Part shown: one piece after another, positions 1 to 64,000 of the stretch
How the letters are laid out: each line of letters starts with the position of its first letter
Numbering within the stretch: the first letter of the stretch is position 1
Source of the DNA: a virus
Lineage: Duplodnaviria; Heunggongvirae; Uroviricota; Caudoviricetes
Length of the DNA stretch: 64,000 bases
IMG/VR virus record: IMGVR_UViG_3300006141_000002
Direction: 5' to 3' (one strand)
Position numbers and translations under genes: made by a program
Notes under the pieces: model-generated
What the model was told of the DNA's origin: nothing
Seen by the model: the letters and a program-made list of their open reading frames with translations, nothing else
Database searches by the model: none

Positions 1-231
1 ATTGGGTTGCTGTTCAGCATGGCTTGCGCTTCTTTTCTCACGCGGTCCATGTCCTTTTGCAGAACCGTGAACTTATTGCTGATCTTGATCTGACCGACCA
101 TGCTGTTGATTTGCTTGTTGAACTCAGCCTTACTCGACCGATCAACAGTAAGTTTAACCTTCGCGCCAAAACCTGCCATTTTTATCACCGTCCTTAGAAA
201 AATGGGCAGGATTTCTCCCGCCCATCAATGA

Positions 232-687
232 TTAAAAATATCTGTCCAGCCCGGACTGTATTGCATTCCGAATTGCCGAACTATGATCTATTTCTTTTTG
301 CGCATTACCGATTGCAGGTCTTGGGAATCCATTCCTCCAGATTCCCATTCTTCCTGTCTCTAATAACTTCAGAAATGATCCAGGCCGCCTGTTATGGAAG
401 CTGTACCCAGGAACAACCGACTTCGACGCGGTCGCCCTGCTTGTCACCATGATTTCATCATCATTCACAAACTCGCAATATACAGAGCTGTTAAGTACAT
501 GGCGGCGTTGATATGTCGTTCCGTTAACCCACCCATGTGGAGTTGGAGTGTATACATCATAAATGTCACTCTGGATATGTTTTTTAACAATTTCCTTTGC
601 AACAGGTGCCACATCTCGTTTCAAAACATCATGGCACTTCTTTTGCGCTGCATCACAAAGTTCTTCCCAGCTACCATAATCAGGCAT
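232..687 (-). CDS. hypothetical phage protein (structural-module end)
   Basis: ORF in co-directional minus-strand structural module; no recognisable motif. Confidence 0.35.
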   Translation of the reverse strand: MPDYGSWEELCDAAQKKCHDVLKRDVAPVAKEIVKKHIQSDIYDVYTPTPHGWVNGTTYQRRHVLNSSVYCEFVNDDEIMVTSRATASKSVVPGYSFHNRRPGSFLKLLETGRMGIWRNGFPRPAIGNAQKEIDHSSAIRNAIQSGLDRYF

Positions 688-692
688 TGCTA

Positions 693-1355
693 TCAGACCT
701 TCCTCTTGCGAAGCGTAACAACGTCTCCGTCAGAAGCCACTACGACATTATCATTGGGATGCTCATTCGTCTTCTTCTGCGCATCAAACACAGCCTCAAC
801 CAGCTTGCTCTCATCAATGCTACCGGCATTGGCAAGATTCTTCACCAGCGTAGCCATGTCGTCCCCCTTAACAGAACCAAACAGTTCTTCGCTGTTGTTG
901 ATAAAGGAATTCAACTTTGCGGTCAGTTCTGCCATCTGGGCTGCAAGTGCATTCTCTGCCATAGCGACACCATGACGAATACGCTCGTTGATAGCGTACA
1001 GAATTTCGTCGTACTGCACCCGGTCAATGTGCCCCATTACCTGCTGAAATGCGTCCGTATTGTAGATCAGGTCATATTGCTTTTCTGGATCTTTGGGAAG
1101 CGTAAAATTCGCATATCGCGTCAAAACAGACGCTCTGACTGTGAATGCCTGGATTTCAGGGATGTACTGTCCAGTCTCCACATCAATGCAGGAAGACACA
1201 ACGTCCTCAACAAACTGGAGAACTTCCTGCAGGGGAAGAATACGACGGATTATGATCTCAATATCAGGGTTCCCATCCATAGGAACCGTAACGGTGTTGT
1301 TCTGCACAATGGATTCAAGTTTATTGATAGAAATTCGATTCGACTTCTTGCTCAT
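693..1355 (-). CDS. hypothetical phage protein
   Basis: 220-aa ORF tightly packed in minus-strand module. Confidence 0.4.
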   Translation of the reverse strand: MSKKSNRISINKLESIVQNNTVTVPMDGNPDIEIIIRRILPLQEVLQFVEDVVSSCIDVETGQYIPEIQAFTVRASVLTRYANFTLPKDPEKQYDLIYNTDAFQQVMGHIDRVQYDEILYAINERIRHGVAMAENALAAQMAELTAKLNSFINNSEELFGSVKGDDMATLVKNLANAGSIDESKLVEAVFDAQKKTNEHPNDNVVVASDGDVVTLRKRKV

Positions 1356-1367
1356 AGCGATTCTCCT

Positions 1368-1937
1368 TTATTTCTTATCTCCGCGTTTGCGGAGCACCTT
1401 GTCCTTTTTCAGTATTTCAACAGCATTTACGATGTAATACCCTTGGCATATCGCGTCTGCCAAGTTATCGTTCTCTGTATCTATACCAAACTGGTCTTTT
1501 ATGAACTGTATGGAAAGGATCTTTGACTGTTTCACGCCTGACCTTTCAAGAGCAAGCACACGGGCGCTTTTTTCTTTTGTGTTACGCCCACGCGCACGAC
1601 AGAAATTCTGCCATTGCGATGGCGCAATATAGCCATACAAGTATTCGTTCTCCTCAAAAAGGTTAACGAGGACGCCCTGAAGCTGTGCCAGCTTCTTGAA
1701 TGAAGACACTGAAACGCGCATCTGTATGTCCTCAATAAACACAGCGTCAATGTCGTATGTTTTCAACACCGCTGCAATCAGCTCTTTGATGTGCATAATT
1801 GCTTTTGCGTATGTATACTTCTCAAGAGAAAACTCAAACGTGCCATACCCAATCAGCTCGCCTTTCTCATAGTCAAAGACAGCCCAAGCCCCATTCCGCG
1901 CCTGGTCGATTGCAAGGATGTTCAAATATATCACCAC
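1368..1937 (-). CDS. RuvC-like Holliday junction resolvase (phage type)
   Basis: N-terminal LAIDQARNGAWAVFD resembles the RuvC/YqgF catalytic Asp strand; size 189 aa. Confidence 0.45.
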   Translation of the reverse strand: MVIYLNILAIDQARNGAWAVFDYEKGELIGYGTFEFSLEKYTYAKAIMHIKELIAAVLKTYDIDAVFIEDIQMRVSVSSFKKLAQLQGVLVNLFEENEYLYGYIAPSQWQNFCRARGRNTKEKSARVLALERSGVKQSKILSIQFIKDQFGIDTENDNLADAICQGYYIVNAVEILKKDKVLRKRGDKK

Positions 1938-1985
1938 ACAAAAACAGGGGAGGGGAGATCTTTCTTCTCCTCCTCCCCAAAGAAT

Positions 1986-2297
1986 TTAGTTTTCTGCAGG
2001 CGCGTCAACTTCTGGCTCTGCGGGCTGAATGTCCTGCTTGACAGCAGAGGCCGTCTCAGAGGCCACAGGAGCCTGTCTGATGGCCACCTCGCGCCGGGTA
2101 TGTACTTTCCTGTCCTTCGGCTTAGGAGCCGGATTACGGGCCTCCTGCACGCGCTGGAAGTAAGTCTGCCCGCACTCAGGAGAACAGCACATCTCACGCC
2201 AGTTGAAGACGCCGCTGCCGTTTTTGATACTGCGGCAGGACTCATAAGTCTTACCGCAAACGCGACATACCTTCGTCTGTTTTGGCATAGTTACCAC
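1986..2297 (-). CDS. small Cys4 zinc-ribbon protein
   Basis: CRVCG...CCSPECG pairs of cysteines; 103 aa. Confidence 0.4.
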   Translation of the reverse strand: MVTMPKQTKVCRVCGKTYESCRSIKNGSGVFNWREMCCSPECGQTYFQRVQEARNPAPKPKDRKVHTRREVAIRQAPVASETASAVKQDIQPAEPEVDAPAEN

Positions 2298-2305
2298 CTC
2301 GCAAA

Positions 2306-3163
2306 TTACTCAGCGTCAGGGGTATCTTCGCCAAAAATGGTATAAGTCCACAGGGTAGCACCGGAATTGCCATTGCCTGCACCGTTACAAGCGCTGCCAG
2401 CAAGAGAACGGGCCTCGAACGCATGGGCGCTCTGGTTCTCGCCGAACTCCAGGTCAAAGTTGCCGTTGAAGTCGGCCTTCGGGATGTAGAACTGCACACG
2501 GAACACATTGGCGCACTTGTCCTCGGCAAAAGCGTCCACGTACAGAGACACCTTCTCGGAATAGTGGTCAGAAAGGTTCTCCAGCACATTGGCCTGAATC
2601 TTGCGGAAGTAGTACACGGCGATCTCTTCGCCGTCCGCAACGTCAGCCGGAACAGCAGGATCAGCAGCCGAATCACCAGGATAGAACTCGATCTCGCGGG
2701 TGTCGGGGTCGTAGGTGAACTTGCCGGGGCCGACGGCAGAATCCTGGGTCAGCGCTGTGCCAAGCGTACCATCGTTATTGCGGATATAGATGGTCTCAAT
2801 CTCATTACCGGCGGTGCCGACTGCCTTGTAGGATGTAGTCGCCTTGTTGCCAGCCACAGTCAGGTAGTCGGGGTACATGATGGAAGTCATCTTCTTTTCA
2901 AAGGCGCTGCCGGTCTGGGTCTCAAGCAGGCCGCCGGAGATCAGACCGTTGCTGCCGCTCACAGTCACAGCCTTGTTCTTCTTCAGCGTGTTCAGCAGCC
3001 GTCCCTGCTTACCGGTGATGTCGGTCGTTTCCTGCGTGTTTGCGATTGTCGCGTTCTGAAGTTCGTCCAGGACCCACTTGAACGCACCTGAACTGATGTC
3101 AAACGCAGTGATCGTTTCGATACTGGTCACGGTAATATCGTTGACATTAACCATTGATATCAT
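2306..3163 (-). CDS. phage structural protein, possible major tail/tube protein
   Basis: 285 aa, Thr/Gly/Ser rich, positioned after head-tail joining genes. Confidence 0.35.
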   Translation of the reverse strand: MISMVNVNDITVTSIETITAFDISSGAFKWVLDELQNATIANTQETTDITGKQGRLLNTLKKNKAVTVSGSNGLISGGLLETQTGSAFEKKMTSIMYPDYLTVAGNKATTSYKAVGTAGNEIETIYIRNNDGTLGTALTQDSAVGPGKFTYDPDTREIEFYPGDSAADPAVPADVADGEEIAVYYFRKIQANVLENLSDHYSEKVSLYVDAFAEDKCANVFRVQFYIPKADFNGNFDLEFGENQSAHAFEARSLAGSACNGAGNGNSGATLWTYTIFGEDTPDAE

Positions 3164-3167
3164 CCTC

Positions 3168-3881
3168 CTATTTTGATGTCAGCCAGTTTAGTCGATCCTG
3201 GCTCAATTCCTTTGCGTTGATCGTCCCTGCATAGCAGCCGATCATTGTGTTGTCGTAATTGATCTTCCTGATAATTTGATAAACACTGGCGTGAAACTGG
3301 TAAATCGTTAAGTCTCTTGTTTCCTCGTACCCGTACTTGTATTGCTCGGTGTTGACCATCGCAATAATCAGGTCTTCCAACTGCGACTTATGCGGTCTGC
3401 GTGCCGCTCTCTTTTGCTTGATGCGTGCACGTTCGATCATGTATTTTTTGGCTTCTTCATTGCCGGGATTTTTGTCGCTCTTTTCAAGGTGGTTGATCTT
3501 GCGTATCACTCTCCGAATCTGGTCATGAATAGCCCGATCTATCACAATATCTTTATCCTGATCCACCAGGACAACTTTCCCGTTCTTCTCGTTGATTGCC
3601 GTTTTGAATCCGGATAGATCGAGGTCCCCAAAAACAAGGCTTGTGTCTGTTGACCTGATTCCGTTAAAAAGTAATAAAAAAAGCTCGAACGATGAAATCG
3701 AGGAAAAGTCGATTCCTATATCGTCAAGCTGAACCATGAAGTCTGACGGGGTTGCGATGATGGATGTAATAAGACCATAATATTCGGCTTCGTTATCCCA
3801 TATCTGACCAACTGTTGGTATTGTGATTGAGATGTAATCATTGACCGGGAAAGATCGCGCATACAAATACCCGCTACTCAT
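3168..3881 (-). CDS. hypothetical phage morphogenesis protein
   Basis: ORF overlapping neighbours by 4 nt in structural operon. Confidence 0.4.
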   Translation of the reverse strand: MSSGYLYARSFPVNDYISITIPTVGQIWDNEAEYYGLITSIIATPSDFMVQLDDIGIDFSSISSFELFLLLFNGIRSTDTSLVFGDLDLSGFKTAINEKNGKVVLVDQDKDIVIDRAIHDQIRRVIRKINHLEKSDKNPGNEEAKKYMIERARIKQKRAARRPHKSQLEDLIIAMVNTEQYKYGYEETRDLTIYQFHASVYQIIRKINYDNTMIGCYAGTINAKELSQDRLNWLTSK

Positions 3882-4384
3882 GGCCTCTTACGATTTGCCG
3901 GCGGCTTTTTGGATATGCCAAGACGATTAAAGTCCTTTGCCGCATATGTCATAACGCGGCCTTGGTAATCTGAAATCGGGGAAAACCTGCCCACTGAATA
4001 CAGATCCAATTCGCCAAGCCCAAAATATCTGCTGCCGTTTAGCTCCTTGTTGATTTCAACGGCCAGTTGATCCGTGCGAATGCCACCTTGACTCAAACGC
4101 ATTTTGCTTTTATGGGCGAACACCCATAAGTAAAGCACTGGCTCGTAATATGTCTTGTCGTATACTTGTGCGATATCCACATCAAAGCAGATGAATATTC
4201 TGCCATCATCCACAGTCTCCGGGATGTATTCAAACGGAAATAGTTGAGTGTATGCCAAGCTGTAATTTGGAACCGGTGCGCTCTCGCTATCTGTCACTAA
4301 CCTGACAATATTCTCGTTCTTGCACAACGTTTCCATCAGCTTGTTCTTGTAGTCAAAAAATTCATTAAGAAGCATTACAACCAC
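3878..4384 (-). CDS. hypothetical phage morphogenesis protein
   Basis: translationally coupled ORF in structural operon. Confidence 0.4.
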   Translation of the reverse strand: MVVMLLNEFFDYKNKLMETLCKNENIVRLVTDSESAPVPNYSLAYTQLFPFEYIPETVDDGRIFICFDVDIAQVYDKTYYEPVLYLWVFAHKSKMRLSQGGIRTDQLAVEINKELNGSRYFGLGELDLYSVGRFSPISDYQGRVMTYAAKDFNRLGISKKPPANRKRP

Positions 4385-5187
4385 ACCCCATTTCTCTCAA
4401 TTTCTTCTTGTGTGGCCTTATCCTTCTCGACAGCCGCAGCCGCAATTTCTTCAAATGTCGCCTCTATCTTGGTGTCTGGCGTAATACGGTCAGTCCGTGG
4501 CTTCCAGCTATAATAATCTGCAATTCGCAACTGAGTATTATCATTGTCTGTCAGATTTGACTCTCCCATGATAAACCGAAATACACCTTTACCATTGAAG
4601 ACATTGAACATCTTATTGGGCTTTGTTACCTCGAACGCAAGCACATCTTTCGAGTCTATATCGTCAATCAGGAATCTCCTTCCACGACTGATTTGGCTTG
4701 TCTCCGTGTCCTTGCCGATAGTAACAGCCATTCTGGCATCACCAATCGACATAGTATCTTCTTCGCGTTCACCAATCAGATACTTAGTTCCGTCTTCAAC
4801 GACACACCAGCGACCAATTACATTGCCTTTATCATTGATCCATTTGAGGTAGTAGTTGCAGCGCCGCATCTTCCCCTCAGAGCATAGCTCCTTATGGGCA
4901 TTCAGTTCTGTGATTAGCCAATACGAGTCTTCCCATTCAATAACTGATCCATGTGGAAGTGTCTCGCCAGGCATGGAGAAGATTTTCTTAGTCCCAAAAT
5001 CATTTGAGACATCGACAATCGCCATTTGCATATCTGCGCCTGAGCACTTTACGCGCTTATACGAAAGGGAAGAAACAAGCTTTCGACGCATTCTGCTTTG
5101 GATGTGATCTTGGGCGGAGTTCCAGCGTGGGTCCATATCCTGATTCCCTTGCGCAAACCGCGCCTCATAAGTGCTCCATACACTCAT
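4375..5187 (-). CDS. hypothetical phage structural protein
   Basis: 270-aa ORF in structural operon. Confidence 0.4.
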   Translation of the reverse strand: MSVWSTYEARFAQGNQDMDPRWNSAQDHIQSRMRRKLVSSLSYKRVKCSGADMQMAIVDVSNDFGTKKIFSMPGETLPHGSVIEWEDSYWLITELNAHKELCSEGKMRRCNYYLKWINDKGNVIGRWCVVEDGTKYLIGEREEDTMSIGDARMAVTIGKDTETSQISRGRRFLIDDIDSKDVLAFEVTKPNKMFNVFNGKGVFRFIMGESNLTDNDNTQLRIADYYSWKPRTDRITPDTKIEATFEEIAAAAVEKDKATQEEIERNGVWL

Positions 5188-5192
5188 TCAGA

Positions 5193-5522
5193 TCACCCCT
5201 CCCCACCGCAATATTTTTCTCGTAGCTTTTTGCAAATCGAAATTGCCTTGAATACTTCGCGTTTAACCACCGGCGTATCACAATCATTGTCAATCAGATA
5301 TTGGAGAATTGACAGAAGCGCCATATACATGGAGTCATATTTGAGATACCGCATCAAGCCCTTATGCCCAAGCAGCTCCACTTGTAGGCTCCGCATGAAC
5401 TCGTTCAAAGAGGGCTCCCCGCTTTCTTTAATGGGGAGAATTTTGAAGAACTGGTTCACAAGGCCGCCCAAATAGTTCCCAACCATTTCAGTAGGGATGT
5501 TATAACCATTTGTCGTTCTCAT
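5193..5522 (-). CDS. hypothetical head-tail connector-sized protein
   Basis: 109 aa, between capsid and tail genes. Confidence 0.35.
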   Translation of the reverse strand: MRTTNGYNIPTEMVGNYLGGLVNQFFKILPIKESGEPSLNEFMRSLQVELLGHKGLMRYLKYDSMYMALLSILQYLIDNDCDTPVVKREVFKAISICKKLREKYCGGEG

Positions 5523-6016
5523 AGCGCAAGATTACTCAAGTCTCCATGGTTATACGAGTATTCCCTCACCATATTCCTGAAGTCCCTCTTTGCTTCGTTA
5601 TAGGCGCTGGTGATTCGATACAGCAATTCAGCCGGGGAATATGCTGAAAAATCCGCAGTATTCAATACATTTTCAAGATTGTCTGCCCGGAAAAAGTACG
5701 GCTTCATCCATTGTACCAGCATACCCTCCGATACAATATCAACGATTTCGTCCAGGTCTTCTTCCAATTCCTTATCCAATCGTTTCTGCAACTCTCCGTC
5801 TGGATCATCTCTGTCTGTCTTGATGATGAACTCTCGCACGTTGTCATCCGCAGTATTTGTAAGGTCATATTTACAGACATGCTTGAACGCAGCGATAGCA
5901 CGTTTCATATATCCATCCACGGTCTTGTTCCTGTCATAATCGTCAAGCCGCAGAAAATCATACTCAGTAACTTTCCCGAGAAATGCGCCGGCGAATACAT
6001 CGTATGGTACGTTCAT
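5519..6016 (-). CDS. hypothetical head-tail joining protein
   Basis: 165 aa ORF, 4-nt overlap with downstream gene. Confidence 0.35.
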   Translation of the reverse strand: MNVPYDVFAGAFLGKVTEYDFLRLDDYDRNKTVDGYMKRAIAAFKHVCKYDLTNTADDNVREFIIKTDRDDPDGELQKRLDKELEEDLDEIVDIVSEGMLVQWMKPYFFRADNLENVLNTADFSAYSPAELLYRITSAYNEAKRDFRNMVREYSYNHGDLSNLAL

Positions 6017-6028
6017 AAGACACCTCCG

Positions 6029-6631
6029 TTATCTCTCAATCAGATCGATAGAGAGGCTTTCCTCCAACGCATTGATGACTTTGATCGAATCGATCTCGCC
6101 CTCCTGAATAAGCTGTTTTGCACGGAACGCAACGGACTTTTTCTGTCCGTCAGACAGTTTAGCGACAGTCTCCTTGATCTCATCTGGTGTTCCAGAGAAC
6201 AGATCGTTGAAGGATTCGCTGTTCAGGGCGTGCTTGTAATACTGCGTCATACCAAGCCACTCGATAACCTCCGGGTCATCAAACAGGAACCAGTTATTGA
6301 TGAAAAACGCCTTGTATGTATTCCTGGCTGCTTTCAGATCCTGCAGTTCCATCTCCTGCTCGCTTCCGAAAACATCCCATACAAATACCTCGCCGGTTCT
6401 TTTGCTCTTATACACCAATGTGCCGTTGAAACCGTTCTTAACTGTAACGACCATATTGGGGTTGAGGTCATTCTTGACCTTATAGACTGGTTTCTCTGCG
6501 GGTGCGGCGACCGTTTCAGCAGCCACTTCTGCAGCCGCAGGCACCGTCTCCACCGCCTTTTTAGCTTTAGTAGAGCTTTTTGATGTGGCAGTTGTCTTCC
6601 GAACCTTGCTGCCAGTGGTAGTATTAGGCAT
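6029..6631 (-). CDS. hypothetical protein with Lys/Ala-rich N-terminus
   Basis: 200 aa, immediately downstream of capsid gene. Confidence 0.4.
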   Translation of the reverse strand: MPNTTTGSKVRKTTATSKSSTKAKKAVETVPAAAEVAAETVAAPAEKPVYKVKNDLNPNMVVTVKNGFNGTLVYKSKRTGEVFVWDVFGSEQEMELQDLKAARNTYKAFFINNWFLFDDPEVIEWLGMTQYYKHALNSESFNDLFSGTPDEIKETVAKLSDGQKKSVAFRAKQLIQEGEIDSIKVINALEESLSIDLIER

Positions 6632-6706
6632 GATTCACATTCCTTTCATTCAGCATATAAGTGGCAGCCCCGCAAAACACGAAGCTGCCACTTGGTGTTG
6701 TCTTTG

Positions 6707-7732
6707 TTACGCCATCTCGTAACGGCCGATGCCAGCGTTGCCGCCAGCCAGGACGATACCCATGCCGTAACGATCAGCATAGTAGTAGTCCTGGGTCATA
6801 TCGGCATTCTTGAACATGTCGCCCATGATGACAGTGGACTGACCCTCATACACGCACTTGATTGGCTTGTCGTCTCCGGCAATGATGGTCAGGGTGTTGT
6901 CGGGGAAGATAAAGTCAGTAGAACCGACCTTGTGGCGCTGAGGAGTCACCACGACGCTTGTTCCATAGAACTTGCCATAGTAGCCCATGTTATACAGGTC
7001 GCTCTTGGAATCTGTACCCTCAATAGCTGGCGCCAGATTGCGGACAGCCTTCTTGGTGCCGATGATGGTTGCGTTGCGGCCATTCGCGGCGGCCTCGACA
7101 TGGTTAATCAGGTCGAGCAGAGCGTCCTCGTCATATGTACCAGCAGCAGGGAAATAAGTCGTGCCACCGAAGTCAGCGGAAGTGGCGGTGCTCCACAGTC
7201 CGTAGATGTCATCCAGCAGCTTCCGGCGGAAGGATTCGGCGACCTTGTTGATGAAGTAGTTGAAGTCCACCTGACCAGACAGCACCCGGTTCATTTCCTC
7301 ATAAATCTTAACGACCTTGAGATGAGTGGGGATAGAGGTCTGCGTGACCCCGCCGAGGCGCTGCCGGCGGATGCCCTGAGTTCCCTCAGTGGCGTCGGCA
7401 ACCACAAACAAGTTGCTGTCCTCGACCTCAAAAATGTTCTTGTCGCCCAGGGCGACATTGCGGAAATCGACCAGAGCGTTGAAATACTCGTCGCCCTGGA
7501 AACCCTCGACGACAGTGCGGGACAGGATTTCCTCGATCAGAGTAAACAGGCCAACGCACTTACCGTCGCGGATCGCCTTATAGTCCATCTTCGTGGAACC
7601 GTTGTTGGCGGCAACCAGCGCCTGACGCAGCGTGTCCATGGACTCGTTCATGGAATACTTGCCAGTGGTAACGCCATGATAAGCGTCAACAGCAAGCCGA
7701 ACAATTTCATTCATTTCAGCCATCTTTTTCAC
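6707..7732 (-). CDS. major capsid protein (HK97-like fold inferred)
   Basis: 341 aa, position after protease/scaffold, Gly-rich C-terminal half typical of HK97-type capsids. Confidence 0.55.
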   Translation of the reverse strand: MKKMAEMNEIVRLAVDAYHGVTTGKYSMNESMDTLRQALVAANNGSTKMDYKAIRDGKCVGLFTLIEEILSRTVVEGFQGDEYFNALVDFRNVALGDKNIFEVEDSNLFVVADATEGTQGIRRQRLGGVTQTSIPTHLKVVKIYEEMNRVLSGQVDFNYFINKVAESFRRKLLDDIYGLWSTATSADFGGTTYFPAAGTYDEDALLDLINHVEAAANGRNATIIGTKKAVRNLAPAIEGTDSKSDLYNMGYYGKFYGTSVVVTPQRHKVGSTDFIFPDNTLTIIAGDDKPIKCVYEGQSTVIMGDMFKNADMTQDYYYADRYGMGIVLAGGNAGIGRYEMA

Positions 7733-7741
7733 CCTCCTTCA

Positions 7742-8239
7742 TTAGGCTTCCGTATTACCAATACGGATCACATAGTAGGTGTAGCGACCGGCAGCTTCAA
7801 CGGCCTGCGTAGTTCCCAGACCAGAACCGGAAGCATTGATCTTACCGTCTGCGCCGATACCAACGGCGTCGCCCTTGGCGGGAGCAGTGCCGCCAACAAA
7901 GCCTTCCTTTGTGACGCTGAACATATTGCGGCTGCGCAGGATGTACCCACGGCAGATGGAGCCAGCATCGTTGATAAACTCATCCAGGTTCTTCTTTCGC
8001 TCATCGTAGAAGACTTCCTCAGAGCCAATAACGACGCAATCAGACAGCTTGCTGGAAGCGGTCGCAAGAACACCCTTCCATACCTCACGCTCGCCGTCCT
8101 CATACTCCTTCAGCTCGACAATGGCGCCATTCTCCACGGCAATAGGTTCGTCACTTGCATCATAGACACGGACAGAGACCAGATCCACGCCAGAATCCGT
8201 TCCGTGCATCAGGTCAGACCGAAAAACTGTATAAGCCAT
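7742..8239 (-). CDS. hypothetical head protein (decoration/scaffold-associated?)
   Basis: 165 aa between scaffold and capsid. Confidence 0.35.
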   Translation of the reverse strand: MAYTVFRSDLMHGTDSGVDLVSVRVYDASDEPIAVENGAIVELKEYEDGEREVWKGVLATASSKLSDCVVIGSEEVFYDERKKNLDEFINDAGSICRGYILRSRNMFSVTKEGFVGGTAPAKGDAVGIGADGKINASGSGLGTTQAVEAAGRYTYYVIRIGNTEA

Positions 8240-8268
8240 GATATATTCCTCCTTATAGTGTTACAGCG

Positions 8269-9834
8269 TTATCGCTGTGGTGGGAACTCAACAAAAAGCC
8301 CGCCGTATGGTTCATCAGCCGCGCCTTTTTCGATGGGCAGACGCGGTGTCTTCTGCTTCTGTGCAGAGAATGTCTGGTTTGAAGCATTCCGTCCACGAAT
8401 AGCGAAGCACTTGTCCTCGATATCTTCGATTGACATCTCTGCGCAATTTTCGCGCAGCTTCTCAAACGCCTCGATACCATTCAGATCTGGGAACATAGCA
8501 AAAACTGCACCCTCAGCGGCATCACGCTCATCACTGAGCTTCTGCTGCTTATACTGGCGCAGTTCGTTAAGTTCCGTATTCATTTGTTCGATTGTCCCGA
8601 ACGCAGCTTGGTACTTTCCCTCCAACTCAGCCTTCTCTGTATCAAACTTTGATTGGAGTTCACTTGTTTTTGCGGCAACCGATTTTTCAAGGACCGCATT
8701 GAACATCTCTCGATATGGAGAATCCGCGCTCCCCTCGTTAAAGGGCTCAACAGCGAGCTTCATGCGCTTCTTGCTGGCAAAATCGATCACGACGCGGTCG
8801 CCGTCCATGGAAAATCCAAACCCATACAGATTCCAGTCGCATGTATCTGTCGCATACACCTCAGACAAATCCCTGTCGTAATCCCAGAACCAATAATGGG
8901 AGTCCATACCCCACGAAGTCCCAACCTTCTCCTCGTAAAGCGCATTGAGGAGTTCATCACGGAATGTGCCTTCCAGAGAGAAGTCCTGTGTGCCGTTTTC
9001 GCCGTTGTTGTCATTGCTGGCGGCTTTCATTTCCTCAAACTTTGTCCGCAGTTCATCGAGAGACATATCGTCCACGGAAAAGCCCAGACTCTCAATATCG
9101 AGTCCATATTCAGCGGCCAGCTTCTTTTTCTCGTCCAACTCCTTTTCTCCTCCTTCCGTTGCGAAATTTTGTGTATTATTGTCATCCTGAATAGATGGAT
9201 TGACCGATTTGATGTTTTGTTTCAACTCTTTCATCATCAGAGCAAATTGTTGCCTACAGTTTCCTCTATCAAATAACTGCAGTGATGCAGATTCAAAACA
9301 GGGCTCTACGCCCTCACCGAGCAGGCAGAACGCTGTGAAGATAAACTTCTCGATCACATACAGGTCTCCCTGCATGTGTCCTTCGGTAACTGTAATCTCC
9401 ATCGACTGAGATACGATTCCATCTCGCTTAATCTTGTCATAAGCGGGAGAGCGTTTCCATAGGATCGCGTCCACAATAAAATACTCATGAACAGACCCGT
9501 CTTCTTCCTCGATCTTTTCAAAACTGTATTTTGCCCCCATCGGAATAACGCCGACAGCCGATGTCAAATTGATCAGCTTAACATCGCCAGAATCGGTGGC
9601 CACAATATCTATGTCATGGCCGCCAATCGTATCGGACTCTACATCGTAATTACATACGATTGGACAGTTGAACATTGATGGAATTGCATCTTCTGTACTT
9701 GACTTGTTGATAAATGAGCCATTCCGATTCCCGCCAAGATAAAATGCCTTCAGACGGGCAGAGGCAAACGACTCGTTAATATCGCAAATATCTTCGATAG
9801 AGGAAGTGAACTGCAGACGGATTTGGTTATCCAT
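8269..9834 (-). CDS. prohead protease / scaffold fusion protein (putative)
   Basis: 521 aa; N-terminal globular domain then long coiled-coil, acidic C-terminal half (KELDEKKKLAAEYG..., ELQSKFDTEKAELEGKYQ). Confidence 0.4.
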   Translation of the reverse strand: MDNQIRLQFTSSIEDICDINESFASARLKAFYLGGNRNGSFINKSSTEDAIPSMFNCPIVCNYDVESDTIGGHDIDIVATDSGDVKLINLTSAVGVIPMGAKYSFEKIEEEDGSVHEYFIVDAILWKRSPAYDKIKRDGIVSQSMEITVTEGHMQGDLYVIEKFIFTAFCLLGEGVEPCFESASLQLFDRGNCRQQFALMMKELKQNIKSVNPSIQDDNNTQNFATEGGEKELDEKKKLAAEYGLDIESLGFSVDDMSLDELRTKFEEMKAASNDNNGENGTQDFSLEGTFRDELLNALYEEKVGTSWGMDSHYWFWDYDRDLSEVYATDTCDWNLYGFGFSMDGDRVVIDFASKKRMKLAVEPFNEGSADSPYREMFNAVLEKSVAAKTSELQSKFDTEKAELEGKYQAAFGTIEQMNTELNELRQYKQQKLSDERDAAEGAVFAMFPDLNGIEAFEKLRENCAEMSIEDIEDKCFAIRGRNASNQTFSAQKQKTPRLPIEKGAADEPYGGLFVEFPPQR

Positions 9835-9872
9835 TTACAATGTCACCTCCAACGCACCCATATCACATCCGC

Positions 9873-10064
9873 TTAAAATGTAAGCGTATTGGACAAAACA
9901 AATTTCACACCGACATTATCCAGCTTTCCATCACTGTCAAATGCAATGTCGTTTTTGTTTTGAAATATCCATATATGGTTCCGTTTGTCTTCCTTCATCA
10001 GGGCATATCCAAGCGCAAGCATCAGGTCTCTATCCTGCTCGCTCTTCACATAGACAAAGCGCAT
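9873..10064 (-). CDS. small hypothetical protein
   Basis: 63-aa ORF filling gap between portal and protease genes. Confidence 0.25.
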   Translation of the reverse strand: MRFVYVKSEQDRDLMLALGYALMKEDKRNHIWIFQNKNDIAFDSDGKLDNVGVKFVLSNTLTF

Positions 10065-10076
10065 ACCAGAACCCCC

Positions 10077-11633
10077 TTACCCATTCATGCTGTCGTCGCC
10101 ATCATCATGCTCTTGTGACGACTCTCCGGAATCCGTCAGGTCACCAATTTCCTTCTTTGGCCTCCCAGCGTCGCCAGTTCCGTCAGAACCGCTGCCAGAA
10201 TTCTCAGATTGTCCACTACTGATAGTCGAAGAACTCTGCAGCGGCTTAAACCGGCTCTTAAGGTCAAGCACGTCATTTTCCAAAAAGTCCATGCAATCCA
10301 TGTCGGCCTGTGAAAGTCCTTGCGAAACACAATAATGTGACAGCATGGGGAGCCCATACTGCGCTCCCTTCAAATATTGTTCTCCGATCTCGCGCCGGTT
10401 GTATGGGCTCACATCGAGGAATGTAACCTTGAAATTCTTTCCGTAGGAGTAACTCTGGATAAAACGGTTGACCACACACTCGATGCTCTTCACGATTCCA
10501 TATGTCAGAGCTTGGTCTGCCTTGATAGACAGCAAAAGCGCATTGCTCGACGCTTTATCGTTGTTAAAGAGCAGGGTCGATACGCCAGCAGAGGTAAACA
10601 GATTTTGTTCCGCATCTGCAATCGTGTCTGTGTCACCGGTATTGGACTTTTCAAAACTTATTTTGTTGATGTCCATTGGGGACAATACGGCTCCGACTTC
10701 CTCCGGCAATACACCGTCGAGGTTAGAGTAAAACTCCCTCGCCTTGTCAAAGTCCATCTCCCACTCGCCATCCTTATTGATGCCAAGACGCATGACCAGT
10801 AAGGCGTAATTCTCCAGTTCCGTTTTTGTCATCTTCAAATTCCTGTAATCTTCCAGGTCGTAAATATCTCTGAAAATACCGGCGAACGGAGGAACGGAAT
10901 AATTCAAAATATCGTTGTTGCACTTCACGGCAAACGAAGTGGGTGAGTCAAGTTCCTGCCATTTCATCCCAGTTCTGTCGTCTTGGTACAGATTGTACTT
11001 TTTATTGAACTCAGGAGGATACAGTTCAAGGAACTCGCTATTTGAATCAAAATACGAGAAATCGAATGACACGTTCAACACGTTACCCTCAATTACTGCA
11101 ATCTCACAGTAATCAGACGGGAGTTGCTGAATGGTTACATTGTCATTGGTGACCCACATAGTCCCAAAGAAGGTATCCTCGCGCAGGCAGACAGTCAATA
11201 TCTTAGGAAACTGATTCTTGATATCCATAGCGGAAAGCATATTGAGCGTACGCCTGTACTGCTTCCCTATCGTGGCCGCCTTGGCGGTACTTGTGTCGAT
11301 CCTGTACGGAGATACGATATAAGACAAATCGGACAAAGCTACAAAATACTGTATCAACCGTCTGAAATGCGAACTTGCTGCATACATATAGATTGCCGCA
11401 TTACGCAAATTCTTCTGGTAAGAATACGGATTTGTCAGATAAGTCGCAATCTGATCTTTCGTATACTTATAGAATGTAGGGCTTCTTCCGCTGCCGTTCA
11501 GATCGCGCATAATCACACGATTAAGTGCCGCAAATCTCTGCGGAATTCTAATCAGCCCGTTCGCATCAAATGTCAGTGGTTCTTTATGCGGATTATCAAC
11601 ACTCTCCTGTGCATCTACAATTTTCCTTGCCAA
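10077..11633 (-). CDS. portal protein
   Basis: 518 aa directly downstream of large terminase, acidic Ser/Gly-rich C-terminus. Confidence 0.5.
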   Translation of the reverse strand: MARKIVDAQESVDNPHKEPLTFDANGLIRIPQRFAALNRVIMRDLNGSGRSPTFYKYTKDQIATYLTNPYSYQKNLRNAAIYMYAASSHFRRLIQYFVALSDLSYIVSPYRIDTSTAKAATIGKQYRRTLNMLSAMDIKNQFPKILTVCLREDTFFGTMWVTNDNVTIQQLPSDYCEIAVIEGNVLNVSFDFSYFDSNSEFLELYPPEFNKKYNLYQDDRTGMKWQELDSPTSFAVKCNNDILNYSVPPFAGIFRDIYDLEDYRNLKMTKTELENYALLVMRLGINKDGEWEMDFDKAREFYSNLDGVLPEEVGAVLSPMDINKISFEKSNTGDTDTIADAEQNLFTSAGVSTLLFNNDKASSNALLLSIKADQALTYGIVKSIECVVNRFIQSYSYGKNFKVTFLDVSPYNRREIGEQYLKGAQYGLPMLSHYCVSQGLSQADMDCMDFLENDVLDLKSRFKPLQSSSTISSGQSENSGSGSDGTGDAGRPKKEIGDLTDSGESSQEHDDGDDSMNG

Positions 11634-11647
11634 ACTTACTCACCTCC

Positions 11648-13378
11648 TTACTTGATTTTTGGTGCCCTAAACAAAAACGTCTGCCCTGTTGAAGGCAGAG
11701 ATGCGCTCCTTTTGCGCATCTTGTTTTCAACTTGGCAGGCGACCCAATAATTATAGGCTAAGCTGGAATATCTGTCCTTCCGTTTGCCAGAACGCTCAAA
11801 TATCCGCACATACCCATCCTTTTCCTCGTGCTGCAGTTTCGTTAATTCATCAATCAGTAGCGTCGTGTGGACATATGGAAGAGATAACTGCGTGCGCTCT
11901 ACCGGATTAAGGGATGAATATCCGCGCAATTCGCTCATACTGGTTTCTCCGCCAACCTCGGTCTCCAAAAGGCGAATACGTCCGCTTCTGAATCCTTCGC
12001 GCAGAAGATACGCAATATCGGAGTTGAACTTCTTGGATGCTTTGATTGACCAGATCACTTTTCTGGCGTCAGGAACCGTACACCGCGCCGCCATCTCTGG
12101 ATCATTGCAACACGATATGGCTGGATAAATATCACCAGTAACGGGGTCTGGAATGTCTCGCATAATCAGATCCGCAACGCCCGCGCCCACACCGTTGGCA
12201 TCGATTACAAGATAGTCACAATCGTAATCATCAAACATCTTGCGGATAAGTAAAGCCTGGTCTGCAGTGTGCATACCCTCGTTGCTGTCCGCATACACGA
12301 TATTACTCACATACCGGCCAGCTTTTGTTGGTAGCATCTGATTGATAAAGATTGCCGTTGCGTCATTCTTTCGTTTCTTACTGCGCATAAGAGCGATATC
12401 AACGGAGAGAATTCTTTTCTCTCCGACCTTCTTTGGAACAATGCGGATATTCTGATTAGAGGATATTTTACCGGATATATTGTCCGGCAACATCGGATAC
12501 TTGATGCGTCGATTCTTGGACAGCGACTCAAAATCAAAGAACGCATCTTCGCTGGAGCCATAGAACAATGCTTCATACTCCATTGAGAATTTTACTTCTG
12601 AAAAATCTGTCTCAGACATTTCGTCCAAAACCGTATTTGCGTCCAGCAGCCCTTCTTCAATCGAAAGCTGATAAGGGAGGCTGCATACAAATTGAGACTT
12701 TGAGTCATTGAGCATTTCTTCAAAGGTGTCCACACATTTCGTATAGCTCCAATGATCCGTATAATATGCGGAACTGAGATACGCCGTCATATTCTTATCT
12801 TTGTCGTACTCAATGTTGCGCTCCGCCTTTGACAATTCCTCATACTTCGGCATACGGCGCTGCGTTAGAAATTTGCGGAGGATCGTATCAATGACATCTT
12901 TTGAGATCAGACGGAACTCATCCAAAATCAGAACGGTGGCACGATTACCTCTCGCGGAGTCACCAGCAGTGACAACCTTGATGTAGCTGCCATTTTTGAA
13001 TATGATCTTTGCATCCGTTCCGTTGATTTTCGCATCTTCAATTTCTGCGGCCAATTCTGGTGAGTTTGGTTTCAGTTCCAGCATGATTTTCTCAAGCACA
13101 TTGATAGACTGACCTCGCGTACCAGACGCAATGACTATTTTCGACCCAGGCCACAAGATAGCCTTAACGCAGCAAAAAATAGCACTCAGATAAGTTTTGC
13201 CAATACCACGCGAGCCAATGAACACATTGTTCGTGCTTCGCATCATCATAATAATGACGATCTTCTGGAACAGTCTCAGGTCAATATGTAAATAGTCTTT
13301 GACGAACCTGTGTGGGTTCGCTCGATAGTAGGCGCAGTATTGAGCTACGCCTTCCATAACCCGTTCAACTTTCGTCAT
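11648..13378 (-). CDS. terL: terminase large subunit
   Basis: Walker A-like GSRGIGKT, Walker B LILDEF, C-terminal nuclease-sized domain; start refined to internal MTKVER Met. Confidence 0.7.
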   Translation of the reverse strand: MTKVERVMEGVAQYCAYYRANPHRFVKDYLHIDLRLFQKIVIIMMMRSTNNVFIGSRGIGKTYLSAIFCCVKAILWPGSKIVIASGTRGQSINVLEKIMLELKPNSPELAAEIEDAKINGTDAKIIFKNGSYIKVVTAGDSARGNRATVLILDEFRLISKDVIDTILRKFLTQRRMPKYEELSKAERNIEYDKDKNMTAYLSSAYYTDHWSYTKCVDTFEEMLNDSKSQFVCSLPYQLSIEEGLLDANTVLDEMSETDFSEVKFSMEYEALFYGSSEDAFFDFESLSKNRRIKYPMLPDNISGKISSNQNIRIVPKKVGEKRILSVDIALMRSKKRKNDATAIFINQMLPTKAGRYVSNIVYADSNEGMHTADQALLIRKMFDDYDCDYLVIDANGVGAGVADLIMRDIPDPVTGDIYPAISCCNDPEMAARCTVPDARKVIWSIKASKKFNSDIAYLLREGFRSGRIRLLETEVGGETSMSELRGYSSLNPVERTQLSLPYVHTTLLIDELTKLQHEEKDGYVRIFERSGKRKDRYSSLAYNYWVACQVENKMRKRSASLPSTGQTFLFRAPKIK

Positions 13379-14441
13379 CCTGATCCTCCTCTCCAAACAC
13401 ATCGGAGAAGAAGGTCTCATCATCTTCGTCGTCAAACTCCGGTCGCTCCAGCCGCCGTTTTGCGATTTCTTTTTCATAAAGCGCAGAATAGGCGTTCTTT
13501 TTCCCGAGCATCTTTGATAGATGACCTCTGAGCCAGATATCTATATACCTGACAATGCCGTCAACATCCTGCATCTCTGGATCTGGCTCCGGGATTGGCC
13601 TTTTATCTTCCCATCGTTTGATCCACACTCCAAATGGCGTCTTCTCCATAGAACCATCTGCATTGTCCGCTTTCTGACTTGGTTTCAGCATAGCGCTCCC
13701 AAGCAGTGTGTTCAGTGTACCGATTGCCTTGTCCACAGATTTTCCTGCAGCACGGTCGCGGTTGATGTCAACCTCAAGGTTGCAGATTTGCCGGATCAGA
13801 GCTTTGATACCGATACCGAGATCAACGCCTTCAGGAAGGTTGCTCATCCAATAATTCCTTCTCTGCTCAAGTTCGATATACATGGTTGGAGTAAGCCCAG
13901 GTCCCCAGAAGTCAATAACATCCTGGTCAATCTGTATGTCTTGCTCCTGATCCTCACCTTCAACGTTGCCGTCGTGCTGCCGCAGCATCCACGCCGATTT
14001 ATCAGCTTCCGCTGCTGCCTCCTCGTCCAGTGTGTCGTCAAATGTCTTTCCGACAAACTGATATAGATTCGACTTACTGATATAGCTTAAAACCCTGGAG
14101 TTCGTTGTAGAAGATTTGTTGAGCATCTTATAAATGTCGTCACTCCAGTAGATGTCGAACTTCAGACAAATACGTCTGAGAGCAGCCCTCTCGGCCTTTT
14201 CATCTCCGAGCACATCTCTATAATGTTCCTTGTAGTGATCGTACAGTTCATCAACGCAATGCCTGCAAACAGGGAGATAACCGCCATTCTCACGCCACAT
14301 TGGACTTTGCACCGCAGGAAAATTCGATTTCTGTTTGGTAAAAGACCTGGGACAGCGTGTGCAATAAAATCTGTCAGGCTTATCTTTGACAGGAGCGGCT
14401 ACATTCGGCCTGGAACTGGTAATCTTACTCTGCTTTGGCAT
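13365..14441 (-). CDS. putative terminase small subunit / zinc-ribbon DNA-binding protein
   Basis: immediately upstream of terL, N-terminal CTRC...CRHC zinc ribbon, acidic C-terminus. Confidence 0.3.
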   Translation of the reverse strand: MPKQSKITSSRPNVAAPVKDKPDRFYCTRCPRSFTKQKSNFPAVQSPMWRENGGYLPVCRHCVDELYDHYKEHYRDVLGDEKAERAALRRICLKFDIYWSDDIYKMLNKSSTTNSRVLSYISKSNLYQFVGKTFDDTLDEEAAAEADKSAWMLRQHDGNVEGEDQEQDIQIDQDVIDFWGPGLTPTMYIELEQRRNYWMSNLPEGVDLGIGIKALIRQICNLEVDINRDRAAGKSVDKAIGTLNTLLGSAMLKPSQKADNADGSMEKTPFGVWIKRWEDKRPIPEPDPEMQDVDGIVRYIDIWLRGHLSKMLGKKNAYSALYEKEIAKRRLERPEFDDEDDETFFSDVFGEEDQDDES

Positions 14442-14452
14442 CGTGCGTCACC

Positions 14453-14740
14453 TCACTCCCGGATAAATCCCTCTTTGATCTCACGCTTCAGCTTTTTCCC
14501 AGGCGTGAAGTGCGCGGTTTGATAAGAGGGAATCACGATGGGCTCACCTTGAGGATTCGTACCCTTGCGCTCAGCACGCTCACGAATCTCAAATGTCCCG
14601 AACCCATGGAACATAACAGACTCTCCATTAACAAGAGCCTCTTCCAATGTTTTGATAAAGTCGTCCATTACAACGCCTGCATCCCGCTTTGTGTATCCCT
14701 TCTTTGACAGACGTTCGACGAACTCGTCCTTTGTTACCAT
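14453..14740 (-). CDS. HU/IHF-family DNA-binding protein
   Basis: GFGTFEIRERAERKGTNPQ...FTPGKKLK matches the HU arm motif. Confidence 0.75.
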   Translation of the reverse strand: MVTKDEFVERLSKKGYTKRDAGVVMDDFIKTLEEALVNGESVMFHGFGTFEIRERAERKGTNPQGEPIVIPSYQTAHFTPGKKLKREIKEGFIRE

Positions 14741-14785
14741 AAATTCACCCTTTCGTCTTTGCTTATATAAATGTTAGAATATTCT

Positions 14786-14859
14786 TGGTTGCGGTGCAGA
14801 GACTCGAACTCTGATTTCCTGGGCATGAACCAGGCGTCCTACCATTAGACGACTCCGCG
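14786..14859 (-). tRNA. tRNA-Met/Ile2 (anticodon CAT)
   Basis: cloverleaf on minus strand: acceptor GCGGAGU, anticodon stem CCUGG/CCAGG, loop UUCAUGC, T-loop UUCGAGU, CCA encoded. Confidence 0.6.
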
Positions 14860-14865
14860 ATATAA

Positions 14866-14900
14866 AAAAGAAAGGGAGGGGTTGTTCACCCCTCCCGGTC
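14866..14900 (-). terminator. rho-independent terminator for the 14904-16097 gene
   Basis: GGGAGGGG-UGAACAA-CCCCUCCC followed by U-run on minus strand. Confidence 0.5.
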
Positions 14901-14903
14901 GCT

Positions 14904-16097
14904 TTAGCTAAGATCAATGTTGTACGAGCACCTGATGCCAGACCCGTCACAGACACAAATCATCTGCTCCGGTCTCCCATAGATTCGTTTACTAACACAA
15001 AAATCATCCATTCCAAGGAAGCTGCCGGCCATAACCGTTTTGATTCCCTGGACTTCATCCATTCGACAGTGGTGTAAATGTCCCGACAAGACCGCATAGA
15101 GCGGTCTGCGAGCCATTGTTTGAAGTGCTTGCACTTTCGCAGCACTTCCATCGTAATCTCCGTGAATACCACAGTATGTCTTCCCACGGACATCAATCAA
15201 ATACATTGTGGAGTCAACTTTGTCCCCCGCGCCGATAATGACATTTTCAAAATTCTGTAATCGCGCAGACAAATACCATTCCACAAGATCATCAAGTCTT
15301 TCGTCCTTCAGCGCCCGATCCTTGATGTCGATACGCGAGTGATTTCCTGACGCGCTGACGAACTGCACTGTTGTAAAGTGCTTGCTCAGTTCTGCCAGAA
15401 ATTCGGCAATCAGTTCAGACACACCAACCACCTGCTCGATCACATTCTCTTTGTTTGTGACCGCGATGGAGTGATGGATATTACCAGAGATAGCGTCGCC
15501 ATTTTCCCATACAATACAATTCTCACTGTTATGTAATTCTCCGATTTCGATGATACGATCCAGATACCGGCGCATCATGTCACGGCAGATATCAGAATTG
15601 TACTTGTTCCAGTAATTATCTACATTCGCACCATAATGGATATCGTTCAGACTCACCAAAATATCATTGTCTGACGAAACAACACCGGATGGCGAATAAT
15701 CAAGGCGCGGGAGATTACCGTTAGATACTGCGTCAACCAGAAGTTCATTCAGTTCTTCCTGACGGGCGCGTTCTCGGATCAGCTTACTAAGCGCGGATCT
15801 CTGATCAAAGAATTTCTGCTTCTCCTTTTGGAGAGCGATTTTCTTTTCATCCAGTTCACTCAAGACGTCATCCGACGTAATAGACCGCTCAATGCTATCG
15901 CTCATAATTTCAAGCGTCCGCTTACTGCCGTACATCATCCTGCGTGCAACATCTGTACTGTATTCTCTGCCATAGACATATGGAGCCAGTTCTGAGTAGT
16001 CCTCGTCGGCAAGCGTCCCGTCAACCAACTTCCCATAGATCAGACGCTTGTGATACGCCAAATCTGTTTCGTTTGGCCTTTTCGAAAGCTTGTCCAT
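14904..16097 (-). CDS. calcineurin-like metallophosphoesterase
   Basis: GNHSRID and GHLHH metal-binding motifs. Confidence 0.55.
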   Translation of the reverse strand: MDKLSKRPNETDLAYHKRLIYGKLVDGTLADEDYSELAPYVYGREYSTDVARRMMYGSKRTLEIMSDSIERSITSDDVLSELDEKKIALQKEKQKFFDQRSALSKLIRERARQEELNELLVDAVSNGNLPRLDYSPSGVVSSDNDILVSLNDIHYGANVDNYWNKYNSDICRDMMRRYLDRIIEIGELHNSENCIVWENGDAISGNIHHSIAVTNKENVIEQVVGVSELIAEFLAELSKHFTTVQFVSASGNHSRIDIKDRALKDERLDDLVEWYLSARLQNFENVIIGAGDKVDSTMYLIDVRGKTYCGIHGDYDGSAAKVQALQTMARRPLYAVLSGHLHHCRMDEVQGIKTVMAGSFLGMDDFCVSKRIYGRPEQMICVCDGSGIRCSYNIDLS

Positions 16098-16432
16098 GTA
16101 GTCCTCCTCTTTATGCGGGCCTGCGAAGCGACCTCAAGATACGCATCACGCCACGGCTCTCTTCTGCGTAGTACCGATGGCGCTTAGACTTCTGTTTTAC
16201 CGTCCTTCGGATATGAGTCTCCGGAAGACGTTCCGCAATAATTTCTTTTTCCTTTGCGTTAATCGCAATCACAAACAAACATCCTTTCAACCTTATATTT
16301 AGGAGAACAGACGCAGAACACGGCCATTATTCTCCCTTACATAAATAGGCACATTGCATCGTGGTCTGTAAGAAGCGTGAACTGCGTCCTTACAGACCAC
16401 TTCTATTTCAAACTAAATCAGAAAATTTTACA

Positions 16433-17167
16433 TCAAATTCGATTACGCGCACGCTGCCTGTTCACATCAATCGCGCAGTCATGGCAGTATTTTTGAGCGT
16501 TGCTGCGCTTCTTAATAACAAGTCCGCACTCTTCGCATTCGATGTACGGGTCTCCATGGAAACGCATATATTGATATCCGAGATTGCGAAAATCTCGAAT
16601 TTTCAAAACAGTCTTCCCACCAGTATCCAGACACTGCACATTGATATTGACGTTATCCACCTTCCGGCTAAAACGGATCAGTCCGGCAGAACGAAAGTCA
16701 TTCAGCATGAGCGACTGTCTTTTGATAGACGTGACCACGTTGGCCAACTTGAAAATCTCTTTGTCCTGTTTGTTCACCCATCCGCCGTTTTTCTCATTAA
16801 CAAGATCTGAGTATTTTGCTAAACAAATCAGCGTAAACAACAGCCGGCGACATTGAACTCCCTCCAGAGAGTCACAGATTTTCATTTCACCTTCTGTAAT
16901 GGGAACGCTCTCTATGTTAATCAGCGGGAACTTATTCGCACCTCTAACAATTCTGTCAATGGTGTCCTGCCACTTTACCAGATTGATAGTAGGATCACAC
17001 CGGAGCATGAAGTCCTCAAGACTCGCGCTGACGCTCGATTTGGTGGCTCCCTTGAGAGACGAATAGTATCGTGCTACCCGCGATAGTGTTTCTGTTGGTT
17101 TCGAGCCAAGCTCGCCTCTGTCCAGGATATCTCTCACATAGTCAAGCTCATTCAACACTATCCCCAT
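16433..17167 (-). CDS. hypothetical protein with C-terminal zinc ribbon
   Basis: C-terminal CEECG...CHDC. Confidence 0.4.
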   Translation of the reverse strand: MGIVLNELDYVRDILDRGELGSKPTETLSRVARYYSSLKGATKSSVSASLEDFMLRCDPTINLVKWQDTIDRIVRGANKFPLINIESVPITEGEMKICDSLEGVQCRRLLFTLICLAKYSDLVNEKNGGWVNKQDKEIFKLANVVTSIKRQSLMLNDFRSAGLIRFSRKVDNVNINVQCLDTGGKTVLKIRDFRNLGYQYMRFHGDPYIECEECGLVIKKRSNAQKYCHDCAIDVNRQRARNRI

Positions 17168-19914
17168 CGTCTTCCCCCTCCAATCTGTTTCGTTACGAAT
17201 GTGAACTGATCTCCTCCGAAAGTAATATCACCATCCTCAGCACGAACAGGAAACGAGATACGTCCGCCATTATTCCTGAGCAGAGCGTCGATGATATCTT
17301 CACCTGCCATATCCCATACAAACTGTTTTGATCCTTCTTTCTGGTAGCATATATCCAGAAGGATATCGCACAACTGATCTTTGTTGGAACAAGCGATCTG
17401 GCACTCTCTGCGGAAATCCTGAACCATCACAAACCGCAGATTGGTGTGCTCATCCTCGTCCAGCCGCTCCTTCTTGGCATACTGCATATAATCCTGTATC
17501 CGTCTGTTATATGCTTCATATAGCCTTAGAATCGTGTTGTACTGCGTCTGCGAATACTCCGTGCCACTCTTCATGATTGTGTAATCGAACTCAGTTTCTG
17601 AAGTATGTCTTGCAATATAGCCATCGAACTCCGCCTCAAACCGGCGGCAAATCCTGTTCATAACGCAGTTATTTACACCAACTGGCATCTTGACGCAGTA
17701 GTAGTGGAGAAATTCCCGTTCCTCTTCTGTACTCTCGCCCGCGTTCTCTCGCTCAATTAACTCGTCCATCGTCATGCGGAATTCCCTGAGCGCTTTCTTG
17801 TTCGTGTTGGAGATATATGTATTGTACTTGCGCATCAACGAGGGATAGATGTACCGCATGAAGTATGGCTTCTTGTCGGCCACCACCCGCAAATTGAGCT
17901 GCACTGTAGCTTCGTCATCGCCGTCATCGCCCTTTGCGGCAACACGGTCGTACCAGCCCTTCGGCATCGGCTTGGAGATGATGCCTTTCGCCTTGTCGAT
18001 AGAATCCTGTTGGAATTTTTGCCCACATTTGATACGATAGTCCAACGTCGCGTACTCCTGGCTGTCCTTGTCGTACTGAGCGATGATATCAAACATAGAT
18101 GTAATATGATTAGTGATCTTCCCGATATCATCACCAAAGCTGGCGATATTAGAGTGGATAATGTCCTCCTCTGACGGCACACACTTCGTTGCTTTCCTCT
18201 GTGCGCATATGAGCGCCGGTAGTTGATTGTGACACTCCACCAAAATACGGTTGTCGGTGGTGAAGATCAGATCCCCGTCCTTATCCGCGCCGTTCAGTGC
18301 TGCCGCCGTCGTGTCCCATGCGTTCAGCAGCGTACACGCAGTCATGTACTGATACCAGTGTCTCGCATCGTCACTGCCGTTCACAGTCATCTTTACAACA
18401 TTGTTGGCGCAGGTCATCGGAGCGCGGAAGCATGATACTGTGTTGACCCCGTGCTCCAGCCAATAGTGATTGTAGATTTCTCCAGCTTGCAAAATACCTG
18501 TGACCTCTAACCCAAACATGTTTTGGCATAGTGCGTATGGGTCTCCAGATATGATGGAGTAATTCCCCCGTGCCTTGATAACACCAATTTTTGCATCTAC
18601 AATACGCTTCTTAATGAGCGCGTATATCTTTTTGGTGATAAATGGATCATCCATCATTCGCTGGTCGATCATAATAGCCTTTGCAAAATCAGAGTCAACA
18701 AAGTCTATGTTGTCCTCGGTGATACCGGTGCCCTTCAGGAATAGAACAGCCTTCCTCCAATCAAGTGCAAGGATGTCGTGAATCTCCTGTATGGTTGGCT
18801 GAATCAGCTCCTCGATCTGTTCGTCGTTCAAATCGTATACCTGTAGGAACTGGTAGTTGGTCATTCTCTCATTCTCTAGCACTCTTGGACACGATTTTGT
18901 AATCCCGAAGGTATATCCGTTCTCAACACAGTTTCTTATGTAGTCGTCGCAGCTCGCATAGCTGTCCCATAGCTTAACCATTGATGTAGTCAACACCATT
19001 TCCACATTGGAAAGGTCTACCTCGTTACCCCACGCATCTTTGATGATGCGCGTTCCAGCTACCTGATCTGCAAACTCTAGGAAGTCAAAGGTAAACACCA
19101 TGCCCTTCTCGAAAGAGAGCCGCGTATTCACCCCGCTCACCATATAATCGAGTTTTAATTCTTCAGACCACCTTCTCGCCAGAGAAGGGAGCATGATACC
19201 ATATCCGTCGGACTCGTCGAGTTCTACGTCTGCGCCCTCCTCGAACCACATCTTTGGCTCTCCGTCCGCGTCTTCGATGTTGACGACATCGGATTTGAAG
19301 TGCGTTACACAGTCATCCACCACAGCGATACCATGCGGTATAGACACCGGAATAGATCCACTGCACACCAGAGCCTGATATGCTTCCAGTTTGGCCGGCA
19401 CCAACTCCTTGCTCTTATCACGCCCGTTATCAATCAGCCGCCGAAGCTCTGGGGCGAGCCGCTCACTGACAAATACGATTGTCGAGTTCTTGATACCGCC
19501 GTTCGTTCCAAGCAGTCTGGCATACGCAACACCGTTGATTTTGAAGCCCTTGCAAGCTCTCCAGTAGTCCTTCTCCTTGTCGATAATCAGGCACATGTAG
19601 TCAGGCTTGTACTGAATTTCGTCCAATTCTTCGTATAATCTCTTGATTTTCTTGCGATTTTGTAGGGAATTTGGCTGTTTTCTGAGCATTTTTATCTCAT
19701 TTTTGATATTTCTTGCAACCTCGTCCCCGTTTTCGATACCGTTCAGCCTATCTATGAAGCGCAGCATCTGGCTGTCGCTCAAGGAAATAACCTCATCGTT
19801 TCTCCGTGCCTCGGAGATTGGGAGCGTCAAATTCCATCTCGCCTTGCGTAAGCGTGCGCTATGTATCTTATAGATAAACTTTTGACAAGACTGTTGTTTG
19901 GAAATATTGCTCAC
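17158..19914 (-). CDS. large 918-aa protein; candidate single-subunit YonO/RDR-like RNA polymerase or replication protein
   Basis: GADKDGDLIF resembles the DxDGD metal-binding loop of two-barrel RNA polymerases; no family A/B DNA polymerase motifs seen. Confidence 0.3.
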   Translation of the reverse strand: MSNISKQQSCQKFIYKIHSARLRKARWNLTLPISEARRNDEVISLSDSQMLRFIDRLNGIENGDEVARNIKNEIKMLRKQPNSLQNRKKIKRLYEELDEIQYKPDYMCLIIDKEKDYWRACKGFKINGVAYARLLGTNGGIKNSTIVFVSERLAPELRRLIDNGRDKSKELVPAKLEAYQALVCSGSIPVSIPHGIAVVDDCVTHFKSDVVNIEDADGEPKMWFEEGADVELDESDGYGIMLPSLARRWSEELKLDYMVSGVNTRLSFEKGMVFTFDFLEFADQVAGTRIIKDAWGNEVDLSNVEMVLTTSMVKLWDSYASCDDYIRNCVENGYTFGITKSCPRVLENERMTNYQFLQVYDLNDEQIEELIQPTIQEIHDILALDWRKAVLFLKGTGITEDNIDFVDSDFAKAIMIDQRMMDDPFITKKIYALIKKRIVDAKIGVIKARGNYSIISGDPYALCQNMFGLEVTGILQAGEIYNHYWLEHGVNTVSCFRAPMTCANNVVKMTVNGSDDARHWYQYMTACTLLNAWDTTAAALNGADKDGDLIFTTDNRILVECHNQLPALICAQRKATKCVPSEEDIIHSNIASFGDDIGKITNHITSMFDIIAQYDKDSQEYATLDYRIKCGQKFQQDSIDKAKGIISKPMPKGWYDRVAAKGDDGDDEATVQLNLRVVADKKPYFMRYIYPSLMRKYNTYISNTNKKALREFRMTMDELIERENAGESTEEEREFLHYYCVKMPVGVNNCVMNRICRRFEAEFDGYIARHTSETEFDYTIMKSGTEYSQTQYNTILRLYEAYNRRIQDYMQYAKKERLDEDEHTNLRFVMVQDFRRECQIACSNKDQLCDILLDICYQKEGSKQFVWDMAGEDIIDALLRNNGGRISFPVRAEDGDITFGGDQFTFVTKQIGGGRRWG

Positions 19915-19947
19915 CGCCTCATAATTTAGTGTTGAATGGCTAAAAAA

Positions 19948-20130
19948 TTAAACTTCGTCTCCGTTATTGCGGGTATAAACCGTCCAAAGTCTCCGAAATT
20001 CGTACAATCCGCCCTCAATTACATCTTCCTTGTTATCGTATTCGTCCATGGGGGTATAATCGCTGCACTCATTCTTGGCTGTATAGCACTGGTCTGCCCA
20101 CAAGCATTTATCGCATTTAGCCACGTACAC
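19948..20130 (-). CDS. small Cys-rich hypothetical protein
   Basis: 60-aa ORF filling gap. Confidence 0.2.
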   Translation of the reverse strand: MYVAKCDKCLWADQCYTAKNECSDYTPMDEYDNKEDVIEGGLYEFRRLWTVYTRNNGDEV

Positions 20131-21343
20131 TCACCTCCTCCATCCAGTTGGTGAGCAGATCGCGCATACGCTTGCTTGGGACATACAGCCAAATCTCGTT
20201 CCCATCCCTGATTGCACTTCTCCAAATCCACTGTACCATGATGGACAGCGCATAAGCGTCTTCGTTTACATCAACACCGTTATTTTCATAGAAAATCTTT
20301 TGTCCAACGTTCATGTAAAGATTGACGCAATACGCCACGGCAGTGCGATCTCTATACTCATTGGTTGCTTTCTTATTGAATGGGATAAATCCTCTGGTGT
20401 ACCCTTTACCCTGTATCTTGTGTTTAGCGTCTTTATATGTACTCCACATCTTCTCGGCAGTATCTGTACCGCAGATATGACGGAAAAAGTTGTATAGGTT
20501 GTTCTTCAACTGATTGATGTCCGACCCCTCTTTGTTGAACCAGTTCAAGGACAGAGAGAACTCTGACTCTCCAATCTTGTTCAGCTTTGGATCATCCACC
20601 ACATGAATCATATCCTTCAACGTTGCAACGTACTCAGGGACATAACCCGATGAATCACTGAATCTGAACCCGACACTTTCGTCTCGCTGCACTCCGATGA
20701 ACTCATACGGGATATCGTACATCTCCAGAAAGTGGTGAAGGCTCTGCCCCTCGAACAGGTATGTCAGGATAAACACCTCGTCGAATGAAGTGATAAGTTC
20801 TGGCGGCAACTGCCAATAGAAGAAAGATTCCTTTTTCTCACCAGTCATACGGATCAGATCTCGCGTCCGCAGGATGCGGAACAACTCGCGGTGAGTCTTC
20901 CCGTTGTATACGTCTCTGGCGAGATGATATACGTCCTGCCGGACTTCTTCGATATACCCGGCATCTATCGCCATTTGAATGTCCGCCGGGTCTTCCTCCA
21001 GCGTCTCCAACACGTCAACGTTCTCGTCGATGATAAGCGTGTATCCACGATCCCTAACCATGTCCAGCAGCTCCTGTGGATAGAATCTGAACGCCTGGTG
21101 TGTGGTGGCGATGTTTTCCCCGCGTTTCACCAGATCAAGTGTATGGAGCGTTTTGGAACCGTTAAACTCTGTTTTCTTTTTGGGCTCGAAGAATTGGAGA
21201 CGTGGGCATGACGTTACGATCCGCGTCGCCTCCTCCAGATACGGTGTGATATAGACGAATCTTTTTTCAGGGTGCTCGTTCATGTATGTAATAGCAGCGG
21301 AACTTTTCCCCGTGCCCATAATGGCGTCGCATACTTTTACCAA
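20117..21343 (-). CDS. P-loop NTPase (helicase/ATPase-like)
   Basis: Walker A AIMGTGKSS, Walker B LIIDEN. Confidence 0.5.
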   Translation of the reverse strand: MVKVCDAIMGTGKSSAAITYMNEHPEKRFVYITPYLEEATRIVTSCPRLQFFEPKKKTEFNGSKTLHTLDLVKRGENIATTHQAFRFYPQELLDMVRDRGYTLIIDENVDVLETLEEDPADIQMAIDAGYIEEVRQDVYHLARDVYNGKTHRELFRILRTRDLIRMTGEKKESFFYWQLPPELITSFDEVFILTYLFEGQSLHHFLEMYDIPYEFIGVQRDESVGFRFSDSSGYVPEYVATLKDMIHVVDDPKLNKIGESEFSLSLNWFNKEGSDINQLKNNLYNFFRHICGTDTAEKMWSTYKDAKHKIQGKGYTRGFIPFNKKATNEYRDRTAVAYCVNLYMNVGQKIFYENNGVDVNEDAYALSIMVQWIWRSAIRDGNEIWLYVPSKRMRDLLTNWMEEVSVRG

Positions 21344-21720
21344 AAGATCACGTCCTTTATCCGGTCATTAAAGTAAAAGCCATGCTCGCCGGCCTCGTAC
21401 TTCTTCTTGTATCCAATACGCTCTAACGCCCACTGCGACGATCCGCACGGTTCGCACACGATACTGTCTGATGCTTGGATGTAATCAAAGTCATCGTGCT
21501 CCTCATCCCACACCTTATAACATACTGGACACCCATTGATGTCGCGGATGATTCCGACTACCACCCCGGCGTGGACAACACCGCTCTTATCTGATGCCTC
21601 CAGCTCATCACCGATAGATATGCGGTGATCCTCGCCAGAGCCGTAGTCGTCGAAGTCCTCCTCCACCGGTACGGCGCTGCAAATCCTATAGAACTGTAAC
21701 CAATTATTTTTCATAAGCAA
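21337..21720 (-). CDS. hypothetical Cys-rich protein
   Basis: 127-aa ORF with strong RBS. Confidence 0.4.
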   Translation of the reverse strand: MLMKNNWLQFYRICSAVPVEEDFDDYGSGEDHRISIGDELEASDKSGVVHAGVVVGIIRDINGCPVCYKVWDEEHDDFDYIQASDSIVCEPCGSSQWALERIGYKKKYEAGEHGFYFNDRIKDVIFW

Positions 21721-21736
21721 ACCTCCTTGCCACCGT

Positions 21737-21840
21737 TTGCCACCACCAAGGTGGCAAAACGAAAATTTGGTCCCTTGAAATGGGGCTTTTCAGGGGGTGA
21801 CCCTTAAAGAGAATCTCTGTAGGAACACTTGTAGCTATAG
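21737..21840. repeat. about 105-bp element, copy A (direct repeat of 29658-29755)
   Basis: TTGCCACC..GGTGGCAAAACG hairpin plus ACCCTTAAAGAGAATCTCTGTA shared with copy B. Confidence 0.6.
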
Positions 21841-21916
21841 AGCCTTAAAACAACGTAGCAGAGGGCTATGGTACTCTATGAAATTGTCAAGGTGCAATGG
21901 TGCCAGAGACGTCGGG

Positions 21917-22738
21917 TCAGCCGGCAGTCTGTTCGATGATGGTGCTGTCCACCAGATGCAGCTCGCGACGTCCACCCAGATTGAGTTTCAGGTACGCATC
22001 CTCGATCTCCTCACCAGTAATGCCGATATAGTCCAGTGTCTGGGCGGAGGTGCTATGTCCGAACATCTTCTGCAGGAGCAGGAGCTTGCGCGGATCGTTG
22101 TTGCTCATGACCATCTGATGATAGGCGAATGTCTTGCGGAGTGTATGTGTTGCAATGTGGATGTCGAGACCTAATGCCTCTCCGACCTCCTTCAGCACAC
22201 GATCTGCTGACTTCCTGGAGAGAGACTTGTTGTTGTCTTTACCGCACCTGTTGCTCACGCCCTTGAACATGAAGTCGCTAAGCCTGACGTTGGGCGTGTT
22301 CTCCAGATAGAGGGTGACAGCATCCACAACGGCATCGTTGATGGTGATGTATCTGTTCTTCTTTACATTTCTGGTGTTCTTCGTCTTCTTCTCCAGAATG
22401 GGAAATGTAGTCTTGAACCTGAACTGCTCGTCGATGATGTGGGAGAACCGCAGCGTCAGCAGATCGCTCACTCGCAGGCCAAAGTTGATGCCAACAATGA
22501 AGAGCATGTTGTCTCTGTACCGGCCATTGGAGATAAACCACTCAGAGACGGCGTATATGTCGTCCACACTCTTGATTGGCTCGCTGGTGTGTTCGTTGGC
22601 GATCTCGTAGCTCGTATCCTCTGTGGCCGGTGCGATCAGGCCATCTCGGAGAGCCCTGGCAGACCGGGCAACCGCCTTAACATCAATGATGGAGTCCTCA
22701 CTCCTCGCTCTGAAATCTACGGTAATTACCTTGTTCAT
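21917..22738 (-). CDS. int: tyrosine integrase/recombinase
   Basis: HTLRKTFAYH and LDYIG C-terminal catalytic region; start refined to MNKVITV with AGGAGGT RBS. Confidence 0.75.
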   Translation of the reverse strand: MNKVITVDFRARSEDSIIDVKAVARSARALRDGLIAPATEDTSYEIANEHTSEPIKSVDDIYAVSEWFISNGRYRDNMLFIVGINFGLRVSDLLTLRFSHIIDEQFRFKTTFPILEKKTKNTRNVKKNRYITINDAVVDAVTLYLENTPNVRLSDFMFKGVSNRCGKDNNKSLSRKSADRVLKEVGEALGLDIHIATHTLRKTFAYHQMVMSNNDPRKLLLLQKMFGHSTSAQTLDYIGITGEEIEDAYLKLNLGGRRELHLVDSTIIEQTAG

Positions 22739-22905
22739 CGTATTTGGTGACCTCCTATGTATCTGGCGAAACCGCCTCATAAATGCCTGTTGACTACGAT
22801 ACCATTATACCACATCTGGCCAAGATGTCAAGCGTTTTCTTCATAAAAAATTGTTGATTTTGGAGCCGTGGATCAAAGTCACAAATCAAGGCACTTTGGA
22901 AGGCA

Positions 22906-22977
22906 CCCTTTTATTATCTGTGATGATCCTATATAGAAATTGGCTTGTTCAAGGCACCATCCCCGATAATAAAAGGG
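22906..22977. promoter_or_regulatory. 13-bp perfect inverted repeat (CCCTTTTATTATC / GATAATAAAAGGG), each preceded by GGCACC
   Basis: seen directly in the int-regulator intergenic region. Confidence 0.45.
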
Positions 22978-23168
22978 CTTGAAACACAACGGATTGATGG
23001 GCGAGAAATCGGTGCCGAAGTGAGGAAAAATTGGGTGTGGGAGATGGGGCAACTAATGGGCTGGGGCGCGGCGTTGCCGTCTCAAAATATGGAAATTACG
23101 CCCCTATGGGACATAGTGTCATTTTGTGACATAGGGAACAGGGAGAAAAGCGGCCCACACTCCACATA

Positions 23169-23189
23169 GTGACATACAAGCCCATGCGT
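23169..23189 (+). promoter_or_regulatory. GTGACATACAAGCCCATGCGT motif copy 1 (promoter-like: GTGACA-N16-TACTAT)
   Basis: same 21-mer recurs at 24168 and 24249. Confidence 0.4.
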
Positions 23190-23213
23190 TACTATGCGCC
23201 ATAAAGAAAAGTG

Positions 23214-23242
23214 TTGACAAGTGGCGTTCGGTGGTGTATAGT
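23214..23242 (+). promoter_or_regulatory. sigma-70 consensus promoter TTGACA-17-TATAGT
   Basis: perfect -35, 17-nt spacer, near-consensus -10, 70 nt upstream of the 23315 start. Confidence 0.6.
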
Positions 23243-23314
23243 AGCTATATCACCAGGGCAGACACGCCGCAAACGTGCCACCCGATACCATTGGTGAATA
23301 GAAAGGAATACACC

Positions 23315-24097
23315 ATGAAATACCAAATTTGCACATTGGGAGCAGCCACCGAACAGGGGCGCACAGTCACAGCCACCGCACAAGTGGAAGCGGACACAAT
23401 CGCACAGGCCACCGAACAGGCCACGGCACAAGGGTATAAATTGGCGGATATTCGCGTTTATCCCTTCTGTACTCCCACCGATGGAGCGGCGCAAATGGAG
23501 CTTGCGCGTCACACATTGGCAAGCGTGGAAAATTGGGAGCGACGCAACAATAACGCCGTATTGAACCCCCAACGCCGTAACATATGGGAGCGTGAAGACA
23601 TGGTAATGATTGCATGTGTAGCAATCAACGCCATATTTGCGGAGAACGCCGCCGCCGATATGCACACGCTGAAAACCGCCGCCTTTTCTGCTATCCGCAC
23701 AGAACAGGGCAAAAAGGACAGGAATAGTGAGCGGGAATATATGCCCGGCTGGATTGCTTGCAACGTTACGCCGCGAGAGGCCCGCGCCACTTGCCCGGCC
23801 CTTGACAGACTGATTAGAAAAGCCGTCAAAAGCGCGGATATGACAGATGGGCAAATGAACGCGCTTTTGATGTCCTATGAACAGGGCAAAAGCGTGCAAG
23901 ACATAGCAGACGAAACAGGCACGAAACGCGCCACCGTCTACCAGACGCTTTACAGGGCTTATTACAAGGTACTTTCCCGCGCCGTTGAAATTGACGTCAA
24001 TTTACAAGCGTTCACCGCCGCTGGATACACGGCAAGCGACATTGACGAAACGTTGAACATTTTACGCCACCGCGCACGTTGGGACAAGAAAAAGTGA
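23315..24097 (+). CDS. transcriptional regulator with sigma-70 region-4-like HTH
   Basis: C-terminal MTDGQMNALLMSYEQGKSVQDIADETGTKRATVYQTLYRA resembles a region-4 HTH; RBS GAAAGGAA. Confidence 0.5.
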   Translation: MKYQICTLGAATEQGRTVTATAQVEADTIAQATEQATAQGYKLADIRVYPFCTPTDGAAQMELARHTLASVENWERRNNNAVLNPQRRNIWEREDMVMIACVAINAIFAENAAADMHTLKTAAFSAIRTEQGKKDRNSEREYMPGWIACNVTPREARATCPALDRLIRKAVKSADMTDGQMNALLMSYEQGKSVQDIADETGTKRATVYQTLYRAYYKVLSRAVEIDVNLQAFTAAGYTASDIDETLNILRHRARWDKKK

Positions 24098-24113
24098 TAC
24101 CAGGCCACCACGC

Positions 24114-24155
24114 AAGAGGGGAGCGGCACACGCCGCGCCCCTCTTTTTTTTTTTC
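24114..24155 (+). terminator. rho-independent terminator
   Basis: GAGGGGAGCGGCACACGCCGCGCCCCUC followed by U11. Confidence 0.7.
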
Positions 24156-24166
24156 GTTCGCCCTCT

Positions 24167-24301
24167 GGTGACATACAAGCCCATGCGTATATGTAGGGCG
24201 AACGGCACAGCACCGCCCCACAGCACCGCCACCGCCCACGCCGCACGGGTGACATACAAGCCCATGCGTATATGTAGGGCGAACGGCACAGCACCGCCCC
24301 A
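24167..24301 (+). repeat. tandem 54-bp direct repeat (x2) each carrying the GTGACATACAAGCCCATGCGTATATGTA promoter-like motif
   Basis: exact duplication separated by 27 nt. Confidence 0.65.
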
Positions 24302-24329
24302 CCAAAAAAAACAAGATACCAATGCAGCC

Positions 24330-25000
24330 CAGTCAATCCCTTATGGGTATTGGCCGGTCAGTCCCAAGCCTGTAATGCAGAGGGGTATCTCAGCGCCACC
24401 TTGAGGGCATCCCACGCTTGCTCAAGGGGTACTTCTGCCATCAGAAGAAGTGTACTCTTGCAACATGTGACGGCTCCAACCGTCCCAAGAGAAGGCCAGC
24501 CAAAAATTGGGAGAGTTAGGCTCCCAGTGCGCGGGTACTGAACGCGGGCAGTATTGAGTTCTCGGCAATCAGTTGGTTCCGCTCCAACTGCAAACGTGAT
24601 GGAAACGTGTGGGTGGATAAGTGCTTGACGGTTCAGGATGGCTCAGCTATAAAGCAGCTTTGTGACTATGCTTAAAAGGCGTCGCAGTTCTCAAGGAGGG
24701 TTGCGCGTTGCGTGGCACATCGCCGCCGGAAGGCTCTAAGGGAGTTAGTACAGCGAGCGGAATAGTTGGCCGGAGTGGATTTGATAGCATGATAACGTGA
24801 ATTTTTCTCTCCCAATGGTGAGCGGTTGAAATGCCGCGCACTTCGGTGAATACTGCGACAAGTGGTGCGGGCGTCTTTACGTCCCGTGGACTTGAGCGCA
24901 GAGCAGAAGTCACCAGAGGGAGTGCAAACCTATATCGAGCCCTGGAGCGGCTTCGTTCCAGGGCTTCATTATGGGCTTGCCCATAGAAAATCTTATTAGG
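24330..25000 (+). ncRNA. about 670-nt ORF-poor GC-rich region, candidate structured ncRNA or long leader
   Basis: no ORF over 90 aa; downstream of tandem promoter-like repeats. Confidence 0.2.
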
Positions 25001-25010
25001 AGGTTACGTT

Positions 25011-25874
25011 ATGGCAACGAAAAATCGTAAGGCAGAGCTGCTGAAGGATTACGAGGCGAAGATCGCCGAGGTCAACCAGGCTTGCGCCAAGGGAACGAAC
25101 GCCGACGTTGAGGGCAAGCTGGCTGAGCTCGTCAACATCGAGAAGGAGTATCGCTCCTTGCGCGAGTCCGAGGTGTTCGCCGGGCTTCTGGACACCCACC
25201 AGGCCATCGAGCTTCACCACTTCACCACCATCGGCCACAAGAAGACCACCGACGAGGGCCGCATGACCGGCGTTGAGAAGGCCGAGCGCACCGTTCAAAT
25301 CGACCTTAAGAAGTTCTGCGAGGTCAAGGGGTTCGACCTGGGCTGGTTCTATGAGCTTCAGGCTCTCAACAAGCGGCTGACGCTCCGCGTCGCCGAGACC
25401 ATCGGAGTTACCGCCGCTGAGATGAAGCGGATTGATGACTCCTACAACATGGACAAGTTGGCGTCTGAAATCCAGTTGGGCAAGACACCCACCAGCGACA
25501 CCCAGGTCGTCAAGCATATGCAACGGGTTTTGGACATGCTTTCCCCCGGTGAGGGCAAGGTCAACGGCCACGACCTGGGCTATGTGATGTCCTGTTACAC
25601 CAAGCGCAACAACCGCGCCGCCCTGCGGGTTCAGTGTTCCAAGCACACCATCCTGATGTCCTTGATGGGCGACGTTTTCTACCGCATCGTTACCAAGGGT
25701 GTCTACGGCGTGGATTACAAGCGCAACGGTGCCGCCGCCACCGAGCCCAAGGATGAGAAGGGTTCTGCGCCCAAGGCCAAAACGGGTTCCAAGACCCGCG
25801 CCAAGAAGTCCAAGGCGGCTGAGGTTTCCACTCCTGAGCCGATGACCGCCGAGAAGGCTCCTGCCGCCGCCTGA
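25011..25874 (+). CDS. hypothetical protein with Lys/Ala-rich histone-H1-like C-terminal tail
   Basis: strong RBS AGGAGGT; C-terminal KAKTGSKTRAKKSKAAE. Confidence 0.5.
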   Translation: MATKNRKAELLKDYEAKIAEVNQACAKGTNADVEGKLAELVNIEKEYRSLRESEVFAGLLDTHQAIELHHFTTIGHKKTTDEGRMTGVEKAERTVQIDLKKFCEVKGFDLGWFYELQALNKRLTLRVAETIGVTAAEMKRIDDSYNMDKLASEIQLGKTPTSDTQVVKHMQRVLDMLSPGEGKVNGHDLGYVMSCYTKRNNRAALRVQCSKHTILMSLMGDVFYRIVTKGVYGVDYKRNGAAATEPKDEKGSAPKAKTGSKTRAKKSKAAEVSTPEPMTAEKAPAAA

Positions 25875-26011
25875 TTGCGGCACAGCGGAGGTTTTACCTC
25901 CGCGCCTAATGCGACTGGCGGACGTTGTCCGCTAACGGTCTCAAGTCCGTGTAAACGCAGAGAGGGCAAAAGGTTTTGACTTACGGCCTGAAGGCCAGGA
26001 GGAGGTTTTGT

Positions 26012-26398
26012 ATGAGAAAACGTTTGACGGTTCTCATCTCTGCGGTCGTGATGGCCGTATCCCTGATGGCGATAGGTTCCACCGCGTTTGCTATCGGTCC
26101 CATTCTGGGAGGTCTGTCAATCGAAACGCCTGACGTTTCGGCCTACCATCTGAGGACTGCTGAGGTGGTGTCCTTGGATTATGAAGCGGATACGGTTTAT
26201 CTCGTGGACGCTGTAGGTTTTCGTTGGCAATTCGCTGGCTGTGAGGATTGGTGTACCGGCGATATTGCCGAGATTCTCTTGTGGGATTGTAACGGGACGC
26301 CCGACACCATCCTGGATGATGTGATTTTGAAAACAGAATACTCCGGCTATGTGATCCTTGAGCTGAGTCATCCGCCGTATGTTGTAAGCCAGGGTTAG
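26012..26398 (+). CDS. secreted/exported small protein (signal peptide)
   Basis: MRKRLTVLISAVVMAVSLMAIGSTAFA signal-like N-terminus, RBS GGAGGAGG. Confidence 0.45.
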   Translation: MRKRLTVLISAVVMAVSLMAIGSTAFAIGPILGGLSIETPDVSAYHLRTAEVVSLDYEADTVYLVDAVGFRWQFAGCEDWCTGDIAEILLWDCNGTPDTILDDVILKTEYSGYVILELSHPPYVVSQG

Positions 26399-26490
26399 GT
26401 TTTTGGCTCTGCTCTGGTGAGGTTTCTGATTGCAAATCAATTCTGCTGATGGTATAATTGGCTTAAACTTTAGGCAAGGAGCGTGATGGA

Positions 26491-26829
26491 TTGTACCAGT
26501 TTGAGCACATCTTCGAGGCTCTGCTTGTGGCTGCCGTAAGGGACGGCCCTTCGGACAAATGCACTGTGAACGATGGTCAGTATGAGGTTTTGAAATCCGT
26601 TTACAATGAGGTTTCCGACATCATTGGAGCGGCGGCGACCTTGAAGCTATACCCGACGTTCACTTCTGGGAGCGTTTCGATTGAGATTCCTGACATCCAC
26701 TTGGAAGGAGAAAAGGTTTCTATGCTGAGAGACGCTTTGAGCAAGTGCAATACCTTCGAGCTGGTTCCATTGAACAATGGCGGTCTAAGGGCTTCGATGA
26801 CGGTGAAAGGCGTTTTCGACGACAACTGA
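26491..26829 (+). CDS. hypothetical protein (TTG start)
   Basis: AAGGAG RBS 10 nt upstream of TTG. Confidence 0.3.
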   Translation: MYQFEHIFEALLVAAVRDGPSDKCTVNDGQYEVLKSVYNEVSDIIGAAATLKLYPTFTSGSVSIEIPDIHLEGEKVSMLRDALSKCNTFELVPLNNGGLRASMTVKGVFDDN

Positions 26830-26844
26830 ACAGGCGTATAAAAG

Positions 26845-26882
26845 GACTCTCTGAGGTTTCGACCCAGAGGGTCTTTTTTATG
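26845..26882 (+). terminator. rho-independent terminator
   Basis: 9-bp stem GACUCUCUG/CAGAGGGUC then U6. Confidence 0.5.
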
Positions 26883-26998
26883 CCCATTTGATAGCCGCGC
26901 TGATGAGCCGTAATGACGGCGAAACGGGCTTTTGCCCGTCCGCGGATGGAATACTGTCTGCTGAGGTTCACAAATCAAAAAATGAACGGAGGAAATCT

Positions 26999-27130
26999 AT
27001 GGCGAATTATTCTTGTAAGGAGACATGCGGGCAGGAGAAGCCCTGCGGAAACAGATATTGCTCCGCTAATCCGAAGTATGTCCCGCCCGCTCCCAAGAAG
27101 AAGGGCAAGAAGGTTTCCGGCAGTAAGTAG
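26999..27130 (+). CDS. 43-aa Cys-rich basic peptide
   Basis: MANYSCKETCGQEKPCGNRYC...KKKGKK; RBS AACGGAGGAAA. Confidence 0.3.
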   Translation: MANYSCKETCGQEKPCGNRYCSANPKYVPPAPKKKGKKVSGSK

Positions 27131-27360
27131 TCGGCATATAGCCGCCCTGACGAGTCGCTGAAAATTGCGACGAAACCGCCCAATAGGGCGGTCGGCGGAA
27201 CAGGCATATAGGGGCCGCGTTCGAGTCACCCATGTTGCCGGGTTCACAGGCTAAACTCCCTCGATTTGCTTCAAGTGAACTGTTGAGCTGAGGGTAATGG
27301 AACTGTATGCTGTTCCGCCATCAGGTTTCAAACCAAAATCGAATATGAGAGGGTGATACG

Positions 27361-27573
27361 ATGACCAAGTTTGAGCAGCGCGGCGTTGAGCTCCAGCATG
27401 AAGCTGTATCCATCGGCCACGCAAGAAAGAATTTCTCTTACTCCTGCGATGTGTGCTGCAATAGGGGTTTGCATCTGGATTGCGATAGGTGTGCTATCGC
27501 AGCTACTCACTCTCTCGTTGTCGCCACATTCGAGGGTGCTTCTGTATCCATGCCCAGAAGGGTTTTAAGGTAA
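27361..27573 (+). CDS. small Cys-rich hypothetical protein
   Basis: CDVCCNRGLHLDCDRC; RBS GAGAGGGTGA. Confidence 0.35.
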   Translation: MTKFEQRGVELQHEAVSIGHARKNFSYSCDVCCNRGLHLDCDRCAIAATHSLVVATFEGASVSMPRRVLR

Positions 27574-27677
27574 CATCTGGCCAGTGCGCCGTGTTCGGAG
27601 GTTGGCGGCGTTGAACGAGGTGGAGGCTGGCCTCGTGGTAAAAATCATAGCGGTTCATTTGCATAGGGGGATTAGAT

Positions 27678-27833
27678 ATGAAACGCTTTGCAGTTTTCGG
27701 TTATGGGTATAACCCCAATATTCCGGTCTGTTATGTCTTCGCGCTGAAAATCGAAGAAGCATGGGAACAGGCAAAAGAACTTGTCGGCGGACGGGTTTTC
27801 ATCTCTGATGTGGTGGAAGAACAGCCGGCATGA
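27678..27833 (+). CDS. small hypothetical protein (51 aa)
   Basis: ATG after RBS-like GGGGGATTAG. Confidence 0.2.
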   Translation: MKRFAVFGYGYNPNIPVCYVFALKIEEAWEQAKELVGGRVFISDVVEEQPA

Positions 27834-27885
27834 TTTCAGTTAGTAAACCGATCCTCATACCGATTTTGAGGTTCGGTTTGCATAT

Positions 27886-27958
27886 GGCGTGGTAGCTCAG
27901 TAGGTAGAGCTGCGGATTGATAATCCGTGTGTCGCCGGTTCAAGCCCGGTCCACGCTA
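27886..27958 (+). tRNA. tRNA-Ile (anticodon GAT)
   Basis: GGCGUGG acceptor, D-loop AGCUCAGUAGGUAGAGC, anticodon loop UUGAUAA, T-loop GGUUCAAGCCC. Confidence 0.7.
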
Positions 27959-28206
27959 AACCACATGGCAAAGCTGACCGCGACGGGCTTTACGCGGCAT
28001 ACCGTATCGTGAAAAGAGTACCGAGATACGGAAGGGATTGGGAGGCGTCCCCATTCCTTGGTCTGAGGGGATGACCCAGCAGTGGGTAGAAAGTCGGGAA
28101 AATCCGATAGTTTAGTTTATGAATTGATACGGACTAAGCTACACGCACACTTACGAAATAAGAAACCTCAGTAGCGTGGGTCGCCGTCCAGAATTTCCGG
28201 ACGGCT

Positions 28207-28255
28207 TCTTAATGCAGCCATTGGCGGTCACAAGCCCGCATGAGAAATGCAGAGT
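28207..28255 (+). repeat. 48-nt conserved element copy 1 (covarying hairpin with loop UCACAAGC)
   Basis: TTAATGCAGCCATTGGCGGTCACAAGCCCGCATGAGAAATGCAGAGTG vs copy at 29601. Confidence 0.5.
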
Positions 28256-28285
28256 GAGAAACCCGCAACGAGAGGGAGGTTTTAG

Positions 28286-28492
28286 ATGGCAGCTTATACA
28301 AGAAATCAGCGCCGCCAGAAGCTAATGGCACAGCAAAGGGTCATGGGTTTGATTATGCTCCTTATCACAGGTCTCATCTTCTGGCTCGCTTCAACCGGCG
28401 TAACACCTGAAGACCAGGACTGTACCGCAATCTTCATCACGCTCCCACTCGGTCTGTGGTTTCTGTTCAGCCGCAAAATCGTGATTGTATAA
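28286..28492 (+). CDS. small membrane protein
   Basis: two hydrophobic segments; RBS AGAGGGAGG. Confidence 0.4.
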   Translation: MAAYTRNQRRQKLMAQQRVMGLIMLLITGLIFWLASTGVTPEDQDCTAIFITLPLGLWFLFSRKIVIV

Positions 28493-28504
28493 AGAGGTGA
28501 GGTC

Positions 28505-29050
28505 ATGAAAGAAAACATCACCGTGGATGAGCTTTGGGAATATTTCTCAGAGCACAGGAAAGCGTTGGCAAATGAGTATCAGGTAATTGCCAGCGATGAA
28601 GATCAAGGCGTTGAAATCTATGTCGCCGAAGATGGAGGTTTCCCCTGTTTCTCTGTTGAGGTTGACGGCGAGGAGGTTCACAACGTCAAGACCTATTCGT
28701 ACCTCGACGCAGAGAAGACCTATGATAACTTGCTTTCCACATATATCTATCCCGACGATGATGAGGAAGATTATGTGTCGGGCGATGAAGAACGGGTCAA
28801 TGAAATCATCGGTTCCGTCGAGGACATGCTTACCGTCATGCTTGACGAAGACCCCGCAAAGGCGGGAATTTCTCCACAGGAAATTGATGAAATCGCCTCA
28901 ATCGTCGAGGAATACCTGTTCGAGAACTTTGGGTTCTCTATCCGACACCCAACCAATGTTGACGGCGTGATGGTTCAGTACCCGTTTGGAGATCCCGATG
29001 AGGGTTCGGAAGACATTCCTGATCCTGATAGCATCGACCAGGAAACCTAA
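28505..29050 (+). CDS. acidic hypothetical protein
   Basis: 181 aa, Asp/Glu rich; RBS AAAGAGGTGAGG. Confidence 0.5.
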   Translation: MKENITVDELWEYFSEHRKALANEYQVIASDEDQGVEIYVAEDGGFPCFSVEVDGEEVHNVKTYSYLDAEKTYDNLLSTYIYPDDDEEDYVSGDEERVNEIIGSVEDMLTVMLDEDPAKAGISPQEIDEIASIVEEYLFENFGFSIRHPTNVDGVMVQYPFGDPDEGSEDIPDPDSIDQET

Positions 29051-29447
29051 AACGGTAGTTTTATTTCGTTATTCTGCACTCTGAAGACGCCTAGGAGTGT
29101 TTGAATATTATCTTCATGGAGGTATCCGAGAATTTATGCCCGCCGCGCCCGGCGGTAGACCGGGCCCATTGCGCCGGGGACGGAACCTCGAAAAGGAGGG
29201 AAGGTTTTGCATCGAGCACGCGACCAGCCCAAATCTTCATAATAGATTGATTATCGAAGATTAAATTGAAAGATTTTACGGCGCCGCCGGCAGATTTGCC
29301 AGACGGCGTGAAGTCCATGCTTTACCGATGAGTAAAGGAGGTTTGCCGAACCTTGACATCAACCTGGGGAGTCATATGTGCTCCCCGTTGAATGCCGGCC
29401 TATCAGCAGTTTGGTGGTTCTGCCTGAACAAAAACCACCACCCTAAG

Positions 29448-29515
29448 TCGGGGTGGCCGAGCGACTGGAGGCGGGAAACCGTCCGTGGGTTCAAATCCCA
29501 CTCCCGATGCCAGCG
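29448..29515 (+). other. tRNA-like element lacking an anticodon arm
   Basis: acceptor GUCGGGG/UCCCGAU with G.U pairs, class-II D arm GCC-GAGCGACUGGA-GGC, T arm GUGGGUUCAAAUCCCAC, 3' GCCA. Confidence 0.3.
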
Positions 29516-29600
29516 CCATAGGCGCTTCCCAATGCCGTAGGTTACATCCAGCGGTTCTTTCCTTTCCGATAGGCGGCCTGCAAAGTAGCGGGCCGCCTGC

Positions 29601-29648
29601 CTAATGCGGCCATAGCCGGTCACAAGCCCGGTTCAGAAACGCAGAGTG
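29601..29648 (+). repeat. 48-nt conserved element copy 2
   Basis: CTAATGCGGCCATAGCCGGTCACAAGCCCGGTTCAGAAACGCAGAGTG; stem covaries (GCGG/CCGC vs CCGG/CCGG). Confidence 0.5.
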
Positions 29649-29657
29649 GGCAATCGC

Positions 29658-29755
29658 TTGCCACCATCGAGGTGGCAAAACGCTCAAAAAGTCCTTGATT
29701 TGCAATGGTTTGAGGGGTGTTACCCTTAAAGAGAATCTCTGTACTATTGTAGATA
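29658..29755. repeat. about 100-bp element, copy B (direct repeat of 21737-21840)
   Basis: alignable over about 100 bp with copy A. Confidence 0.6.
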
Positions 29756-29765
29756 GGGAAACGAC

Positions 29766-29800
29766 AGACACTGGCTGGAGACAGTTAGTGTCTTTTTTAC
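29766..29800 (+). terminator. terminator-like hairpin + U6
   Basis: GACACU...AGUGUC then UUUUUU. Confidence 0.4.
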
Positions 29801-30017
29801 TCGCCAGAGGAAGAAAGTGAGGTGCCTCATGTATCAGTTCAAATGGGTCAGAGGACACATTGAGGTCTTCCTCGATGGTGTCTTTCAGTTCAGCGCGGAT
29901 ACCATGAAAGAAGCGTTGGACGAACTTGATGGTGTCGATTGACGATGCCAATCCCATTGGGATTAGCGCTCTCCCCGAGCGTTTGATCTAAGTACATAAA
30001 GGAAAGGAGTTTAGTCA

Positions 30018-31334
30018 ATGCCCAAATACAAAGAGGGGGATAAGGTCAAGGTGTTGGACGATCTCGAAGTGCGCAGCGGGTACTACATGGATGATGGTAG
30101 TCATCACAATAGTGTTGTGCCCGAAATGACGCATCTCCGCGGTCAAGTTGTGACCATCGAAGAAGTTGACTGTTACGGCTACCATATCCGAGAGGACTGC
30201 GGTGGATGGGGGTGGACCGACGAAATGTTCGCAGGTTTTGCTGTCAAATACCATGTCGGCGATAAGGTTATGGTGAGGTCTGACCTCGACGACCTTCATG
30301 CCCCTGCGATGCGGGAACTGGCTGGCCGCGAAGTTACGATCACTGGGGAGGATGTGGTGGACGTGTTCGGGAGCGAACCCGGTTACTCCATCGCTGAAGA
30401 CGATGGAATGTGGGTCTGGCACGCTAACGACTTTGCCGGTCCTGCTATCCAGCGGTTCACCCGCACGACGGCGCCCGCCTGCAGATCCACAGTTCCCTGC
30501 ATCCCCGGCGTTCCTGTTCAGCCTACTGTGACTGGCGGAATCACCTGCGGCACCCAGACCAACACTACAACAAAGAATGAAAGGAAGAAGTCCAAAATGA
30601 AGTTTGATTTCAAGAAAATGCTGAAGCAGTACATGCCCCACGCCATCGATGACGGCTCCGTCGCTCTGAGCATCTCCGGCGACATCGCCTACCAGCGCAA
30701 GAACGGCGACTATGTCTTCTACGATCCCGAGAGCAAGTCCATCAACAACTGCATGGATCTGGTGCTGGGTTCCGAGGCGCTGGACAAGATGGTCTTCGTC
30801 ATGCCCGTGAAGGACGTCAGCGTCGGCGACGTGGTTCTCAACGGCGGAAAGTATATCTACATCACCAACATCACCCACTCGGGTGCCATCAAGGGTGTGT
30901 CTCTGGACAGTGGCCGTACCGCCACTCTGGTGAAGGAGATCAACACCGTGATGGGCTACTGCCCCTACGCCAAGGTCACTTCTCTGTTCACCATGATGAA
31001 CGGCAAGGGTGCTGAGGGCATCAACCCCATGTTCCTGATGCTGATGGGCGACGCCGACAGCGAGGACGATCTGTTCACCACTGTTGCCATGATGACCATG
31101 ATGGGCGGCAACGCTGCTGCGGCTCCCACCGGTGGCCTGTTCGGTGGGATCAACCCCCTGATGCTGATGGCTCTGTCCGGCGGCGATGACGATGGCGAGT
31201 CCGGCGGTATGATGAAGATGCTGATGCTGAGCCAGATGATGGGCGGCGGCCTGTTTCAGGCTCCTGCGGCTGTTCCTGCTCCGGCTCCGGTTGTCCAGCA
31301 GACTGAGGCTGACGAGGTTGCTGACGCGGAGTAA
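30018..31334 (+). CDS. protein with two N-terminal SH3-like repeats and a Met/Gly-rich low-complexity C-terminal half
   Basis: YKEGDKVKVLDD / YHVGDKVMVRSD repeats resemble the 43811 and 44103 proteins; C-terminus MLMGDADSEDDLFTTVAMMTMMGGN; internal RBS+ATG at 30597 could give a separate product. Confidence 0.4.
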   Translation: MPKYKEGDKVKVLDDLEVRSGYYMDDGSHHNSVVPEMTHLRGQVVTIEEVDCYGYHIREDCGGWGWTDEMFAGFAVKYHVGDKVMVRSDLDDLHAPAMRELAGREVTITGEDVVDVFGSEPGYSIAEDDGMWVWHANDFAGPAIQRFTRTTAPACRSTVPCIPGVPVQPTVTGGITCGTQTNTTTKNERKKSKMKFDFKKMLKQYMPHAIDDGSVALSISGDIAYQRKNGDYVFYDPESKSINNCMDLVLGSEALDKMVFVMPVKDVSVGDVVLNGGKYIYITNITHSGAIKGVSLDSGRTATLVKEINTVMGYCPYAKVTSLFTMMNGKGAEGINPMFLMLMGDADSEDDLFTTVAMMTMMGGNAAAAPTGGLFGGINPLMLMALSGGDDDGESGGMMKMLMLSQMMGGGLFQAPAAVPAPAPVVQQTEADEVADAE

Positions 31335-31399
31335 TCCCCAGCGAGGTTCTGGCGGCTCCTCTTAAAAGCCGCCCATCCGAAATTCAAGGAGGAGTCTGT

Positions 31400-31588
31400 A
31401 TGAACATTGTTTTCTGGCTTCTCGTCATTATCGTGTTGGTTCTGGTCTGGTTCTGCCTGAGCTTTGCCTTCAAAGACATTGGCGGGTGGTTTTTAGACCT
31501 ATTCAACGATGCAAAAAGAGAAATCGAGGACGACGAGTCCGAGGAATACTTTGAAGAATGGGAGGACGATTCATCGAATGAAAGGTAA
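31400..31588 (+). CDS. small membrane protein (NfeD-like partner of the SPFH protein)
   Basis: single TM then acidic tail; RBS AAGGAGGAG. Confidence 0.4.
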   Translation: MNIVFWLLVIIVLVLVWFCLSFAFKDIGGWFLDLFNDAKREIEDDESEEYFEEWEDDSSNER

Positions 31589-32507
31589 AATTGGTGCGCT
31601 GCTTCTGGCACTTGCCCTGATCCTTGGCCTGATTGGTGCCGTTATCTGTCTGGAGCGTGTGCCTGCCGGCTATGTTGGGGTGGTTTACAACATGAACGGC
31701 GGCGTTGACGGAGAGATTCTGACCCAGGGCTGGCATCTGGTCTCTCCCACAAAGAAGGTCACTACATACTCCATCGGCATTGAGCAGTCCTATCTGACCG
31801 CTGAGGACAAGGGTGACTCCAAGGACGACGAGAGTTTCAGTATCCCAACGTCCGATGGAAAGACCGTACGTGTGAACCTTGAGTTCTCCTACCGGTTTGA
31901 CGAGGCACGTGTGGCGCAGACGTTCGTCACATTCAAGGGCAAGTCCGGCGAGACTATCAAGGACACATTCATCAAGCCCAAGGTCATCGCCTGGACGCAG
32001 GAGGTTTCCGCTAATTATCCCGTTACCGACATCTTCGGTGATAAGCGTACTGCTATCAATGCGGAGTTGGATACCTACCTGCGACAGAAATTTGATGTGT
32101 ACGGCATCATCATTGACACCGTGAACTTCACCGATATTTCTGTTGATGCTGAAACTGCTGCGGCCATTCAGAAAAAGGTTACCGCCCAGCAGGAGCTGGA
32201 GCTGGCCAATATCGAGGCTCAGACAGCCAAGGTACAGGCGGAGAAAGAGCGCGAGGTTGCTCTGATTCAGGCTCAGAAGGAAAAAGAGGCTGCCGAAATT
32301 CAGGCAGAGACGGAAATCATTGAGGCCAATGCAGCTGCAGAGGTGGTTCGGATCGCCGCAGAAGCAGAGGCGGCGGCTAACCAGCAGATTGCACAGTCTC
32401 TCACGCCCGAGCTGATTGAAAAGATCAAGTATGAGCAGTGGAACGGTGTTCTCCCCAAGGTTAATTCGTCTGGCGGCACTATTGTCGGTGTTGACGGGAT
32501 CGACTAA
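31578..32507 (+). CDS. SPFH/band-7 (prohibitin/HflC-like) membrane protein
   Basis: N-terminal TM, PAGYVGVVYNMNGG.. SPFH core, C-terminal Ala/Glu coiled coil. Confidence 0.6.
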   Translation: MKGKIGALLLALALILGLIGAVICLERVPAGYVGVVYNMNGGVDGEILTQGWHLVSPTKKVTTYSIGIEQSYLTAEDKGDSKDDESFSIPTSDGKTVRVNLEFSYRFDEARVAQTFVTFKGKSGETIKDTFIKPKVIAWTQEVSANYPVTDIFGDKRTAINAELDTYLRQKFDVYGIIIDTVNFTDISVDAETAAAIQKKVTAQQELELANIEAQTAKVQAEKEREVALIQAQKEKEAAEIQAETEIIEANAAAEVVRIAAEAEAAANQQIAQSLTPELIEKIKYEQWNGVLPKVNSSGGTIVGVDGID

Positions 32508-32562
32508 CATCGTGAGTGTGAAATTCAAGCGCGTCAATATAGACGCACCGTGAAAGCCGGTT

Positions 32563-32648
32563 CTATGAGAGTGTAGCTCAGTGGCAGAGCGGGGCAGATA
32601 CATGCCTGTCAACCGGATATGCGCTGCGTGGGTTCGATTCCCACCACT
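32563..32648 (+). tRNA. tRNA-like gene, anticodon unresolved (possibly CAU)
   Basis: acceptor GAGAGUG/CACUCUC, D arm AGCUCAGUGGCAGAGC, T arm GUGGGUUCGAUUCCCAC; the anticodon region did not fold cleanly by eye. Confidence 0.4.
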
Positions 32649-32657
32649 CTCTAATAT

Positions 32658-32733
32658 GGGGATATAGCTCAGATGGGAGAGCGCCTGCCTTGCAAGCAGG
32701 AGGTCGCCGGTTCGATCCCGACTATCTCCACCA
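32658..32733 (+). tRNA. tRNA-Ala (anticodon TGC)
   Basis: GGGGAUA acceptor, anticodon stem CCUGC/GCAGG loop CUUGCAA, CCA encoded. Confidence 0.75.
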
Positions 32734-32762
32734 TATGAAATTTAGTTAGGACGGGTGATGAC

Positions 32763-32960
32763 GTGAGAATCCATATGCCATATTGGGGAGAAGAACGATT
32801 CATTAAGCGTTTTGCAATTTTCCCTGTCAAAGTCGATCATGAAATTGTGTGGCTTGAGACAGTTTATCTCCGTCAGGAATGGAGGCCAGACATAACAATT
32901 CGCGGATGGCATAATGACAGATTCCTGGATAAAGAGTCATATGAACGGGCAATCCGATAG
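32763..32960 (+). CDS. small hypothetical protein (paralog of 35186-35359)
   Basis: shared W..RF.I.P...D..I.WLE.V......RGW.ND pattern. Confidence 0.4.
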   Translation: MRIHMPYWGEERFIKRFAIFPVKVDHEIVWLETVYLRQEWRPDITIRGWHNDRFLDKESYERAIR

Positions 32961-32978
32961 GTTTTGAATGGAGGCAAT

Positions 32979-33407
32979 ATGATGGATTATCTGAGCTTTT
33001 ACCACAATGGCAGGCGGTGTACTTGCCATTCCTGCAAGCACTTTTCTTGTTCGGTAGCGGAAGCCCCATGCAAAGATTGTATACCAGGACTGGAAAGCGG
33101 AAGGTTCTTTGATCGTCACGCAATTAAATATGATGAAAATCCAAGATTTGTGGGTGAAACGATAAAAGTCCATGAACTCAAAATTCTTCCGAAATATTTT
33201 TCCTTTGAGAAAAACTTCGAACTTCGGAGGAACGATAGGGACTTTGTGGTTGGCGATATTGTGGTGCTTCGAGAATGGAGCTCTGACAACGGATACACCG
33301 GAGAGTATTCCATCCGTATGATTCAGTACATCCTTAAAGACGCAAAAGAATATGGGTTGGCCGATGGATACTGTATCCTTGGGCTTTCGGAAAGCGCTCC
33401 ATGGTAA
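32979..33407 (+). CDS. PUA/ASCH-like (DUF3850-type) protein
   Basis: HELKILPKYF..FEKNFELRRNDRDFVVGDIVVLREW pattern; RBS GGAGG. Confidence 0.45.
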   Translation: MMDYLSFYHNGRRCTCHSCKHFSCSVAEAPCKDCIPGLESGRFFDRHAIKYDENPRFVGETIKVHELKILPKYFSFEKNFELRRNDRDFVVGDIVVLREWSSDNGYTGEYSIRMIQYILKDAKEYGLADGYCILGLSESAPW

Positions 33408-33425
33408 GAGAGAGGAGCGTCTTGA

Positions 33426-33569
33426 ATGAAACGAGAAGATTTCGTATCTGATTTGGCATGGGAACGGTATGTCGAGGAACGTTCTTGTTGCCGCAAACTC
33501 TACCAAAAACAAGGCTTCTGGTGTTTGGCGATAGTCATACTTTTCATTATCGTTACAGCAATCAAATAG
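33426..33569 (+). CDS. 47-aa membrane peptide
   Basis: RBS GAGAGGAG; C-terminal hydrophobic segment. Confidence 0.2.
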   Translation: MKREDFVSDLAWERYVEERSCCRKLYQKQGFWCLAIVILFIIVTAIK

Positions 33570-33597
33570 TTCTTTGATGCGAAGGAGGTTGGCGCGA

Positions 33598-34410
33598 GTG
33601 AGTAGCAAAATGAACAGAATTCCATTTATTGGTTCCTACGAAGACATAAGGACTGAGATGCGGGATGACCTGCGGTATAGATTACAGAGCAGGAAGGTGG
33701 AAACGTCCCTTGGCCGACCTCTGTACTACCGTATCAATGTCCAGTTGATTACAACGGAAGAGTGCCCCTTTAACTGCCCGTTCTGTTTGGAGCGGCAAAA
33801 CCCTATGGCGGGCGACAATAATTTCCCTGCCCAAATCGAGGCTTTGAAAATAGTACTTGGCGAGCATCCAGATGCCAGACTTACCATAACAGGTGGAGAA
33901 CCAGGACTTTACCCAGAGCAGATTGCGAATATCGCTGAGACATACAGGTGTAATAGCAACAATGTTTTTTGCTCTATCAATACTGCTGGTTTCAACGCAG
34001 ACCTGAGTGGGTTGGCTCATATCAACCTGTCCCACAATGAGTTCGTCCATGCAAATCCGGCCCGGTTTCCCGGTTGCACAGTCCAAACAGTGATGGAAAG
34101 TCCGTCTCTCTCGTCAATCAAAGATTACATGAAGATAGATGCCGACAGCTTTTCGTTCCGGTTCCTTAGCGGGCTTGAGAAGAAGGATTACCCGGTAGAT
34201 ATCTGGAATGCTCTGCAAGAGGACGAAGAAATTGATGTACATACATTCAGAATCGGTGACTTCTTTGTCTATGCGACCTTTGACTACGATGGAAAGCACG
34301 CCCGCGTAACACTTGGAGATATGTGGCAGCAACGCCAGAATGACTATGGAGCCGGATACTCCAATATCATAATCCACCCAGACGGTCGGATTGGTACGAA
34401 CTGGAGATAA
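33598..34410 (+). CDS. radical SAM enzyme
   Basis: CPFNCPFC (CX3CX2C) and TITGGEP glycine-rich SAM motif. Confidence 0.6.
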   Translation: MSSKMNRIPFIGSYEDIRTEMRDDLRYRLQSRKVETSLGRPLYYRINVQLITTEECPFNCPFCLERQNPMAGDNNFPAQIEALKIVLGEHPDARLTITGGEPGLYPEQIANIAETYRCNSNNVFCSINTAGFNADLSGLAHINLSHNEFVHANPARFPGCTVQTVMESPSLSSIKDYMKIDADSFSFRFLSGLEKKDYPVDIWNALQEDEEIDVHTFRIGDFFVYATFDYDGKHARVTLGDMWQQRQNDYGAGYSNIIIHPDGRIGTNWR

Positions 34411-34525
34411 AAATGAGTAAGAAAACATTTATTTCCTGGTTGGCCTGACAGGCTTGGTTTGGGCTGTAACCACAGATATCGAGCACGATGAATAAAACAG
34501 TCCTTTGATTAGGAGGCGGCCAAAG

Positions 34526-34711
34526 ATGGAAGAAAGCATATTGTTCCTCATTTATTGTTCTGCAATTATCATCCTTTCGTTGCTGCGTTTGGCGCTTCAA
34601 TTTCTGTCGAAAGAAAGTTACTATTTAACATACAAGAGGCTTTTGGATTTGTTAGATTGGTTCTTTCTGGGTGGTGCAACGTTTTATTCCATCATGAACT
34701 GGCCATGGTAA
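34526..34711 (+). CDS. small membrane protein
   Basis: two hydrophobic helices; RBS AGGAGG. Confidence 0.35.
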   Translation: MEESILFLIYCSAIIILSLLRLALQFLSKESYYLTYKRLLDLLDWFFLGGATFYSIMNWPW

Positions 34712-34730
34712 TGGAGGGGATATCGTGAGG

Positions 34731-34976
34731 ATGTATCAAATGTATGTCTGTGAACATTGCGGCAAAGAGTCTCTGAGCCATGATGCGATTGAGGAATGTG
34801 AGGCTGCCCACATGGGATTAACCATGGCGGAGAAACGCACTTTGGACGCGTTGAAATCTGCTGCAAAGTATTTTGGAAGCATTGTATCAAGAACCAATAA
34901 CGAGAAGACGCGAGCTGCATATGACGACGCGATTGAGAAACTTGTTTCGTTTGAGCAATCTCACGGAATAACATAA
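34731..34976 (+). CDS. small zinc-ribbon protein
   Basis: CEHCGK... Confidence 0.35.
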   Translation: MYQMYVCEHCGKESLSHDAIEECEAAHMGLTMAEKRTLDALKSAAKYFGSIVSRTNNEKTRAAYDDAIEKLVSFEQSHGIT

Positions 34977-34988
34977 AATTACTCTTCT

Positions 34989-35075
34989 GTGGGCGTGGTG
35001 GAATTGGAAGACACATGGAGTTTAAGCCTCTATATCGGGTTCGATGTGCGGGTTCAATTCCCGCCGCCCACACCA
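34989..35075 (+). tRNA. tRNA-Leu (anticodon TAA)
   Basis: class-II tRNA: D arm GUGGAAUUGGAAGACAC, anticodon loop UUUAAGC, variable arm AUCGGGUUCGAU, CCA encoded. Confidence 0.7.
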
Positions 35076-35078
35076 TAT

Positions 35079-35164
35079 GTCGATGTGATGGAATAGTAGA
35101 CATGACAGGCTCAAACCCTGTTGGCTCTAACGCCGTATGGGTTCAAATCCCATCATCGACACCA
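35079..35164 (+). tRNA. tRNA-Leu (anticodon CAA)
   Basis: acceptor GUCGAUG/CAUCGAC, anticodon stem ACAGG/CCUGU loop CUCAAAC, long variable arm. Confidence 0.7.
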
Positions 35165-35185
35165 TTATATCAGGAGGTGCAAACC

Positions 35186-35359
35186 ATGGTTTGGAGTTTT
35201 CCGATTGCTGGAGAAACGAGAATTGTGACCCGATTTATGATTCTGCCTACCATTATCGGAGATAAGTTATGGTGGCTTGAATCCGTCATCATACACCAAT
35301 CGTACAACACCCGGCATCGTGGATGGAATAACGATTGGGCAGAACGAAAACGGAGGTGA
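35186..35359 (+). CDS. small hypothetical protein (paralog of 32763-32960)
   Basis: RBS CAGGAGGTG; same motif as 32763 ORF; also sits immediately after a tRNA pair. Confidence 0.4.
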   Translation: MVWSFPIAGETRIVTRFMILPTIIGDKLWWLESVIIHQSYNTRHRGWNNDWAERKRR

Positions 35360-35364
35360 AATGA

Positions 35365-35646
35365 GTGGATCTGAAAACTGTTATGCTTGGTAGCGATACG
35401 GTTGTCGTCACTGAAAACGCAGATGGCGATCCGTACTTGATTCAGGCTAAGTACCTTCAGGGCGTCGTTGACGATTGGAATGGTGAATGCAATTTTGTTC
35501 CAGCCAACGATGCAAAAGTGCTCTTTGCTATGTATAATGGTCATCCCATCAATCCTTACGATTACACCGACTTCGAGTCTCTGCTCAATATTCTAACTCG
35601 GGGGGGGGTGAGTCTCAATGGTAGATTGGCCAGACACTCCGCTTGA
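35365..35646 (+). CDS. small protein with C-terminal DFESLLNILTRGG + 12-aa extension (GTG start)
   Basis: RBS GGAGGTG; 9-G tract 35600-35608 encodes RGG. Confidence 0.4.
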   Translation: MDLKTVMLGSDTVVVTENADGDPYLIQAKYLQGVVDDWNGECNFVPANDAKVLFAMYNGHPINPYDYTDFESLLNILTRGGVSLNGRLARHSA

Positions 35647-35974
35647 GATTTCAATGCTATTCAACGGTGTCATCATCCATTGTCCTGACAAAGACTTGGT
35701 AGATGAACTGTTTTCGTTTTTAGAAGAAAACGATATAAAATGGTATGGTGATGAGCCAGTTGGAGAAACTCATTGGCATGAGAACAGAGAAGAAACCTGT
35801 TATCGCATTGAACCGCGAGGAACAATGAAATATGGGAGCAGAACATGTTACTCAGACAGCGCATACAGAAATTATATCAAATGCACATTTTACGGCGTGG
35901 AGCCCGACTTTGAAATCTCCGATGCCGGATTTGAAGCAATTATCTCTGCGGGGGGGGGTAATCAAGGGAGGTAA
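35618..35974 (+). CDS. small Cys-containing protein, C-terminus DAGFEAIISAGGG+NQGR (paralog of 35980)
   Basis: paralogy with next gene; 9-G tract 35950-35958 at C-terminus. Confidence 0.45.
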   Translation: MVDWPDTPLEISMLFNGVIIHCPDKDLVDELFSFLEENDIKWYGDEPVGETHWHENREETCYRIEPRGTMKYGSRTCYSDSAYRNYIKCTFYGVEPDFEISDAGFEAIISAGGGNQGR

Positions 35975-35979
35975 GACAA

Positions 35980-36294
35980 ATGTGGGACAGGCCATTTGAT
36001 ACATCAATGCTGGGAGAAAACAGCTATGTTGCTGTAAATTGCCCAGAAGCAGATTTGGAGCGTGAATTTGCCGCAATATTAGTCGCGTTTGGCATCAAAT
36101 ACCCGACCGGCGAGAGTCCTCTGAAGAAAAATTACTGGGAGAAACACCGTGGTAATTTCTGCTACTATATCAGAGGCGATACTGTGAGATATGGGTCAAA
36201 GAACGATGCGGACGACTACATGAAATGCACTTTCTATGGGGAAGAGCAAGAGGACATCTCCGACGAAAGTTTTGCGGCTATCATCGGGAGGTGA
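35980..36294 (+). CDS. small Cys-containing protein, C-terminus DESFAAIIGR
   Basis: paralog of 35618 gene (CP..DL..EF...GIK..W....CY.I....YGS...Y.KCTFYG). Confidence 0.45.
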   Translation: MWDRPFDTSMLGENSYVAVNCPEADLEREFAAILVAFGIKYPTGESPLKKNYWEKHRGNFCYYIRGDTVRYGSKNDADDYMKCTFYGEEQEDISDESFAAIIGR

Positions 36295-36298
36295 TTAA

Positions 36299-36742
36299 GT
36301 GGAACTTTCCGATTTGGTAGGAACACACAAACTGTCAGGTGTCGAAACCGGACGTATATGTGTGGATGATAGTTGGGGTGAATCACAGGATTGCAACTTC
36401 GTAAAGTTTACGCTTGACGGTGTTCACTACATGGCTGTCGAAGACCCGGAAGATGGATATAGAAGCAGATGCAGGGAGCTTGTTGTGTCCGATGATCCGC
36501 CGAGATATTCGTTTCCGCCGCAGGCCATGAAATGTTACATGAAGAACGAAGAAGATGGCGGATACGATAATGACATCCTGGTGATGCAAGACGAGGTAAC
36601 TGACGAGATCATTTTGGAGGTTGGAACCGGAGACTATAACGACTGGTATCCATACTGCCACTTTGAATACCATCCAGAGGGGATGGCCTGCAATAACCCG
36701 GAAATATCAGAAGACGCATTCAATCGAATCATCAGAAGTTGA
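36299..36742 (+). CDS. small acidic Cys-containing protein, C-terminus SEDAFNRIIRS (GTG start)
   Basis: RBS GGGAGGTGA; shares the C-terminal motif family. Confidence 0.4.
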   Translation: MELSDLVGTHKLSGVETGRICVDDSWGESQDCNFVKFTLDGVHYMAVEDPEDGYRSRCRELVVSDDPPRYSFPPQAMKCYMKNEEDGGYDNDILVMQDEVTDEIILEVGTGDYNDWYPYCHFEYHPEGMACNNPEISEDAFNRIIRS

Positions 36743-36748
36743 CAAGAG

Positions 36749-36782
36749 CCCCGTAGCTGAAAAGTTACGGGGTTCTTTGCGG
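36749..36782 (+). terminator. rho-independent terminator
   Basis: CCCCGUAGC-UGAAAAG-UUACGGGG then UUCUUU. Confidence 0.5.
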
Positions 36783-36893
36783 CCTGATCGGCCCCACCTC
36801 CTCGTGGTTCAGGCTGGGGAGCCCCCGATGGGGGGGGGTGAGCAAACGGGGTACATATTAAGGGCAAAGCCCGAACAGAAAGGATGTATCAGT

Positions 36894-37295
36894 ATGGCAA
36901 AGATCACCATTGCTGGTGACGCGATCATCGTCACCAGCGGCAAGAGCCTCAAGGCTCTGAAGACGCTGGAGGAGTACCGCCCGAAGGCTCTTCGTCTCAT
37001 CGAGACCGATGAGAACGGTAAGAAGGAGGAAATCTTCCGCGTGGAGACCGCCGCTGCTGCCGGCAGCATCAACCAGAACGGCGCGACTTTCGCCTCCGAG
37101 ACCCACGACGAGGCGAAGCTGGCCACCATCACGATTCCCGTCCCCGCTGGGACTGAGAACGTGATCGACTATGCTGCCAAGCTGGTCGGCAAGGCCGTGG
37201 TTCGCCTGAACAAGGTGGAGGCCGGCATCGACGATGCCCTGGCCGAGGTCGAGGCTGAGAACGCCGAGGTCATGGCTAACATCACCGTCATCTAA
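36894..37295 (+). CDS. hypothetical protein upstream of the Ubl-conjugation genes
   Basis: RBS AAAGGA; 133 aa, Ala-rich; in-frame ATG at 36828 immediately followed by a 9-G tract. Confidence 0.45.
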   Translation: MAKITIAGDAIIVTSGKSLKALKTLEEYRPKALRLIETDENGKKEEIFRVETAAAAGSINQNGATFASETHDEAKLATITIPVPAGTENVIDYAAKLVGKAVVRLNKVEAGIDDALAEVEAENAEVMANITVI

Positions 37296-37382
37296 GGATG
37301 GCTAAGTCCGGGCGGGGGAATCCCCGCCCGGCAACACAAACCTGTCAACCCAAAATTTTTTGAATAAGAAGGAGAATGAATC

Positions 37383-37637
37383 ATGATTAACGTCACTATC
37401 GGTAACAACCTGAAGCGCGCCCGTTTCAACCTGAACCCCAACACCACCATCCGCCAGGCTCTGGAGAGCACCCAGGGCGAGACCGGCATCGACTACTCCG
37501 TGGGTATGCTGTCCCTGGACGGCGAGACCGTCACCGGTGCCAAGCTGGATCAGACCTTCGCCGAGATGGGCTACACCGGCGAGCCCGGCCACGACAAGTG
37601 CTTCCTGATCTCCGTCGTCAAGGCTGACAACGCCTGA
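37383..37637 (+). CDS. 84-aa candidate ubiquitin-like (beta-grasp-sized) protein
   Basis: size, beta-beta-alpha start (MINVTIGNN..KRARFNL..TTIRQALES), and position directly upstream of the E2/JAB/E1 genes; no terminal GG. Confidence 0.35.
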   Translation: MINVTIGNNLKRARFNLNPNTTIRQALESTQGETGIDYSVGMLSLDGETVTGAKLDQTFAEMGYTGEPGHDKCFLISVVKADNA

Positions 37638-37726
37638 TCAGACCCACCGCAGTCCCCTATACATAGGGCCGAGGGCTCCCATCTGAGCGGTGGGAGCCCT
37701 TAAATCTTTCAGAAAAGGAGCAGGCT

Positions 37727-39220
37727 ATGTTCTCAAAAGAAATCACTGGTCTGACTCTCACCAATGAGATCGCATCGACCGTATTCCCGAATATCGGCGG
37801 AGATAAGTTCCGCAATGACGAGTCGTTCGTTGCGACCTTGAGAGCTTTGCTGTATAGCAGGGTTCCGAAAGAGGAGTCAATCACACTGCGATATAAAAGC
37901 ACAGACTACAGTTCCGGGCAGTTATCTGGCTCGTCTCCGAGAGACTGCGTCAGGGCTTTCTTTAACCGAACTCCGATTATGGATGGTTCAACCGGCATTT
38001 TGCTCATCCATTCATTTGAGGGGAGCGACGAGAGCAACACAACCTGCTTCGAGAAACTCGTTGAAGGTGTTCCAAAGACAGTCTCTGGATACAAGCTCCT
38101 GGCGGATCTGTCCGCATGGATTGAGAGCGACGCAAAGTTCCGCGCCAAGGTCTATGTGAACGAGGAGTACCGCAACACCATCATCTTCACGGAAAAGATG
38201 AACATGAAGCGGTGGCACATGCTGGAGTCTCTGATTTCCCGCTACTTCCCGTGGTACTTCGAGTCCAATCCGATGACTGACGAGGAGATTGAGATCGTCA
38301 AGACGCTCACAAAGCGTTACGCCCCCAGCTATGAAACGAAGATTCAGGAGTTCGCCAAGCGGTTTGACTTCCGGTCACAGGTTATCCGCAATCAGTTGAC
38401 CGGCTTTGAAACACACTTTGACCGCCGGAAGCTGGAGTCCGTCCGCAGCCAGATCAACGATATGGATCGCAGGATGCGTGATTTGGAGAGCACTTTCTCC
38501 AATTACTACCAGCAGATGGACGACCTGAGAACGCAGGAGTGCGGTCTGGTCGATAAAATCACACACGGAGGCGGCGCGGAGAGCAGCGAGCTTTTGGACT
38601 ACTTCCTATGCAACAATTCGCTGCATCTGGTCAGCGTATACAATGGCGAAATCAAGTTCATTGTAACCACCACGGTTGCAAACTTCGATCCTGACGCAGC
38701 GGAGTCCGTCATTCAGAATAACCGTAGCTACATCTATGAATATCGTGACAACGAAAATATGACGGTAGAGCGCATTAAGCGTCTGATGACGGAGATTTTC
38801 GTCAAAGAGACGATGAAGATTCGCATTTGCGCCGCATATTCGCTGAACTTCGATAACGGCAGGTACGCCGGGATTAGCGGATACGATTTCCCGTCGGATA
38901 TCATCATGGATCACACGCCGAACCAGCACATCCAGGCGTTTCACTGCCTTGGTGGAAATGAGGCGACAATTCGCCAATCTATGCGTAACCGGGATTATGT
39001 CGGCGCGGTAGCTGCTTGTGTTCAGTCGGCAAAGAGCGTCAATGTTCAGGAGAGCGCAACAACCGGCAAGATGACGCAGTTGCTGTTCTCGAACAGGATC
39101 GGTAAGGTAATCGAAATGCCCGACGGTACGACCAAGACGCCGTTTGAGGCCGTATTGTGGTTGGAGGAACAAGATGTCAAGGCGAAGAAAGAAAAAGAAC
39201 AGGAGGAGAGCCATGAGTAA
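37727..39220 (+). CDS. 497-aa protein with C-terminal E2(UBC)-like active-site region
   Basis: HTPNQHIQAFHCLGG reproduces the E2 HPN-x7-Cys spacing; operon context with JAB and E1. Confidence 0.4.
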   Translation: MFSKEITGLTLTNEIASTVFPNIGGDKFRNDESFVATLRALLYSRVPKEESITLRYKSTDYSSGQLSGSSPRDCVRAFFNRTPIMDGSTGILLIHSFEGSDESNTTCFEKLVEGVPKTVSGYKLLADLSAWIESDAKFRAKVYVNEEYRNTIIFTEKMNMKRWHMLESLISRYFPWYFESNPMTDEEIEIVKTLTKRYAPSYETKIQEFAKRFDFRSQVIRNQLTGFETHFDRRKLESVRSQINDMDRRMRDLESTFSNYYQQMDDLRTQECGLVDKITHGGGAESSELLDYFLCNNSLHLVSVYNGEIKFIVTTTVANFDPDAAESVIQNNRSYIYEYRDNENMTVERIKRLMTEIFVKETMKIRICAAYSLNFDNGRYAGISGYDFPSDIIMDHTPNQHIQAFHCLGGNEATIRQSMRNRDYVGAVAACVQSAKSVNVQESATTGKMTQLLFSNRIGKVIEMPDGTTKTPFEAVLWLEEQDVKAKKEKEQEESHE

Positions 39221-40085
39221 GCCCATTAAGCTCACGGACGAGCTGCTGCAAAAAATTCAGGAGGAGTTCATCGCAAAGGTGAAGTCCACCAAGATGTTTG
39301 ACGGAAAGCTGGAATACAGCCGGACGTTCAAGTGGGAGGGCGATGACGACCGGGCAACTGTCTACCTGTCCTCGATTGCCTTCGCCAAGATGAACTCGCT
39401 CATTCAGCAGTTCAACGACGAGGTCGCGTGGCACGGCGTGGTTCACCGTGATGAGCAGGATCCGTCCATCTTCCACATCACCGACATTTTGGTATACCCG
39501 CAGGTTGTTACCGGCGCAACGGTCAACACCGATCAAGAGGCGTACCAGACGTGGCTTTACTCCTTTGATGATGATGTGTTCAATAACATCCGGATGCAAG
39601 GACACAGCCACGTCAATATGGGCGTGTCTCCCTCTGGTGTGGACACAACTCACCAGGAGAAGATTCTGGAGCAAATCTCCGATGACGACTACTACATCTT
39701 CATGATCTGGAACAAGCGGTACGAGCACTTTGTCCGCATCTTCGATCTGAAGAACAACACCCTGTACGACACGGCAGATGTTGATGTGTATATTGGAGAT
39801 GTCGGCGTGGATCTTCAGGCTTTCATCAGCAGCGCCAAGGAGATCGTCACCAACAGAACCTATAAGCCTGTCACCGGTTTTCAGGGAACCTATCAGCAGA
39901 CGCAGACGCGGGTCGTCACACCCATCAGTCAGACAACAACGCCGGCGGCGACGGCCGGTGCGAGCGTCGTCGGAGTCAAAACAAAACCGAAGGTAAACGG
40001 AGGTGATACCGGCATTGGCCGGTCCTTTTCCGACTACCAATTCGACGAAGACGATCCCTATGACCGCCTATACCTCGGACAGTAA
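39213..40085 (+). CDS. JAB/MPN+ (JAMM) metalloprotease, deubiquitinase-like
   Basis: HSHVNMGVSPSGVD matches the JAMM HxHx7Sx2D motif; upstream Glu in EVAWHG; 8-nt overlap with upstream gene. Confidence 0.65.
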   Translation: MSKPIKLTDELLQKIQEEFIAKVKSTKMFDGKLEYSRTFKWEGDDDRATVYLSSIAFAKMNSLIQQFNDEVAWHGVVHRDEQDPSIFHITDILVYPQVVTGATVNTDQEAYQTWLYSFDDDVFNNIRMQGHSHVNMGVSPSGVDTTHQEKILEQISDDDYYIFMIWNKRYEHFVRIFDLKNNTLYDTADVDVYIGDVGVDLQAFISSAKEIVTNRTYKPVTGFQGTYQQTQTRVVTPISQTTTPAATAGASVVGVKTKPKVNGGDTGIGRSFSDYQFDEDDPYDRLYLGQ

Positions 40086-40102
40086 GAAAGGAGAGACAAA
40101 CA

Positions 40103-40774
40103 ATGGATTTGGCGAAGTCCTACGAATTCTTCAAGCCGGATATGCTCGAATCGCGGATTCATATCATCGGCTGTGGAGCGATTGGTTCCACGGTCGCTGA
40201 GAATCTGGTGCGGTTCGGCATTACGAAAATCACGCTGTATGACTTCGATACCGTAGAAGCCCACAACATTGCCAACCAGATGTTCCGGAATACGGATATC
40301 GGCAAGGCCAAGGTTGATGCTTTGGCTGAGTATCTCACCGAGATCAATCCGGACTGCGCCCCCGATCTGAAGCTGGTCAAAGAGGGCTGGACAGGCCAGC
40401 GTCTCTCCGGTTATGTGTTCCTGGCGGTGGACAACATTGACCTCCGCCGGGAGATCGCCACCTCCTGTAAGGAGAACACGTTCGTCAAGGGGATGTTCGA
40501 CTTCCGGATGCGGCTGACGGACGCCCAGCACTATGCCGCTGACTGGAGCGACAAGAAGATGGTGGAGAACTTTATCGACAGCATGGCGTTCTCTCATGAT
40601 GAGGCAAAAGAGGCGACGCCCGTTTCTGCCTGCAATATCACACTGTCGGTTGTTCCGACGGTGCGAACGATCGTTGCCTACGGCGTAGCCAACTTCATCA
40701 ACTTCGTGAAGGGCGAGAAACTCCGCAAGATGATTCTTGTGGATGCTTTTGAATTCGACGTGATCGCCGTGTAA
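40103..40774 (+). CDS. E1-like ThiF/MoeB-family adenylyltransferase
   Basis: IHIIGCGAIGSTVAENLVRFGITKITLYDFDTVEAHNIANQMF matches the Rossmann GxGxxG + DxDxVExSNLxRQ-like ThiF signature. Confidence 0.7.
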   Translation: MDLAKSYEFFKPDMLESRIHIIGCGAIGSTVAENLVRFGITKITLYDFDTVEAHNIANQMFRNTDIGKAKVDALAEYLTEINPDCAPDLKLVKEGWTGQRLSGYVFLAVDNIDLRREIATSCKENTFVKGMFDFRMRLTDAQHYAADWSDKKMVENFIDSMAFSHDEAKEATPVSACNITLSVVPTVRTIVAYGVANFINFVKGEKLRKMILVDAFEFDVIAV

Positions 40775-40794
40775 GGCATCACGTTTTACGATAG

Positions 40795-40835
40795 TTCTAT
40801 AGGGGCAGTGGCTTTGGTTGCCGCTGCCCCTTCCA
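40795..40835 (+). terminator. rho-independent terminator after the E1 gene
   Basis: GGGGCAGUGGC-UUUGGUU-GCCGCUGCCCC then UUCC. Confidence 0.5.
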
Positions 40836-40839
40836 TATA

Positions 40840-41218
40840 GTCTGTATTGCATTACTTTCAGAGTTATTCTGAGGGTGCTCTGTATTGTAAATCAGAGTTG
40901 CGCATGGCTGGGAGAAGGGACACCCCGCCCGGAGGCGGAATCTGAAGGCGCCTGCCCGCCACCGAGGTCAAGAGGTAATAAATAAACTGTTTTCTACTGC
41001 TCCAAATACGCAAAGAACTCTTGACATCTCGACCAGAAAGGTGACGGACAGCAAACAGGAAGACAGATGGCGACCCCAAGAACCATCGGACCGCCGCAAA
41101 TCACTCACCAGATTACCCACCGAGCCCGCACTCAGTCCCAGCTCTCAAGTACCCATCGCATCCTGAATTCCTCAACCTACTGTATACCAGAATACAGACA
41201 TCAGGAGGTATTAAAAAT
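40840..41218 (+). ncRNA. candidate retron-type ncRNA (msr/msd) or structured leader upstream of the RT
   Basis: GC-rich hairpins; ATAGTCTGTATTG at about 40840 complementary to CAGAATACAGAC at about 41184 (a1/a2-like). Confidence 0.2.
40878..40897 (+). repeat. hairpin repeat copy 1 (CTCTG-TATTGTAAAT-CAGAG) with 25-nt conserved 3' extension
   Basis: 5 copies in window, stem covaries in copy 5. Confidence 0.6.
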
Positions 41219-42358
41219 ATGCCATACATAACCGTCATGCAATCGCCTGCATACCATCAGATATCATTTGAGGAAATCATATCTGGTGAGGTCAACATGC
41301 AGTCTATGATAACTTCAAACAGCACCAATACCAGAACGCATTTCGCACAGCGACTCAAGCCACAGTTTCTGGATCGGTTCGATTTCGCCGGTATGGTCTC
41401 CGCTCTGGAGAGTTTTTGCGAACAAAATGCCGAGCTGTATGCCGTTCCGAGAGAAGCCCTCTATACCACATTCCATATTCCGAAGAAGTCCGGCGGCCTG
41501 CGTGAGATCAATGCCCCTGTGCCAGAACTGATGACGGCGCTTCGGAATCTGAAGACTTTGTTTGAGACCAAGATGTTTGCGCTGTACCACACCTCCGCCT
41601 TTGCCTATGTTAAGAATCGTTCCACCATTGACGCCATCAAACGTCACCAGAGGAATGACAGTCATTGGTTCTTAAAGACGGATTTCTCGAACTTTTTTGG
41701 GGACACAACGCTGGTATTCCTTCGGTATTCGCTCTCTTTGATTTTCCCGTTCAGCGAGATTGTCAAGTCAGAACGGGGCAGAGCAGCACTGGACAAGGCA
41801 CTCAACCTCTGTTTTCTTCATGGCGGATTGCCGCAGGGCACGCCGATTTCTCCGATGCTCACAAATCTGATGATGATCCCCCTTGATCACAAGGTATACA
41901 ATACCCTGCGTGATTTTAACGGGCAGTCGTTCGTTTACACCAGATACGCAGACGACTCTCTAATTTCAAGCCGGAGAGAGTTTGACTACAATAAGGTCAT
42001 CGACTTCATCAATCAGACGCTGGATGATTTCCATGCGCCGTTCAAGATCAAGGATGAGAAGACGAGGTATGGTTCCAGAGCCGGCAGTAATTGGAACCTC
42101 GGGCTCATGCTCAATAAGGACAATGAGATCACCATCGGTCACAAGAACAAGCAGCGTTTTCGTGCAATGATCAGCAACTACATCCTCGACCGTAAGAACG
42201 GAATTGTCTGGGAACTGCACGATGTTCAGGTTTTGCGCGGCCTTATCAACTACTACCGGATGGTTGAAGAAAAGTATGTTGACGAGGTCATCAAGTACAA
42301 CAACGAAAAATATCAAACGGACGTAATGCGTACCATCCATGAGGATTTGGCCGCATAA
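41219..42358 (+). CDS. retron-type reverse transcriptase
   Basis: IPKKSGGLREI, NRSTIDAIKRH, FLKTDFSNFFG, LPQGTPISPMLTNL, YTRYADD; C-terminal region alignable to the retron INxKKT...VTG...IG region with NLG for VTG. Confidence 0.7.
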   Translation: MPYITVMQSPAYHQISFEEIISGEVNMQSMITSNSTNTRTHFAQRLKPQFLDRFDFAGMVSALESFCEQNAELYAVPREALYTTFHIPKKSGGLREINAPVPELMTALRNLKTLFETKMFALYHTSAFAYVKNRSTIDAIKRHQRNDSHWFLKTDFSNFFGDTTLVFLRYSLSLIFPFSEIVKSERGRAALDKALNLCFLHGGLPQGTPISPMLTNLMMIPLDHKVYNTLRDFNGQSFVYTRYADDSLISSRREFDYNKVIDFINQTLDDFHAPFKIKDEKTRYGSRAGSNWNLGLMLNKDNEITIGHKNKQRFRAMISNYILDRKNGIVWELHDVQVLRGLINYYRMVEEKYVDEVIKYNNEKYQTDVMRTIHEDLAA

Positions 42359-42404
42359 ATAAGCAAAATTTTGTAATGTATAGCCTTTTGTTCCTCAAAA
42401 GGCA

Positions 42405-42424
42405 CTCTGTATTGTAAATCAGAG
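42405..42424 (+). repeat. hairpin repeat copy 2 + conserved extension TAACGAATGGCTGGGAGAAGGGAGCC
   Basis: preceded by a small variable hairpin GCCTTTTG..CAAAAGGC. Confidence 0.6.
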
Positions 42425-42730
42425 TAACGAATGGCTGGGAGAAGGGAGCCTGCCAGGCTGCGCAGTGCTGCCGGCCGCGACGGCAGCAGGAGATGCTAAA
42501 CACCCTTACCAACATCACGAAGAACGGAACTATTACCGAACTGCACATTTCGCCAGGAAATCAGCAGGAACTCCGTCACAAAAATTCCTGAAACCTGACA
42601 CCAGTTCGGACAGCCGGGAACACACGAGATGACATTCCCAGACTCACCTCTCTGGAGGAAACCATGGCCAGCTTCCTATCCCTTATGGTAGATTACAAAG
42701 TTTATGCAAAGCATGAAAGAGGTGGTTGAT

Positions 42731-43282
42731 ATGATTCAACTGGCAGTCGAAGTCAGTGATTTGGATTGCGGCGAATCCAAAGTCATTGTACTGCCATGTA
42801 ATCTGCGGGCAGAATTAGAGAATCATTATGATTACATTATTCTGTCCACCACGCCCAACATTCCAATCAGCCGAAACGACGATATCAGTGGATTGAACGA
42901 TATACTGGATGATATCAACAGCGAAAATCCTGGGATGACGGAAGATTATTTGAAGGTTCTGATGGAAGCTTCGTCTTCTGGTGACCTGTTCGATCCGGAA
43001 TTTGTGCGTAAGCTGAAAGAAAACGATTTTATGTTCGAGGACATATCTGATCTTCATTGGGCGATGAACGCAAAGGAGACCGCAGCTTGTTATCTGGCGA
43101 CTGAACTCAAAGTGCCGTTTGACCACGGTGTTACAGACGAGATGCTTGACACCCTCAGTAAAGACGTGCTGACCGACTATATCAACTGGGGACAGGTTTG
43201 GGATCAGTATTCTTCTGTTGGTTTTCGGGTCGTTGAGCAAGAGCCGCCGACCGGCGGGCGATATATTGTGCATATAAAATAA
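42731..43282 (+). CDS. acidic hypothetical protein (DNA-mimic/anti-restriction-like composition)
   Basis: RBS AAGAGGTGG; Asp/Glu-rich. Confidence 0.4.
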   Translation: MIQLAVEVSDLDCGESKVIVLPCNLRAELENHYDYIILSTTPNIPISRNDDISGLNDILDDINSENPGMTEDYLKVLMEASSSGDLFDPEFVRKLKENDFMFEDISDLHWAMNAKETAACYLATELKVPFDHGVTDEMLDTLSKDVLTDYINWGQVWDQYSSVGFRVVEQEPPTGGRYIVHIK

Positions 43283-43321
43283 CTTTGTTGTTGCGATGTA
43301 TTTTAAGTCGAAAGACTTAAA

Positions 43322-43341
43322 CTCTGTATTGTAAATCAGAG
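43322..43341 (+). repeat. hairpin repeat copy 3 + conserved extension
   Basis: ACTCTGTATTGTAAATCAGAGTAACGAATGGTTGGGTGGAGG. Confidence 0.6.
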
Positions 43342-43810
43342 TAACGAATGGTTGGGTGGAGGATGACGGCTTGGCGGCCGCAGTGCGTGCGATCAGAGAT
43401 CCCGCGGCAGCCGACGACCACCTGCTCAGGCGCCGACCCGCACAGGGGCCATCAGGACAAAGGTCACCAAACCCGCCAACACACTGAGACTCAAGGAGTT
43501 CGGCACCCGATGTCAGGAACCCACAGACACACGACATCATTCCAAACCAGATGACAGCAGTAACCGGGAGCTGTATCCGGATGCAGGGAGCCCTCCTCGT
43601 AGCCTGCCGAGATATAATGCAGATCACAAACAACAAAGTGCGTATTTCAAGGACTTTAGGACGCTGATCCGAGTATTTATTTGAAATAAGAGGTAGTGGA
43701 AAATCCCGAGTTCAGCGTCCTTTTGCCATCCCATGCAGTATGGCTATTATGTATGGGATAAAACACAGGTTTTAAGTATTGCGCCAGACTTTCACGAAAG
43801 GGTGGTATCC

Positions 43811-44146
43811 ATGGCAAGGTATCAAATTGGAGATCGAGTAGAAGCTATCGTCAACAACCCAGATGAGAGTGACTATATCATGGTTGGCGATACTGGAACG
43901 GTGTGCGATATTGACGGAGATCATGTTGGTGTCGATTGGGATAATGAATTAGGTGAAGGACATGATTGCTCCGGAAATTGTGAGTACGGCCACGGGTGGT
44001 ATGTCCATACGAGATATATCAGGCCGTACGAAGATGATGTTGAAGATATCGACGAGAACTCCTTCCTTGGTGTCGCTCTCCGTGCGGGGGGGGTGACAAA
44101 GCGTGATGGAATTTCAAGTAGGAGATTGTGTCGAAGCTATTCGTAA
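43811..44146 (+). CDS. small SH3-like domain protein, C-terminus ENSFLGVALRAGG + 17-aa extension
   Basis: paralog of 44103 gene; 8-G tract 44086-44093 encodes AGG. Confidence 0.45.
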   Translation: MARYQIGDRVEAIVNNPDESDYIMVGDTGTVCDIDGDHVGVDWDNELGEGHDCSGNCEYGHGWYVHTRYIRPYEDDVEDIDENSFLGVALRAGGVTKRDGISSRRLCRSYS

Positions 44147-44384
44147 TCATCCAGACGGCAATCCTGATATCAAGATAGGCGACCTTGGCACAGTATGCAG
44201 GGTATCAGATAATATTGGTGTTAATTGGGGTAAGCCCATCCAAAGAGGACACGACTGCGGACATACTTGCAAGCATGGACTTGGATGGTATGTTGGACGC
44301 AATGAGATCAGGCTGTATGAACCAGAAGGAACCATCGACATTGAGGAAGACAGCTTTATGCGTATGCTTGGAGGTTCAAAATGA
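44103..44384 (+). CDS. small SH3-like domain protein, C-terminus EEDSFMRMLGG+SK
   Basis: shares GD.VEAI.N.PD......GD.GTVC.....GV.W......GHDC...C..G.GWYV with the upstream paralog. Confidence 0.45.
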   Translation: MMEFQVGDCVEAIRNHPDGNPDIKIGDLGTVCRVSDNIGVNWGKPIQRGHDCGHTCKHGLGWYVGRNEIRLYEPEGTIDIEEDSFMRMLGGSK

Positions 44385-45055
44385 TCTATGTGACAGGGGA
44401 TACTCATGCGGACATTGACATAAAAAAGTTGTCTGTCAAGAACTTCCCGATGCAAAAATCGCTCACTAAGAAGGATTATTTAATTGTCTGTGGGGATTTT
44501 GGGCTCATATGGGACGGTTCTACACGAGAGATATGGTGGAAAAAATGGCTCGCGGGTAAAAACTTCACCACGCTCTGGATCGATGGGAACCATGAGAATT
44601 TTGATATCCTCCGCAAATTTTCGCTTCAAGATAAGTTCGGTGGTAAAGTCCGAGAAATAGCGCCAAATATTTACCATCTGGAGAGAGGACAAGTTCTGAC
44701 CATCGACGGGCAAAGGTTCTTTGTGATGGGCGGTGCAAGATCTCATGACAAAGAATATCGTACAGAACATATTTCTTGGTGGAAAGACGAAATGCCATCT
44801 ATGGAAGAGATGGAACGGGGGATCAACGCGCTTGATAACAACGGATGGTCTGTTGATTATGTGTTAACGCACTGTGCGCCAAGAAGCATTCAGACCATGA
44901 TTGCAGATTGGTATGAAAATGATCCGCTCGTAAGCTATCTGGAGCGTATTATGGTTGACCTTCAGTTCAAACGTTGGTATTTTGGACACTACCATATCGA
45001 CAAAATTATGAATGATCAATTCATTGCCTTATACAATAAGGTAATGCTTGTATAG
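44381..45055 (+). CDS. metallophosphoesterase (Ser/Thr phosphatase-like)
   Basis: GDTHAD, GDFG, GNHE motifs. Confidence 0.6.
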   Translation: MIYVTGDTHADIDIKKLSVKNFPMQKSLTKKDYLIVCGDFGLIWDGSTREIWWKKWLAGKNFTTLWIDGNHENFDILRKFSLQDKFGGKVREIAPNIYHLERGQVLTIDGQRFFVMGGARSHDKEYRTEHISWWKDEMPSMEEMERGINALDNNGWSVDYVLTHCAPRSIQTMIADWYENDPLVSYLERIMVDLQFKRWYFGHYHIDKIMNDQFIALYNKVMLV

Positions 45056-45090
45056 TCCTACGGAGCGGTCAATTCGACCGCTCCCAATAT

Positions 45091-45165
45091 TGGGGTGTCG
45101 CCAAGCGGCAAGGCAAGGGACTTTGACTCCCTCATTCGCTGGTTCGAATCCAGTCACCCCAGCCA
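45091..45165 (+). tRNA. tRNA-Gln (anticodon TTG)
   Basis: acceptor UGGGGUG/CACCCCA, anticodon stem AGGGA/UCCCU loop CUUUGAC. Confidence 0.65.
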
Positions 45166-45169
45166 ACAT

Positions 45170-45244
45170 GCTGATGTAGCTCTAATGGCAGAGCGAGGCT
45201 TTCGTAAAGCTTAGGTTCGCGGTTCGAGTCCGTGCATCAGCTCC
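45170..45244 (+). tRNA. tRNA-Thr (anticodon CGT)
   Basis: acceptor GCUGAUG/CAUCAGC, anticodon loop UUCGUAA. Confidence 0.6.
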
Positions 45245-45248
45245 ATTT

Positions 45249-45324
45249 GCTGGTATAGCTCAGTTGGTAGAGCATCGGTTTTGTACTCCGAGTGTCGCGG
45301 GTTCGACTCCTGTTACCAGCTCCA
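45249..45324 (+). tRNA. tRNA-Thr (anticodon TGT)
   Basis: acceptor GCUGGUA/UACCAGC, D arm AGCUCAGUUGGUAGAGC, anticodon loop UUUGUAC. Confidence 0.55.
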
Positions 45325-45429
45325 CCCCGAAAGGGGAACGTGCAAACATGGTATTTAATAAGACAGCGCACCCATGCGGTCTATAACAATGTGGGGAACG
45401 GCCCGGCTATACGCCGGGCCTCTTTTACG

Positions 45430-45847
45430 GGGCCGTAAAGGTTTCGACGGGGTTCTGAGAGAGTAAGATTCGCAGGTAGAGACCGCCTTAAGGCTAAACA
45501 AAAAATGAAATGACAATGATATGAGTGTTGTTATGATCCATCCCGCTTTCGCCGCCTTCATGGCAGAGAGGGTCGCCGCTTAACTGTCGGCAGGATTCCA
45601 AAACGGTACACCTCTGGCTGGGTAAGTACCTGCGGTCGAGGATACGCCAGAAAAACAGTTTTCCTTGTAATCTGTTCAAAAAGACAAGGTGGTGGAGGTG
45701 TACTTAACTGGTACGCCCTGGGGTAGATTTGGATTCCATCTTGGTGCCCCGCCATAAGGCATCCACCTAAAAGGAAACCTATTGCGTAAAAAGGTCTTGC
45801 TCATGTAGGAATTTCGGACGCGGGTTCGATTCCCGCCGGCTCCACCA
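45430..45847 (+). ncRNA. ssrA: tmRNA (SsrA)
   Basis: 5' GGGGCCGUAAAGGUUUCGACGGGG and 3' GGACGCGGGUUCGAUUCCCGCCGGCUCCACCA match the tmRNA tRNA-like domain consensus; candidate tag ORF ending ..AFMAERVAA-stop near 45540-45590. Confidence 0.7.
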
Positions 45848-45850
45848 TCT

Positions 45851-45926
45851 GTGGGAGTAACTCAACTGGCAGAGTGCCGTCCTTCCAAGTCGGAAGCTGC
45901 GGGTTCAAGTCCCGTCTCTCACTCCA
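45851..45926 (+). tRNA. tRNA-Gly (anticodon TCC)
   Basis: acceptor GUGGGAG/CUCUCAC, anticodon loop CUUCCAA, T-loop UUCAAGU. Confidence 0.55.
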
Positions 45927-45927
45927 G

Positions 45928-45960
45928 CGTGCCGTAGTTCTCGGCACGATCTTTTTCTTT
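45928..45960 (+). terminator. rho-independent terminator
   Basis: GUGCCG-UAGUUCUC-GGCAC then UUUUUCUUU. Confidence 0.5.
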
Positions 45961-46083
45961 GCTCCAAAGTACACGGAGCACCCCGCCGCCCTGCGGGATG
46001 GGCACGCTCAAAACCGAGTGTAGCAGGTTTACAGGGACGCTCGCCTGCGGGAGTCCTGTTTTTAGAGCTACACAATACAAAAT

Positions 46084-46250
46084 GTGCGGTGGCGGAATAG
46101 GTAGACGCTATAACGAGAGGTAGGGTAAGACAATGGTTCGAGTCCATCGTTGTCCTCCTGTTTGGGTTCGGTGAAGTAGCCGATGGGCGACAAGCTCGGT
46201 AGCAGGTACATAATCTTACCTATGCGGGGTGAAAATCCCCGCCCGCACAA
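46084..46250 (+). other. about 167-nt tRNA-Leu-like element with expanded middle (no encoded CCA)
   Basis: 5' UGUGCGG-UG-GCGGAAUAGGUAGACGC (tRNA-Leu D arm) ... 3' GCGGGGUGAAAAUCCCCGC-CCGCACA pairing the 5' end. Confidence 0.3.
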
Positions 46251-46253
46251 TAT

Positions 46254-46329
46254 CTGGGTGTAGCTCAGTTGGCAGAGCGCGTGATTTGGGATCACGAGGC
46301 CGGGAGTTCGATCCTCCCCACTCAGACCA
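46254..46329 (+). tRNA. tRNA-Pro (anticodon TGG)
   Basis: anticodon stem CGUGA/UCACG loop UUUGGGA. Confidence 0.65.
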
Positions 46330-46332
46330 TAC

Positions 46333-46407
46333 GGCCCGGTAGTCAAGCGGTTAAGACACCAGACCTTCACTCTGGTAACGCGGGTTCGACTCCCGTCCGG
46401 GTCACCA
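46333..46407 (+). tRNA. tRNA-Glu (anticodon TTC)
   Basis: acceptor GGCCCGG/CCGGGUC, anticodon loop CCUUCAC (C33). Confidence 0.55.
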
Positions 46408-46431
46408 ATTCAACAGAAAGGGGTCTTCTTC

Positions 46432-46872
46432 ATGACACGTCAGGAATTTATCGAAGGTGTAAACTCATTCGGCGACCTAATCAGTTTCTGTGTTGATGAG
46501 GGAATTGATGATCTCTGCAACGATGTTTATGATGCAGAATACCTCAATGAAATCCTGCTGGAAACAATCGGCAATATGCGTGACTGGGAAGAAATCCGTG
46601 GCCTTCTGGCGAACATTCCGACTCGTTGCGATTACTACCGCGAGGATGGATATGGCGGATATGAGGACGCAGATTATTCATTTGACGACTACAAGAACGA
46701 AGTCCTCCGGCATATGGACGAAAACGAAGCGTGGGATGAAGAAGAAGAAAATGTCGAAGACGATATTGAAGAAGACACCGATGAAGATGCCGACGACTGG
46801 TTTGCGCCTGCTGACATCGAGGAGGATATTGAAACGGACAGCTTTATAGCTGTGCTTGGGAGGGCGAGCTGA
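46432..46872 (+). CDS. highly acidic protein, C-terminus ETDSFIAVLGRAS
   Basis: Asp/Glu-rich 146 aa; shares the C-terminal motif family. Confidence 0.5.
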   Translation: MTRQEFIEGVNSFGDLISFCVDEGIDDLCNDVYDAEYLNEILLETIGNMRDWEEIRGLLANIPTRCDYYREDGYGGYEDADYSFDDYKNEVLRHMDENEAWDEEEENVEDDIEEDTDEDADDWFAPADIEEDIETDSFIAVLGRAS

Positions 46873-47486
46873 TGGGACAGTATTATAGACCGCTGATGAT
46901 TTTTGAAGACGGAGAGGAACGGTCTGCGTATTCTCACGCATTTGACAATGGGCTCAAGCTGATGGAGCACTCATGGATCGGCAATAACTTTGTTAACGCG
47001 GTGCTGCATGAAATCGAGGACAGACCGGCCCGTATCGCATGGATGGGAGACTATGCCACCGATGCAGTGGAGGATGGATGCAACTTTGGTGATGGATATA
47101 TCACAAGTGTTGAAGCCTTCCTTGAAAAGTATAACGGCGTGTGGGGTGAATACAGAAGCGTTCAGGATATCTCACCGGAAACGCCACAATATAAGCTCGA
47201 TCTCGACAGCGCCGGGTGCTATCTGGTGAATGCAACGAAAAAGTGCTACATCGACATAGAGGAATACATAAGGCGGAACTCCGTCCGCGACAGATACGGG
47301 ATGTCTGGCGTGTGGTGTATCAACCCGCTTCCGCTTCTCACTTGCATCGGGAATGGCATGGGAGGCGGAGATTATCGCGGAGAGGCTGGCATGGGAGATG
47401 TCGGTTCTTGGGCGTTTGACAAAATCTATATCACATATCTAAGACCTGGGAACTGGGAGAGAGTTGACTACAGGTTCCAGGAGTAA
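46872..47486 (+). CDS. hypothetical protein
   Basis: 204 aa, start overlaps upstream stop (ATGA). Confidence 0.45.
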   Translation: MGQYYRPLMIFEDGEERSAYSHAFDNGLKLMEHSWIGNNFVNAVLHEIEDRPARIAWMGDYATDAVEDGCNFGDGYITSVEAFLEKYNGVWGEYRSVQDISPETPQYKLDLDSAGCYLVNATKKCYIDIEEYIRRNSVRDRYGMSGVWCINPLPLLTCIGNGMGGGDYRGEAGMGDVGSWAFDKIYITYLRPGNWERVDYRFQE

Positions 47487-47532
47487 TAATCATTTTGCAG
47501 CGTATTAGCCCACAGTCTGCGTACATAGGGCA

Positions 47533-47552
47533 CTCTGTATTGTGAATCAGAG
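47533..47552 (+). repeat. hairpin repeat copy 4 (CTCTG-TATTGTGAAT-CAGAG)
   Basis: GGGCACTCTGTATTGTGAATCAGAG. Confidence 0.55.
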
Positions 47553-47750
47553 AAACGCAAGGGTAACCGTTCACACGCTCAAAGAAGTTCCTCCGAATGA
47601 TCAAAGATCCGTACGGATCGCGGGCGATCCTCCCGGATCTTGGATCATCGGCGTCACTTCTTCAAGGCTGCAAAAAGAAAATTCCGACAGTTCTGTAATG
47701 TATATCGCCTGTTATAACCAATCAATACATAAAGCGGGCACTCCGTATTG

Positions 47751-47770
47751 TTAATCGGAGTATGGATTTG
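47751..47770 (+). repeat. hairpin repeat copy 5 with compensatory stem change (CTCCG..CGGAG)
   Basis: GGGCACTCCGTATTGTTAATCGGAG. Confidence 0.55.
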
Positions 47771-47933
47771 TTTGTTTCCTCGCTGCGCGAGCGCGACGAG
47801 GTCGGCTGACGCCGACGAAGTCGCGCCGCTCGCGAGTCCTTTGGCATCATTCAGATGTCCAGTCACATCTCACCTGGACATCTGTAATGACGGATTACAG
47901 AACGAACAACATATCAGTTTAAGGAGAAAACCA

Positions 47934-48452
47934 ATGCGGCAAGTACGAAATTCGGTGTTTGAGACCAATTCCAGCAGCACCCACTGTATTTGTATTGTGA
48001 CGGACAGGAAGGCTGAACTAGAATATCCAGAAAAGGTGTATTTTCGATGTGACGATTTTGGCCGAGAGCCTGCTGAACTGCGGTCAGTCGAGGATAAGGC
48101 TGCGTATTTATACTCCAGTATCCTGTCGCTTTATGAAATGAAAAAGGCAGAGAACGCAAAGACATGGATTATGGAAGAACTGATGAAAGTTGGTGTTCAA
48201 TGTGAGTTTGAAAAGGCCACCTATCACAGATATGGAAGCGGCGTTTATTGCGTTAATGCTTTTGTCGATCATGCTGGTGAGGACGATCATCTGAGGTTCG
48301 TGGACGGAATACTTCGGAGCAGCGGGCGGCTGCTCCGTTATTTATTCTCCGATAAAAGCGTTGTTTTAACAACAAGTGATGAAATTGACGATGATCGCGT
48401 GGAAAATTTCCATGTCGATTACCGGCACGAATTTTACTACAAGGGGAACTAA
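47934..48452 (+). CDS. hypothetical protein with N-terminal MRQVRxxVFETNSSSTH motif
   Basis: RBS TAAGGAGAAAA; paralogous N-terminus with 52986 gene. Confidence 0.45.
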   Translation: MRQVRNSVFETNSSSTHCICIVTDRKAELEYPEKVYFRCDDFGREPAELRSVEDKAAYLYSSILSLYEMKKAENAKTWIMEELMKVGVQCEFEKATYHRYGSGVYCVNAFVDHAGEDDHLRFVDGILRSSGRLLRYLFSDKSVVLTTSDEIDDDRVENFHVDYRHEFYYKGN

Positions 48453-48462
48453 GGAGGTACAT

Positions 48463-49011
48463 ATGAGTAAGGTATTGGTCATTGTTGATATGCAAAACGA
48501 TTTCATTGATGGGTCTCTTGGCACCAAAGAGGCGCAGGCGATTCTGCCGAAGGTTGTTGCGAAAGCCGAAGAGTTTGACGGCGAGATCCTTGCAACCTTT
48601 GATACCCACGATAAGGACTATCTGGAGACGCAGGAAGGGAAGATGCTCCCCGTTGAGCACTGCATTGATAAGACCGAGGGCTGGTGCGCCCCTGATGTGC
48701 TTTTCAATGCAATCGTAGACAAGGAGGAGTGGACTTCTACTTTCAGAAAGAAAACGTTTGGCTCTATTGAACTTGGCGAGTACCTGCGCATTAAAAACAG
48801 CGTGTCGAGCCATATTGACGAGATTGTCCTGGTCGGCCTCTGCACCGATATCTGTGTCATTTCCAACGCGCTGCTGCTTAAAGCGTTTTTGCCGGAAGTC
48901 AAAATTACGGTGGATGCCGCTTGCTGCGCTGGCGTGACACCAGAGAGCCACGAAAATGCCCTCAAGGCCATGAAGATGTGTCAAATCAACATTGAGAACT
49001 GGGAGGAGTAA
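48463..49011 (+). CDS. pncA: nicotinamidase/isochorismatase-family cysteine hydrolase (PncA-like)
   Basis: VDMQNDF Asp, LVGLCTDICV Cys of the D-K-C triad; RBS AAGGAGG. Confidence 0.6.
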   Translation: MSKVLVIVDMQNDFIDGSLGTKEAQAILPKVVAKAEEFDGEILATFDTHDKDYLETQEGKMLPVEHCIDKTEGWCAPDVLFNAIVDKEEWTSTFRKKTFGSIELGEYLRIKNSVSSHIDEIVLVGLCTDICVISNALLLKAFLPEVKITVDAACCAGVTPESHENALKAMKMCQINIENWEE

Positions 49012-49014
49012 GAC

Positions 49015-49815
49015 ATGATTCTGGTGAACAGAACCCCTGTTAACTTTACGCAGTTCCCAGACGGGACCACATCCTTCCGCCTTGATACCAAAGACGCTGT
49101 CTGGTTCCGTATTGAGTGGCGGTATGATGGCGACCACGAGTGTATGCTCCTGTGGCATTTGGTGCATCACATTCGGGCGAACAATCGGATGGGTGTGGAT
49201 ATTGAGCTCGTTTTGCCGTACATTCCCAATGCTCGTATGGACAGGGTCAAGAGCGGCGACGAGGTGTTCACCCTGAAATGGTTCGCCGAGTTCATTAACA
49301 CTCTCAACTTTCGTAAGGTTGAAGTGCTTGATCCACATTCCAATGTGGCGGCAGCGCTTATCGACCGCATCTGCGTGAAGGAGCCTGCGGACAATATCCG
49401 TCTGGCTATTGAGCGTGTCATGGCTGATACAGGCGATACTGATGTTCTGATGTGCTACCCGGACGAGGGCGCTGCCAAGCGGTACTCCGACCTGATGGGC
49501 CGGGAGTATGTGTTCGGTATCAAGCACCGTGACTGGCGCACTGGCAAAATTGAAGGGCTTGAACTCGCCAACAGTGAGAAGGTCGCCGGTCGAAATGTTC
49601 TTATTGTGGACGACATTTGCTCCCGTGGCGGTACGTTTACCCATACTGCTGCTGCCCTGAAAGAAGCTGGTGCAAAGGAAATTTTTCTGTATGTGTCCCA
49701 TTGTGAGAGCACCATCTTCAAGGGCTCCGTGTTGACAGATGGCCAGATTTCACGAGTATTTACAACAAACAGCATCTATCGTGGTGAACATGAGAAAGTG
49801 GCTGTATTAGAGTAG
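49015..49815 (+). CDS. PRPP-synthetase-like phosphoribosyl pyrophosphokinase (Prs/Adps-like)
   Basis: VLPYIPNARMDR (Prs catalytic flexible loop), VLIVDDICSRGGTF PRTase type I motif. Confidence 0.6.
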   Translation: MILVNRTPVNFTQFPDGTTSFRLDTKDAVWFRIEWRYDGDHECMLLWHLVHHIRANNRMGVDIELVLPYIPNARMDRVKSGDEVFTLKWFAEFINTLNFRKVEVLDPHSNVAAALIDRICVKEPADNIRLAIERVMADTGDTDVLMCYPDEGAAKRYSDLMGREYVFGIKHRDWRTGKIEGLELANSEKVAGRNVLIVDDICSRGGTFTHTAAALKEAGAKEIFLYVSHCESTIFKGSVLTDGQISRVFTTNSIYRGEHEKVAVLE

Positions 49816-49831
49816 TCATAGGAGGTGCGCG

Positions 49832-49999
49832 ATGAGATGGCTTATCAACTATATCCGCTCGCTGTTTTGCAAACATGAGTGGGAACATATCACGAGAGTA
49901 ACCAACTATTCTGAGTGGGCTCCACAGGATATGCCTATTGGATACACAGAAATATACCGTTGCAAAAAGTGTGGTTATGTCCAGAAAATTCACTATTGA
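49832..49999 (+). CDS. 55-aa zinc-ribbon protein
   Basis: CKHEW...CKKCG; RBS GGAGGTG. Confidence 0.3.
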   Translation: MRWLINYIRSLFCKHEWEHITRVTNYSEWAPQDMPIGYTEIYRCKKCGYVQKIHY

Positions 50000-50008
50000 G
50001 GTGACAAT

Positions 50009-50233
50009 ATGCTGTTTCTAATCGTTTTAATTGTTATCACTTACATTCTGATTGGTTCTTCTCTTGGCGGTTTTTACTACTACCTGATGTATAAAAAGAA
50101 CAGCTATAGCGACCTGGAAGATATGCACTATCTACCAATATGGATCATGGCTTTGTGGTTTATCGTGGCTCCTCTTGCATTTGCAATCTACTATGCGGGA
50201 AAGAAAGTTGAAAGTGAGGATGATGAGAAATGA
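50009..50233 (+). CDS. small two-TM membrane protein
   Basis: hydrophobic helices; RBS GAGGTGA. Confidence 0.4.
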   Translation: MLFLIVLIVITYILIGSSLGGFYYYLMYKKNSYSDLEDMHYLPIWIMALWFIVAPLAFAIYYAGKKVESEDDEK

Positions 50234-51756
50234 GTGGTTGTTGCTACAATCCACTGCTTTGCCTGGACTTTTACAAGACGGCCCACGCAGAGCAGTATCC
50301 GCAGACCCTGACCAAGATGGTCTCCTACTACACTCCCCGCATGACCCGGCTGGGAGACACAGATAAGGTCACGATGTTTGGCCTCCAGGCGTTCATCAAG
50401 GAGTACCTCGTTGATGCCTTCAACCACTTTTTCTTCCAAGAGGACTGGGAGGATGTCCTCAGCGAGTATAAGCGGGTTCTCAACGCCACCATCAACACCG
50501 ATGGTGTTGGAGAAAAGCGCCTGAAAGCTCTTCATGACTTGGGCTATCTTCCCCTAGAGATTCGGGCCGTGCCGGAGGGTGTGCGTACCAATATCAAGGT
50601 GCCGCAAATTGAGATTTCCAACACCCATCCGAACTTTGTGTGGCTGGTGAACTCCATTGAGACCATGCTGTCCTGCACCATGTGGCACACCCAAGTTTCC
50701 GCCGAGGTCGGCTATCGCTACCGCCAAATCGTCAACGAGTTTACAGATCGCACCTGTGATGACAGCGTGGTCCGCGCCAGACTCCTTGGCGATTTTTCCA
50801 TGCGTGGTCAAGAGAGCGTGGAGAGCGCCACCAAAAGTTCTGCCGCTTTCTGTCTCAGCTTCCTGAACACCGCCACTGTTCCCGCAATCCTGTGGCTGGA
50901 GGACAACTATCACTGCGACTGTGCTAAGGAGCCGGTAGCCTATGGCGCTTTGTCCACCGAACACAGCGTGATGTGTTCCAACTTCGCTATGGACGGTGAC
51001 GAGGTCACCCATATCCGCCGTCTGCTGACCGAGATTTACCCTCACCAGAACTTCTCCATGGTCAGTGACAGCTACGATTACTGGAATCTGGTAGACAACA
51101 TCCTGCCGCAGCTCAAAGACGAGATTCTGGCACACGATGGATGTCTGCTTATCCGTGGAGACAGTGGAGACCCCGTCGAGGTCGTGACCAAGACTGCGTT
51201 CAAGCTGTGGGACATTTTTGGAGGCACCGTGAACAGCAAGGGGTTCAAAGTGCTGAATCCGCACGTCAAGGCGTTGTATGGTGACAGCATTACTCCCCAG
51301 CGATGCAAGCAAATCTATCAGATTCTGGAATCCAACGGGTTTGCCATTAACAATGTCTCCCTTGGCGTCGGTTCCTTCTCCATGCAGTGCTTGGAGACTT
51401 TGGAACGAAGTGAACCCAATCCCGTTTCCGGTATCTCTGTTGTCAATAAGACATACGCACCATACACCCGTGACACCTTTGGTATCGCCGTTAAGGCCAC
51501 CTATGCCGAGGATGCAGACGGCAAGCCCATCATGATTTTCAAGAATCCCAAGACCGACACTGGTCACTTCAAGAAGTCTCAGCGGGGTTGCTGCCGTGTG
51601 ATCAAAAACGGTGATAACTACATCTATAAGGATGGCCTAACTTGGGCTGAGGCTCAAGAGAACAATGAATTACGGGTGGTCTTCAAGAATGGGGAGTTCA
51701 TCAAAATTTATACCTTGGATGAGGTTCGGCAGAATCTCCATGGAGGGGAATTTTGA
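50230..51756 (+). CDS. nadV: nicotinamide phosphoribosyltransferase (NAMPT/NadV/Namat-like)
   Basis: 508 aa; CYNPLLCLDFYKTAHAEQYP N-terminus typical of NAMPT; start overlaps upstream stop. Confidence 0.65.
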   Translation: MSGCCYNPLLCLDFYKTAHAEQYPQTLTKMVSYYTPRMTRLGDTDKVTMFGLQAFIKEYLVDAFNHFFFQEDWEDVLSEYKRVLNATINTDGVGEKRLKALHDLGYLPLEIRAVPEGVRTNIKVPQIEISNTHPNFVWLVNSIETMLSCTMWHTQVSAEVGYRYRQIVNEFTDRTCDDSVVRARLLGDFSMRGQESVESATKSSAAFCLSFLNTATVPAILWLEDNYHCDCAKEPVAYGALSTEHSVMCSNFAMDGDEVTHIRRLLTEIYPHQNFSMVSDSYDYWNLVDNILPQLKDEILAHDGCLLIRGDSGDPVEVVTKTAFKLWDIFGGTVNSKGFKVLNPHVKALYGDSITPQRCKQIYQILESNGFAINNVSLGVGSFSMQCLETLERSEPNPVSGISVVNKTYAPYTRDTFGIAVKATYAEDADGKPIMIFKNPKTDTGHFKKSQRGCCRVIKNGDNYIYKDGLTWAEAQENNELRVVFKNGEFIKIYTLDEVRQNLHGGEF

Positions 51757-52195
51757 TGTCTATCAAAATAATTGATGGAGACCTGTTCTCTACAAAATCA
51801 AATTATATTTGCCACCAAGTGAACTGCCAAGGGAAAATGGGAAGCGGCGTCGCAAAGCAGATAAGGACAAAATTCCCCACAGTTTACAAATGGTATAAGG
51901 TCAGGTGCGATGAGGGCGCACACCTGTTGATGGCAAGAATATTGATCCCCAGGTTGTTTGCAATCTGTTTTCTCAAGACCAGTACGGTTATAACGGAAGG
52001 CAGTACACAGACTATGCAGCTTTTGAAAAGTGTCTACTCCAATTAAAACAGATCGTTCCTGCTGGCGAGACGATTGCAATGCCATACAAGATTGGATGTG
52101 GTCTTGGTGGAGGCAACTGGGGTGTTGTGTTCGGAATCATTGAGAAGATTCTTGGCCAGCAATACACGGTAGAACTATGGAGAAAAGAGGGGTAA
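51753..52195 (+). pseudogene. TARG1/OARD1-like macro domain gene interrupted by a -1 frameshift near 51915
   Basis: N-terminal GDLFS..ICHQVNCQGKMGSGVAKQIRTKF in frame 0 (to 52046); C-terminal MPYKIGCGLGGGNWGVVFGIIEKI in frame -1 (51914-52195). Confidence 0.5.
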
Positions 52196-52198
52196 TTT

Positions 52199-52963
52199 AT
52201 GCTTCCAAACCCAAAACACACAAAAGACGCAATCGTTCAGTGGATTCGTGATTATTTTCAGGAAAACGGCCCGGAGTGCAGTGCGGTTGTCGGAATTTCT
52301 GGCGGGAAAGACAGCTCGATTGTCGCCGCCCTGTGCGTTGAGGCGCTCGGCAAAGACCGCGTATTTGGTGTTTTGATGCCAAATGGTGTCCAGCACGACA
52401 TCAAGGACAGCCGAAAGGTAGTGGAGACGCTTGGCATTGAGCACTGCACTATCAATATCGGAGGAGCGATTGAGCGTCTGACTTTGGAAATTCGCGGTTA
52501 TATGCCTGTAACGGAGCAGTCGAAGGTAAATCTGCCAGCTCGCATCCGCATGGCAACACTGTATGCGGTTGCGCAGTCGCTTCCGAACGGCGGACGGGTA
52601 GCCAACACATGTAATGGCTCAGAGGATTATGTGGGATATTCCACAAAGTTTGGGGACAGTGCGGGAGATTTCAGTCCTCTTGCCAGTCTCCTGGTGAGTG
52701 AAGTCCTGCAAATCGGGTACGAATTGCCCATTCCGCGTGAACTGGTGGACAAAACGCCGTCTGACGGCCTGTGTGGCAAAAGTGACGAGGACAATCTCGG
52801 TTTTACCTATGCGCAGCTCGACAAGTACATCATGGTCGGTACAACAGGAGATCCTTCGCTTGACAGTAAAATCAAGACCATGAACGAGCGTAACCTGCAC
52901 AAGCTCCTGCCGATGCCATTCTTTCAGAATGTGACATCGCGGCCTATAAAATGTGAGTTTTAA
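52199..52963 (+). CDS. nadE: NH3-dependent NAD+ synthetase
   Basis: PP-loop VVGISGGKDSS; 254 aa. Confidence 0.7.
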   Translation: MLPNPKHTKDAIVQWIRDYFQENGPECSAVVGISGGKDSSIVAALCVEALGKDRVFGVLMPNGVQHDIKDSRKVVETLGIEHCTINIGGAIERLTLEIRGYMPVTEQSKVNLPARIRMATLYAVAQSLPNGGRVANTCNGSEDYVGYSTKFGDSAGDFSPLASLLVSEVLQIGYELPIPRELVDKTPSDGLCGKSDEDNLGFTYAQLDKYIMVGTTGDPSLDSKIKTMNERNLHKLLPMPFFQNVTSRPIKCEF

Positions 52964-52985
52964 TCGCAATCAAAAAGGAGAGCGT

Positions 52986-53282
52986 ATGAGACAAGTAAGA
53001 TGTGGAGTGTTTGAAACAAACAGCAGCTCCACGCATAGCATCGTTATCTGCACGCAGGAAGAATACGAGAAATTCAAGCAGGATGAACTGATGTATGACT
53101 GCTTCGATGGCAAACTCGTTCCGTATTCAAAGCTGCTCCTCGAATCTGAGGAATACCGATATCAGGATCATCGACACTTGGGTTACAGTGACTGGGGTTC
53201 TATGGAATCATACTCCCACTACTTCACTACGCCGAGTGGAGACAAGATGGTCGCGTTTGGTGAGTACGGGAGAGACGGATAA
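52986..53282 (+). CDS. hypothetical protein with MRQVRCGVFETNSSSTH N-terminus (paralog of 47934)
   Basis: RBS AAAGGAGAG. Confidence 0.4.
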   Translation: MRQVRCGVFETNSSSTHSIVICTQEEYEKFKQDELMYDCFDGKLVPYSKLLLESEEYRYQDHRHLGYSDWGSMESYSHYFTTPSGDKMVAFGEYGRDG

Positions 53283-53300
53283 GATAAGGGAGGAACCTTC

Positions 53301-54221
53301 GTGAGTATTTTAGGCGAGTACACCAACGGGAATTACCGTGTGAGAATCTATAGCGACGGAACGAAGGTTCGTGAAAACGACCTGGATTTCTTTGAGCCTG
53401 AGTTCCCAGAGTCGTTTGACATCAAGATCACAAACCAGTGTGATATGGGATGCGCTATGTGTCACGAGGACTCAAGACCGGATGGCAGACATGGAGACAT
53501 CCTGCATCTGCCATTCTTGGATTCTATCCGCCCCTATACTGAGCTTGCTATTGGCGGCGGCAATCCGCTCGCCCATCCAGATTTGATTCCATTTCTACAG
53601 CAACTCAAAGAGCGGAAGCTGATTCCCAATATCACGGTTAACAAAACGCATTTCATGAAAAATCTTCCCATGCTCCGATACCTGACGGAGCATGGGTTAA
53701 TTTATGGGCTTGGTATCTCCTATCTGGACTGGACGGAAGACACAGACAGCTTTATTGAGATGGTTAAGTATTACCCCAATGCTGTCATTCACATCATCAA
53801 CGGTATGATTTCGATGAAGGGGTTCAGGTCGCTGGCTGGTCACAACCTGAAGATTCTGATTCTCGGGTATAAAGATTTCCGGCGCGGCGAGGACAACTTG
53901 GAGCGGCACGGCGAAGACATCGCGGCTAAAAAGGTTGCACTCTATAACGCATTGGGTGACGCTGTGAAACATGGCTTCTTCAAAGCAGTCAGCTTTGACA
54001 ATCTTGCTATTCGCCAGCTCGATGTAAGGCGGCTGATGTCGGAGGATCAGTGGAAGGAATTCTACATGGGGGACGACGGTATGGATGGAGAGTTCACGTC
54101 CGCCTCCATGTATATCGACGCTGTCGAGGGGAAATTCGCAAAGAATTCCTGTTGCTCCATCCGGCACGATATTACAAACGATATTACAGAAATGTTCCAA
54201 TATCTGAAGAAACAAGGGTGA
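53301..54221 (+). CDS. radical SAM enzyme (second copy in window)
   Basis: ITNQCDMGCAMCHE (CX3CX2C), ELAIGGGNPL; GTG start with RBS AAGGGAGG. Confidence 0.55.
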   Translation: MSILGEYTNGNYRVRIYSDGTKVRENDLDFFEPEFPESFDIKITNQCDMGCAMCHEDSRPDGRHGDILHLPFLDSIRPYTELAIGGGNPLAHPDLIPFLQQLKERKLIPNITVNKTHFMKNLPMLRYLTEHGLIYGLGISYLDWTEDTDSFIEMVKYYPNAVIHIINGMISMKGFRSLAGHNLKILILGYKDFRRGEDNLERHGEDIAAKKVALYNALGDAVKHGFFKAVSFDNLAIRQLDVRRLMSEDQWKEFYMGDDGMDGEFTSASMYIDAVEGKFAKNSCCSIRHDITNDITEMFQYLKKQG

Positions 54222-54225
54222 TACG

Positions 54226-54708
54226 ATGCACAGCAGAATTTTTCAAATTGAGAGCTTGCCAGTCGATGTAGAAGACCGCATCTGCGCAGATTCTATTCCA
54301 GAGTGGTTCACTGGTTCCATCGCTGATTATGTTTCCGATGTTAGCGACGAGAACCGCAATGAAGAACTTGAATGGTTGATGAGTACGAGTTTCGGCCGGG
54401 TGTGTACCAGAGACGGCGATACGCTCACATTCAAAATTGATATTGGCGACTACTTTGACGAATATTTTGAGAAGTTTAAGAAGGCGGTCGATGCTCTGTC
54501 AAAAATTGACTTCAATCAATTTGTTGCAAAATCAACCGTCTGTTGCGGCCTTGACTCGGCTATGTACGACCTGAAAAAATCGTACAGTGATCAATTCGGC
54601 TTTTATGTGTGGAATGAAGATGAACTGTATACAATGCAGCAGTGGATGCGCACGGTAGAGCCGCTGGGGACGTACTATTTGGGCGGCGTTGTTGACTATC
54701 ACTTCTGA
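54226..54708 (+). CDS. hypothetical acidic protein
   Basis: 160 aa ORF. Confidence 0.45.
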   Translation: MHSRIFQIESLPVDVEDRICADSIPEWFTGSIADYVSDVSDENRNEELEWLMSTSFGRVCTRDGDTLTFKIDIGDYFDEYFEKFKKAVDALSKIDFNQFVAKSTVCCGLDSAMYDLKKSYSDQFGFYVWNEDELYTMQQWMRTVEPLGTYYLGGVVDYHF

Positions 54709-55037
54709 TGGAACAAAAGGTCTTGTCTTTTATTTCTCGCTTTACCAACGACGGGAAGTATCAGGAGGTCATCAAAATCTTCACTTGCGGAGCGTGCTAT
54801 TGGTTCGCCAAGATTTTATACGAACGTTTCAAGCAGTATGAGTGGGATGCTAATGTAGCAATCGTCTATGATGCTCCTGTCAACCATTTCGGATGCCGGA
54901 TTGATGGCCATATCTATGACATAACCGGCGACTGTACGGATCAGTACGATTGGAAAAGATGGCCAACATTTGATGACCTCAGTTGGGAACGCAGAATTGT
55001 CCGGGATTGTATCTTGTTTGAGGAGGTAGATGAATGA
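54708..55037 (+). CDS. hypothetical protein
   Basis: ATGA overlap with upstream gene. Confidence 0.45.
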   Translation: MEQKVLSFISRFTNDGKYQEVIKIFTCGACYWFAKILYERFKQYEWDANVAIVYDAPVNHFGCRIDGHIYDITGDCTDQYDWKRWPTFDDLSWERRIVRDCILFEEVDE

Positions 55038-55192
55038 AGGAATCAAATAACTGCGTACATAACAAGATGATTGAGTGCTCCGGGGAGTTTCGACCCTGCT
55101 ACAAGTGCGGTTGGAACCCAGAAGTACGCGAGAAGCGTGTGCAGAAAGCACTCGCCGCACGAAAACCAAAGCAGACGGGGATAAAGCTGTGA
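55034..55192 (+). CDS. 52-aa zinc-ribbon protein
   Basis: CVHNKMIEC...CYKCG; RBS GAGGAGGT. Confidence 0.3.
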   Translation: MKESNNCVHNKMIECSGEFRPCYKCGWNPEVREKRVQKALAARKPKQTGIKL

Positions 55193-55524
55193 GTACACCA
55201 AAGAAACCAATGGTTCCGCATATTAGGGCAGACAATGATAACTTTGGCTGCATTCTCAACTGCGCTGTTCGGTATGCCATCGGCCGCCAGACATACATGC
55301 CTGGTGTTGTGATCGACTTCATCATTCCCTTCCTTCCACATGTGACCAAGAAAACGCTTTACGTGCTTGACCAGGATATAACCGACCAAAAGTATAGAGG
55401 TGGTTACGGAGACAAGAATATCGACGAGCCTTTATGGATGCGGTTTCATCAGATGGTCATAGAGGAAGAGCTGCGGCGTTGCGTGGAACCGTACAAAGAT
55501 TGGAGGATAGAGCAGGATGGTTGA
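55189..55524 (+). CDS. hypothetical protein (GTG start)
   Basis: ORF continuity; alternative ATG at 55210. Confidence 0.35.
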   Translation: MSTPKKPMVPHIRADNDNFGCILNCAVRYAIGRQTYMPGVVIDFIIPFLPHVTKKTLYVLDQDITDQKYRGGYGDKNIDEPLWMRFHQMVIEEELRRCVEPYKDWRIEQDG

Positions 55525-55837
55525 ATTTCAGTCCGTATCTGATTTCTTTCGATCTCACCAGAACGACATCTTTCGATTCTGGGTGTACCGGAAGGTGTAT
55601 ACGCCATATGAACAGCAGCAGGCTTTCATGGATGAGAGTATGTTCGAGGATTCAAGCGCAAACTATGGCTTCGTTATTGAGTGCGTCCCTCTGGGTAACG
55701 GCGATTTCCTAGTAGGTTTCCAAACCGTTGCCGACCCGGATGAAATCGGGGTGCAGTCCTACAACGGGCTGGTTGAATATTACAAGTTGAGCGAGATCCG
55801 CATGGGTCTATATCAGCCAACAACAGAGGAGGAATAA
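55517..55837 (+). CDS. hypothetical protein
   Basis: 106 aa overlapping upstream gene by 8 nt. Confidence 0.4.
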   Translation: MVEFQSVSDFFRSHQNDIFRFWVYRKVYTPYEQQQAFMDESMFEDSSANYGFVIECVPLGNGDFLVGFQTVADPDEIGVQSYNGLVEYYKLSEIRMGLYQPTTEEE

Positions 55838-55841
55838 AAGG

Positions 55842-56480
55842 ATGTATCTGAAAGAAGCTTTTCGGTATCAGAATTTTCTGAGCCGGATGGTTGACCGCAC
55901 CACAATGTATCTGGGCAACCGCAACTACATCACAAAGACGACGCAGGTGCATCTGCGTAAGAAGGCAAATCACGAGGCGGAGGACGAGACGGTCGAGGTG
56001 GTCGTTGATCGTCCGTTCGACTGTACCAACAATCAACTGGTGAGTTTCCTTGAGCATCTGATGAAGGAGAAGGAGAAGCTCACGGCCGCCATCAGCGCAG
56101 CAAAGCGTACCAGCGATATCGACATTGACGCGGAACTGGCCAATAATCGAACTCGCCAAAAGGTGGCTGGAGTCCTTGCCGACATGAGCAAGGCGCGTCC
56201 CTCCGAGAGCGTTATCCGTGGAACCGCCTACAAGTTCAACGGCGAGGGCAATCAGGTCCCGTACAACTACGATGTCAAGCAGGTTACGACCATCGACTTT
56301 GACCGGAACAAGGTCAGAGACGCGAGCCGTGCCATGGTTGCAAAGTCTGACGAGGTTTCCACCAGTATCGACAAGCTGATGGTGGAACTGGTTGTCGAAT
56401 ACGATCCCGAATACAGTGTCAACGACTCCTTCGAGGATATCGTAGCACAGTTTATCGAAGCAGCCCACCCTGCGGAGTAA
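55842..56480 (+). CDS. hypothetical protein
   Basis: 212 aa; RBS AGGAGGAA; terminator-like hairpin after stop. Confidence 0.45.
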   Translation: MYLKEAFRYQNFLSRMVDRTTMYLGNRNYITKTTQVHLRKKANHEAEDETVEVVVDRPFDCTNNQLVSFLEHLMKEKEKLTAAISAAKRTSDIDIDAELANNRTRQKVAGVLADMSKARPSESVIRGTAYKFNGEGNQVPYNYDVKQVTTIDFDRNKVRDASRAMVAKSDEVSTSIDKLMVELVVEYDPEYSVNDSFEDIVAQFIEAAHPAE

Positions 56481-56499
56481 ACATGAGACAGCCATTCGG

Positions 56500-57040
56500 C
56501 TGTCTCGTTCAGGGTCAGAGTGGAATATGAAATTTCAACCGCTTCAGCCACAGACGAAGTGTAGTGCTGCGGGGCGAATTGAGTGCGCCATAGAACTCAA
56601 ATGAAATCTTTCAAAAACAGGAAGATTCCGCCATTTTAAGGTAATGGTCTGGACTTGAAATATATAAATGTGGACTGATAATCCATATCAAGAAAGTAGG
56701 CGTTACCTGTTCATCGTACTTTTTTTGACGCAAATCGTTACGGCGTTCTAAGCATCTACTCGAAAACTCACCAACTCGAACATTGCGGAGCACGATACAC
56801 GCCTCCATATACGCCGTTCTAATTAAAATCTTTGATTGCTGCGTCTTGAAAACGCAATTCTATAATGAGGATGTACCCGTCCTCTTCAGATAATTTTACT
56901 CGTATGAGCAAAGAAATTGGTTGAAATGAATTAGGAAACCCTGACTCTGAACAAGACAGCCGAACATAAGAAACAGCACCCGGACTACCAAATCCATGGC
57001 GGTTCGGGTATTTTTTTCGCACAAATACGAAAGGGAGGAA
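56500..57040 (+). other. 540-bp ORF-free AT-rich region ending in a stem + U7 (candidate sRNA or origin)
   Basis: no ORF; ACCCGGA...UUCGGGU AUUUUUUU at about 56977-57020. Confidence 0.2.
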
Positions 57041-57045
57041 TCATC

Positions 57046-57618
57046 GTGGGACTTGATATGAATGTGTTTCGTATCCAAAAACCGGCTATCGACAAAGGGA
57101 AAGTGTATGACAGAGATGAGCTTGATGGCATTGTACTTAGCAGTGAGGACATCGTGTCTCCAATGTACCGGCAGCTTGCACCGTACTGCGTGGAAGTCCG
57201 AGTTGTCAACCATTACTACGATTTGAAGAAGATCGGAGAGGACTACGGGCTGGAAGATGCTCATATCGGAGGTTGGAGTTGCGACAGCAACGGTTCCTCC
57301 GCCACAAGCATCTATGGAAAGAAAAACGGCGCGAGCGAACATGTGACCATCCCAGATGAGCTGATTGAGAGCAAATACACCATTGACCGCGAGGAAACCT
57401 GCTATGTGTGCGACCGGGATGAGGTATGTTACTGGCGTAAGGCGTACGACATTCAAGACTGGTTCCACAAAAACATCCCGGAACCCGTTGAGAATACAGG
57501 TTACTATGTGCTGAACGAACAGCAGATTGCGGCTTTCAATAAGGAATTCCCGGAAGACAACATTCTTGTAGAGGCGCCAAGTGAGACTTCTGCGCTTGTC
57601 TACTGGGAGTGGTATTAA
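57046..57618 (+). CDS. hypothetical protein (GTG start)
   Basis: RBS AAGGGAGG. Confidence 0.4.
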   Translation: MGLDMNVFRIQKPAIDKGKVYDRDELDGIVLSSEDIVSPMYRQLAPYCVEVRVVNHYYDLKKIGEDYGLEDAHIGGWSCDSNGSSATSIYGKKNGASEHVTIPDELIESKYTIDREETCYVCDRDEVCYWRKAYDIQDWFHKNIPEPVENTGYYVLNEQQIAAFNKEFPEDNILVEAPSETSALVYWEWY

Positions 57619-57631
57619 GGAGGTCATACAT

Positions 57632-58039
57632 ATGTTGGATATTTTCAGATTAAGCCTTGCCGACCAGCGCGACCAGATTGTTTTTGGTGAGGACTACAAA
57701 TCCGAGAAATATGGCGGCGGGCTGAGACGTTTCCACGAACTTACGATTTCTCAAATCGACCAGCTTGAGGAAGTTGGTGTTATTGATAAGAGAGACTCCC
57801 AGAATGACTCCCCTACTGCCGGAGAAATTATTGAGTTTCTCCGCAAGCGGGAGACAGACGGATGGTATGTTCACGGTTACTGTATTGGCCCAGACAGGAA
57901 CGATTTCAGAATTACTTTTGAGGGTGTTGGGAAGAAAACGGCGCCAAGTCAGCAGGATATTATTGACTTTGCTATGATGTTCCGTTTCGCTGATGAGTTC
58001 GATATCAGTGATGATGGGGTACGGTGCTGGTATGACTGA
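57632..58039 (+). CDS. hypothetical protein
   Basis: RBS AAGGAGGT. Confidence 0.45.
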   Translation: MLDIFRLSLADQRDQIVFGEDYKSEKYGGGLRRFHELTISQIDQLEEVGVIDKRDSQNDSPTAGEIIEFLRKRETDGWYVHGYCIGPDRNDFRITFEGVGKKTAPSQQDIIDFAMMFRFADEFDISDDGVRCWYD

Positions 58040-58050
58040 GAGGTGAGATC

Positions 58051-58554
58051 GTGTTTTATGAATTTGATCAGAACAACTCTGGTGGTTCGTTCATTGTGGA
58101 CGATAATGTCTGTCATCGGTTGTTCATCGAAGCGAACAGCGAGGAGGAGGCAATCGCCAAGGCAGAAGATCTTGGATGCTACTGGAACGGCGTTACGGAT
58201 GGAATTGATTGTCCGTGCTGCGGAGATCGCTGGACTCCGTATGCGGATGAAATCAATCTTCTGGAATTCGCCACAAATGGGTACAGTGTGAGCGCCAGCA
58301 GCGAAGACCGCGACAGTGCTATTGCAGAATGGAACAAACGTTATGGAAAGTTCCAGGTTGTCAGCGCGCCAGCGCTTGAGAATAAGATTTTCTACCGTAG
58401 TGTATATGCCACTGGCAGCATTTGTTTTGCTGATATTGAGGAATATGCGCAATTTCTTGCTGACGAGTACGGTTGGACAACGCCGGACGCAAGGATTTAC
58501 TATGCAAACGGTAAGGTCACAGAAATCCATAGTTCCAAGAAATCAAGAAATTAG
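58051..58554 (+). CDS. hypothetical protein (GTG start)
   Basis: RBS GAGGTGAGA. Confidence 0.4.
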   Translation: MFYEFDQNNSGGSFIVDDNVCHRLFIEANSEEEAIAKAEDLGCYWNGVTDGIDCPCCGDRWTPYADEINLLEFATNGYSVSASSEDRDSAIAEWNKRYGKFQVVSAPALENKIFYRSVYATGSICFADIEEYAQFLADEYGWTTPDARIYYANGKVTEIHSSKKSRN

Positions 58555-58563
58555 GTGAAGCCA

Positions 58564-58995
58564 ATGGGATACAGACGTCTGTTTATTATGCGAAAAGACC
58601 TTGCCATGTCTCCAGGCAAGCTGGCTGCACAGGTATCGCATTGTGCTGAAGCCTATTGGACGCATCTTCTCAGGCGAAAAATCACACATGACGGAATGGA
58701 TTTTGTTACTTGCTCCGTTCATGTGGATAAGGAAATTTTTGAGGATTATGTCTGTGGCTCGTTTGTCAAGACCATCTGTGAGGCCAGAAACAAAAGTCAC
58801 CTGTTGAAGGCGAAGACCGTTGCAGAGGAACTTGGTCTGGTCGAAGGGGTGGGGTTCGGGCTGATTTATGATAAGTGTCTGACAGAACTGACGCCAGAGG
58901 AAGACGATGGGACGACTCTTACCGGCATCTGGTTTGCTCCTCTGCCAGATGAGACAGCGCACTCTATCAGTAAAAAGTACCATCTATATACATAA
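58564..58995 (+). CDS. PTH2-family peptidyl-tRNA hydrolase
   Basis: RKDLAMSPGKLAAQVSHCA matches the Pth2 motif (..MG.GK.AAQ..HA). Confidence 0.55.
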   Translation: MGYRRLFIMRKDLAMSPGKLAAQVSHCAEAYWTHLLRRKITHDGMDFVTCSVHVDKEIFEDYVCGSFVKTICEARNKSHLLKAKTVAEELGLVEGVGFGLIYDKCLTELTPEEDDGTTLTGIWFAPLPDETAHSISKKYHLYT

Positions 58996-59012
58996 GACGG
59001 GAGGGATACAGT

Positions 59013-59594
59013 ATGGGTCAGCGGTTGAACTTTGAGGTATGCTATGACGGCGAAGTGCTCGCCAACGCATACTATCACTGGTCTGCCTACACAAGCTCCT
59101 CGCTCGGAATACTGGAGAATGTCATCGAAGCCTATAAAAACAGGACTGAGATCAATCCTCTGCGCGTTGCGGTCGAAATCCTGCAGGCTACTGGAGCTGG
59201 TGTCGATGACGAGGAAAAGAGCAGAATCCGTATGGACAAAAGCGGCAAATTTGATGGTATCAAGTTCCGCGATGCAGTTGATAGAAACGAGGGACTGCTC
59301 TCTGTTACTCCAGAAGGCATTGAGGATACGCGAAGATGGGAGGAAGGCCGCGTTACTGTCGATATCAGCACAGAGAAGTTCCTTTTCGATGTCGTGTGGG
59401 TTGAGAGTAATGAGGAATATGAAGAATACCGTGAGCCTGGGGATGCCGCGAAGCTTCCCTATATGGATGATGTAGGGATTGATATTACCGAGCCATACCC
59501 CTTGTGGAAATGTGATAAGCTGGCGAAGATAATTCGAGACAATCCGGATGGCATCCGGATTGATGATGAAACCATATGGTGTTGGATCGAGTAG
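59013..59594 (+). CDS. hypothetical protein
   Basis: RBS GGGAGGGA. Confidence 0.45.
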   Translation: MGQRLNFEVCYDGEVLANAYYHWSAYTSSSLGILENVIEAYKNRTEINPLRVAVEILQATGAGVDDEEKSRIRMDKSGKFDGIKFRDAVDRNEGLLSVTPEGIEDTRRWEEGRVTVDISTEKFLFDVVWVESNEEYEEYREPGDAAKLPYMDDVGIDITEPYPLWKCDKLAKIIRDNPDGIRIDDETIWCWIE

Positions 59595-59601
59595 GTGCAT
59601 C

Positions 59602-60345
59602 ATGAAAAAGGTCCTCGGATTACTTCTCCTTTTGGCAGTATGGCAGATCGGATCAATGGTAACAATCCCACTCTTTGTTCCGTCTCCGCTATCTGTATGG
59701 AAAGCACTGGTTGGTTTGTACGGAACAGGGCAGCTCATTCCGGGCCTGCTGTATTCTCTTACCAGAATCACAGCGGCATCTTTACTTTCTATGGCAACAG
59801 CGGTTCCGCTCGCCTTGCTGATCTGCTCAGTAAAGTTCTTGAAAGACATGGTGTCGCCAGTGGTGTCTGCCATGCGGTACATACCTGTAACCGCGTTCTC
59901 TCCTCTGCTGATTTTGTGGTTCGGAATTGACGAGACAATGAAGGTCTCGTTTTTATTTTTGGCCACCTTCGTATATGTCCTGCCGTCTACGGTCATGTGC
60001 TTGGAGGATGTTCCACAGGATTTGATTGATACAGGGAAGTCCATTGGAATGCGCCAGCATGAAATCATTACGGAAATTCTCCTGCCAGCCGCACTCCCAT
60101 CTATTATGAGTTCCTTCCTGATGATGTATGGAATCGGATGGACGTACGTTGCTGTGGTTGAAGCGACAAACGCCAAGAGAGGTCTTGGATTCATTATAAA
60201 TGTAGGAGCCGCAAGAGGTAAAACGACAATCGTGTTTGCTGCAATCATTGTGATCGTACTGTTCAGCTATGTGTTTGACAAAATCGGGAACAAGGTTATC
60301 CACCGCGTGTTCAGATGGAGGTACTTGGATGATAATCTTGAATGA
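59602..60345 (+). CDS. ABC transporter permease (TauC/SsuC-like)
   Basis: 6-TM pattern, EAA-like loop region, N-terminal signal-like segment. Confidence 0.6.
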   Translation: MKKVLGLLLLLAVWQIGSMVTIPLFVPSPLSVWKALVGLYGTGQLIPGLLYSLTRITAASLLSMATAVPLALLICSVKFLKDMVSPVVSAMRYIPVTAFSPLLILWFGIDETMKVSFLFLATFVYVLPSTVMCLEDVPQDLIDTGKSIGMRQHEIITEILLPAALPSIMSSFLMMYGIGWTYVAVVEATNAKRGLGFIINVGAARGKTTIVFAAIIVIVLFSYVFDKIGNKVIHRVFRWRYLDDNLE

Positions 60346-60925
60346 TTTGGTAATCGGCTATCAAAAGCCTCTAATGGAGCCAATCAGCATGACGTTTGAG
60401 GATGGCCTCGTGTACGGTATTCTTGGCAAGTCTGGTTGCGGCAAAAGTACACTTCTGAAAACAGTGTCCAAAATGATAAAGCCACTTTCTGGTTCCGTTC
60501 AATTTGACGATGACAAAGGCATCTATATGATGCACCAGCGGTATACAAATTTCAACTGGCTGACATGTATCGACAATGTTCTGATAGCAGTACGGCAGAG
60601 GCGAAAAAGAAAAGAGCTAAAGCCGGTTGCAGAGGCAATCTTGGAGCAGGTTGGACTCAGCGAGTATATGGATTGGTATCCAACAGAACTGTCCGGTGGA
60701 ATGCAGCAGCGCCTTTCGTTAGCAAGGGTTCTGTTTGTCCGGCCTCGGTATCTGCTTATGGACGAGCCACTGTCCGCGCTGGATGATGCGACCAGAGCGA
60801 AGATGCAGCGTTTGATTATGGACATTCATCAGGAAACAAACAGCACCGTCGTGATGGTTACGCACAGCGAGGACGAAGCGCGAAAAATGTGTGACAAAAT
60901 TATAAAACTTGGAGGAGAAACATGA
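60329..60925 (+). CDS. ABC transporter ATP-binding protein
   Basis: Walker A GKSGCGKST, signature LSGGMQQR, Walker B LLMDEP. Confidence 0.7.
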   Translation: MIILNDLVIGYQKPLMEPISMTFEDGLVYGILGKSGCGKSTLLKTVSKMIKPLSGSVQFDDDKGIYMMHQRYTNFNWLTCIDNVLIAVRQRRKRKELKPVAEAILEQVGLSEYMDWYPTELSGGMQQRLSLARVLFVRPRYLLMDEPLSALDDATRAKMQRLIMDIHQETNSTVVMVTHSEDEARKMCDKIIKLGGET

Positions 60926-61464
60926 ATTTATTTGAAAAAATTGGGCTTGTTGAGCGCGAAGCTCCGGTGCTGGACAGCACATATCAAGCGCCTGTCAATG
61001 TCGATAGCGACCTGCCGGATGTTGACGCGGAGGTGAGTTCTCCAGAGAGCGTGGTAAGCGACATTTATGCCCAGAACGATCTGAGCGATAAGAGCAACTC
61101 TATCTTCACTGTCCAGGCGCTCATTGCCACGCTGCCGTCTGAAATGACGACCGCCAAGAAGCAGGCAACTGTGTCTGGCATTCTCCAGGTGTCTGGAAAG
61201 TCCGTTCAGGATCTTTTGGACGACGCCGCAAAGCGTATTGAGACCCTGACTGCGGCGCGTGACAAAATCGTCGGCGAGCGCAACGCCGAAATCTCCGAGG
61301 CCAATGCGGACATCGAGTCTCTCAAGCAGGCGATTGAGGCCGCGAATATTAAGATCAGGGAGGCCGAGGAAATTATCAACGCCACCAAACAGTCCGTTTC
61401 TGACGAGATCAGCGTCATTGACGGTCTGGTGGAATTTTGTAATGGAATGGAGGAAACCAAATGA
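60922..61464 (+). CDS. coiled-coil hypothetical protein
   Basis: heptad-rich, overlapping starts. Confidence 0.4.
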   Translation: MNLFEKIGLVEREAPVLDSTYQAPVNVDSDLPDVDAEVSSPESVVSDIYAQNDLSDKSNSIFTVQALIATLPSEMTTAKKQATVSGILQVSGKSVQDLLDDAAKRIETLTAARDKIVGERNAEISEANADIESLKQAIEAANIKIREAEEIINATKQSVSDEISVIDGLVEFCNGMEETK

Positions 61465-62204
61465 AGCTGATCTTAGGCATTGTTCTCGGGATTATTCTTC
61501 TGGCCTTGCTCATCTTCCCTGAGTTTCGCAAGAAAATCAAGGTTCTGGTGGGCGGGTTCCTGAACGTGTTTGTCGAGGACGCGGCAAAGACGCCGGAGGG
61601 CGCCGAAGCTGTGTTCAATCAGGCCATTCAAGAAGCCCAGAACAACTACAACAAAGCCGCTTCCACATTCAATAAGCTGTCTGGCGAGCTGAAAAGTACA
61701 GAGGATTCGATTGCAAGGCTCACAAAGGAGCTGCGAGATGTGGAGGCAAACTGCGAGCGTCTGGTAAAAAGCGGGCAGTACAGTGATGCGGAGGTCTATT
61801 CCGCTCGAAGGAGCGAAATCCTTTCGGAGATCGAGCGGAAGAAGGAGTGCGCAGAGAAGCTGAAACCTATGGTTGCAGACGCACGGCAAATCTACGCTGC
61901 GTGTGGGAAGAAGCTCACAGATCTGAAGCGGGTCAAGAAGGAGACGGTTGCAAAGCTCCAGATGAACGGCCAGCTTAAGGATCTCCTTGGCGACTTGGAC
62001 GAACTCCGCAAGGACACCGCAACGTCCAGAATGCTTGACGCTGTGATGGACAAGTCGAGGGATCTCCAGAAGGAGGTTGATGGTGCGCGAATTGTCCATG
62101 AGAACCGCGCTTCCACCAAGATTGCCCGCGCTGAGCAGAAGGCCGCGCAGATGCGCGGAGACGAGTATCTCGAATCTCTCAAAAAGAAATATGGAGGAAA
62201 GTAA
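61461..62204 (+). CDS. PspA/IM30-like coiled-coil protein with N-terminal TM segment
   Basis: long amphipathic coiled coil, N-terminal hydrophobic helix. Confidence 0.4.
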   Translation: MKLILGIVLGIILLALLIFPEFRKKIKVLVGGFLNVFVEDAAKTPEGAEAVFNQAIQEAQNNYNKAASTFNKLSGELKSTEDSIARLTKELRDVEANCERLVKSGQYSDAEVYSARRSEILSEIERKKECAEKLKPMVADARQIYAACGKKLTDLKRVKKETVAKLQMNGQLKDLLGDLDELRKDTATSRMLDAVMDKSRDLQKEVDGARIVHENRASTKIARAEQKAAQMRGDEYLESLKKKYGGK

Positions 62205-62207
62205 ACG

Positions 62208-63803
62208 ATGAAATTGAGACTGACAAAAGCTGGGCGTGTTGTTATCTTCGTCCTGATCGTTGCCATCCTTGGGACGGCCGGGTTCTTCGGGTATCAATAC
62301 CTCTCTGAGCGCGACCCCGGATTGTTCGGCACGTCACAGTCAGACAACACCAACACGCCGAAGCCGAGCACAACGCAGACGCCTGGCGTTTCCACTGCTC
62401 CCAATCAAACAACGCCAGTACATACGGGCACCGGCGACGCGACAATCAACCTCTCCTTGGACGAGTGGATTGGTTGGAAGCCGATTATTGACGCTAACGG
62501 CGGCTTGACAACAAAGTCAGGTTCAATTTTTGACAATCTGGGTATTAAGGTCAACATCAACATCATCAATGACGCTGATTCTTCCAGCAACGCGCTGATC
62601 AAGGGCGACCTGAATGCCGCCGGCTATACTATAAATCGTGTCGCATTCCTGTCCGGCAAGTTCAAGGAGGCTGGTCTGGATGTTGTGATGCCAGTTTTCA
62701 CCAACTATTCAGATGGCGGTGATGGCATCATTGCTCTGAATGGTATTAACTCCATTGAGGATCTGGCCAACGCTAAGGTTGGCGTACCGAAGTTCAGCGA
62801 GGCGCAGACACTGGTTGTGTGGTTTGTCAATAAGTCCGATCTGCCTGACACCACAAAGCAGGAGATCATCAAGAATATGATTCTGATGGACGATGCCGAG
62901 GCCACCGGTCAGGCGTTCTTTGCAGGCAAGCTGGATGTGGCCGCGACCTGGCAGCCGTTCCTGTCAAACGCGGCGGACAGCACCAATTCTCATATCCTGT
63001 TCTCCACAGCCTCCTCCAACAAGCTGATTATGGATGGCATTGTGTTTAGAAGCGATTTCGCTGAAGCGCATCCTGACGTCGTTTCCAAGTTCGCAGATGG
63101 TATCTTCCAAGCGGCGGATACCATGTATACCACAGAATTTGACTATATCCGCAGCGTTATGCCCATGTTTGCGGACGCTTCTGACGAGGATATTCTCTCC
63201 CAGTGTGGCGATGCCGGTATGATGGGATACGCAGATAACATTGCTTCTCTGGAGAATGATTGCCCCGTGATTTATTCGGATATGTGCGACATCTGGGAGA
63301 GTATTGGCGAAAGTGTGGATCGCAACCTCGGCGCGACTTTGTTTGATATGAGCTATGTAAAGGCTCTGTCTGACCACTATACGCAGACTACCACCAAGGT
63401 TGTTTCTGAGATTACTCAGGAGCAGCGTGATATTGCAAAGGAGACAGCCGCATTGCTCTCCAAGAGCGCAACGGTCAACTTCGTTGCCGATACCGCAAAG
63501 TTCCTGGATACGGCGGAGACTGATTCCATTCTCCATGAATTCGTTGAGATCGCAAACACCTTGGATGGGACGATTATTCAGATTGAAGGCAATATCAACT
63601 CTGTGAACAACACAGAGGGCGGCATTAAGCTCTCTGAGGAACGTGCAAAGACCGTGAAGAATTATCTTGTTGCCAACGGAATTGATGCTAATCGCATCAT
63701 TGTAGTCGGCAATGGTAACTCCAACATGGTCGCTGACCCGCATGGTCCCGATGCAGAGCAGAACCGCAGAACCGATATCTTCTTCAAGACAATCGAAAGT
63801 TGA
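62208..63803 (+). CDS. ABC substrate-binding protein (NMT1/SsuA-like) fused to C-terminal OmpA-like domain
   Basis: N-terminal TM anchor, SBP-sized middle, C-terminal LSEERAKTVKNYLVANGIDANRIIVVGNGNS...NRRTDIFF OmpA-C motif. Confidence 0.5.
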   Translation: MKLRLTKAGRVVIFVLIVAILGTAGFFGYQYLSERDPGLFGTSQSDNTNTPKPSTTQTPGVSTAPNQTTPVHTGTGDATINLSLDEWIGWKPIIDANGGLTTKSGSIFDNLGIKVNINIINDADSSSNALIKGDLNAAGYTINRVAFLSGKFKEAGLDVVMPVFTNYSDGGDGIIALNGINSIEDLANAKVGVPKFSEAQTLVVWFVNKSDLPDTTKQEIIKNMILMDDAEATGQAFFAGKLDVAATWQPFLSNAADSTNSHILFSTASSNKLIMDGIVFRSDFAEAHPDVVSKFADGIFQAADTMYTTEFDYIRSVMPMFADASDEDILSQCGDAGMMGYADNIASLENDCPVIYSDMCDIWESIGESVDRNLGATLFDMSYVKALSDHYTQTTTKVVSEITQEQRDIAKETAALLSKSATVNFVADTAKFLDTAETDSILHEFVEIANTLDGTIIQIEGNINSVNNTEGGIKLSEERAKTVKNYLVANGIDANRIIVVGNGNSNMVADPHGPDAEQNRRTDIFFKTIES

Positions 63804-63813
63804 TCCAGCGCAA

Positions 63814-63845
63814 CGGGGCGGGCGTAAGCCCGCCCTTTTGTATTG
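63814..63845 (+). terminator. rho-independent terminator
   Basis: GGGGCGGGCGUAAGCCCGCCC then UUUUGUAUU. Confidence 0.55.
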
Positions 63846-63872
63846 CGCGCCTATGTTGAAGGTGGTGAAAGA

Positions 63873-64000
63873 ATGGTCACAGCAAAACTCGTATGGCCTG
63901 ACAATGGCAGTAAGTTTGATGTCGAAAAGGTAAAAGAGAGCGGGATGGTCGTTGGCTGTGAATATCCTGTGGATACGATTTCCATGGGTCAATCGCATAC
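63873..64000 (+). CDS. hypothetical protein (5' partial in window)
   Basis: RBS GAAGGTGGTGA then ATG; runs off window end. Confidence 0.3.
   Translation, partial: MVTAKLVWPDNGSKFDVEKVKESGMVVGCEYPVDTISMGQSH

Follow-up and report, generated by a model that had tools for sequence, protein, structure and literature searches.

Two direct repeats of about 100 bp bracket an 8-kb segment with a tyrosine-recombinase-family gene in the 64,000-nucleotide stretch of viral DNA analysed here (the window; IMG/VR record IMGVR_UViG_3300006141_000002), which raises the question of whether they are sites for that recombinase or have another function. The initial annotation had placed the repeats at 21737-21840 (copy A) and 29658-29755 (copy B) and offered three readings: a nested integrative element or satellite, repeats derived from the phage's own att sites, or a promoter or terminator module used twice. 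Judged from its genes, the window is an uncultured SPbeta-like phage of gut Clostridia. It encodes a terminase 45% identical to YonF together with homologues of YonO, YonN, YonJ and YonV in SPbeta order. The bracketed segment does contain what had been listed for it, namely the recombinase gene, a sigma-region-4 protein, an ORF-free stretch, small genes, tRNA-Ile and a tRNA-like piece.

Alignment of the two copies with MAFFT, combined with motif counts compared to shuffled sequence, showed the repeats to be real and correctly placed. Column identity is 77% over the aligned stretch and is not uniform, being concentrated in two blocks. The first (33 nt, 85% identical between A and B) holds a dyad, TTGCCACC-N5-GGTGGCAA (21737-21757 and 29658-29678), the second (29 nt, 93% identical) holds an exact 22-mer, ACCCTTAAAGAGAATCTCTGTA (21800-21821 and 29722-29743), and the approximately 42 spacer columns separating them are only 43% identical. 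Across the whole 64 kb, the 21-bp dyad plus exact 22-mer is confined to 21737-21821 and 29658-29743. With up to three mismatches, the dyad pattern has three matches versus 0.16 expected, a count reached in 0 of 100 shuffles; the 22-mer has two matches versus 0.00 expected, and no shuffle gives either pair. Searching the window with at most three mismatches in a 17-nt core, or with a covariance model of the whole cassette, returned no third copy.

Among the readings offered, the evidence (a conserved core, matched dyads and a constant orientation to downstream genes) favours the module used twice. More specifically, the repeats are probably a duplicated cis-regulatory operator-promoter cassette, with putative promoter activity, at the two edges of an early-gene block. 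The dyad would be an operator for a sequence-specific DNA-binding phage protein, a short hairpin with a T-rich tail would end or insulate upstream transcription, and a GGGG box followed by the 20-bp core CCCTTAAAGAGAATCTCTGT would form a weak, factor-dependent rightward promoter core. Within this core, GAGAAT may act as a -10-like element; our guess from the sequence is that transcription starts near the last T/A of the core.

In copy A, the dyad TTGCCACC-ACCAA-GGTGGCAA (21737-21757) is accompanied by an extra half-site TTGCCACC (21727-21734, plus strand), which abuts CCTCC (21722-21726), the Shine-Dalgarno complement of a leftward gene of 127 aa (21337-21714, minus strand) that starts 13 nt from the half-site. 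This gene is the first of a leftward operon that continues with the YonV-like and YonO-like RNA polymerase genes. On the plus strand, the dyad is followed by a second hairpin, GTCCC..GGGGC then TTTTC (21770-21791), which is a single-strand fold, weakly terminator-like and not called by the terminator scan, and by the conserved GGGG box and 20-mer (21793-21820; 20-mer at 21801-21820, GAGAAT at 21809-21814). Copy B has a dyad with identical arms and a different central 5 nt, TTGCCACC-ATCGA-GGTGGCAA (29658-29678), a second plus-strand fold, CCTTG..CAATGG plus TTTG (29692-29713), and the conserved GGGG box and invariant 20-mer (29714-29742, plus strand; 20-mer at 29723-29742). Just upstream, a Twister-P1-like ribozyme (29598-29652, plus strand; 47.5 bits, E = 2e-7, under the gathering score) ends 5 nt before copy B, and in relatives too a twister ribozyme always precedes copy B by 5-10 nt. 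Downstream on the same strand lie a strong intrinsic terminator (29766-29799; 12-pair stem plus T6), which begins 24 nt past the core and is present in this phage and absent from relatives, and a 37-aa gene with a Shine-Dalgarno site (29829-29942; MYQFKWVRGHIE...), which begins 87 nt past the core and heads the rightward arm. Its product is 69-81% identical to that of relatives.

The two settings suggest what each copy might do. Copy B stands at the right edge of a ribozyme-punctuated early operon and would start the rightward arm, that is the gene at 29829, a 438-aa gene and onward. Copy A marks the left edge, with the recombinase gene on one side and the leftward YonV/YonO-like operon on the other. 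Its core aims at the 3' end of the recombinase gene, antisense to it, and a promoter there would yield either a short RNA or an antisense one. As no gene follows copy A on its own strand, such an output has no obvious client, which counts against the promoter reading. The dyad and half-site adjoin the first leftward gene's ribosome-binding site. Inside the block lie divergent sigma-A-type consensus promoters (22804-23242), leftward TTGACA-16-TATAAT (22831-22804) and rightward TTGACA-17-TATAGT (23214-23242). The rightward early operon is headed by a 260-aa protein with a sigma-region-4 helix-turn-helix (23315-24097, plus strand; PF08281 at 1e-8).

The orientation of the cassette to coding sequence is constant: in all eight contexts other than copy A, a Shine-Dalgarno site and an ORF start lie 51-110 nt past the core on the same strand. 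These contexts include an unrelated integrative element on a Lachnospiraceae MAG contig (L178), where two tandem cassettes 168 nt apart, with two different dyad types, precede genes for a 257-aa protein, an Xis-like HTH protein and a full-length integrase; this integrase carries Arm-DNA-bind_4 and SAM-like domains, unlike the recombinase of the window. A sigma-70-type promoter scan called no plus-strand site in either core, the sole plus-strand match there being TTGCCA-18-GAAAAT (9 of 12 positions) inside the copy A dyad. By eye, GAGAAT agrees with TATAAT at four of six positions, and the -35 region is poor and variable. Any promoter here must be factor-dependent. An invariant core of 20 bp is far more than a sigma-A promoter requires, and this, like the poor hexamers, weighs against the promoter reading. 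The sigma-region-4 protein is a candidate trans factor for this core. Domain matches listed for its 76 homologues belong to region-4 or HTH-type families, and no region-2 domain is among them; one listed match is an unrelated tRNA-synthetase-type protein.

Comparison with relatives indicates how old the arrangement is. Both copies are present on all seven contigs where both sites are visible, 6.3-8.5 kb apart and with the syntenic block kept, across three dyad types. The 20-mer is exact in every cassette of the relatives except copy B of L189 (one substitution), while backbone proteins of relatives with the exact 20-mer have diverged to approximately 60-80% identity; likewise, the orthologous copy A is 91% identical to that of phages whose surrounding DNA is approximately 75% identical. 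Between phages, spacer identity is 71-83% for A versus A and 74-79% for B versus B, compared to the much lower A versus B value within the window. Copy A therefore resembles the A of other phages and copy B their B, and intragenomic likeness is limited to the dyad arms, the GGGG box and the 20-mer. By these sequence comparisons, A and B are old paralogues under selection, each with orthologues, and not fresh crossover products.

Across relatives the dyad reads TT(G/A)C(C/G/T)ACC-N5-GGT(G/C/A)G(C/T)AA, and its arms covary: over nine pairs, 95% of cells are paired and two positions have changed on both sides, a score reached by 0 of 500 shuffles, with slid controls at 27-54% pairing. The extra half-site, found beside copy A of most relatives and beside some B copies, covaries with the copy A dyad, being TTTACCACC in AC-type phages. 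At least four arm types exist (GC, AC, GG and AT), and A and B share the same type on 7/7 contigs holding both, three types being covered: GC in the window and L187, AC in OFFU01000036 and ERZ779632.19, and GG in L189, L190 and L191. A and B have different central 5-7 nt in the window, L187, L189, L190 and L191, and identical ones (ACCCA) in OFFU01000036 and ERZ779632.19. Simple gene conversion as the cause of the arm match is excluded, since it would bring the centre along. Matching arms with differing centres fit a shared DNA-binding reader and oppose crossover by a tyrosine recombinase. Symmetry kept through sequence change, with a specificity common within a genome and different between phages, is what we expect of an operator, and we infer this function for the dyad. 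None of ten proteins compared with dyad type tracks it (recombinase, sigma-region-4 protein, p127, YonV-like, YonO-like, p244, exonuclease, HU, p60 and p181), which counts against the operator reading. L192, for instance, combines a GG dyad with a GC-clade backbone, and one clade of the sigma-region-4 protein spans L193 (GC), L174 (AC) and L192 (GG). The recognition helix of that protein is identical in the window and L176 despite different dyads, so it is not the dyad reader.

The most direct alternative is that the repeats are att-like or lox-like sites of the adjacent recombinase and that the 8-kb block forms a nested element or a cassette which this enzyme excises as a circle. The gene (21917-22780, minus strand; 287 aa) has PF00589 (2e-15) as its sole domain, without an arm-binding domain, and an archaeal XerC-like recombinase (PDB 4a8e) aligns with it at every catalytic residue (R, K, HxxR, H and Y). 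A recombinase-fold repressor of the MrpR kind was rejected, given the retained catalytic Arg and His; MrpR is absent from the PDB sequence matches to the protein. Direct repeats thus bracket a recombinase gene with all catalytic residues, the dyad resembles a core site when divided into two 8-9-bp arms and a 5-7-bp centre, OFFU01000036 and ERZ779632.19 have identical centres in A and B, and mosaicism in the genome is highest in the block, within which metagenome contigs often end. These contig breaks are, however, accounted for by an exact 21- to 55-nt repeat adjoining the sigma-region-4 gene. Tyrosine recombinases do not exchange strands across a heterologous overlap region, and the centres of A and B are heterologous in the window (ACCAA versus ATCGA), L187, L189, L190 and L191. 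All seven contigs with both sites keep the block, and exact 18- to 22-mer scans of viral, metagenome and genome collections gave only A-type, B-type or unrelated-context sites, with no A-left/B-right or B-left/A-right junction. The paralogy of the copies, the cassettes that precede genes in unrelated contexts (once in tandem) and a recombinase tree that does not track dyad type also speak against recombination sites. The recombinase gene is itself conserved phage backbone, beside the YonV/YonO-like operon, and the closest relatives of this gene in cultured phages are small recombinase genes in mid-genome, two of which lie upstream of packaging genes, one next to a sigma-like gene (Listeria phage) and one next to a transcriptional-regulator gene (Streptococcus phage). 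We therefore regard recombination sites as very improbable and see no support for the nested element or satellite; att-derived repeats of the phage itself fare no better, as the copies are not at a prophage boundary, with phage DNA on both sides that is syntenic in relatives.

Two further alternatives keep the cassette regulatory and change its mode of action. It could act as RNA, a transcript element of four hairpins that forms, for example, a 3'-end or processing module after the last twister, or a leader. The plus strand does fold into recurrent hairpins (the dyad, the variable hairpin 2, GGGG..CCC and AGAG-AAT-CTCT), one T:G pair in the dyad is permitted only on that strand, the ribozyme stands at a near-constant distance from copy B, and compensated arm changes are equally expected of an RNA hairpin, which counts against the operator, as does a dyad centre approximately 75 bp upstream of the guessed start, an unusual position for a repressor. 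Copy A, however, is flanked by minus-strand genes on both sides and no plus-strand promoter is visible upstream, so that a plus-strand RNA would have to start inside the cassette. Moreover, the unpaired half-site repeats a single arm, as expected of a protein site rather than of a helix, A and B of one genome have a common arm type and different loops, for which a cis-acting hairpin has no need, RNAalifold gave no consensus structure downstream of copy A, and no Rfam match overlaps either copy with E up to 5 or at the gathering score. An RNA element is accordingly unlikely. Alternatively, the cassette could be punctuation only, a terminator or insulator that bounds the early region on either side and lacks a promoter. 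Both copies are at transcription-unit boundaries, the strongest plus-strand terminator of the region comes after copy B, and at the position of copy B hairpin 2 several relatives (L169, L176, L189 and L190) have a well-formed A-run/stem/T-run hairpin resembling a bidirectional terminator; hairpin 2 fits an intrinsic terminator in these four and is weak, and uncalled by the scan, in both window copies. Conservation is nevertheless highest in the 20-mer, past the hairpins and not in them, neither strand of the dyad has a T-run, a terminator requires neither an invariant 20-mer nor a dyad match between A and B, and Shine-Dalgarno sites with their genes come a fixed, short way downstream; we consider punctuation alone quite unlikely.

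The operator-promoter cassette can be set against several known systems. As in an attL/attR pair, direct repeats with an exact 22-nt block in common bracket a segment with a recombinase gene; unlike such a pair, they show no empty site or junction among relatives and scanned collections, their similarity is split into functional blocks by a diverged spacer, the copies are orthologously conserved across phages, the dyad centres of A and B are usually heterologous, and the recombinase lacks an arm-binding domain. The RinA/ArpU/LtrA super-family comprises late-gene activators of Gram-positive phages, of which the LtrA family resembles sigma region 4 (PMC3753634). The 260-aa protein of the block likewise has sigma region 4 as its sole recognisable domain, and the Listeria and Streptococcus phage neighbourhoods place a sigma-like and a transcriptional-regulator gene, respectively, beside a small recombinase-family gene, whereas the super-family acts at the terS promoter and our cassettes are not upstream of packaging genes. 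In SPbeta, SPBRE dyads recur in some ten promoter regions, the one of the yonP-yonO operon among them, and are bound by the master repressor MrpR (YopR) (PMC10516654). The phage groups are related, and in both a short dyad is repeated in promoter regions, putative ones here. One SPBRE site controls yonP-yonO (phage RNA polymerase), and copy A in its turn adjoins the leading gene of the YonV/YonO-like operon; a gene of tyrosine-recombinase fold is nearby in both cases. SPBRE is, however, a 15-bp motif at about ten sites rather than two sites in a composite of about 100 bp with an invariant 20-mer, and the palindrome of the SPBRE region, TGTAATGCATTACA, is unlike the present dyad. MrpR has lost most catalytic residues that our recombinase keeps, and the tree of the latter does not agree with dyad type. 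In lambda, operator copies OL and OR flank the early region, and PRE is a weak, CII-dependent promoter whose transcript runs antisense through cro. The present cassettes differ in being direct repeats that both face rightward rather than diverging, with a dyad far upstream of the presumed start. They resemble the lambda arrangement in that two putative operator copies flank the early, regulatory region, that a weak, factor-dependent promoter in copy A would give a transcript antisense to one gene, and that the operator sequence differs between related phages and matches within each phage, like immunity types.

The two repeats of about 100 bp are real and are most probably two functional copies of one phage regulatory cassette. 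The alignment of copy A (about 21727-21842) with copy B (about 29650-29760) agrees with the initial annotation, and the likeness is confined mainly to two blocks: a dyad, TTGCCACC-N5-GGTGGCAA (21737-21757 in copy A and 29658-29678 in copy B), and an exact 22-mer, ACCCTTAAAGAGAATCTCTGTA (21800-21821 and 29722-29743). Neither the dyad pair nor the 22-mer pair was matched in 100 dinucleotide-preserving shuffles. The approximately 42 spacer columns separating the two blocks are 43% identical between A and B within the window. Between the dyad and the core lies a second hairpin (hairpin 2), which in several relatives consists of a clean A-run, stem and T-run and is terminator-like. A mismatch search and a covariance model of the whole cassette returned no third copy in the 64 kb. 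For the DNA just past copy A, RNAalifold yielded no consensus structure.

The left arm of the phage is syntenic with Bacillus phage SPbeta: it carries a portal protein, a terminase with 45% identity to YonF, and homologues of YonN (HU), the YonJ exonuclease and YonV. A 918-aa protein is identified as a homologue of the single-subunit RNA polymerase YonO by tblastn to SPbeta yonO (24% identity, E 1e-21) and by a precomputed RdRP Pfam match in a relative's counterpart; Enterocloster phages and Clostridium phage c-st encode proteins with 38-41% identity to it, and a PDB sequence search with the 918-aa protein was uninformative. Megablast of window positions 20-32 kb against GenBank phages gave no match. 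Consensus sigma-A promoters and strong Shine-Dalgarno sites lead us to infer a Firmicutes host. Gene orientation is leftward as far as 22780 and switches to rightward at about 23200; cumulative GC skew is lowest near 22 kb. Twelve tRNA genes are spread over 14786-46407, one of which (32567-32652) received an odd four-base anticodon call, and a tmRNA with tag AVEDTPEKQFSL lies at 45429-45847. The right arm also holds NAD-salvage genes (50230-52963) for a nicotinamide phosphoribosyltransferase and an NAD synthase.

The contents first reported for the 8-kb block were borne out. The block comprises a recombinase-family gene (21917-22780, minus strand), divergent consensus promoters (22804-23242), the gene of a sigma-region-4 protein (23315-24097) and a run of small rightward genes with tRNA-Ile. 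Between the cistrons of this early rightward operon, from 24316 to 29652, sit plus-strand ribozyme candidates: four twister-P1-like ribozymes (24316-24388, 25903-25968, 28206-28260 and 29598-29652), a RAGATH-4-like RNA (24799-24933) and two hammerhead-like matches (26895-26945 and 27125-27181). All score below the Rfam gathering thresholds, with E values of 1e-5 to 1e-14 for the twister and RAGATH-4 matches and of 0.007 and 0.14 for the hammerhead-like matches, which come from a regional scan of 21600-30100. Every twister and RAGATH-4 candidate of the 64 kb falls inside the block, and the last twister ends 5 nt upstream of copy B. This arrangement suggests a putative ribozyme-punctuated operon in an SPbeta-like phage. 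Located 85 nt upstream of the last twister is a tRNA-like piece (29440-29512, plus strand) with a good T-arm and acceptor 3' strand and a GAAA-capped mini-helix in place of the anticodon arm; neither ARAGORN nor the Rfam tRNA model called it. GTGACA/TGTCAC palindromes are crowded in 23100-23190, beside the rightward promoter.

Related sites were pulled by the invariant core from viral contigs, metagenomes and metagenome-assembled genome (MAG) contigs, and homologues of the sigma-region-4 protein supplied extra contigs with 10-kb flanks. Both cassettes occur on seven contigs (the window, OFFU01000036, ERZ779632.19, L187, L189, L190 and L191), 6.3-8.5 kb apart, and the block between them keeps a shared order of the sigma-region-4 gene, p287, p112, p70, p68, p181 (proteins named by length), cassette B and a small gene, with some genes swapped or replaced. 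Exact core matches are of three kinds: A-type, with a leftward gene on the left and the recombinase gene on the right; B-type, with a twister or p181 on the left and a small gene on the right; and a site in an unrelated context. Two metagenome matches (L163 and L170) were discarded as chance 20-mer matches with no further homology to the window, and no viral contig gave an exact match to the GC-type dyad plus its 3' flank. In distant relatives, whose recombinases are 60-67% identical, neither the 10 kb on each side of the recombinase gene nor the paired loci contain a second copy; the sole repeat there, a hairpin of another kind, lies about 5.3 kb leftward. Three GG-type contigs (L189-L191, locus positions about 424-1466) have, flanked by the HU and exonuclease genes, a second full-length XerC/D-like recombinase gene, of 343 aa with a SAM-like N-terminal domain, which is absent from the window.

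Across these phages the cassette is conserved selectively. Copy A orthologues are 91% identical versus about 75% for neighbouring DNA. Common to A and B are the dyad arms, a GGGG box and, 3-5 nt downstream of the box, the 20-mer CCCTTAAAGAGAATCTCTGT, which is identical in all copies except for one substitution in the B copy of L189. Spacers are 71-83% identical between A copies and 74-79% between B copies of different phages, versus 43% between A and B, which indicates that the duplication is old and that each copy has evolved separately. Two symmetric positions distinguish at least four types of dyad arm, and both arms change together. On all seven two-cassette contigs, representing three types, A and B are of the same type, whereas their 5-7-nt dyad centres differ in the window, L187, L189, L190 and L191. 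Since gene conversion would move the centre too, the simplest explanation of the matching types would be a shared trans-acting reader of the arms. In L192 (8406-8507), a contig with a GC/AC-clade backbone and a recombinase 88-90% identical to the GC group, copy A bears a GG-type dyad whose centre matches that of L191; the pattern resembles a patch-wise exchange of the dyad only, centre included, onto a foreign backbone.

The same cassette also faces downstream genes. In all non-A contexts a Shine-Dalgarno sequence and start codon follow 51-110 nt past the core on the same strand. In a 4.4-kb Lachnospiraceae MAG contig (CAZHGE010000135.1, L178 1-4456), which represents a different, unrelated integrative element, two tandem cassettes with GG and AT dyads lie 168 nt apart. 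After them, in the same direction, come genes for a 257-aa protein, an Xis-like HTH protein and a full-length integrase that has an arm-binding domain. One of the two cassettes has a spacer that matches copy A of the GG-type phage L167 at 93% identity. The gene placement and the L178 context together indicate a portable upstream element for rightward-read genes, and L178 may be a satellite or small element under phage-specific control. Selective conservation, matching dyad types and orientation to downstream genes favour the earlier suggestion of a regulatory module used twice.

The bracketing repeats had also been read as att-derived, or as the edges of a nested integrative element or satellite. 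All catalytic residues of the recombinase are kept, so the enzyme may still be active. Heterologous centres block strand exchange by tyrosine recombinases such as lambda Int, Cre and Xer, and the dyad-centre heterology between A and B would accordingly block it here. Among the viral, metagenome and MAG relatives recovered, a search for phages without the 8-kb block found no such contig, and the exact core matches included no hybrid A/B junction. The recombinase has no arm-binding domain and adjoins the YonV/YonO-like operon as conserved backbone in 76 viral loci; among cultured phages the nearest homologues are small genes in mid-genome rather than end-of-prophage integrases, neighboured by a sigma-like gene in one Listeria phage and by a transcriptional regulator in one Streptococcus phage. 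On this evidence neither the att-site nor the nested-element reading is supported. A direct terminal repeat or genome end was rejected as an explanation of the block. Many metagenome contigs of relatives stop 100-150 nt past the sigma-region-4 gene. These ends cluster away from the cassettes, at that gene's exact 21- to 55-nt repeat, and are probably assembly breaks: the 21-mer GTGACATACAAGCCCATGCGT occurs three times around the gene (23169-23189, 24168-24188 and 24249-24269), its second and third copies within an exact 55-nt tandem (24167-24302).

About 20 nt past the recombinase stop codon, most of the 76 related loci (L007-L082) retain the 13-mer TTGTCAAGGTGCA (21885-21897), down to about 60% protein identity, in intergenic DNA that is otherwise wholly changed. 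In distant relatives a strong plus-strand terminator stops immediately before it. It could be a recombinase site, a minus-strand -35-like box or something else. Antisense to the recombinase gene, an ORF (22035-22150, plus strand, MSEHLLQEQ...) starts about 235-245 nt past the copy A core and is open in relatives, including L011 and L167; its openness may merely reflect conservation of the opposite strand.

We propose that the regulatory cassette would join an operator and a small terminator to a factor-dependent promoter. Copy B would stand at the start of the rightward arm, and a promoter in copy A would point toward the recombinase gene, entering it from its 3' end; that the cassette acts as a promoter, where transcription begins and what a copy A transcript does are inferences. 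In copy A the dyad and a half-site lie directly against the ribosome-binding site of the gene that opens the YonV/YonO-like operon. Among ten proteins compared (the recombinase, the sigma-region-4 protein and eight others), none tracks the dyad type. The sigma-region-4 protein was rejected as reader because it has an identical recognition helix in the window and in L176, whose dyads differ, and because its tree does not follow type; the recombinase tree likewise gives no support (L192), and the hypervariable p181, beside copy B, is just 53% identical between two GC-type phages. The YonO-like polymerase is an unlikely reader of the 20-mer, as the core is present just twice and faces away from late genes. 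Q-type antitermination would fit a PHROG Q-like match and a strong terminator 24 nt past copy B, but this terminator belongs to the window phage only and its relatives lack it.

A more speculative extension, to which we give little credence, is that the cassette would serve as a clade-specific and portable 'listening post', with an invariant core for machinery found only in SPbeta-like gut phages and an exchangeable dyad setting an immunity-like type. It fits the dyad-only swap of L192, the stacked types of L178 and the want of an obvious reader candidate. If it were true, the L178 layout would suit a satellite that responds to two helper types and wakes when either one infects, and the dyad reader would be a protein outside the obvious candidates.

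The analysis removes a false lead, that of an element nested in the phage, and defines a testable regulatory unit, marking both edges of the early region, in SPbeta-like gut phages, a large and uncultured group. The near-invariant 20-mer and the dyad of at least four types provide a typing handle for these phages. The cassette, reused by a different integrative element, would imply a DNA-binding specificity factor. Should promoter and operator function be confirmed, it would give a first view of how a lysis-lysogeny or early-to-middle switch is wired in SPbeta-like Clostridia phages.

Elsewhere in the window, a hairpin family (D1, CTCTGTATTGTAAATCAGAG) has five copies at 40843-47770 around a reverse-transcriptase gene (41219-42358), an arrangement resembling a diversity-generating retroelement; D1 and the cassette 3' edge have CTCTGTA..TTGTA in common. 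At least three D1 hairpins have a TGTAATGTATA-like box about 35 nt upstream; the box is similar to TGTAATGCATTACA, a palindrome that precedes yopM and yonP in SPbeta, and these elements may be SPBRE-like operators or promoters. In SPbeta, the recombinase-fold repressor MrpR binds SPBRE dyads, including one at the yonP-yonO promoter (PMC10516654), which offers a precedent for the mechanism proposed for the cassette.

Follow-up and report, generated by a model that had tools for sequence, protein, structure and literature searches.

The source of the sequence is an uncultured, large gut-type SPbeta-like phage of about 141 kb, the host of which is probably a Firmicute. In the window analyzed here, a stretch of 64,000 nt, there are four poly-G tracts, T1 to T4 (Table 1), with exactly the coordinates and lengths given in a preliminary description of this DNA. 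Each is an uninterrupted G8 or G9 in or next to a gene, where about 7 nt or more qualifies as a homopolymer tract. All four are runs of G on the sense (+) strand, and TGA or TAA stands directly 3' of each. No other G/C run of at least 6 nt occurs in the 64-kb window. Compared to analytic expectations from a first-order Markov model of the window, G runs of at least 8 nt were in excess (4 observed versus 0.44 expected), while G/C runs of 6 to 7 nt (0 versus 14.8) and of 5 nt (21 versus 52) were depleted, and A/T runs agreed with expectation. Thus, the G/C run-length distribution in the window is clearly bimodal and non-random, which bears out the earlier claim for the long G runs; runs of 6 to 7 nt have been eliminated elsewhere in the window.

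Table 1. Features of the tract regions (window coordinates)
Feature	Coordinates	Strand	Description
35365 gene	35365..35646	+	Small ORFan gene carrying T1; product of 81, 85, or 92/93 aa by tract length
T1	35600..35608	+	G9 in window, G6 to G9 in other copies; last codons of 35365 gene; 3' end plus TGA forms the Shine-Dalgarno (SD) sequence of 35618 gene (GGGGGTGA, 6 nt, ATG)
35618 gene	35618..35974	+	Small ORFan gene carrying T2; product of 114, 118, or 126 aa
T2	35950..35958	+	G9 in window, G8 to G10 elsewhere; last codons of 35618 gene; 22 nt 5' of next ATG, upstream of the real SD GGGAGGTAA
35980 gene	35980..36294	+	Tract-free tandem paralogue; ends ..DISDESFAAIIGR-stop, stop codon within next SD (GGGAGGTGA)
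Terminator-like hairpin	36749..36779	+	CCCCGTA-N10-TACGGGG, then TTCTTTG; directly 5' of cleavage site
HDV-like self-cleaving ribozyme (predicted)	36781..36852	+	Leader of 36894 gene
Predicted cleavage site	5' of G36781		
Ribozyme P1	36781-36787 with 36809-36815		
Ribozyme P2	36791-36795 with 36848-36852		
Ribozyme P3	36796-36798 with 36806-36808		L3 is UCCUCGU
Ribozyme P1.1	36800-36801 with 36816-36817		
Ribozyme P4	36821-36826 with 36834-36839		
T3	36830..36838	+	G9 in window, G8 or G9 elsewhere; within ribozyme P4 (part of apical loop, and 3' strand)
Putative catalytic C	36843		
36894 gene	36894..37295	+	Conserved 133-aa gene downstream of ribozyme
43811 gene	43811..44146	+	Small SH3-like gene (phrog_22041) carrying T4; product of 95, 98, or 111 aa
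T4	44086..44093	+	G8 in window, G8 to G10 elsewhere; last codons of 43811 gene; with TGA, its 3' end makes up the SD of 44103 gene
44103 gene	44103..44384	+	Tract-free tandem paralogue of 43811 gene; ends ..DIEEDSFMRMLGGSK-stop

BLASTN of both tract regions against GenBank phages gave no match. In IMG/VR, the best relative reached 86% amino acid identity over a single gene, and a search with the metallophosphatase gene returned nothing. A sister phage (L001) carries interrupted tracts at two sites, GGGGAGGGG in place of T2 and GGAGGG in place of T3; it also has a fused pair of tandem paralogues. Two further poly-G tracts just outside the window break a Dam methylase gene, which is out of frame in 8/8 contigs, and a PAPS-reductase-like gene; on/off frame switching was found only at these two. 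The phage thereby holds at least six poly-G tracts, some of them in DNA-modification genes. No template/variable repeat pair involves the tracts, and a connection with the reverse transcriptase encoded nearby (A mutagenesis of the DGR type) was rejected for that reason.

Tracts at the 3' ends of small genes

The tracts had been placed at gene junctions throughout, 10 to 15 nt upstream of the next ATG. That spacing is right for T1 (10 nt) and for T4 (with a GTG at 10 nt and an ATG at 13 nt) but not for T2 (22 nt) or T3 (56 nt), and T3 lies within the predicted ribozyme instead of at a junction. T1, T2, and T4 fall in the last 2 to 3 codons of their genes, and all three frames terminate within 17 codons, so a length change at these sites only swaps the C-terminal tail. 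The frame arithmetic of the preliminary description was correct: one G fewer at T1 or T4 yields ..TRGG-stop or ..RAGG-stop, and one G more at T2 yields ..SAGGG-stop. Among the contigs compared below, all three frame classes occur at each of these tracts, with tails of 0 to 17 aa and products near full length. The stop codon moves with tract length. It can fall before the next start, by 6 nt (T1 and T4) or by 5 or 18 nt (T2); at other lengths it lies across that start (T1 and T4) or 20 to 44 nt inside the next gene. These sites therefore display C-terminal phase variation, with a 3'-terminal tract, three frames, and short tails that are seen in nature; since every length retains almost the whole product, they do not act as an on/off or level switch of the carrying gene.

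The proposal that the tracts double as G-rich SD sequences applies to T1 and T4, through their 3' part plus TGA, but not to T2, which has the separate SD GGGAGGTAA. T1 and T4 show a purine-rich match to the anti-SD in the range of 5 to 10 nt before a start. There, GGGGGTGA is followed by 6 nt and then ATG or GTG, a layout shared with the GGAGGTGA junctions elsewhere in the window, and such SD sequences with an embedded stop codon are common in the phage. At the end of the 44103 gene, GGAGGT encodes Gly-Gly and doubles as the SD for the gene that follows; Gly codons at gene ends arise from SD-like GGAGG sequences within the last codons. Fusion of tandem paralogues via tract slippage was also considered, but the TGA that directly follows T1 and T4 shares the frame of the downstream gene and would block it, so this idea was rejected. 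T4 can pair with the upstream sequence GUGUCGCUCUCC to form an 11-bp hairpin (z = −2.4, folding versus shuffles), whereas the T1 and T2 regions fold no better than shuffles, and an Rfam search at T1, T2, and T4 yielded nothing credible.

All three coding tracts directly follow a tail motif, [DE]-I-x-[DE]-x-x-F-x-x-[IM]-[IL], which reads EISDAGFEAII in the 35618 gene, a tandem paralogue of the 35980 gene. Homologues and paralogues end 2 to 4 aa past the shared motif (about 6 aa for homologues of the T1 gene). Tract-free paralogues terminate in ..IIGR-stop, ..IIRS-stop, or ..LGGSK-stop, and distant homologues of the 35365 gene in ..ESLLKLLKITQK-stop, near the short form. The tail extensions are lacking in the homologues L047 and L048 and in the paralogues, and they consist of out-of-frame read-through of the next gene. 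The suggested alternation of a processed-like GG C terminus with a longer precursor gains no support as a meaningful one: the extensions are unconserved, the paralogues have different ends, and the short ..GG-stop form, with 7/31 observations, is not preferred. Pfam and PHROGs assigned no function to the small genes; the only signals were a weak SH3-like one and phrog_22041.

Tract length among natural copies of the phage

Tract lengths were compared in related genomes, as the preliminary description had recommended. Eighteen near-identical contigs, assembled independently from metagenomes, retain the tracts, but the lengths (taken from the assembly consensus) vary: 6 to 9 for T1, 8 to 10 for T2, 8 to 9 for T3, and 8 to 10 for T4. 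Even contigs with 0 to 1 SNP over about 4 kb are unequal at a tract. For instance, L024 and L026 have 0 SNPs in 3,942 columns but 9 versus 10 G at T2, and L030 and L032, also with 0 SNPs, have 8 versus 10. Among contigs at least 99.6% identical, all internal indels are inside tracts. Three clades, 2.4 to 6% apart, each keep the tracts, and each is polymorphic internally. In contrast, the control homopolymers T11 and A8 are invariant across contigs, tract-free control sequence has 1 indel in 10 contigs × 10.8 kb (about 105 kb), and four pairwise comparisons among five 20.6-kb contigs of the structural module gave 2 gap openings, both in one contig. Between otherwise identical genomes, the per-site rate of tract length change exceeds that of base substitution by a factor of about a thousand, and the tracts are hypermutable in that their length variation among near-identical genomes is far above background mutation.

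Homopolymer sequencing or assembly errors around a single true length per tract, an alternative raised earlier, are largely excluded by the pattern of variation together with the stable controls, and we regard this explanation as extremely improbable. Long G runs are error-prone, and several contigs have only 5 to 11× coverage according to their record names, which means that the consensus may be wrong by one G at a few tracts. Nonetheless, the range is wide (6 to 10, and 8 versus 13 among contigs at T6), and the same alleles recur across independent samples and assemblers; T1 allele G6, for example, is present in three ENA assemblies that are mutually nearest SNP relatives. Moreover, a 55× contig has its own distinct T5 allele (G7 plus an AG deletion), and the constancy of T11 and A8 and the 1 other indel in about 105 kb argue against errors.

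Programmed frameshift or slippage sites, such as those of prfB (+1), dnaX (−1), and the phage tail-chaperone G/GT genes, likewise combine a slippery run, a G-rich stretch resembling an SD, and a stop close by in another frame. At those sites, however, length is fixed and both products are conserved, whereas the phage tracts vary and their extensions are unconserved. That T1 to T4 are fixed recoding signals, giving two products per DNA by ribosomal (−1/+1 on G GGG GGG) or RNA polymerase slippage, is thus a very improbable reading: it needs conserved length and frame, while lengths span 6 to 10 with all three frames at each site, and what the other frames add is short and runs into the next gene in a frame that is not its own. 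The lack of any RNA-family match at T1, T2, and T4 and the unremarkable folding of T1 and T2 speak against it too, the T4 hairpin standing at z = −2.4. In its favor, runs of 8 to 9 G are intrinsically slippery and are followed by a stop in another frame, and expression of the out-of-frame Dam gene could depend on slippage. Some RNA- or ribosome-level slippage may be superimposed on the DNA variation. Since it is the DNA itself that varies from genome to genome, the tracts are not fixed signals for programmed frameshifting or transcriptional slippage, and this part of the earlier slippage-or-frameshifting proposal is not sustained; its other part, that they are slippage-prone and that length switches between the short ..GG-stop and extended tails, is. 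Altogether, length variation and stable controls identify slippage-prone tracts, neither sequencing errors nor fixed frameshift signals.

T3 and the predicted HDV-like ribozyme

T3 contributes to stem P4 (its apical loop and its 3' strand) in a predicted HDV-like ribozyme, the fold of which is backed by strong covariation. In the alignment, 97.4% of cells in the proposed stems are paired, versus 37 to 45% for slid partners, in an alignment that was N-padded and registered by hand to the fold, which favors the fold (MAFFT alone misregistered P1). Ten of 17 pairs are changed on both sides, and none of 500 shuffles attained the observed value. P1, P2, P3, and P1.1, with covariation, make up a nested double pseudoknot. 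L3 is invariant save one position, the cleavage-site pair is G.U in 9/12 sequences and A.C in 3, and in every sequence GA[GA]C or GGC stands ahead of an A-rich J4/2, as in the conserved core. The match to RF00094 covers the full model (1 to 89) with E = 5e-4 to 9e-4, but its 34.8 bits fall short of the gathering score, which is 50; an Rfam search of 66 kb did not detect the ribozymes of the relatives. The terminator-like hairpin was read from the sequence and is absent from the list of a consensus scan, and a comparable hairpin lies 5' of the ribozyme in relatives. A ribozyme leader followed by the 133-aa gene recurs in most of the related loci L001 to L021 and also in L063; a PDB sequence search with the 133-aa protein was empty.

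G8 and G9 alleles of T3 differ in a P4 loop of 6 versus 7 nt, and the P4 stem appears to be dispensable. The ATG at 36828, earlier taken to extend the 36894 gene, is present in the G9 allele only and, being inside a conserved ribozyme, is an accident instead of a gene extension. A sigma-70 promoter with T3 as the spacer was rejected, because no fitting hexamers were found and the ribozyme accounts for the conservation.

Known HDV-like ribozymes include Rfam families RF00094 and RF02682 (Faecalibacterium prausnitzii) and the "theta" ribozymes of gut phages (Kienbeck et al. 2024, PMC10879173). The phage fold resembles them in its P1/P2/P3/P1.1 double pseudoknot, UCCUCGU L3, cleavage-site G.U, and conserved J4/2 C, and P4 is short or absent in relatives. 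It differs in that P4 holds a length-variable G run and the Rfam score is below gathering. Furthermore, unlike theta ribozymes, it is not beside a tRNA but between a terminator-like hairpin and the 133-aa protein gene. The covariation points to a putative family of HDV-like ribozymes located in the leader of a protein gene that is conserved in phages, a context distinct from the tRNA-adjacent one of theta.

Origin and possible roles of the tracts

These data suggest that T1 to T4 are probably slippage-prone homopolymers of an SPbeta-like phage that are kept where every length is viable, as near-neutral by-products. Such tracts would have originated from G-rich, SD-like GGAGG sequences by A-to-G change, an origin supported by GGGGAGGGG and GGAGGG at two sites of the sister phage, and would vary through slipped-strand mispairing during DNA replication, specific to G/C runs. 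In the window they would persist only where all lengths are tolerated: at the ends of small accessory genes, where T1, T2, and T4 would alter only the tail and stop position, and in a dispensable P4 stem, where T3 would alter only loop size. Their effect may at most be a modest tuning of translational coupling. The equivalent tracts just outside the window do switch the reading frame, in the Dam gene and in the PAPS-reductase-like gene. Neutrality is suggested by the lack of a preferred frame alone, over 31 observations. Survival of uninterrupted tracts through 2.4 to 6% divergence in three clades is compatible with weak selection to keep them, although by rough estimate it would happen by chance about 1 time in 6, and the T4 hairpin and the placement after a shared C-terminal motif could point to a function.

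To our knowledge, hypermutable homopolymers are known in few phages, namely, Campylobacter Fletchervirus, scattered reports for BPP-1 and PB1-like phages, and T-even phages in a 2025 preprint. The mechanism is already known, and the present phage is a new example of it, with what look like tolerated slippage hot spots instead of a novel system of processing or frameshifting. According to the account in a preprint on "contingency loci" in T-even and other phages (PMC12633550), Fletchervirus polyG tracts are hypermutable (Sorensen et al. 2021, Cell Rep 35:109214, cited therein). The likeness to both groups lies in phage tracts of 7 to 11 G, slippage between close genomes, and frame changes in phage genes. 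Those tracts, however, are inside receptor-binding or other genes as on/off switches with a shown phenotype, whereas T1 to T4, in last codons, SD junctions, or a ribozyme loop, cannot turn the carrying gene off; the Fletchervirus host is Campylobacter, in contrast to the probable Firmicute here. Another parallel is the C-terminal phase variation of Helicobacter canadensis (Snyder et al. 2010, PMC2823697), where poly-G lies near the 3' end of the coding sequence, all three frames give a product near full length, the tails have a few to about 18 residues, and lengths vary in populations. The H. canadensis tracts are bacterial and longer (G10 to G17), and the phage tracts, unlike them, overlap the ribosome-binding site of the next gene, so stop-to-start geometry changes too.

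The same precedents, Fletchervirus as cited in PMC12633550 and H. canadensis (PMC2823697), would lend weight to adaptive contingency loci, that is, selected stochastic switches that mask or unmask the C-terminal motif of small early proteins and might also reset ribozyme efficiency or the translational coupling of tandem paralogues. Conserved tract positions over three clades, the shared tail motif adjoining the three coding tracts, a stop that toggles between positions before, across, and 29 to 44 nt inside the next gene, and a T4 SD that can be sequestered by pairing with upstream coding sequence all fit such switches, and Dam and PAPS-reductase-like genes, classic phase-variable targets, hold tracts in the same genome. 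We nevertheless consider this reading unlikely: no frame is favored, the extensions are unconserved, out-of-frame read-through, the sister phage copes with interrupted, stable sequences, and the carrying genes are without known function. Quite unlikely, in turn, is a phage "phasome" in which the poly-G tracts serve as bet-hedging switches in small early proteins (through a docking- or degron-like motif and coupling), the ribozyme, and the Dam and PAPS-reductase-like genes.

Homopolymer slippage is thus seen at first hand in an uncultured SPbeta-like phage, in its natural populations. On the preferred account of near-neutral slippage, selection would confine the tracts that persist to the ends of genes, to SD junctions, and to a ribozyme stem that is dispensable. 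For phage annotation, such tracts will yield spurious "frameshifted," fused, or extended gene calls, as with the 81/85/92/93-aa and 114/118/126-aa products and a false 155-aa extension through the ribozyme. Were the "phasome" reading true, each burst would be diversified against host defenses, with DNA-modification functions switched and self-cleavage tuned.

Poly-G tracts and their lengths among natural copies

The preliminary description had placed four poly-G tracts (T1 to T4) at junctions of small genes, and all of their coordinates and lengths proved exact (see the table). No other G or C run in the 64-kb window reaches 6. All four read as G on the + strand, within the portion that carries + strand genes, and each is followed immediately 3′ by TGA or TAA, as had been stated to within 2 nt. 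Relative to a first-order Markov expectation for the window, 4 G-runs of at least 8 were observed versus 0.44 expected, 0 G/C runs of 6 to 7 versus 14.8, and 21 G/C runs of 5 versus 52, and A/T runs matched expectation. Thus, this genome tends to avoid G/C runs, the four long tracts being the exceptions, and the pattern is not chance, in agreement with the earlier claim.

Nothing similar to the tract regions was found among GenBank phages. Exact-protein look-ups with tract-free neighboring genes brought up the same phage in 18 contigs, which stem from independently made metagenome assemblies (JGI, ENA/MEGAHIT, ENA/SPAdes, and Logan). The tracts were present and uninterrupted in every one of these assembly contigs, and lengths varied at all of T1 to T4. 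Where contigs matched the window at 99.6% identity or more, internal indels all lay inside tracts. L024 and L026 showed 0 differences over 3942 aligned columns but carried 9 versus 10 Gs at T2; L030 and L032 also had 0 differences but 8 versus 10 Gs at T2, and the window differed from L024 by 1 SNP plus T1 (9 versus 8). By our estimate, three tract sites underwent at least 6 changes versus about 10 SNPs across 3942 sites, a per-site rate some three orders of magnitude above that of substitution. The tracts are kept in three clades 2.4 to 6% apart, with length polymorphism inside each clade.

Homopolymer sequencing error had been offered as an alternative. Control runs of T11 and A8 were identical in all contigs covering them, and ten contigs spanning the interval 53208-64000, which is free of G tracts, yielded one indel over about 105 kb in all: in L053, A6 is A5 at 54574-54579, which cuts a 160-aa gene call to 143 aa. 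In the structural module, five 20.6-kb contigs, none with a G/C run of at least 7, gave 2 gap openings in four pairwise comparisons, both in one contig. Moreover, G6 at T1 recurred in L025, L030, and L032, which come from separate samples and are also nearest SNP relatives. Because lengths range from 6 to 10 in the window tracts (8 versus 13 outside) and the same allele recurs in separate, SNP-nearest samples, sequencing error is argued against as the main cause, and we regard an artefactual origin of the length differences as extremely improbable. An 81-bp tandem repeat lies between the T11 and A8 runs, with a sigma-factor-like gene upstream and the strand-switch region nearby; its copy number differs among samples, with several extra copies in L041, and T11 and A8 are constant.

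The closest distinct relative, the sister phage L001, is syntenic, shares 86% aa identity on the 133-aa gene (36894..37295), and was found in one of the samples that also yielded same-phage contigs. It reads GCGGGGAGGGGTAG at the T2 site and CCTGGAGGGTGAGC at the T3 site. The tracts therefore correspond to a Shine-Dalgarno (SD)-like GGAGG with A replaced by G, a comparison that gives no direction of change. Interrupted versions, as in L001, are the stable state.

Coordinates of the tracts and other features, with tract lengths among same-phage contigs and the effect of length on gene ends
Feature	Position	Strand	Lengths, window first	Remarks
T1 (G9)	35600-35608	+	9, 9, 8, 6, 8, 7, 8, 9, 6, 8, 6	G8, end ..TRGG-stop, stop 6 nt before next start; G7/G10, +4 aa, stop across next start; G6/G9, +12 aa, stop 29 nt inside next gene
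T2 (G9)	35950-35958	+	9, 8, 9, 8, 10, 9, 9, 9, 8, 8, 10	G10, end ..SAGGG-stop, stop 18 nt before next start; G9, +4 aa, stop within real SD; G8, +13 aa, stop 20 nt inside next gene
T3 (G9)	36830-36838	+	9, 9, 9, 9, 9, 8, 9, 8, 8, 8, 8
T4 (G8)	44086-44093	+	8, 8, 9, 8, 8, 8, 9, 10, 9	G7/G10, end ..RAGG(G)-stop, stop 6 nt before next start; G9, +3 aa, TGATG overlap with next start; G8, +17 aa, stop 44 nt inside next gene
T5	~1.3 kb past window 3′ end; L052 12098, L049 13098, L053-L059			mid Dam-like N6-adenine methylase gene
T6	~6.5 kb past window 3′ end; L052 17331, L053 17684, L054 17682			PAPS-reductase-like gene
HDV-like ribozyme (predicted)	36781-36852			Rfam match and covariation
Terminator-like hairpin	36749-36779			directly ahead of ribozyme
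C-terminal motif sites	35935-35950, 36259-36285, 36706-36735, 44337-44371, 46825-46859
T11 and A8 controls	24144 and 24304 (region 24144-24311)
81-bp tandem repeat	24167-24302			two copies
Reverse transcriptase gene	41219-42358			RVT_1, phrog_2825
58-nt repeat	40863-40920, 42390-42447, 43307-43364			three copies
tRNA	32567-32652			86 nt
tmRNA	45429-45847			tag AVEDTPEKQFSL

Gene ends at T1, T2, and T4

The genes carrying T1, T2, and T4 are small ORFans. Commonly in this phage, a gene's stop codon is embedded in the SD of the gene that follows (RGRGG-TRA, a spacer of 4 to 9 nt, and a start; e.g., at 35352, 35967, 36287, 28493, and 58039). T1 and T4 fit this layout, each with GGGGGTGA and 6 nt preceding ATG and GTG, respectively; a distinct SD, GGGAGGTAA, comes 9 nt after T2. 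The proposal that the tracts double as SD sequences is thus supported for T1 and T4 only.

Several small genes, including tract-free paralogues, have in common the C-terminal motif [DE]-I-x-[DE]-x-x-F-x-x-[IM]-[IL], which in tract-free genes is followed by 2 to 4 residues (..AAIIGR-stop, ..NRIIRS-stop, ..RMLGGSK-stop, and ..AVLGRAS-stop). T1, T2, and T4 sit directly 3′ of this motif, where the SD-like GGAGG is read as Gly or Arg codons. The "GG" ends are therefore explained without processing, and nothing points to the processed-like C terminus suggested earlier. Shared among unrelated small proteins and also found in the sister phage (L001 and L045), the motif looks like a portable short linear motif, perhaps a docking site or degron.

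Tract length at T1, T2, and T4 only swaps the tail and shifts the stop relative to the next start; the frame arithmetic of the preliminary description (one G fewer at T1 and T4, one more at T2, each giving the short end) was correct. All three frame classes were seen at each site, and the family-typical short end was not preferred (7 of 31 observations). Since distant homologues of the T1 gene end in ..ESLLKLLKITQK-stop, its extension is not conserved. Furthermore, the TGA after T1 and after T4 shares its frame with the downstream gene, which makes fusion of the gene pairs by slippage there impossible. Programmed frameshifting, also put forward as the toggle, would require a fixed recoding signal; variable DNA tract length and unconserved extensions contradict this, and we consider it highly improbable. 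T4 and its upstream coding sequence may form an 11-bp hairpin (predicted fold, z = −2.4) that would sequester the SD, and the T1 and T2 regions folded no better than shuffles.

T3 and a predicted ribozyme leader

In a permissive Rfam search, 36700-36900 gave a full-length match to RF00094, the HDV ribozyme model (model 1-89, window 36779-36855), which at 34.8 bits stays short of the gathering score (50; E = 5e-4 to 9e-4), alongside weaker matches to drz-agam-1 and HDV-F-prausnitzii. This leader is found ahead of 133-aa gene homologues in most of the related loci and in a Eubacteriales MAG contig (among L001-L021 and L063, many of them divergent phage contigs, about 60 to 130 nt upstream of the match start); the motif was absent from L003, L017, L022, L064, and L065, and the L3 region was altered in L062. 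When 11 distinct sequences were each searched for helices, P1, P2, and P3 proved to be preserved though the sequences differ: P1 as GGCCTGA/TCAGGCT, GCCCAT/ATGGGT, GCTCAC/GTGAGT, GTCCGC/GCGGAT, and others; P2 as GCCCC/GGGGT, GTCCC/GGGAT, GCTCC/GGAGT, and GCTCT/AGAGT; and P3 alternating between ACC/GGT and GCC/GGC. In an alignment registered by hand and fitted to the fold, with P4 left out, 97.4% of cells were paired versus 37 to 45% with slid partners, 10 of 17 pairs changed on both sides, and 0 of 500 shuffles reached the observed pairing score.

P4 in relatives is ACC-GAAA-GGT, absent, or long (L001), ranging from absent to >40 nt. In this phage it is GCCCCC/GGGGGU, with the leftover Gs of T3 in the loop (6 nt for G8, 7 nt for G9); ACCCCC in clade B replaces the closing G.U pair with A-U. 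The length changes of T3 thus fall in the ribozyme's most dispensable part. The in-frame ATG at 36828, said to extend the 133-aa gene and used by some gene callers for a 155-aa version (L024), is an accident of the G9 allele, T3 lying inside the predicted ribozyme. With the terminator-like hairpin ahead of it, the ribozyme may cut read-through transcripts, leaving the downstream mRNA with a structured 5′-OH end. It groups with the theta/HDV-like ribozymes of gut phages (PMC10879173); however, theta ribozymes are tRNA adjacent, whereas this one stands ahead of a protein gene.

Other elements were observed as well. In L025 (3958-3966), about 174 bp of the 133-aa gene is deleted (window 36936-37118) between 9-nt direct repeats, and the gene call there is 70 aa. 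RAGATH-36 RNA occurs upstream of tRNA genes in related phage contigs (L019 2420-2583, 96 bits, above the gathering score; L021 3200-3327, 34 bits, below it). In the sister phage contig L045 (1501-2028), SH3-like tandem paralogues (window 43811 and 44103) are fused in one frame, with a third copy after. The 58-nt repeat, which contains the hairpin ACTCTG-N9-CAGAGT, flanks the reverse transcriptase gene; within 38-47 kb, there was no sign of the template/variable repeat pair that typifies diversity-generating retroelements. ARAGORN called a tRNA with a four-base anticodon (acat; Rfam tRNA score, 46.4 bits), which could be quadruplet decoding, intron containing, or a misfold; the window has 11 other tRNAs and a tmRNA.

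Tracts beyond the window and the basis of G-run instability

Flanks fetched with window proteins gave a genome size of about 141 kb. The structural module (window 1-22000, minus strand; L066-L070) includes a 2675-aa tape-measure protein and matches Pfam YonD, YonB, YomW, YomV, YomU tube, and YomN, families named after Bacillus phage SPbeta proteins. The phage is a distant SPbeta-like virus of that size, and MAG matches point weakly to a Clostridia/Eubacteriales host.

Two further poly-G tracts, T5 and T6, lie within 7 kb past the 3′ end of the window. A G9 reconstruction of T5 gave a continuous match to PF05869 (E = 1.4e-29), while eight contigs carried G8, 10, 8, 8, 7, 7 (plus an AG deletion), 10, and 8. 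G9 would be in frame, so the Dam-like gene is in frame in 0 of 8 contigs; it is off for the most part, or else slippage allows its expression. T6 is inside the SGGGDS PP-loop motif, where G8 yields an intact 326-aa protein (two contigs) and G13 splits it into 46 and 281 aa (one contig). T5 and T6 behave like classical on/off tracts and show that unstable G-runs are a trait of the phage-host system as a whole.

These DNA-modification gene tracts nearby, together with conserved tract positions, placement after the shared C-terminal motif, and the T4 hairpin, favor T1 to T4 being adaptive C-terminal or coupling switches, which we nevertheless judge unlikely. It is probable, taken jointly, that replication slippage at G/C runs changes tract lengths, that the tracts originated in G-rich SD-like sequences and persist only at sites where every length is viable, and that the effects at T1 to T4 would be small (tail swapping, possibly coupling, and P4 loop size). 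The mechanism matches that of the phage "contingency loci" of a 2025 preprint (PMC12633550) and that of the hypermutable polyG tracts of Fletchervirus phages as far as that preprint's citation describes them; the tract placement is that of "C-terminal phase variation" in Helicobacter canadensis (PMC2823697). Altogether, there is no evidence for a new mechanism: this is a known process, in a clean natural-population example. The tracts are a useful warning for annotation, and the T3 leader gives a testable ribozyme.

Follow-up and report, generated by a model that had tools for sequence, protein, structure and literature searches.

A conserved five-gene cassette in phage contigs

The DNA analysed here (the window) is a stretch of 64,000 nucleotides from a Caudoviricetes record, IMGVR_UViG_3300006141_000002. 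Its phage origin is borne out by a portal gene and a large terminase gene, the latter's product being 45% identical to the terminase of Bacillus phage SPbeta, and we consider its source a large gut phage related to SPbeta. On the + strand lie five genes in the order p133-Ubl-p497-JAB-E1 (Table 1), all of them where the initial annotation had placed them and each with an AGGAG-type ribosome-binding site 6-10 nt 5' of its ATG. This cassette shares its direction with an extended + strand block, which includes tRNAs, a tmRNA and NAMPT and PRPP-synthetase-like genes; the structural genes lie ~15 kb away and occupy the opposite strand.

Table 1. Features of the cassette and its neighbourhood, with positions in the window.
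Feature	Position	Strand	Remarks
p133, conserved protein of 128-134 aa	36894..37295	+	Partner, cargo or candidate substrate of Ubl
GC-rich 10-bp hairpin	37308..37331	+	Just 3' of p133 stop codon
Ubl (p84), ubiquitin-like beta-grasp protein	37383..37637	+	C-terminus ...VVKADNA
13-bp hairpin	37671..37701	+	3' of Ubl stop codon
p497	37727..39220	+	Candidate catalytic Cys407; proposed E2/E3-like hybrid
E2-like active-site motif P398-N-Q-H-I-Q-A-F-H-C407-L-G409	38918..38953	+	Basis: conservation
JAB/MPN+ metallopeptidase	39213..40085	+	JAMM domain within ~aa 43-170; start overlaps p497 stop by 8 nt
Compact ThiF/MoeB-type E1 adenylation domain, 223 aa	40103..40774	+	Conserved Cys177
Retron-type reverse transcriptase (RT)	41219..42358	+	Syntenic neighbour; NCBIfam, PADLOC

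The gene order is preserved in ~80 phage contigs (76-81 of 82 related loci) and persists even where p497 identity drops to 26-35%, although these loci were selected for the presence of p497, so that synteny among them provides no clean test of vertical inheritance versus mobile cargo. Recurrence of all five genes in one order in ~80 independent contigs goes far beyond what chance would produce; conservation was not found for the nearest flanking ORFs tested around the cassette at the 82 loci. Linkage is tight: at each of the 68 loci measured, p497 and JAB either overlap or lie no more than 13 nt apart, the gap from JAB to E1 has a median of ~5 nt where measured, and p133 lies directly upstream of the Ubl gene in 76 of 82 loci. 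The 84-aa and 133-aa ORFs that had been singled out just upstream of p497 are confirmed as genuine conserved genes. Further downstream, the RT matches the NCBIfam retron St85-family model at 2e-51 (175 bits, under the cut-off of 235) and PADLOC RT_II-A at 6e-47. It follows E1 in 79 of 82 loci, at a median gap of 1151 nt and usually with at least one intervening gene, and we treat it as a conserved syntenic neighbour and no more than a putative member of the cassette.

Among 185,579 species genomes, 16 contigs match, of which 15 come from metagenome-assembled genomes (MAGs); the other belongs to a draft assembly that bears the label Ruminococcaceae bacterium OttesenSCG-928-L11. One of the matches lies in a 359-kb MAG contig, possibly within a prophage.

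Two small proteins and their fusions

The initial annotation had suspected a beta-grasp in the 84-aa ORF, and the structure model is indeed a ubiquitin-like beta-grasp, the fold of ubiquitin-like modifiers. Its best structural match is BilA, with SUMO and ubiquitin also ahead of MoaD/ThiS (best MoaD match at rank 25). The C-terminal K-x-D-N-A is conserved, followed in some relatives by an optional tail of 1-3 aa, and residues 81-84 are predicted to be flexible (pLDDT <50). The N-A end is retained in ~90% of homologues and G-G occurs there only in rare variants, DGG+2 variants aligning to the K-x-D-N-A end. Ending D-N-A, Ubl lacks the Gly-ending tail (usually Gly-Gly) of ubiquitin-like modifiers. 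To our knowledge characterised Ubls all use a C-terminal Gly, and the missing residue counts against conjugation.

For p133 there is no match in Pfam, NCBIfam, PHROGs, PADLOC or PDB, and comparison of the p133 and Ubl profiles reveals no detectable relationship. The two are nonetheless tied to each other by fusions: in four independent metagenome contigs (L056/L057, L072 and L073), Ubl is fused in frame ahead of p133, KADNA being followed directly by A[Y/E]IK at the junction. The products, 206-225 aa long, resemble Ubl attached to the N-terminus of p133 minus its Met; they require endoproteolytic cleavage after Asn-Ala, a release that BilC performs for Type II BilA (PMC10557695).

Imagine that no conjugation took place at all, that Ubl instead helped p133 to fold or assemble, as a chaperone that JAB cleaves off, and that E1 and p497 were unrelated to this process. 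The four fusions would then find a ready explanation. Ubiquitin-ribosomal protein fusions are known in eukaryotes, and lambda gpI is close in size to the Ubl-p133 fusion. Processing of a gpI/gpK-type Ubl by JAB has also been predicted (PMC1779556). We nevertheless consider this scenario very improbable: at least 90% of loci keep Ubl and p133 as two distinct genes, p133 being the first of them; the neighbourhood is free of tail genes, and the cassette proteins show no NlpC/P60 domain and no PHROG tail-assembly match; and the strict co-inheritance of an E1 and a Cys-bearing UBC-like protein is left unexplained.

Both small genes are followed by stable hairpins, in the window as in most relatives. 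The gap between p133 and Ubl has a folding energy of -28.9 kcal/mol (z -3.2) in the window and a median z of -3.7 across 27 relatives, 85% of which fall below -2; the gap 3' of Ubl reaches -33.7 kcal/mol (z -3.4), with a median z of -5.05 in 23 relatives, all below -2. The hairpin 3' of p133 may be an attenuator or mRNA stabiliser, and the pair would be consistent with the two small proteins being made in larger amounts than the enzymes.

An E2-like domain within a larger protein

The ~380 N-terminal residues of p497, initially described as a domain of unknown nature, are resolved by the predicted structure into several parts: an alpha/beta domain (~1-225) is followed by one long helix (227-280), a UBC/RWD-like domain (~288-455) and a C-terminal helix. 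The UBC/E2 fold expected at the C-terminus is present in the predicted structure, with the alpha-beta4-alpha3 arrangement and with BilB among the E2 structural matches, but lacks a significant Foldseek match (nothing at E < 0.28).

Cys407, the candidate catalytic residue, is located in the loop that connects the fourth strand to the next helix, and residues 396-410 read HTPNQHIQAFHCLGG. N399, H401, C407 and G409 are invariant in 49 homologues, at least 90% of which also keep P398; MT835544, the most divergent homologue, reads PQPH…C, with Gln replacing Asn and the Cys kept. Of the HPN-x7-Cys motif originally proposed, the part P398-N399-x7-C407 can be recognised and is conserved; its His is not, as H396 does not belong to the residues at least 90% conserved and the invariant His is H401. 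In UbcH5 the active site comprises N77 and C85, and the Asn-x7-Cys spacing of p497 is this canonical E2 spacing. When p497 was compared with three E2s by hhalign, the sole local alignment paired PN with HPN and the Cys with the catalytic Cys, at a non-significant P of 0.15.

Sequence searches gave the E2 assignment no support. None of the 49 members matches an E2 family (UQ_con, Prok-E2_A-E) even at E <=5, the PDB profile search returned no E2, and nothing significant emerged from Pfam, NCBIfam, PDB sequence profiles, hhalign or Foldseek. The putative E2 assignment draws only on predicted fold, motif register and gene context.

Might p497 instead be an RWD-type scaffold or adaptor, with conjugation, if any, driven by E1 and with JAB both processing and deconjugating? 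Such E2-independent, E1-driven conjugation is known from archaeal SAMP/UbaA and Thermus TtuB/TtuC, and both the helix-then-RWD layout of p497 and its lack of sequence similarity to any E2 family would suit this role. If p497 were merely a scaffold, however, there would be no reason for its RWD domain to retain the motif Pro-Asn/Gln-x-His-x5-Cys-x-Gly, let alone a Cys407 that is invariant in 49 sequences plus MT835544 at canonical distance from the Asn; its translational linkage to JAB and E1 is, moreover, invariable. We regard the scaffold role as improbable and propose that p497, with its UBC-like part embedded in a longer chain, is an E2/E3-like hybrid.

A JAMM peptidase and a compact E1

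The textbook JAMM motif with an upstream Glu that had been noted in JAB proves robust: E70, H131, H133, S141 and D144 (E…HxHx7Sx2D) are invariant in 29 homologues, whose profile matches Rpn11 at E 0.02 with the Glu and HSH…S..D aligned. The motif marks JAB as a JAMM-type peptidase, presumably with an MPN fold. It matches the PADLOC JAB model (E 0.004), has no Pfam match and ends in a variable, low-complexity C-terminal tail. The initial annotation had also raised the alternative of a gpK-like tail-assembly protein with adjoining tail genes, which was not seen: there are no tail genes beside JAB, which has neither an NlpC/P60 domain nor a match to a PHROG tail-assembly family. PHROGs yielded no matches of any kind for Ubl, p133, p497 or JAB.

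Assignment of the last gene to the ThiF/MoeB-type E1s holds firmly, with a Pfam ThiF match of 1.6e-26 (above cut-off) and, in the PDB, a best match to the active adenylation domain of Uba1 (5.5e-12), followed by UBA6, TcdA, MoeB, UBA5 and Cap2; PADLOC CBASS E1-E2 models match down to 1e-20. The elements of a Rossmann-type adenylation domain (GxGxxG, DxD, and Lys and Asp for ATP/Mg) are all present: at least 90% of the 63 sequences compared retain the GCGxxG loop (G23-C-G-A-I-G28), D47xD49, N55, K70, D110 and C177, a candidate catalytic Cys in the motif TPVSAC, and D110-N-x-x-x-R115 is likewise conserved. The ATP-contacting Arg of NLxRQ, however, is absent; the aligned residue is Asn58 (N-I-A-N-Q) in at least 90% of the 63 homologues, and adenylation is therefore not guaranteed.

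That E1 also matches ThiF, MoeB and TcdA in sequence raises the prospect of Ubl carrying sulfur in the manner of ThiS, MoaD or TtuB: E1 would turn it into a thiocarboxylate by way of an acyl-adenylate. The molecule thiolated would be a tRNA, a cofactor or a nucleoside, the conserved cysteines of p497 relaying persulfide sulfur, and 12 tRNAs, one tmRNA and two radical-SAM genes are indeed found near the cassette. Yet a sulfur carrier should end in Gly-Gly rather than Asn-Ala and resemble MoaD/ThiS before BilA, SUMO and ubiquitin; the cassette contains no rhodanese, cysteine desulfurase, PP-loop ATPase or ThiG/MoaE; and neither the UBC-like fold nor the fusions of Ubl with p133 would have a place. 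We judge the carrier role of Ubl to be quite improbable, and the proposed thiolation and sulfur relay equally so.

Relationship to known systems

The closest parallel is BilABCD (Type I/II), a four-gene bacterial anti-phage operon with the same four functions, in which JAB (BilC) cuts short C-terminal Ubl tails such as some cassette Ubls possess (PMC10557695). The cassette is analogous in content but resides in phage contigs, at one syntenic position in all related contigs examined, rather than in bacterial defence islands. Its Ubl ends Asn-Ala, where a Gly is otherwise universal; its E1, of 223 aa, consists of one adenylation domain, whereas BilD combines an inactive with an active one and further has a Cys-bearing helical insertion and a Zn site; its E2-like domain sits inside p497 with an extra alpha/beta domain and long helix; and it has an additional conserved gene, p133, sometimes fused to Ubl. 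No homology to the Bil E2 or Ubl was detected at the sequence level.

E1 scores best against the CBASS models (1e-20) and NCBIfam '6A-MBL cap2_3', and JAB matches the PADLOC CBASS JAB model, but unlike Type II CBASS with Cap2/Cap3 the cassette has no CD-NTase, effector or E1-E2 fusion, and its Ubl is free and dedicated where CBASS uses the cyclase C-terminus as 'Ubl'. Bub operons likewise combine Ubl, E1, E2 and a peptidase freeing Ubl from a precursor fusion, BubAB being cleaved by BubCD (PMC11601596); compared by description, they differ in using serine oxyesters and a serine protease rather than candidate cysteines and a JAMM metalloenzyme. In lambda/T1 tail assembly, gpI is likewise a phage Ubl, sometimes fused to a second domain, and gpK joins a JAB, predicted to process it, to NlpC/P60 (PMC1779556). 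That pair lies inside the tail module and has no E1 or E2-like protein, in contrast to the cassette with its distance from the structural genes. Among eukaryotic proteins, UBE2O and BIRC6 are E2/E3 hybrids, and UBA52, RPS27A and polyubiquitin are ubiquitin fusion precursors. As analogies only, the former embed a UBC domain in a larger protein able to choose substrates and the latter need a peptidase to release a Ubl made as a fusion; the domain partners are unrelated and we claim no evolutionary link.

Defence or the phage's own infection?

Bacterial Ubl/E1/E2/JAB operons characterised so far are all anti-phage. An antiviral role is also what PMC10557695 gives for the related operon families, and Bil is reported to conjugate its Ubl to the phage central tail fibre (10.1101/2023.09.04.556158). 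The cassette might thus be a Bil-like superinfection-exclusion system with which a lysogen tags and disables the proteins of competing phages. The structural matches of Ubl to BilA and of p497 to BilB would agree with this, as would the conserved neighbouring RT, a typical defence gene. The terminase is SPbeta-like, SPbeta is temperate, temperate SPbeta-like phages often bear defence genes, and one homologue lies in the 359-kb MAG contig, possibly within a prophage.

Several observations argue against defence, which we think unlikely. Occupying the same site in ~80 contigs and diverging in step with its neighbours, the cassette has the look of vertical inheritance; cargo for defence tends to be patchy and mobile. 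It is missing from bacterial defence islands, with almost all of the few genome matches coming from MAGs. It is part of a long co-directional gene block, and the consensus scan matched no sigma-70-type promoter adjoining it. Finally, PADLOC system models match nothing beyond the generic E1 and JAB domains.

On balance we lean towards the cassette being a ubiquitin-like conjugation kit that the phage carries and uses for its own infection. A phage-encoded E2-like/JAB/E1/Ubl conjugation system, as first suggested, is supported, and none of the findings named in advance as refuting it was made. From the established gene content, folds, motifs, conservation, tight linkage and fusions we infer each chemical step, what is targeted and how the phage benefits. 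Ubl would be made either ready with its Asn-Ala end, as in the window, or as a precursor with 1-3 aa or p133 behind, which JAB would cut after Asn-Ala. The compact E1 would adenylate the exposed C-terminal carboxylate and may load Ubl onto its Cys177, from where Ubl would move to Cys407 of p497. Choice of the target, or oligomerisation of the enzyme, might fall to the long helix and N-terminal domain of p497, making a separate E3 unnecessary; Ubl would then be attached to an amine on the target, and JAB could also undo conjugates. As the dedicated partner of Ubl, p133 would be the best candidate substrate.

We found no published description of such a phage-encoded cassette. Comparable kits have hitherto been known only as bacterial anti-phage defences; this one is conserved throughout a very large, unstudied group of phages.

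A conserved cassette in a group of tailed phages

All five ORFs that the initial annotation had read as a phage-borne ubiquitin-like (Ubl) conjugation operon are found as described, and an AGGAG-like ribosome-binding site precedes the ATG of every one. They encode, in order, p133 (a conserved protein encoded directly upstream of the Ubl gene), Ubl, p497 (an E2-like protein of 497 residues), a JAB protein and an E1; a retron-type reverse transcriptase (RT) lies downstream.

Features of the window, ordered by position
Feature	Position	Strand	Remarks
portal protein	10077-11633	-	PHROG 2739, 8.5e-111
large terminase	11648-13477	-	45% identity to YonF terminase of Bacillus phage SPbeta and relatives
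tRNA	32567-32652	+	four-base anticodon (acat) per ARAGORN; Rfam tRNA score 46 bits
HDV-like ribozyme candidate	36779-36855	+	39 nt upstream of p133 start
p133	36894-37295	+	
Ubl	37383-37637	+	model pLDDT 86
p497	37727-39220	+	confident model, pLDDT 91
JAB	39213-40085	+	start overlaps p497 stop by 8 nt
E1	40103-40774	+	Pfam ThiF 1.6e-26
gap ahead of RT	40775-41218		444 nt
retron-type RT	41219-42358	+	NCBIfam retron St85 2e-51, below cut-off
tmRNA	45429-45847	+	Rfam 96 bits
PRPP-synthetase-like gene	49015-49815	+	adjoins the next gene
nicotinamide phosphoribosyltransferase	50230-51756	+	PHROG 448, 1e-156

When the six window proteins were compared by tblastn with 82 related loci drawn from IMG/VR, ENA and Logan contigs, p497 was recovered in 82/82, JAB and E1 in 81/82 each, RT in 79/82, p133 in 76/82 and Ubl in 75/82. 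Gene order within the cassette is constant across these loci, down to p497 identities of 26-35%, and the nearest flanking ORFs that we tested are almost never present. The same six genes recur in MT835544, an unverified GenBank phage contig with 24.5% p497 identity. Spacing is tight between p497 and JAB (always 13 nt or less), JAB and E1 (median about 5 nt, with an insertion in 20 loci) and p133 and Ubl (173 nt at most). E1 and RT are separated by a median of 1151 nt with other genes in between, so that the RT, although correctly placed beside the cassette by the initial annotation and syntenic with it, is best treated as a neighbour and no demonstrated component; we rejected it as an integral member.

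The window comes from a large tailed phage and carries 12 tRNA genes, one of them with a predicted four-base anticodon, and one tmRNA, which specifies the tag peptide AVEDTPEKQFSL. The plus-strand block that contains the cassette also encodes a sigma factor, an SPFH protein, two radical-SAM proteins, a metallophosphatase, a PRPP-synthetase-like protein and a nicotinamide phosphoribosyltransferase, the last two forming an NAD-salvage pair. Phages are reported to use such pairs against NAD-depleting defences. Related IMG/VR contigs are mostly 60-135 kb long. Among 185,579 species-representative genomes the family occurs in only 16 contigs, of which 15 are from MAGs and the other belongs to a draft assembly under the label Ruminococcaceae bacterium OttesenSCG-928-L11. 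The label of most is Clostridia (Oscillospiraceae, Acutalibacteraceae, Ruminococcus); one lies in a contig of 359 kb that could be a prophage. A terminase-based scan of viral contigs for cassette carriage in related phages returned only 3 loci.

The E1 and JAB proteins

The assignment of the last cassette gene to the ThiF-type E1s is borne out by its Pfam match and by its solved relatives, of which the active adenylation domain of Uba1 is the best (5.5e-12), followed by UBA6, TcdA, MoeB, UBA5 and Cap2. In the 63 homologues compared, the conserved features are the Gly loop, DxD, N55, K70, D110-N-x-x-x-R and C177 (in TPVSAC). There is one family-wide departure: Asn58 replaces the ATP-binding Arg of the canonical NLxRQ motif. 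That the cassette serves a sulfur-carrier pathway is an alternative to which we give little credence.

The JAB protein has no match in Pfam, and the PADLOC JAB model reaches it at E 0.004. Its family profile matches a single PDB entry, Rpn11 (E 0.02), with the Glu and the HSH…S..D residues in alignment; E70, H131, H133, S141 and D144 are invariant across homologues, which also use the same start Met. The JAMM motif with its upstream Glu stands. Assembly of tails in the manner of lambda gpK was considered for this protein and rejected, there being neither tail genes nor an NlpC/P60 domain.

ThiF-type E1 genes also occur in other phage lineages, namely in the crAss-like Kolpuevirus cr126_1 (locus L084) and the Xanthomonas jumbo phage PhiXhv-12 (L083). 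At L084 (4385-5635 and 5638-6651) the E1 is directly preceded by a JAMM-motif protein (HSHHILGAFFSGTD; Pfam Prok-JAB 3e-4) annotated only as 'metalloprotease', and at L083 (5929-6612) a 70-aa ORF lies 3' of the ThiF gene. A search there for homologues of p497 found none; a 393-aa crAss-like gene upstream of JAB was considered as a relative of p497 and set aside for want of any detectable relationship. The cassette of the window suggests that pairs of genes annotated as 'ThiF' and 'metalloprotease' in crAss-like phages merit re-examination as Ubl machinery.

The large E2-like protein

In the predicted structure of p497 an alpha/beta domain (about residues 1-225) is followed by a 54-residue helix (227-280) and then by a helix, two strands, a helical insert, two more strands, a loop, three helices and, at the end, another long helix. 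Structure matches include the RWD domains of Knl1, listerin, Spc24/25, Ctf19/Mcm21 and FANCL, GCN2-type RWD domains and Cap2 (4.8). Placed by the order of secondary-structure elements, as the search did not give aligned regions, the N-terminal domain would account for the MoaB-like matches and residues 288-455 for those to UBC/RWD folds. The motif P398-N399-x-H401-I-x-x-[YFH]-x-C407-x-G409 occupies the stretch from the fourth strand to the following helix, which in E2s holds HPN…Cys. Its N399, H401, C407 and G409, together with C368, are invariant in 49 p497 sequences; in the most distant homologue, that of MT835544, Gln replaces the motif Asn.

Other searches did not recover an E2. Pfam, NCBIfam, PHROGs and PADLOC yielded no family for p497, only coiled-coil noise such as TBCC_N, and a scan of 49 family members matched no sequence family. 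Its profile found no E2 in the PDB, Foldseek against the PDB gave no match with E < 0.28, and an hhalign comparison between the C-terminal domain and three E2s was not significant, the only local alignment placing PN on HPN and Cys on Cys. Among 1.84 billion cluster representatives, an HMM search retrieved 2429 clusters at E <=1e-3 and 1167 at E <=1e-30; the top 150 matches were all full-length family members, so that no transitive link to known E2s emerged. Counted in this way, the p497 family is very large and wholly unannotated; it comprises no fewer than 2,400 clusters at 50% identity.

The E2 fold claimed for the C-terminus thus stands on the predicted fold and the position of the Cys motif, but not on Foldseek, hhalign or the family libraries. 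Given the model, we consider it very probable that residues 288-455 form a UBC-fold domain and, with somewhat less assurance, that this domain is catalytic. A non-catalytic RWD scaffold, with conjugation proceeding independently of an E2, strikes us as improbable. The region upstream, described initially as one domain of obscure nature, indeed matches no family; however, the model divides it into the alpha/beta domain, the long helix and further elements.

Ubl, p133 and their fusions

The 84-aa ORF had been singled out as of beta-grasp size, and its predicted model has the corresponding beta-beta-alpha-beta-beta-3(10)-beta topology, with the last four residues disordered. A search with it found 23 homologues. 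Nearly all homologues end in K-x-D-N-A, either exactly or with A, AA, R, GQ, TSK or LAA added; in a few distant ones the end is K-S-D-G-G-S-N or K-S-D-G-G-I-Q, with Gly-Gly at the Asn-Ala position of the others. By analogy, this variation is the pattern of a tail-trimmed Ubl precursor; such trimming has been shown for Type II BilA and BilC (PMC10557695). In contrast to Type II BilA, the residue exposed in the phage Ubl would be Ala. An argument that bacterial E1s accept a C-terminal Ala was dropped, the Cap2 preprint lending it no support.

Ubl and p133 form a single ORF in L056/L057, L072 and L073 (three different sequences from four independent metagenome contigs; L073 has two tandem fusion genes, 4119-4736 and 4848-5480). 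The fusion consists of Ubl and then p133 minus its Met, …KADNA running directly into A[Y/E]IK[I/T]AG…, and L072 has a 17-residue linker. As gene structures, these fusions show that Ubl would have to be cut free after Asn-Ala, and that p133 would act together with Ubl. Since their layout resembles a Ubl covalently joined to the N-terminus of p133, p133 would be the prime candidate substrate. It has no match in Pfam, NCBIfam, PHROGs, PADLOC or, by profile, the PDB, nor does hhalign align it to the Ubl profile. That Ubl is only a cleavable chaperone we regard as very improbable.

RNA elements

Stable hairpins follow the stop codons of p133 and Ubl in the window (z -3.2 and -3.4). Most relatives have them too: the median z is -3.7 after p133 and -5.05 after Ubl, and 85% and 100% of the values, respectively, are lower than -2. 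They fit higher expression of p133 and Ubl than of the enzymes.

Upstream of p133 lies a candidate HDV-like self-cleaving ribozyme that scores 34.8 bits against Rfam RF00094 (gathering score 50; E 0.066 when 15 kb were searched, 0.00088 when 201 nt were), with the P1 stem, the CCUCCUCG loop and the GC.AA.GGG strand in alignment. The closest relative has an RF00094 match of 32.2 bits at the same position (L004 5027-5123). The candidate may mark where the cassette mRNA begins. In another relative, L005, two twister-P1 ribozyme matches lie upstream of the cassette at 1558-1624 (60.7 bits) and 4287-4347 (56 bits), the second adjoining its tRNA array; their E is about 1e-10 and the gathering score is 67.2. 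Ribozymes of the self-cleaving type seem to be frequent among these phages. The gap ahead of the RT folds better than shuffled sequence (z -2.4) and begins with a GC hairpin of 12 bp; an RNA resembling msr/msd was not identified.

Discussion

From the sequence, fold and context by which its components are recognised, we infer all chemical steps of the pathway as follows. JAB would mature Ubl wherever a tail or a p133 fusion exists, E1 would adenylate the C-terminal Ala, and Ubl would move to Cys407 of p497, perhaps via Cys177 of E1. The N-terminal domain and long helix of p497 may bind the target or oligomerise, in which case p497 would act as an E2/E3 hybrid. JAB would also undo conjugates. 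The operon reported by the initial annotation is real and its interpretation supported: we think it likely that the cassette is a working Ubl conjugation cascade and lean slightly towards one that the phage uses for itself. The same chemistry might instead serve a Bil-like defence carried by a temperate phage, for which there is precedent and to which the neighbouring retron-type RT would be congenial. The fixed syntenic position, the co-divergence of the genes, their absence from bacterial islands and their place, in the same direction, within a long block of phage genes make this unlikely.

Full-text searches of PMC and bioRxiv turned up no account of a Ubl/E1/E2/JAB set encoded by a phage, and the lambda/T1 Ubl-JAB pair is the only phage entry in the 2006 survey by Iyer et al. 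(PMC1779556). The cassette would work in a similar way to BilABCD but differs in a Ubl without terminal Gly, a one-domain E1, a much larger E2-like protein, one extra gene and its phage rather than bacterial location. It is not CBASS, because it has no cyclase; its chemistry is not that of Bub, because it has cysteines and a JAMM peptidase where Bub has serines; and it is not the lambda gpI/gpK pair, because it includes an E1 and an E2-like gene and sits outside the tail module. It is a known kind of system in a new form and with an unexpected owner.

All prokaryotic Ubl-conjugation operons characterised so far (Bil, type II CBASS and, by genomic context, Bub) are host weapons against phages. 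If our reading is true, a complete cascade, found at a single syntenic position in every related phage contig that we examined, would mean that phages, too, use Ubl chemistry. It would offer a natural test of E1 activation of non-glycine C-termini, a ready-made candidate substrate in p133 and, in p497, a new object of study, an E2 joined to a putative module of its own for recognising substrates, within a large unannotated family. More tentatively, and short of an even bet, a very large SPbeta-related clade of Clostridia gut phages may run its own ubiquitination-like pathway during infection. This would be the first match on the virus side for Bil, CBASS and Bub conjugation in bacteria, and its build would be unlike that of any described pathway: a Ubl activated at its terminal Ala (Asn-Ala) and not at Gly, a minimal E1 lacking the canonical Arg and a self-contained E2/E3 hybrid would modify p133, the dedicated partner, at or near its N-terminus and serve to remodel phage or host proteins, for example in countering host defence.
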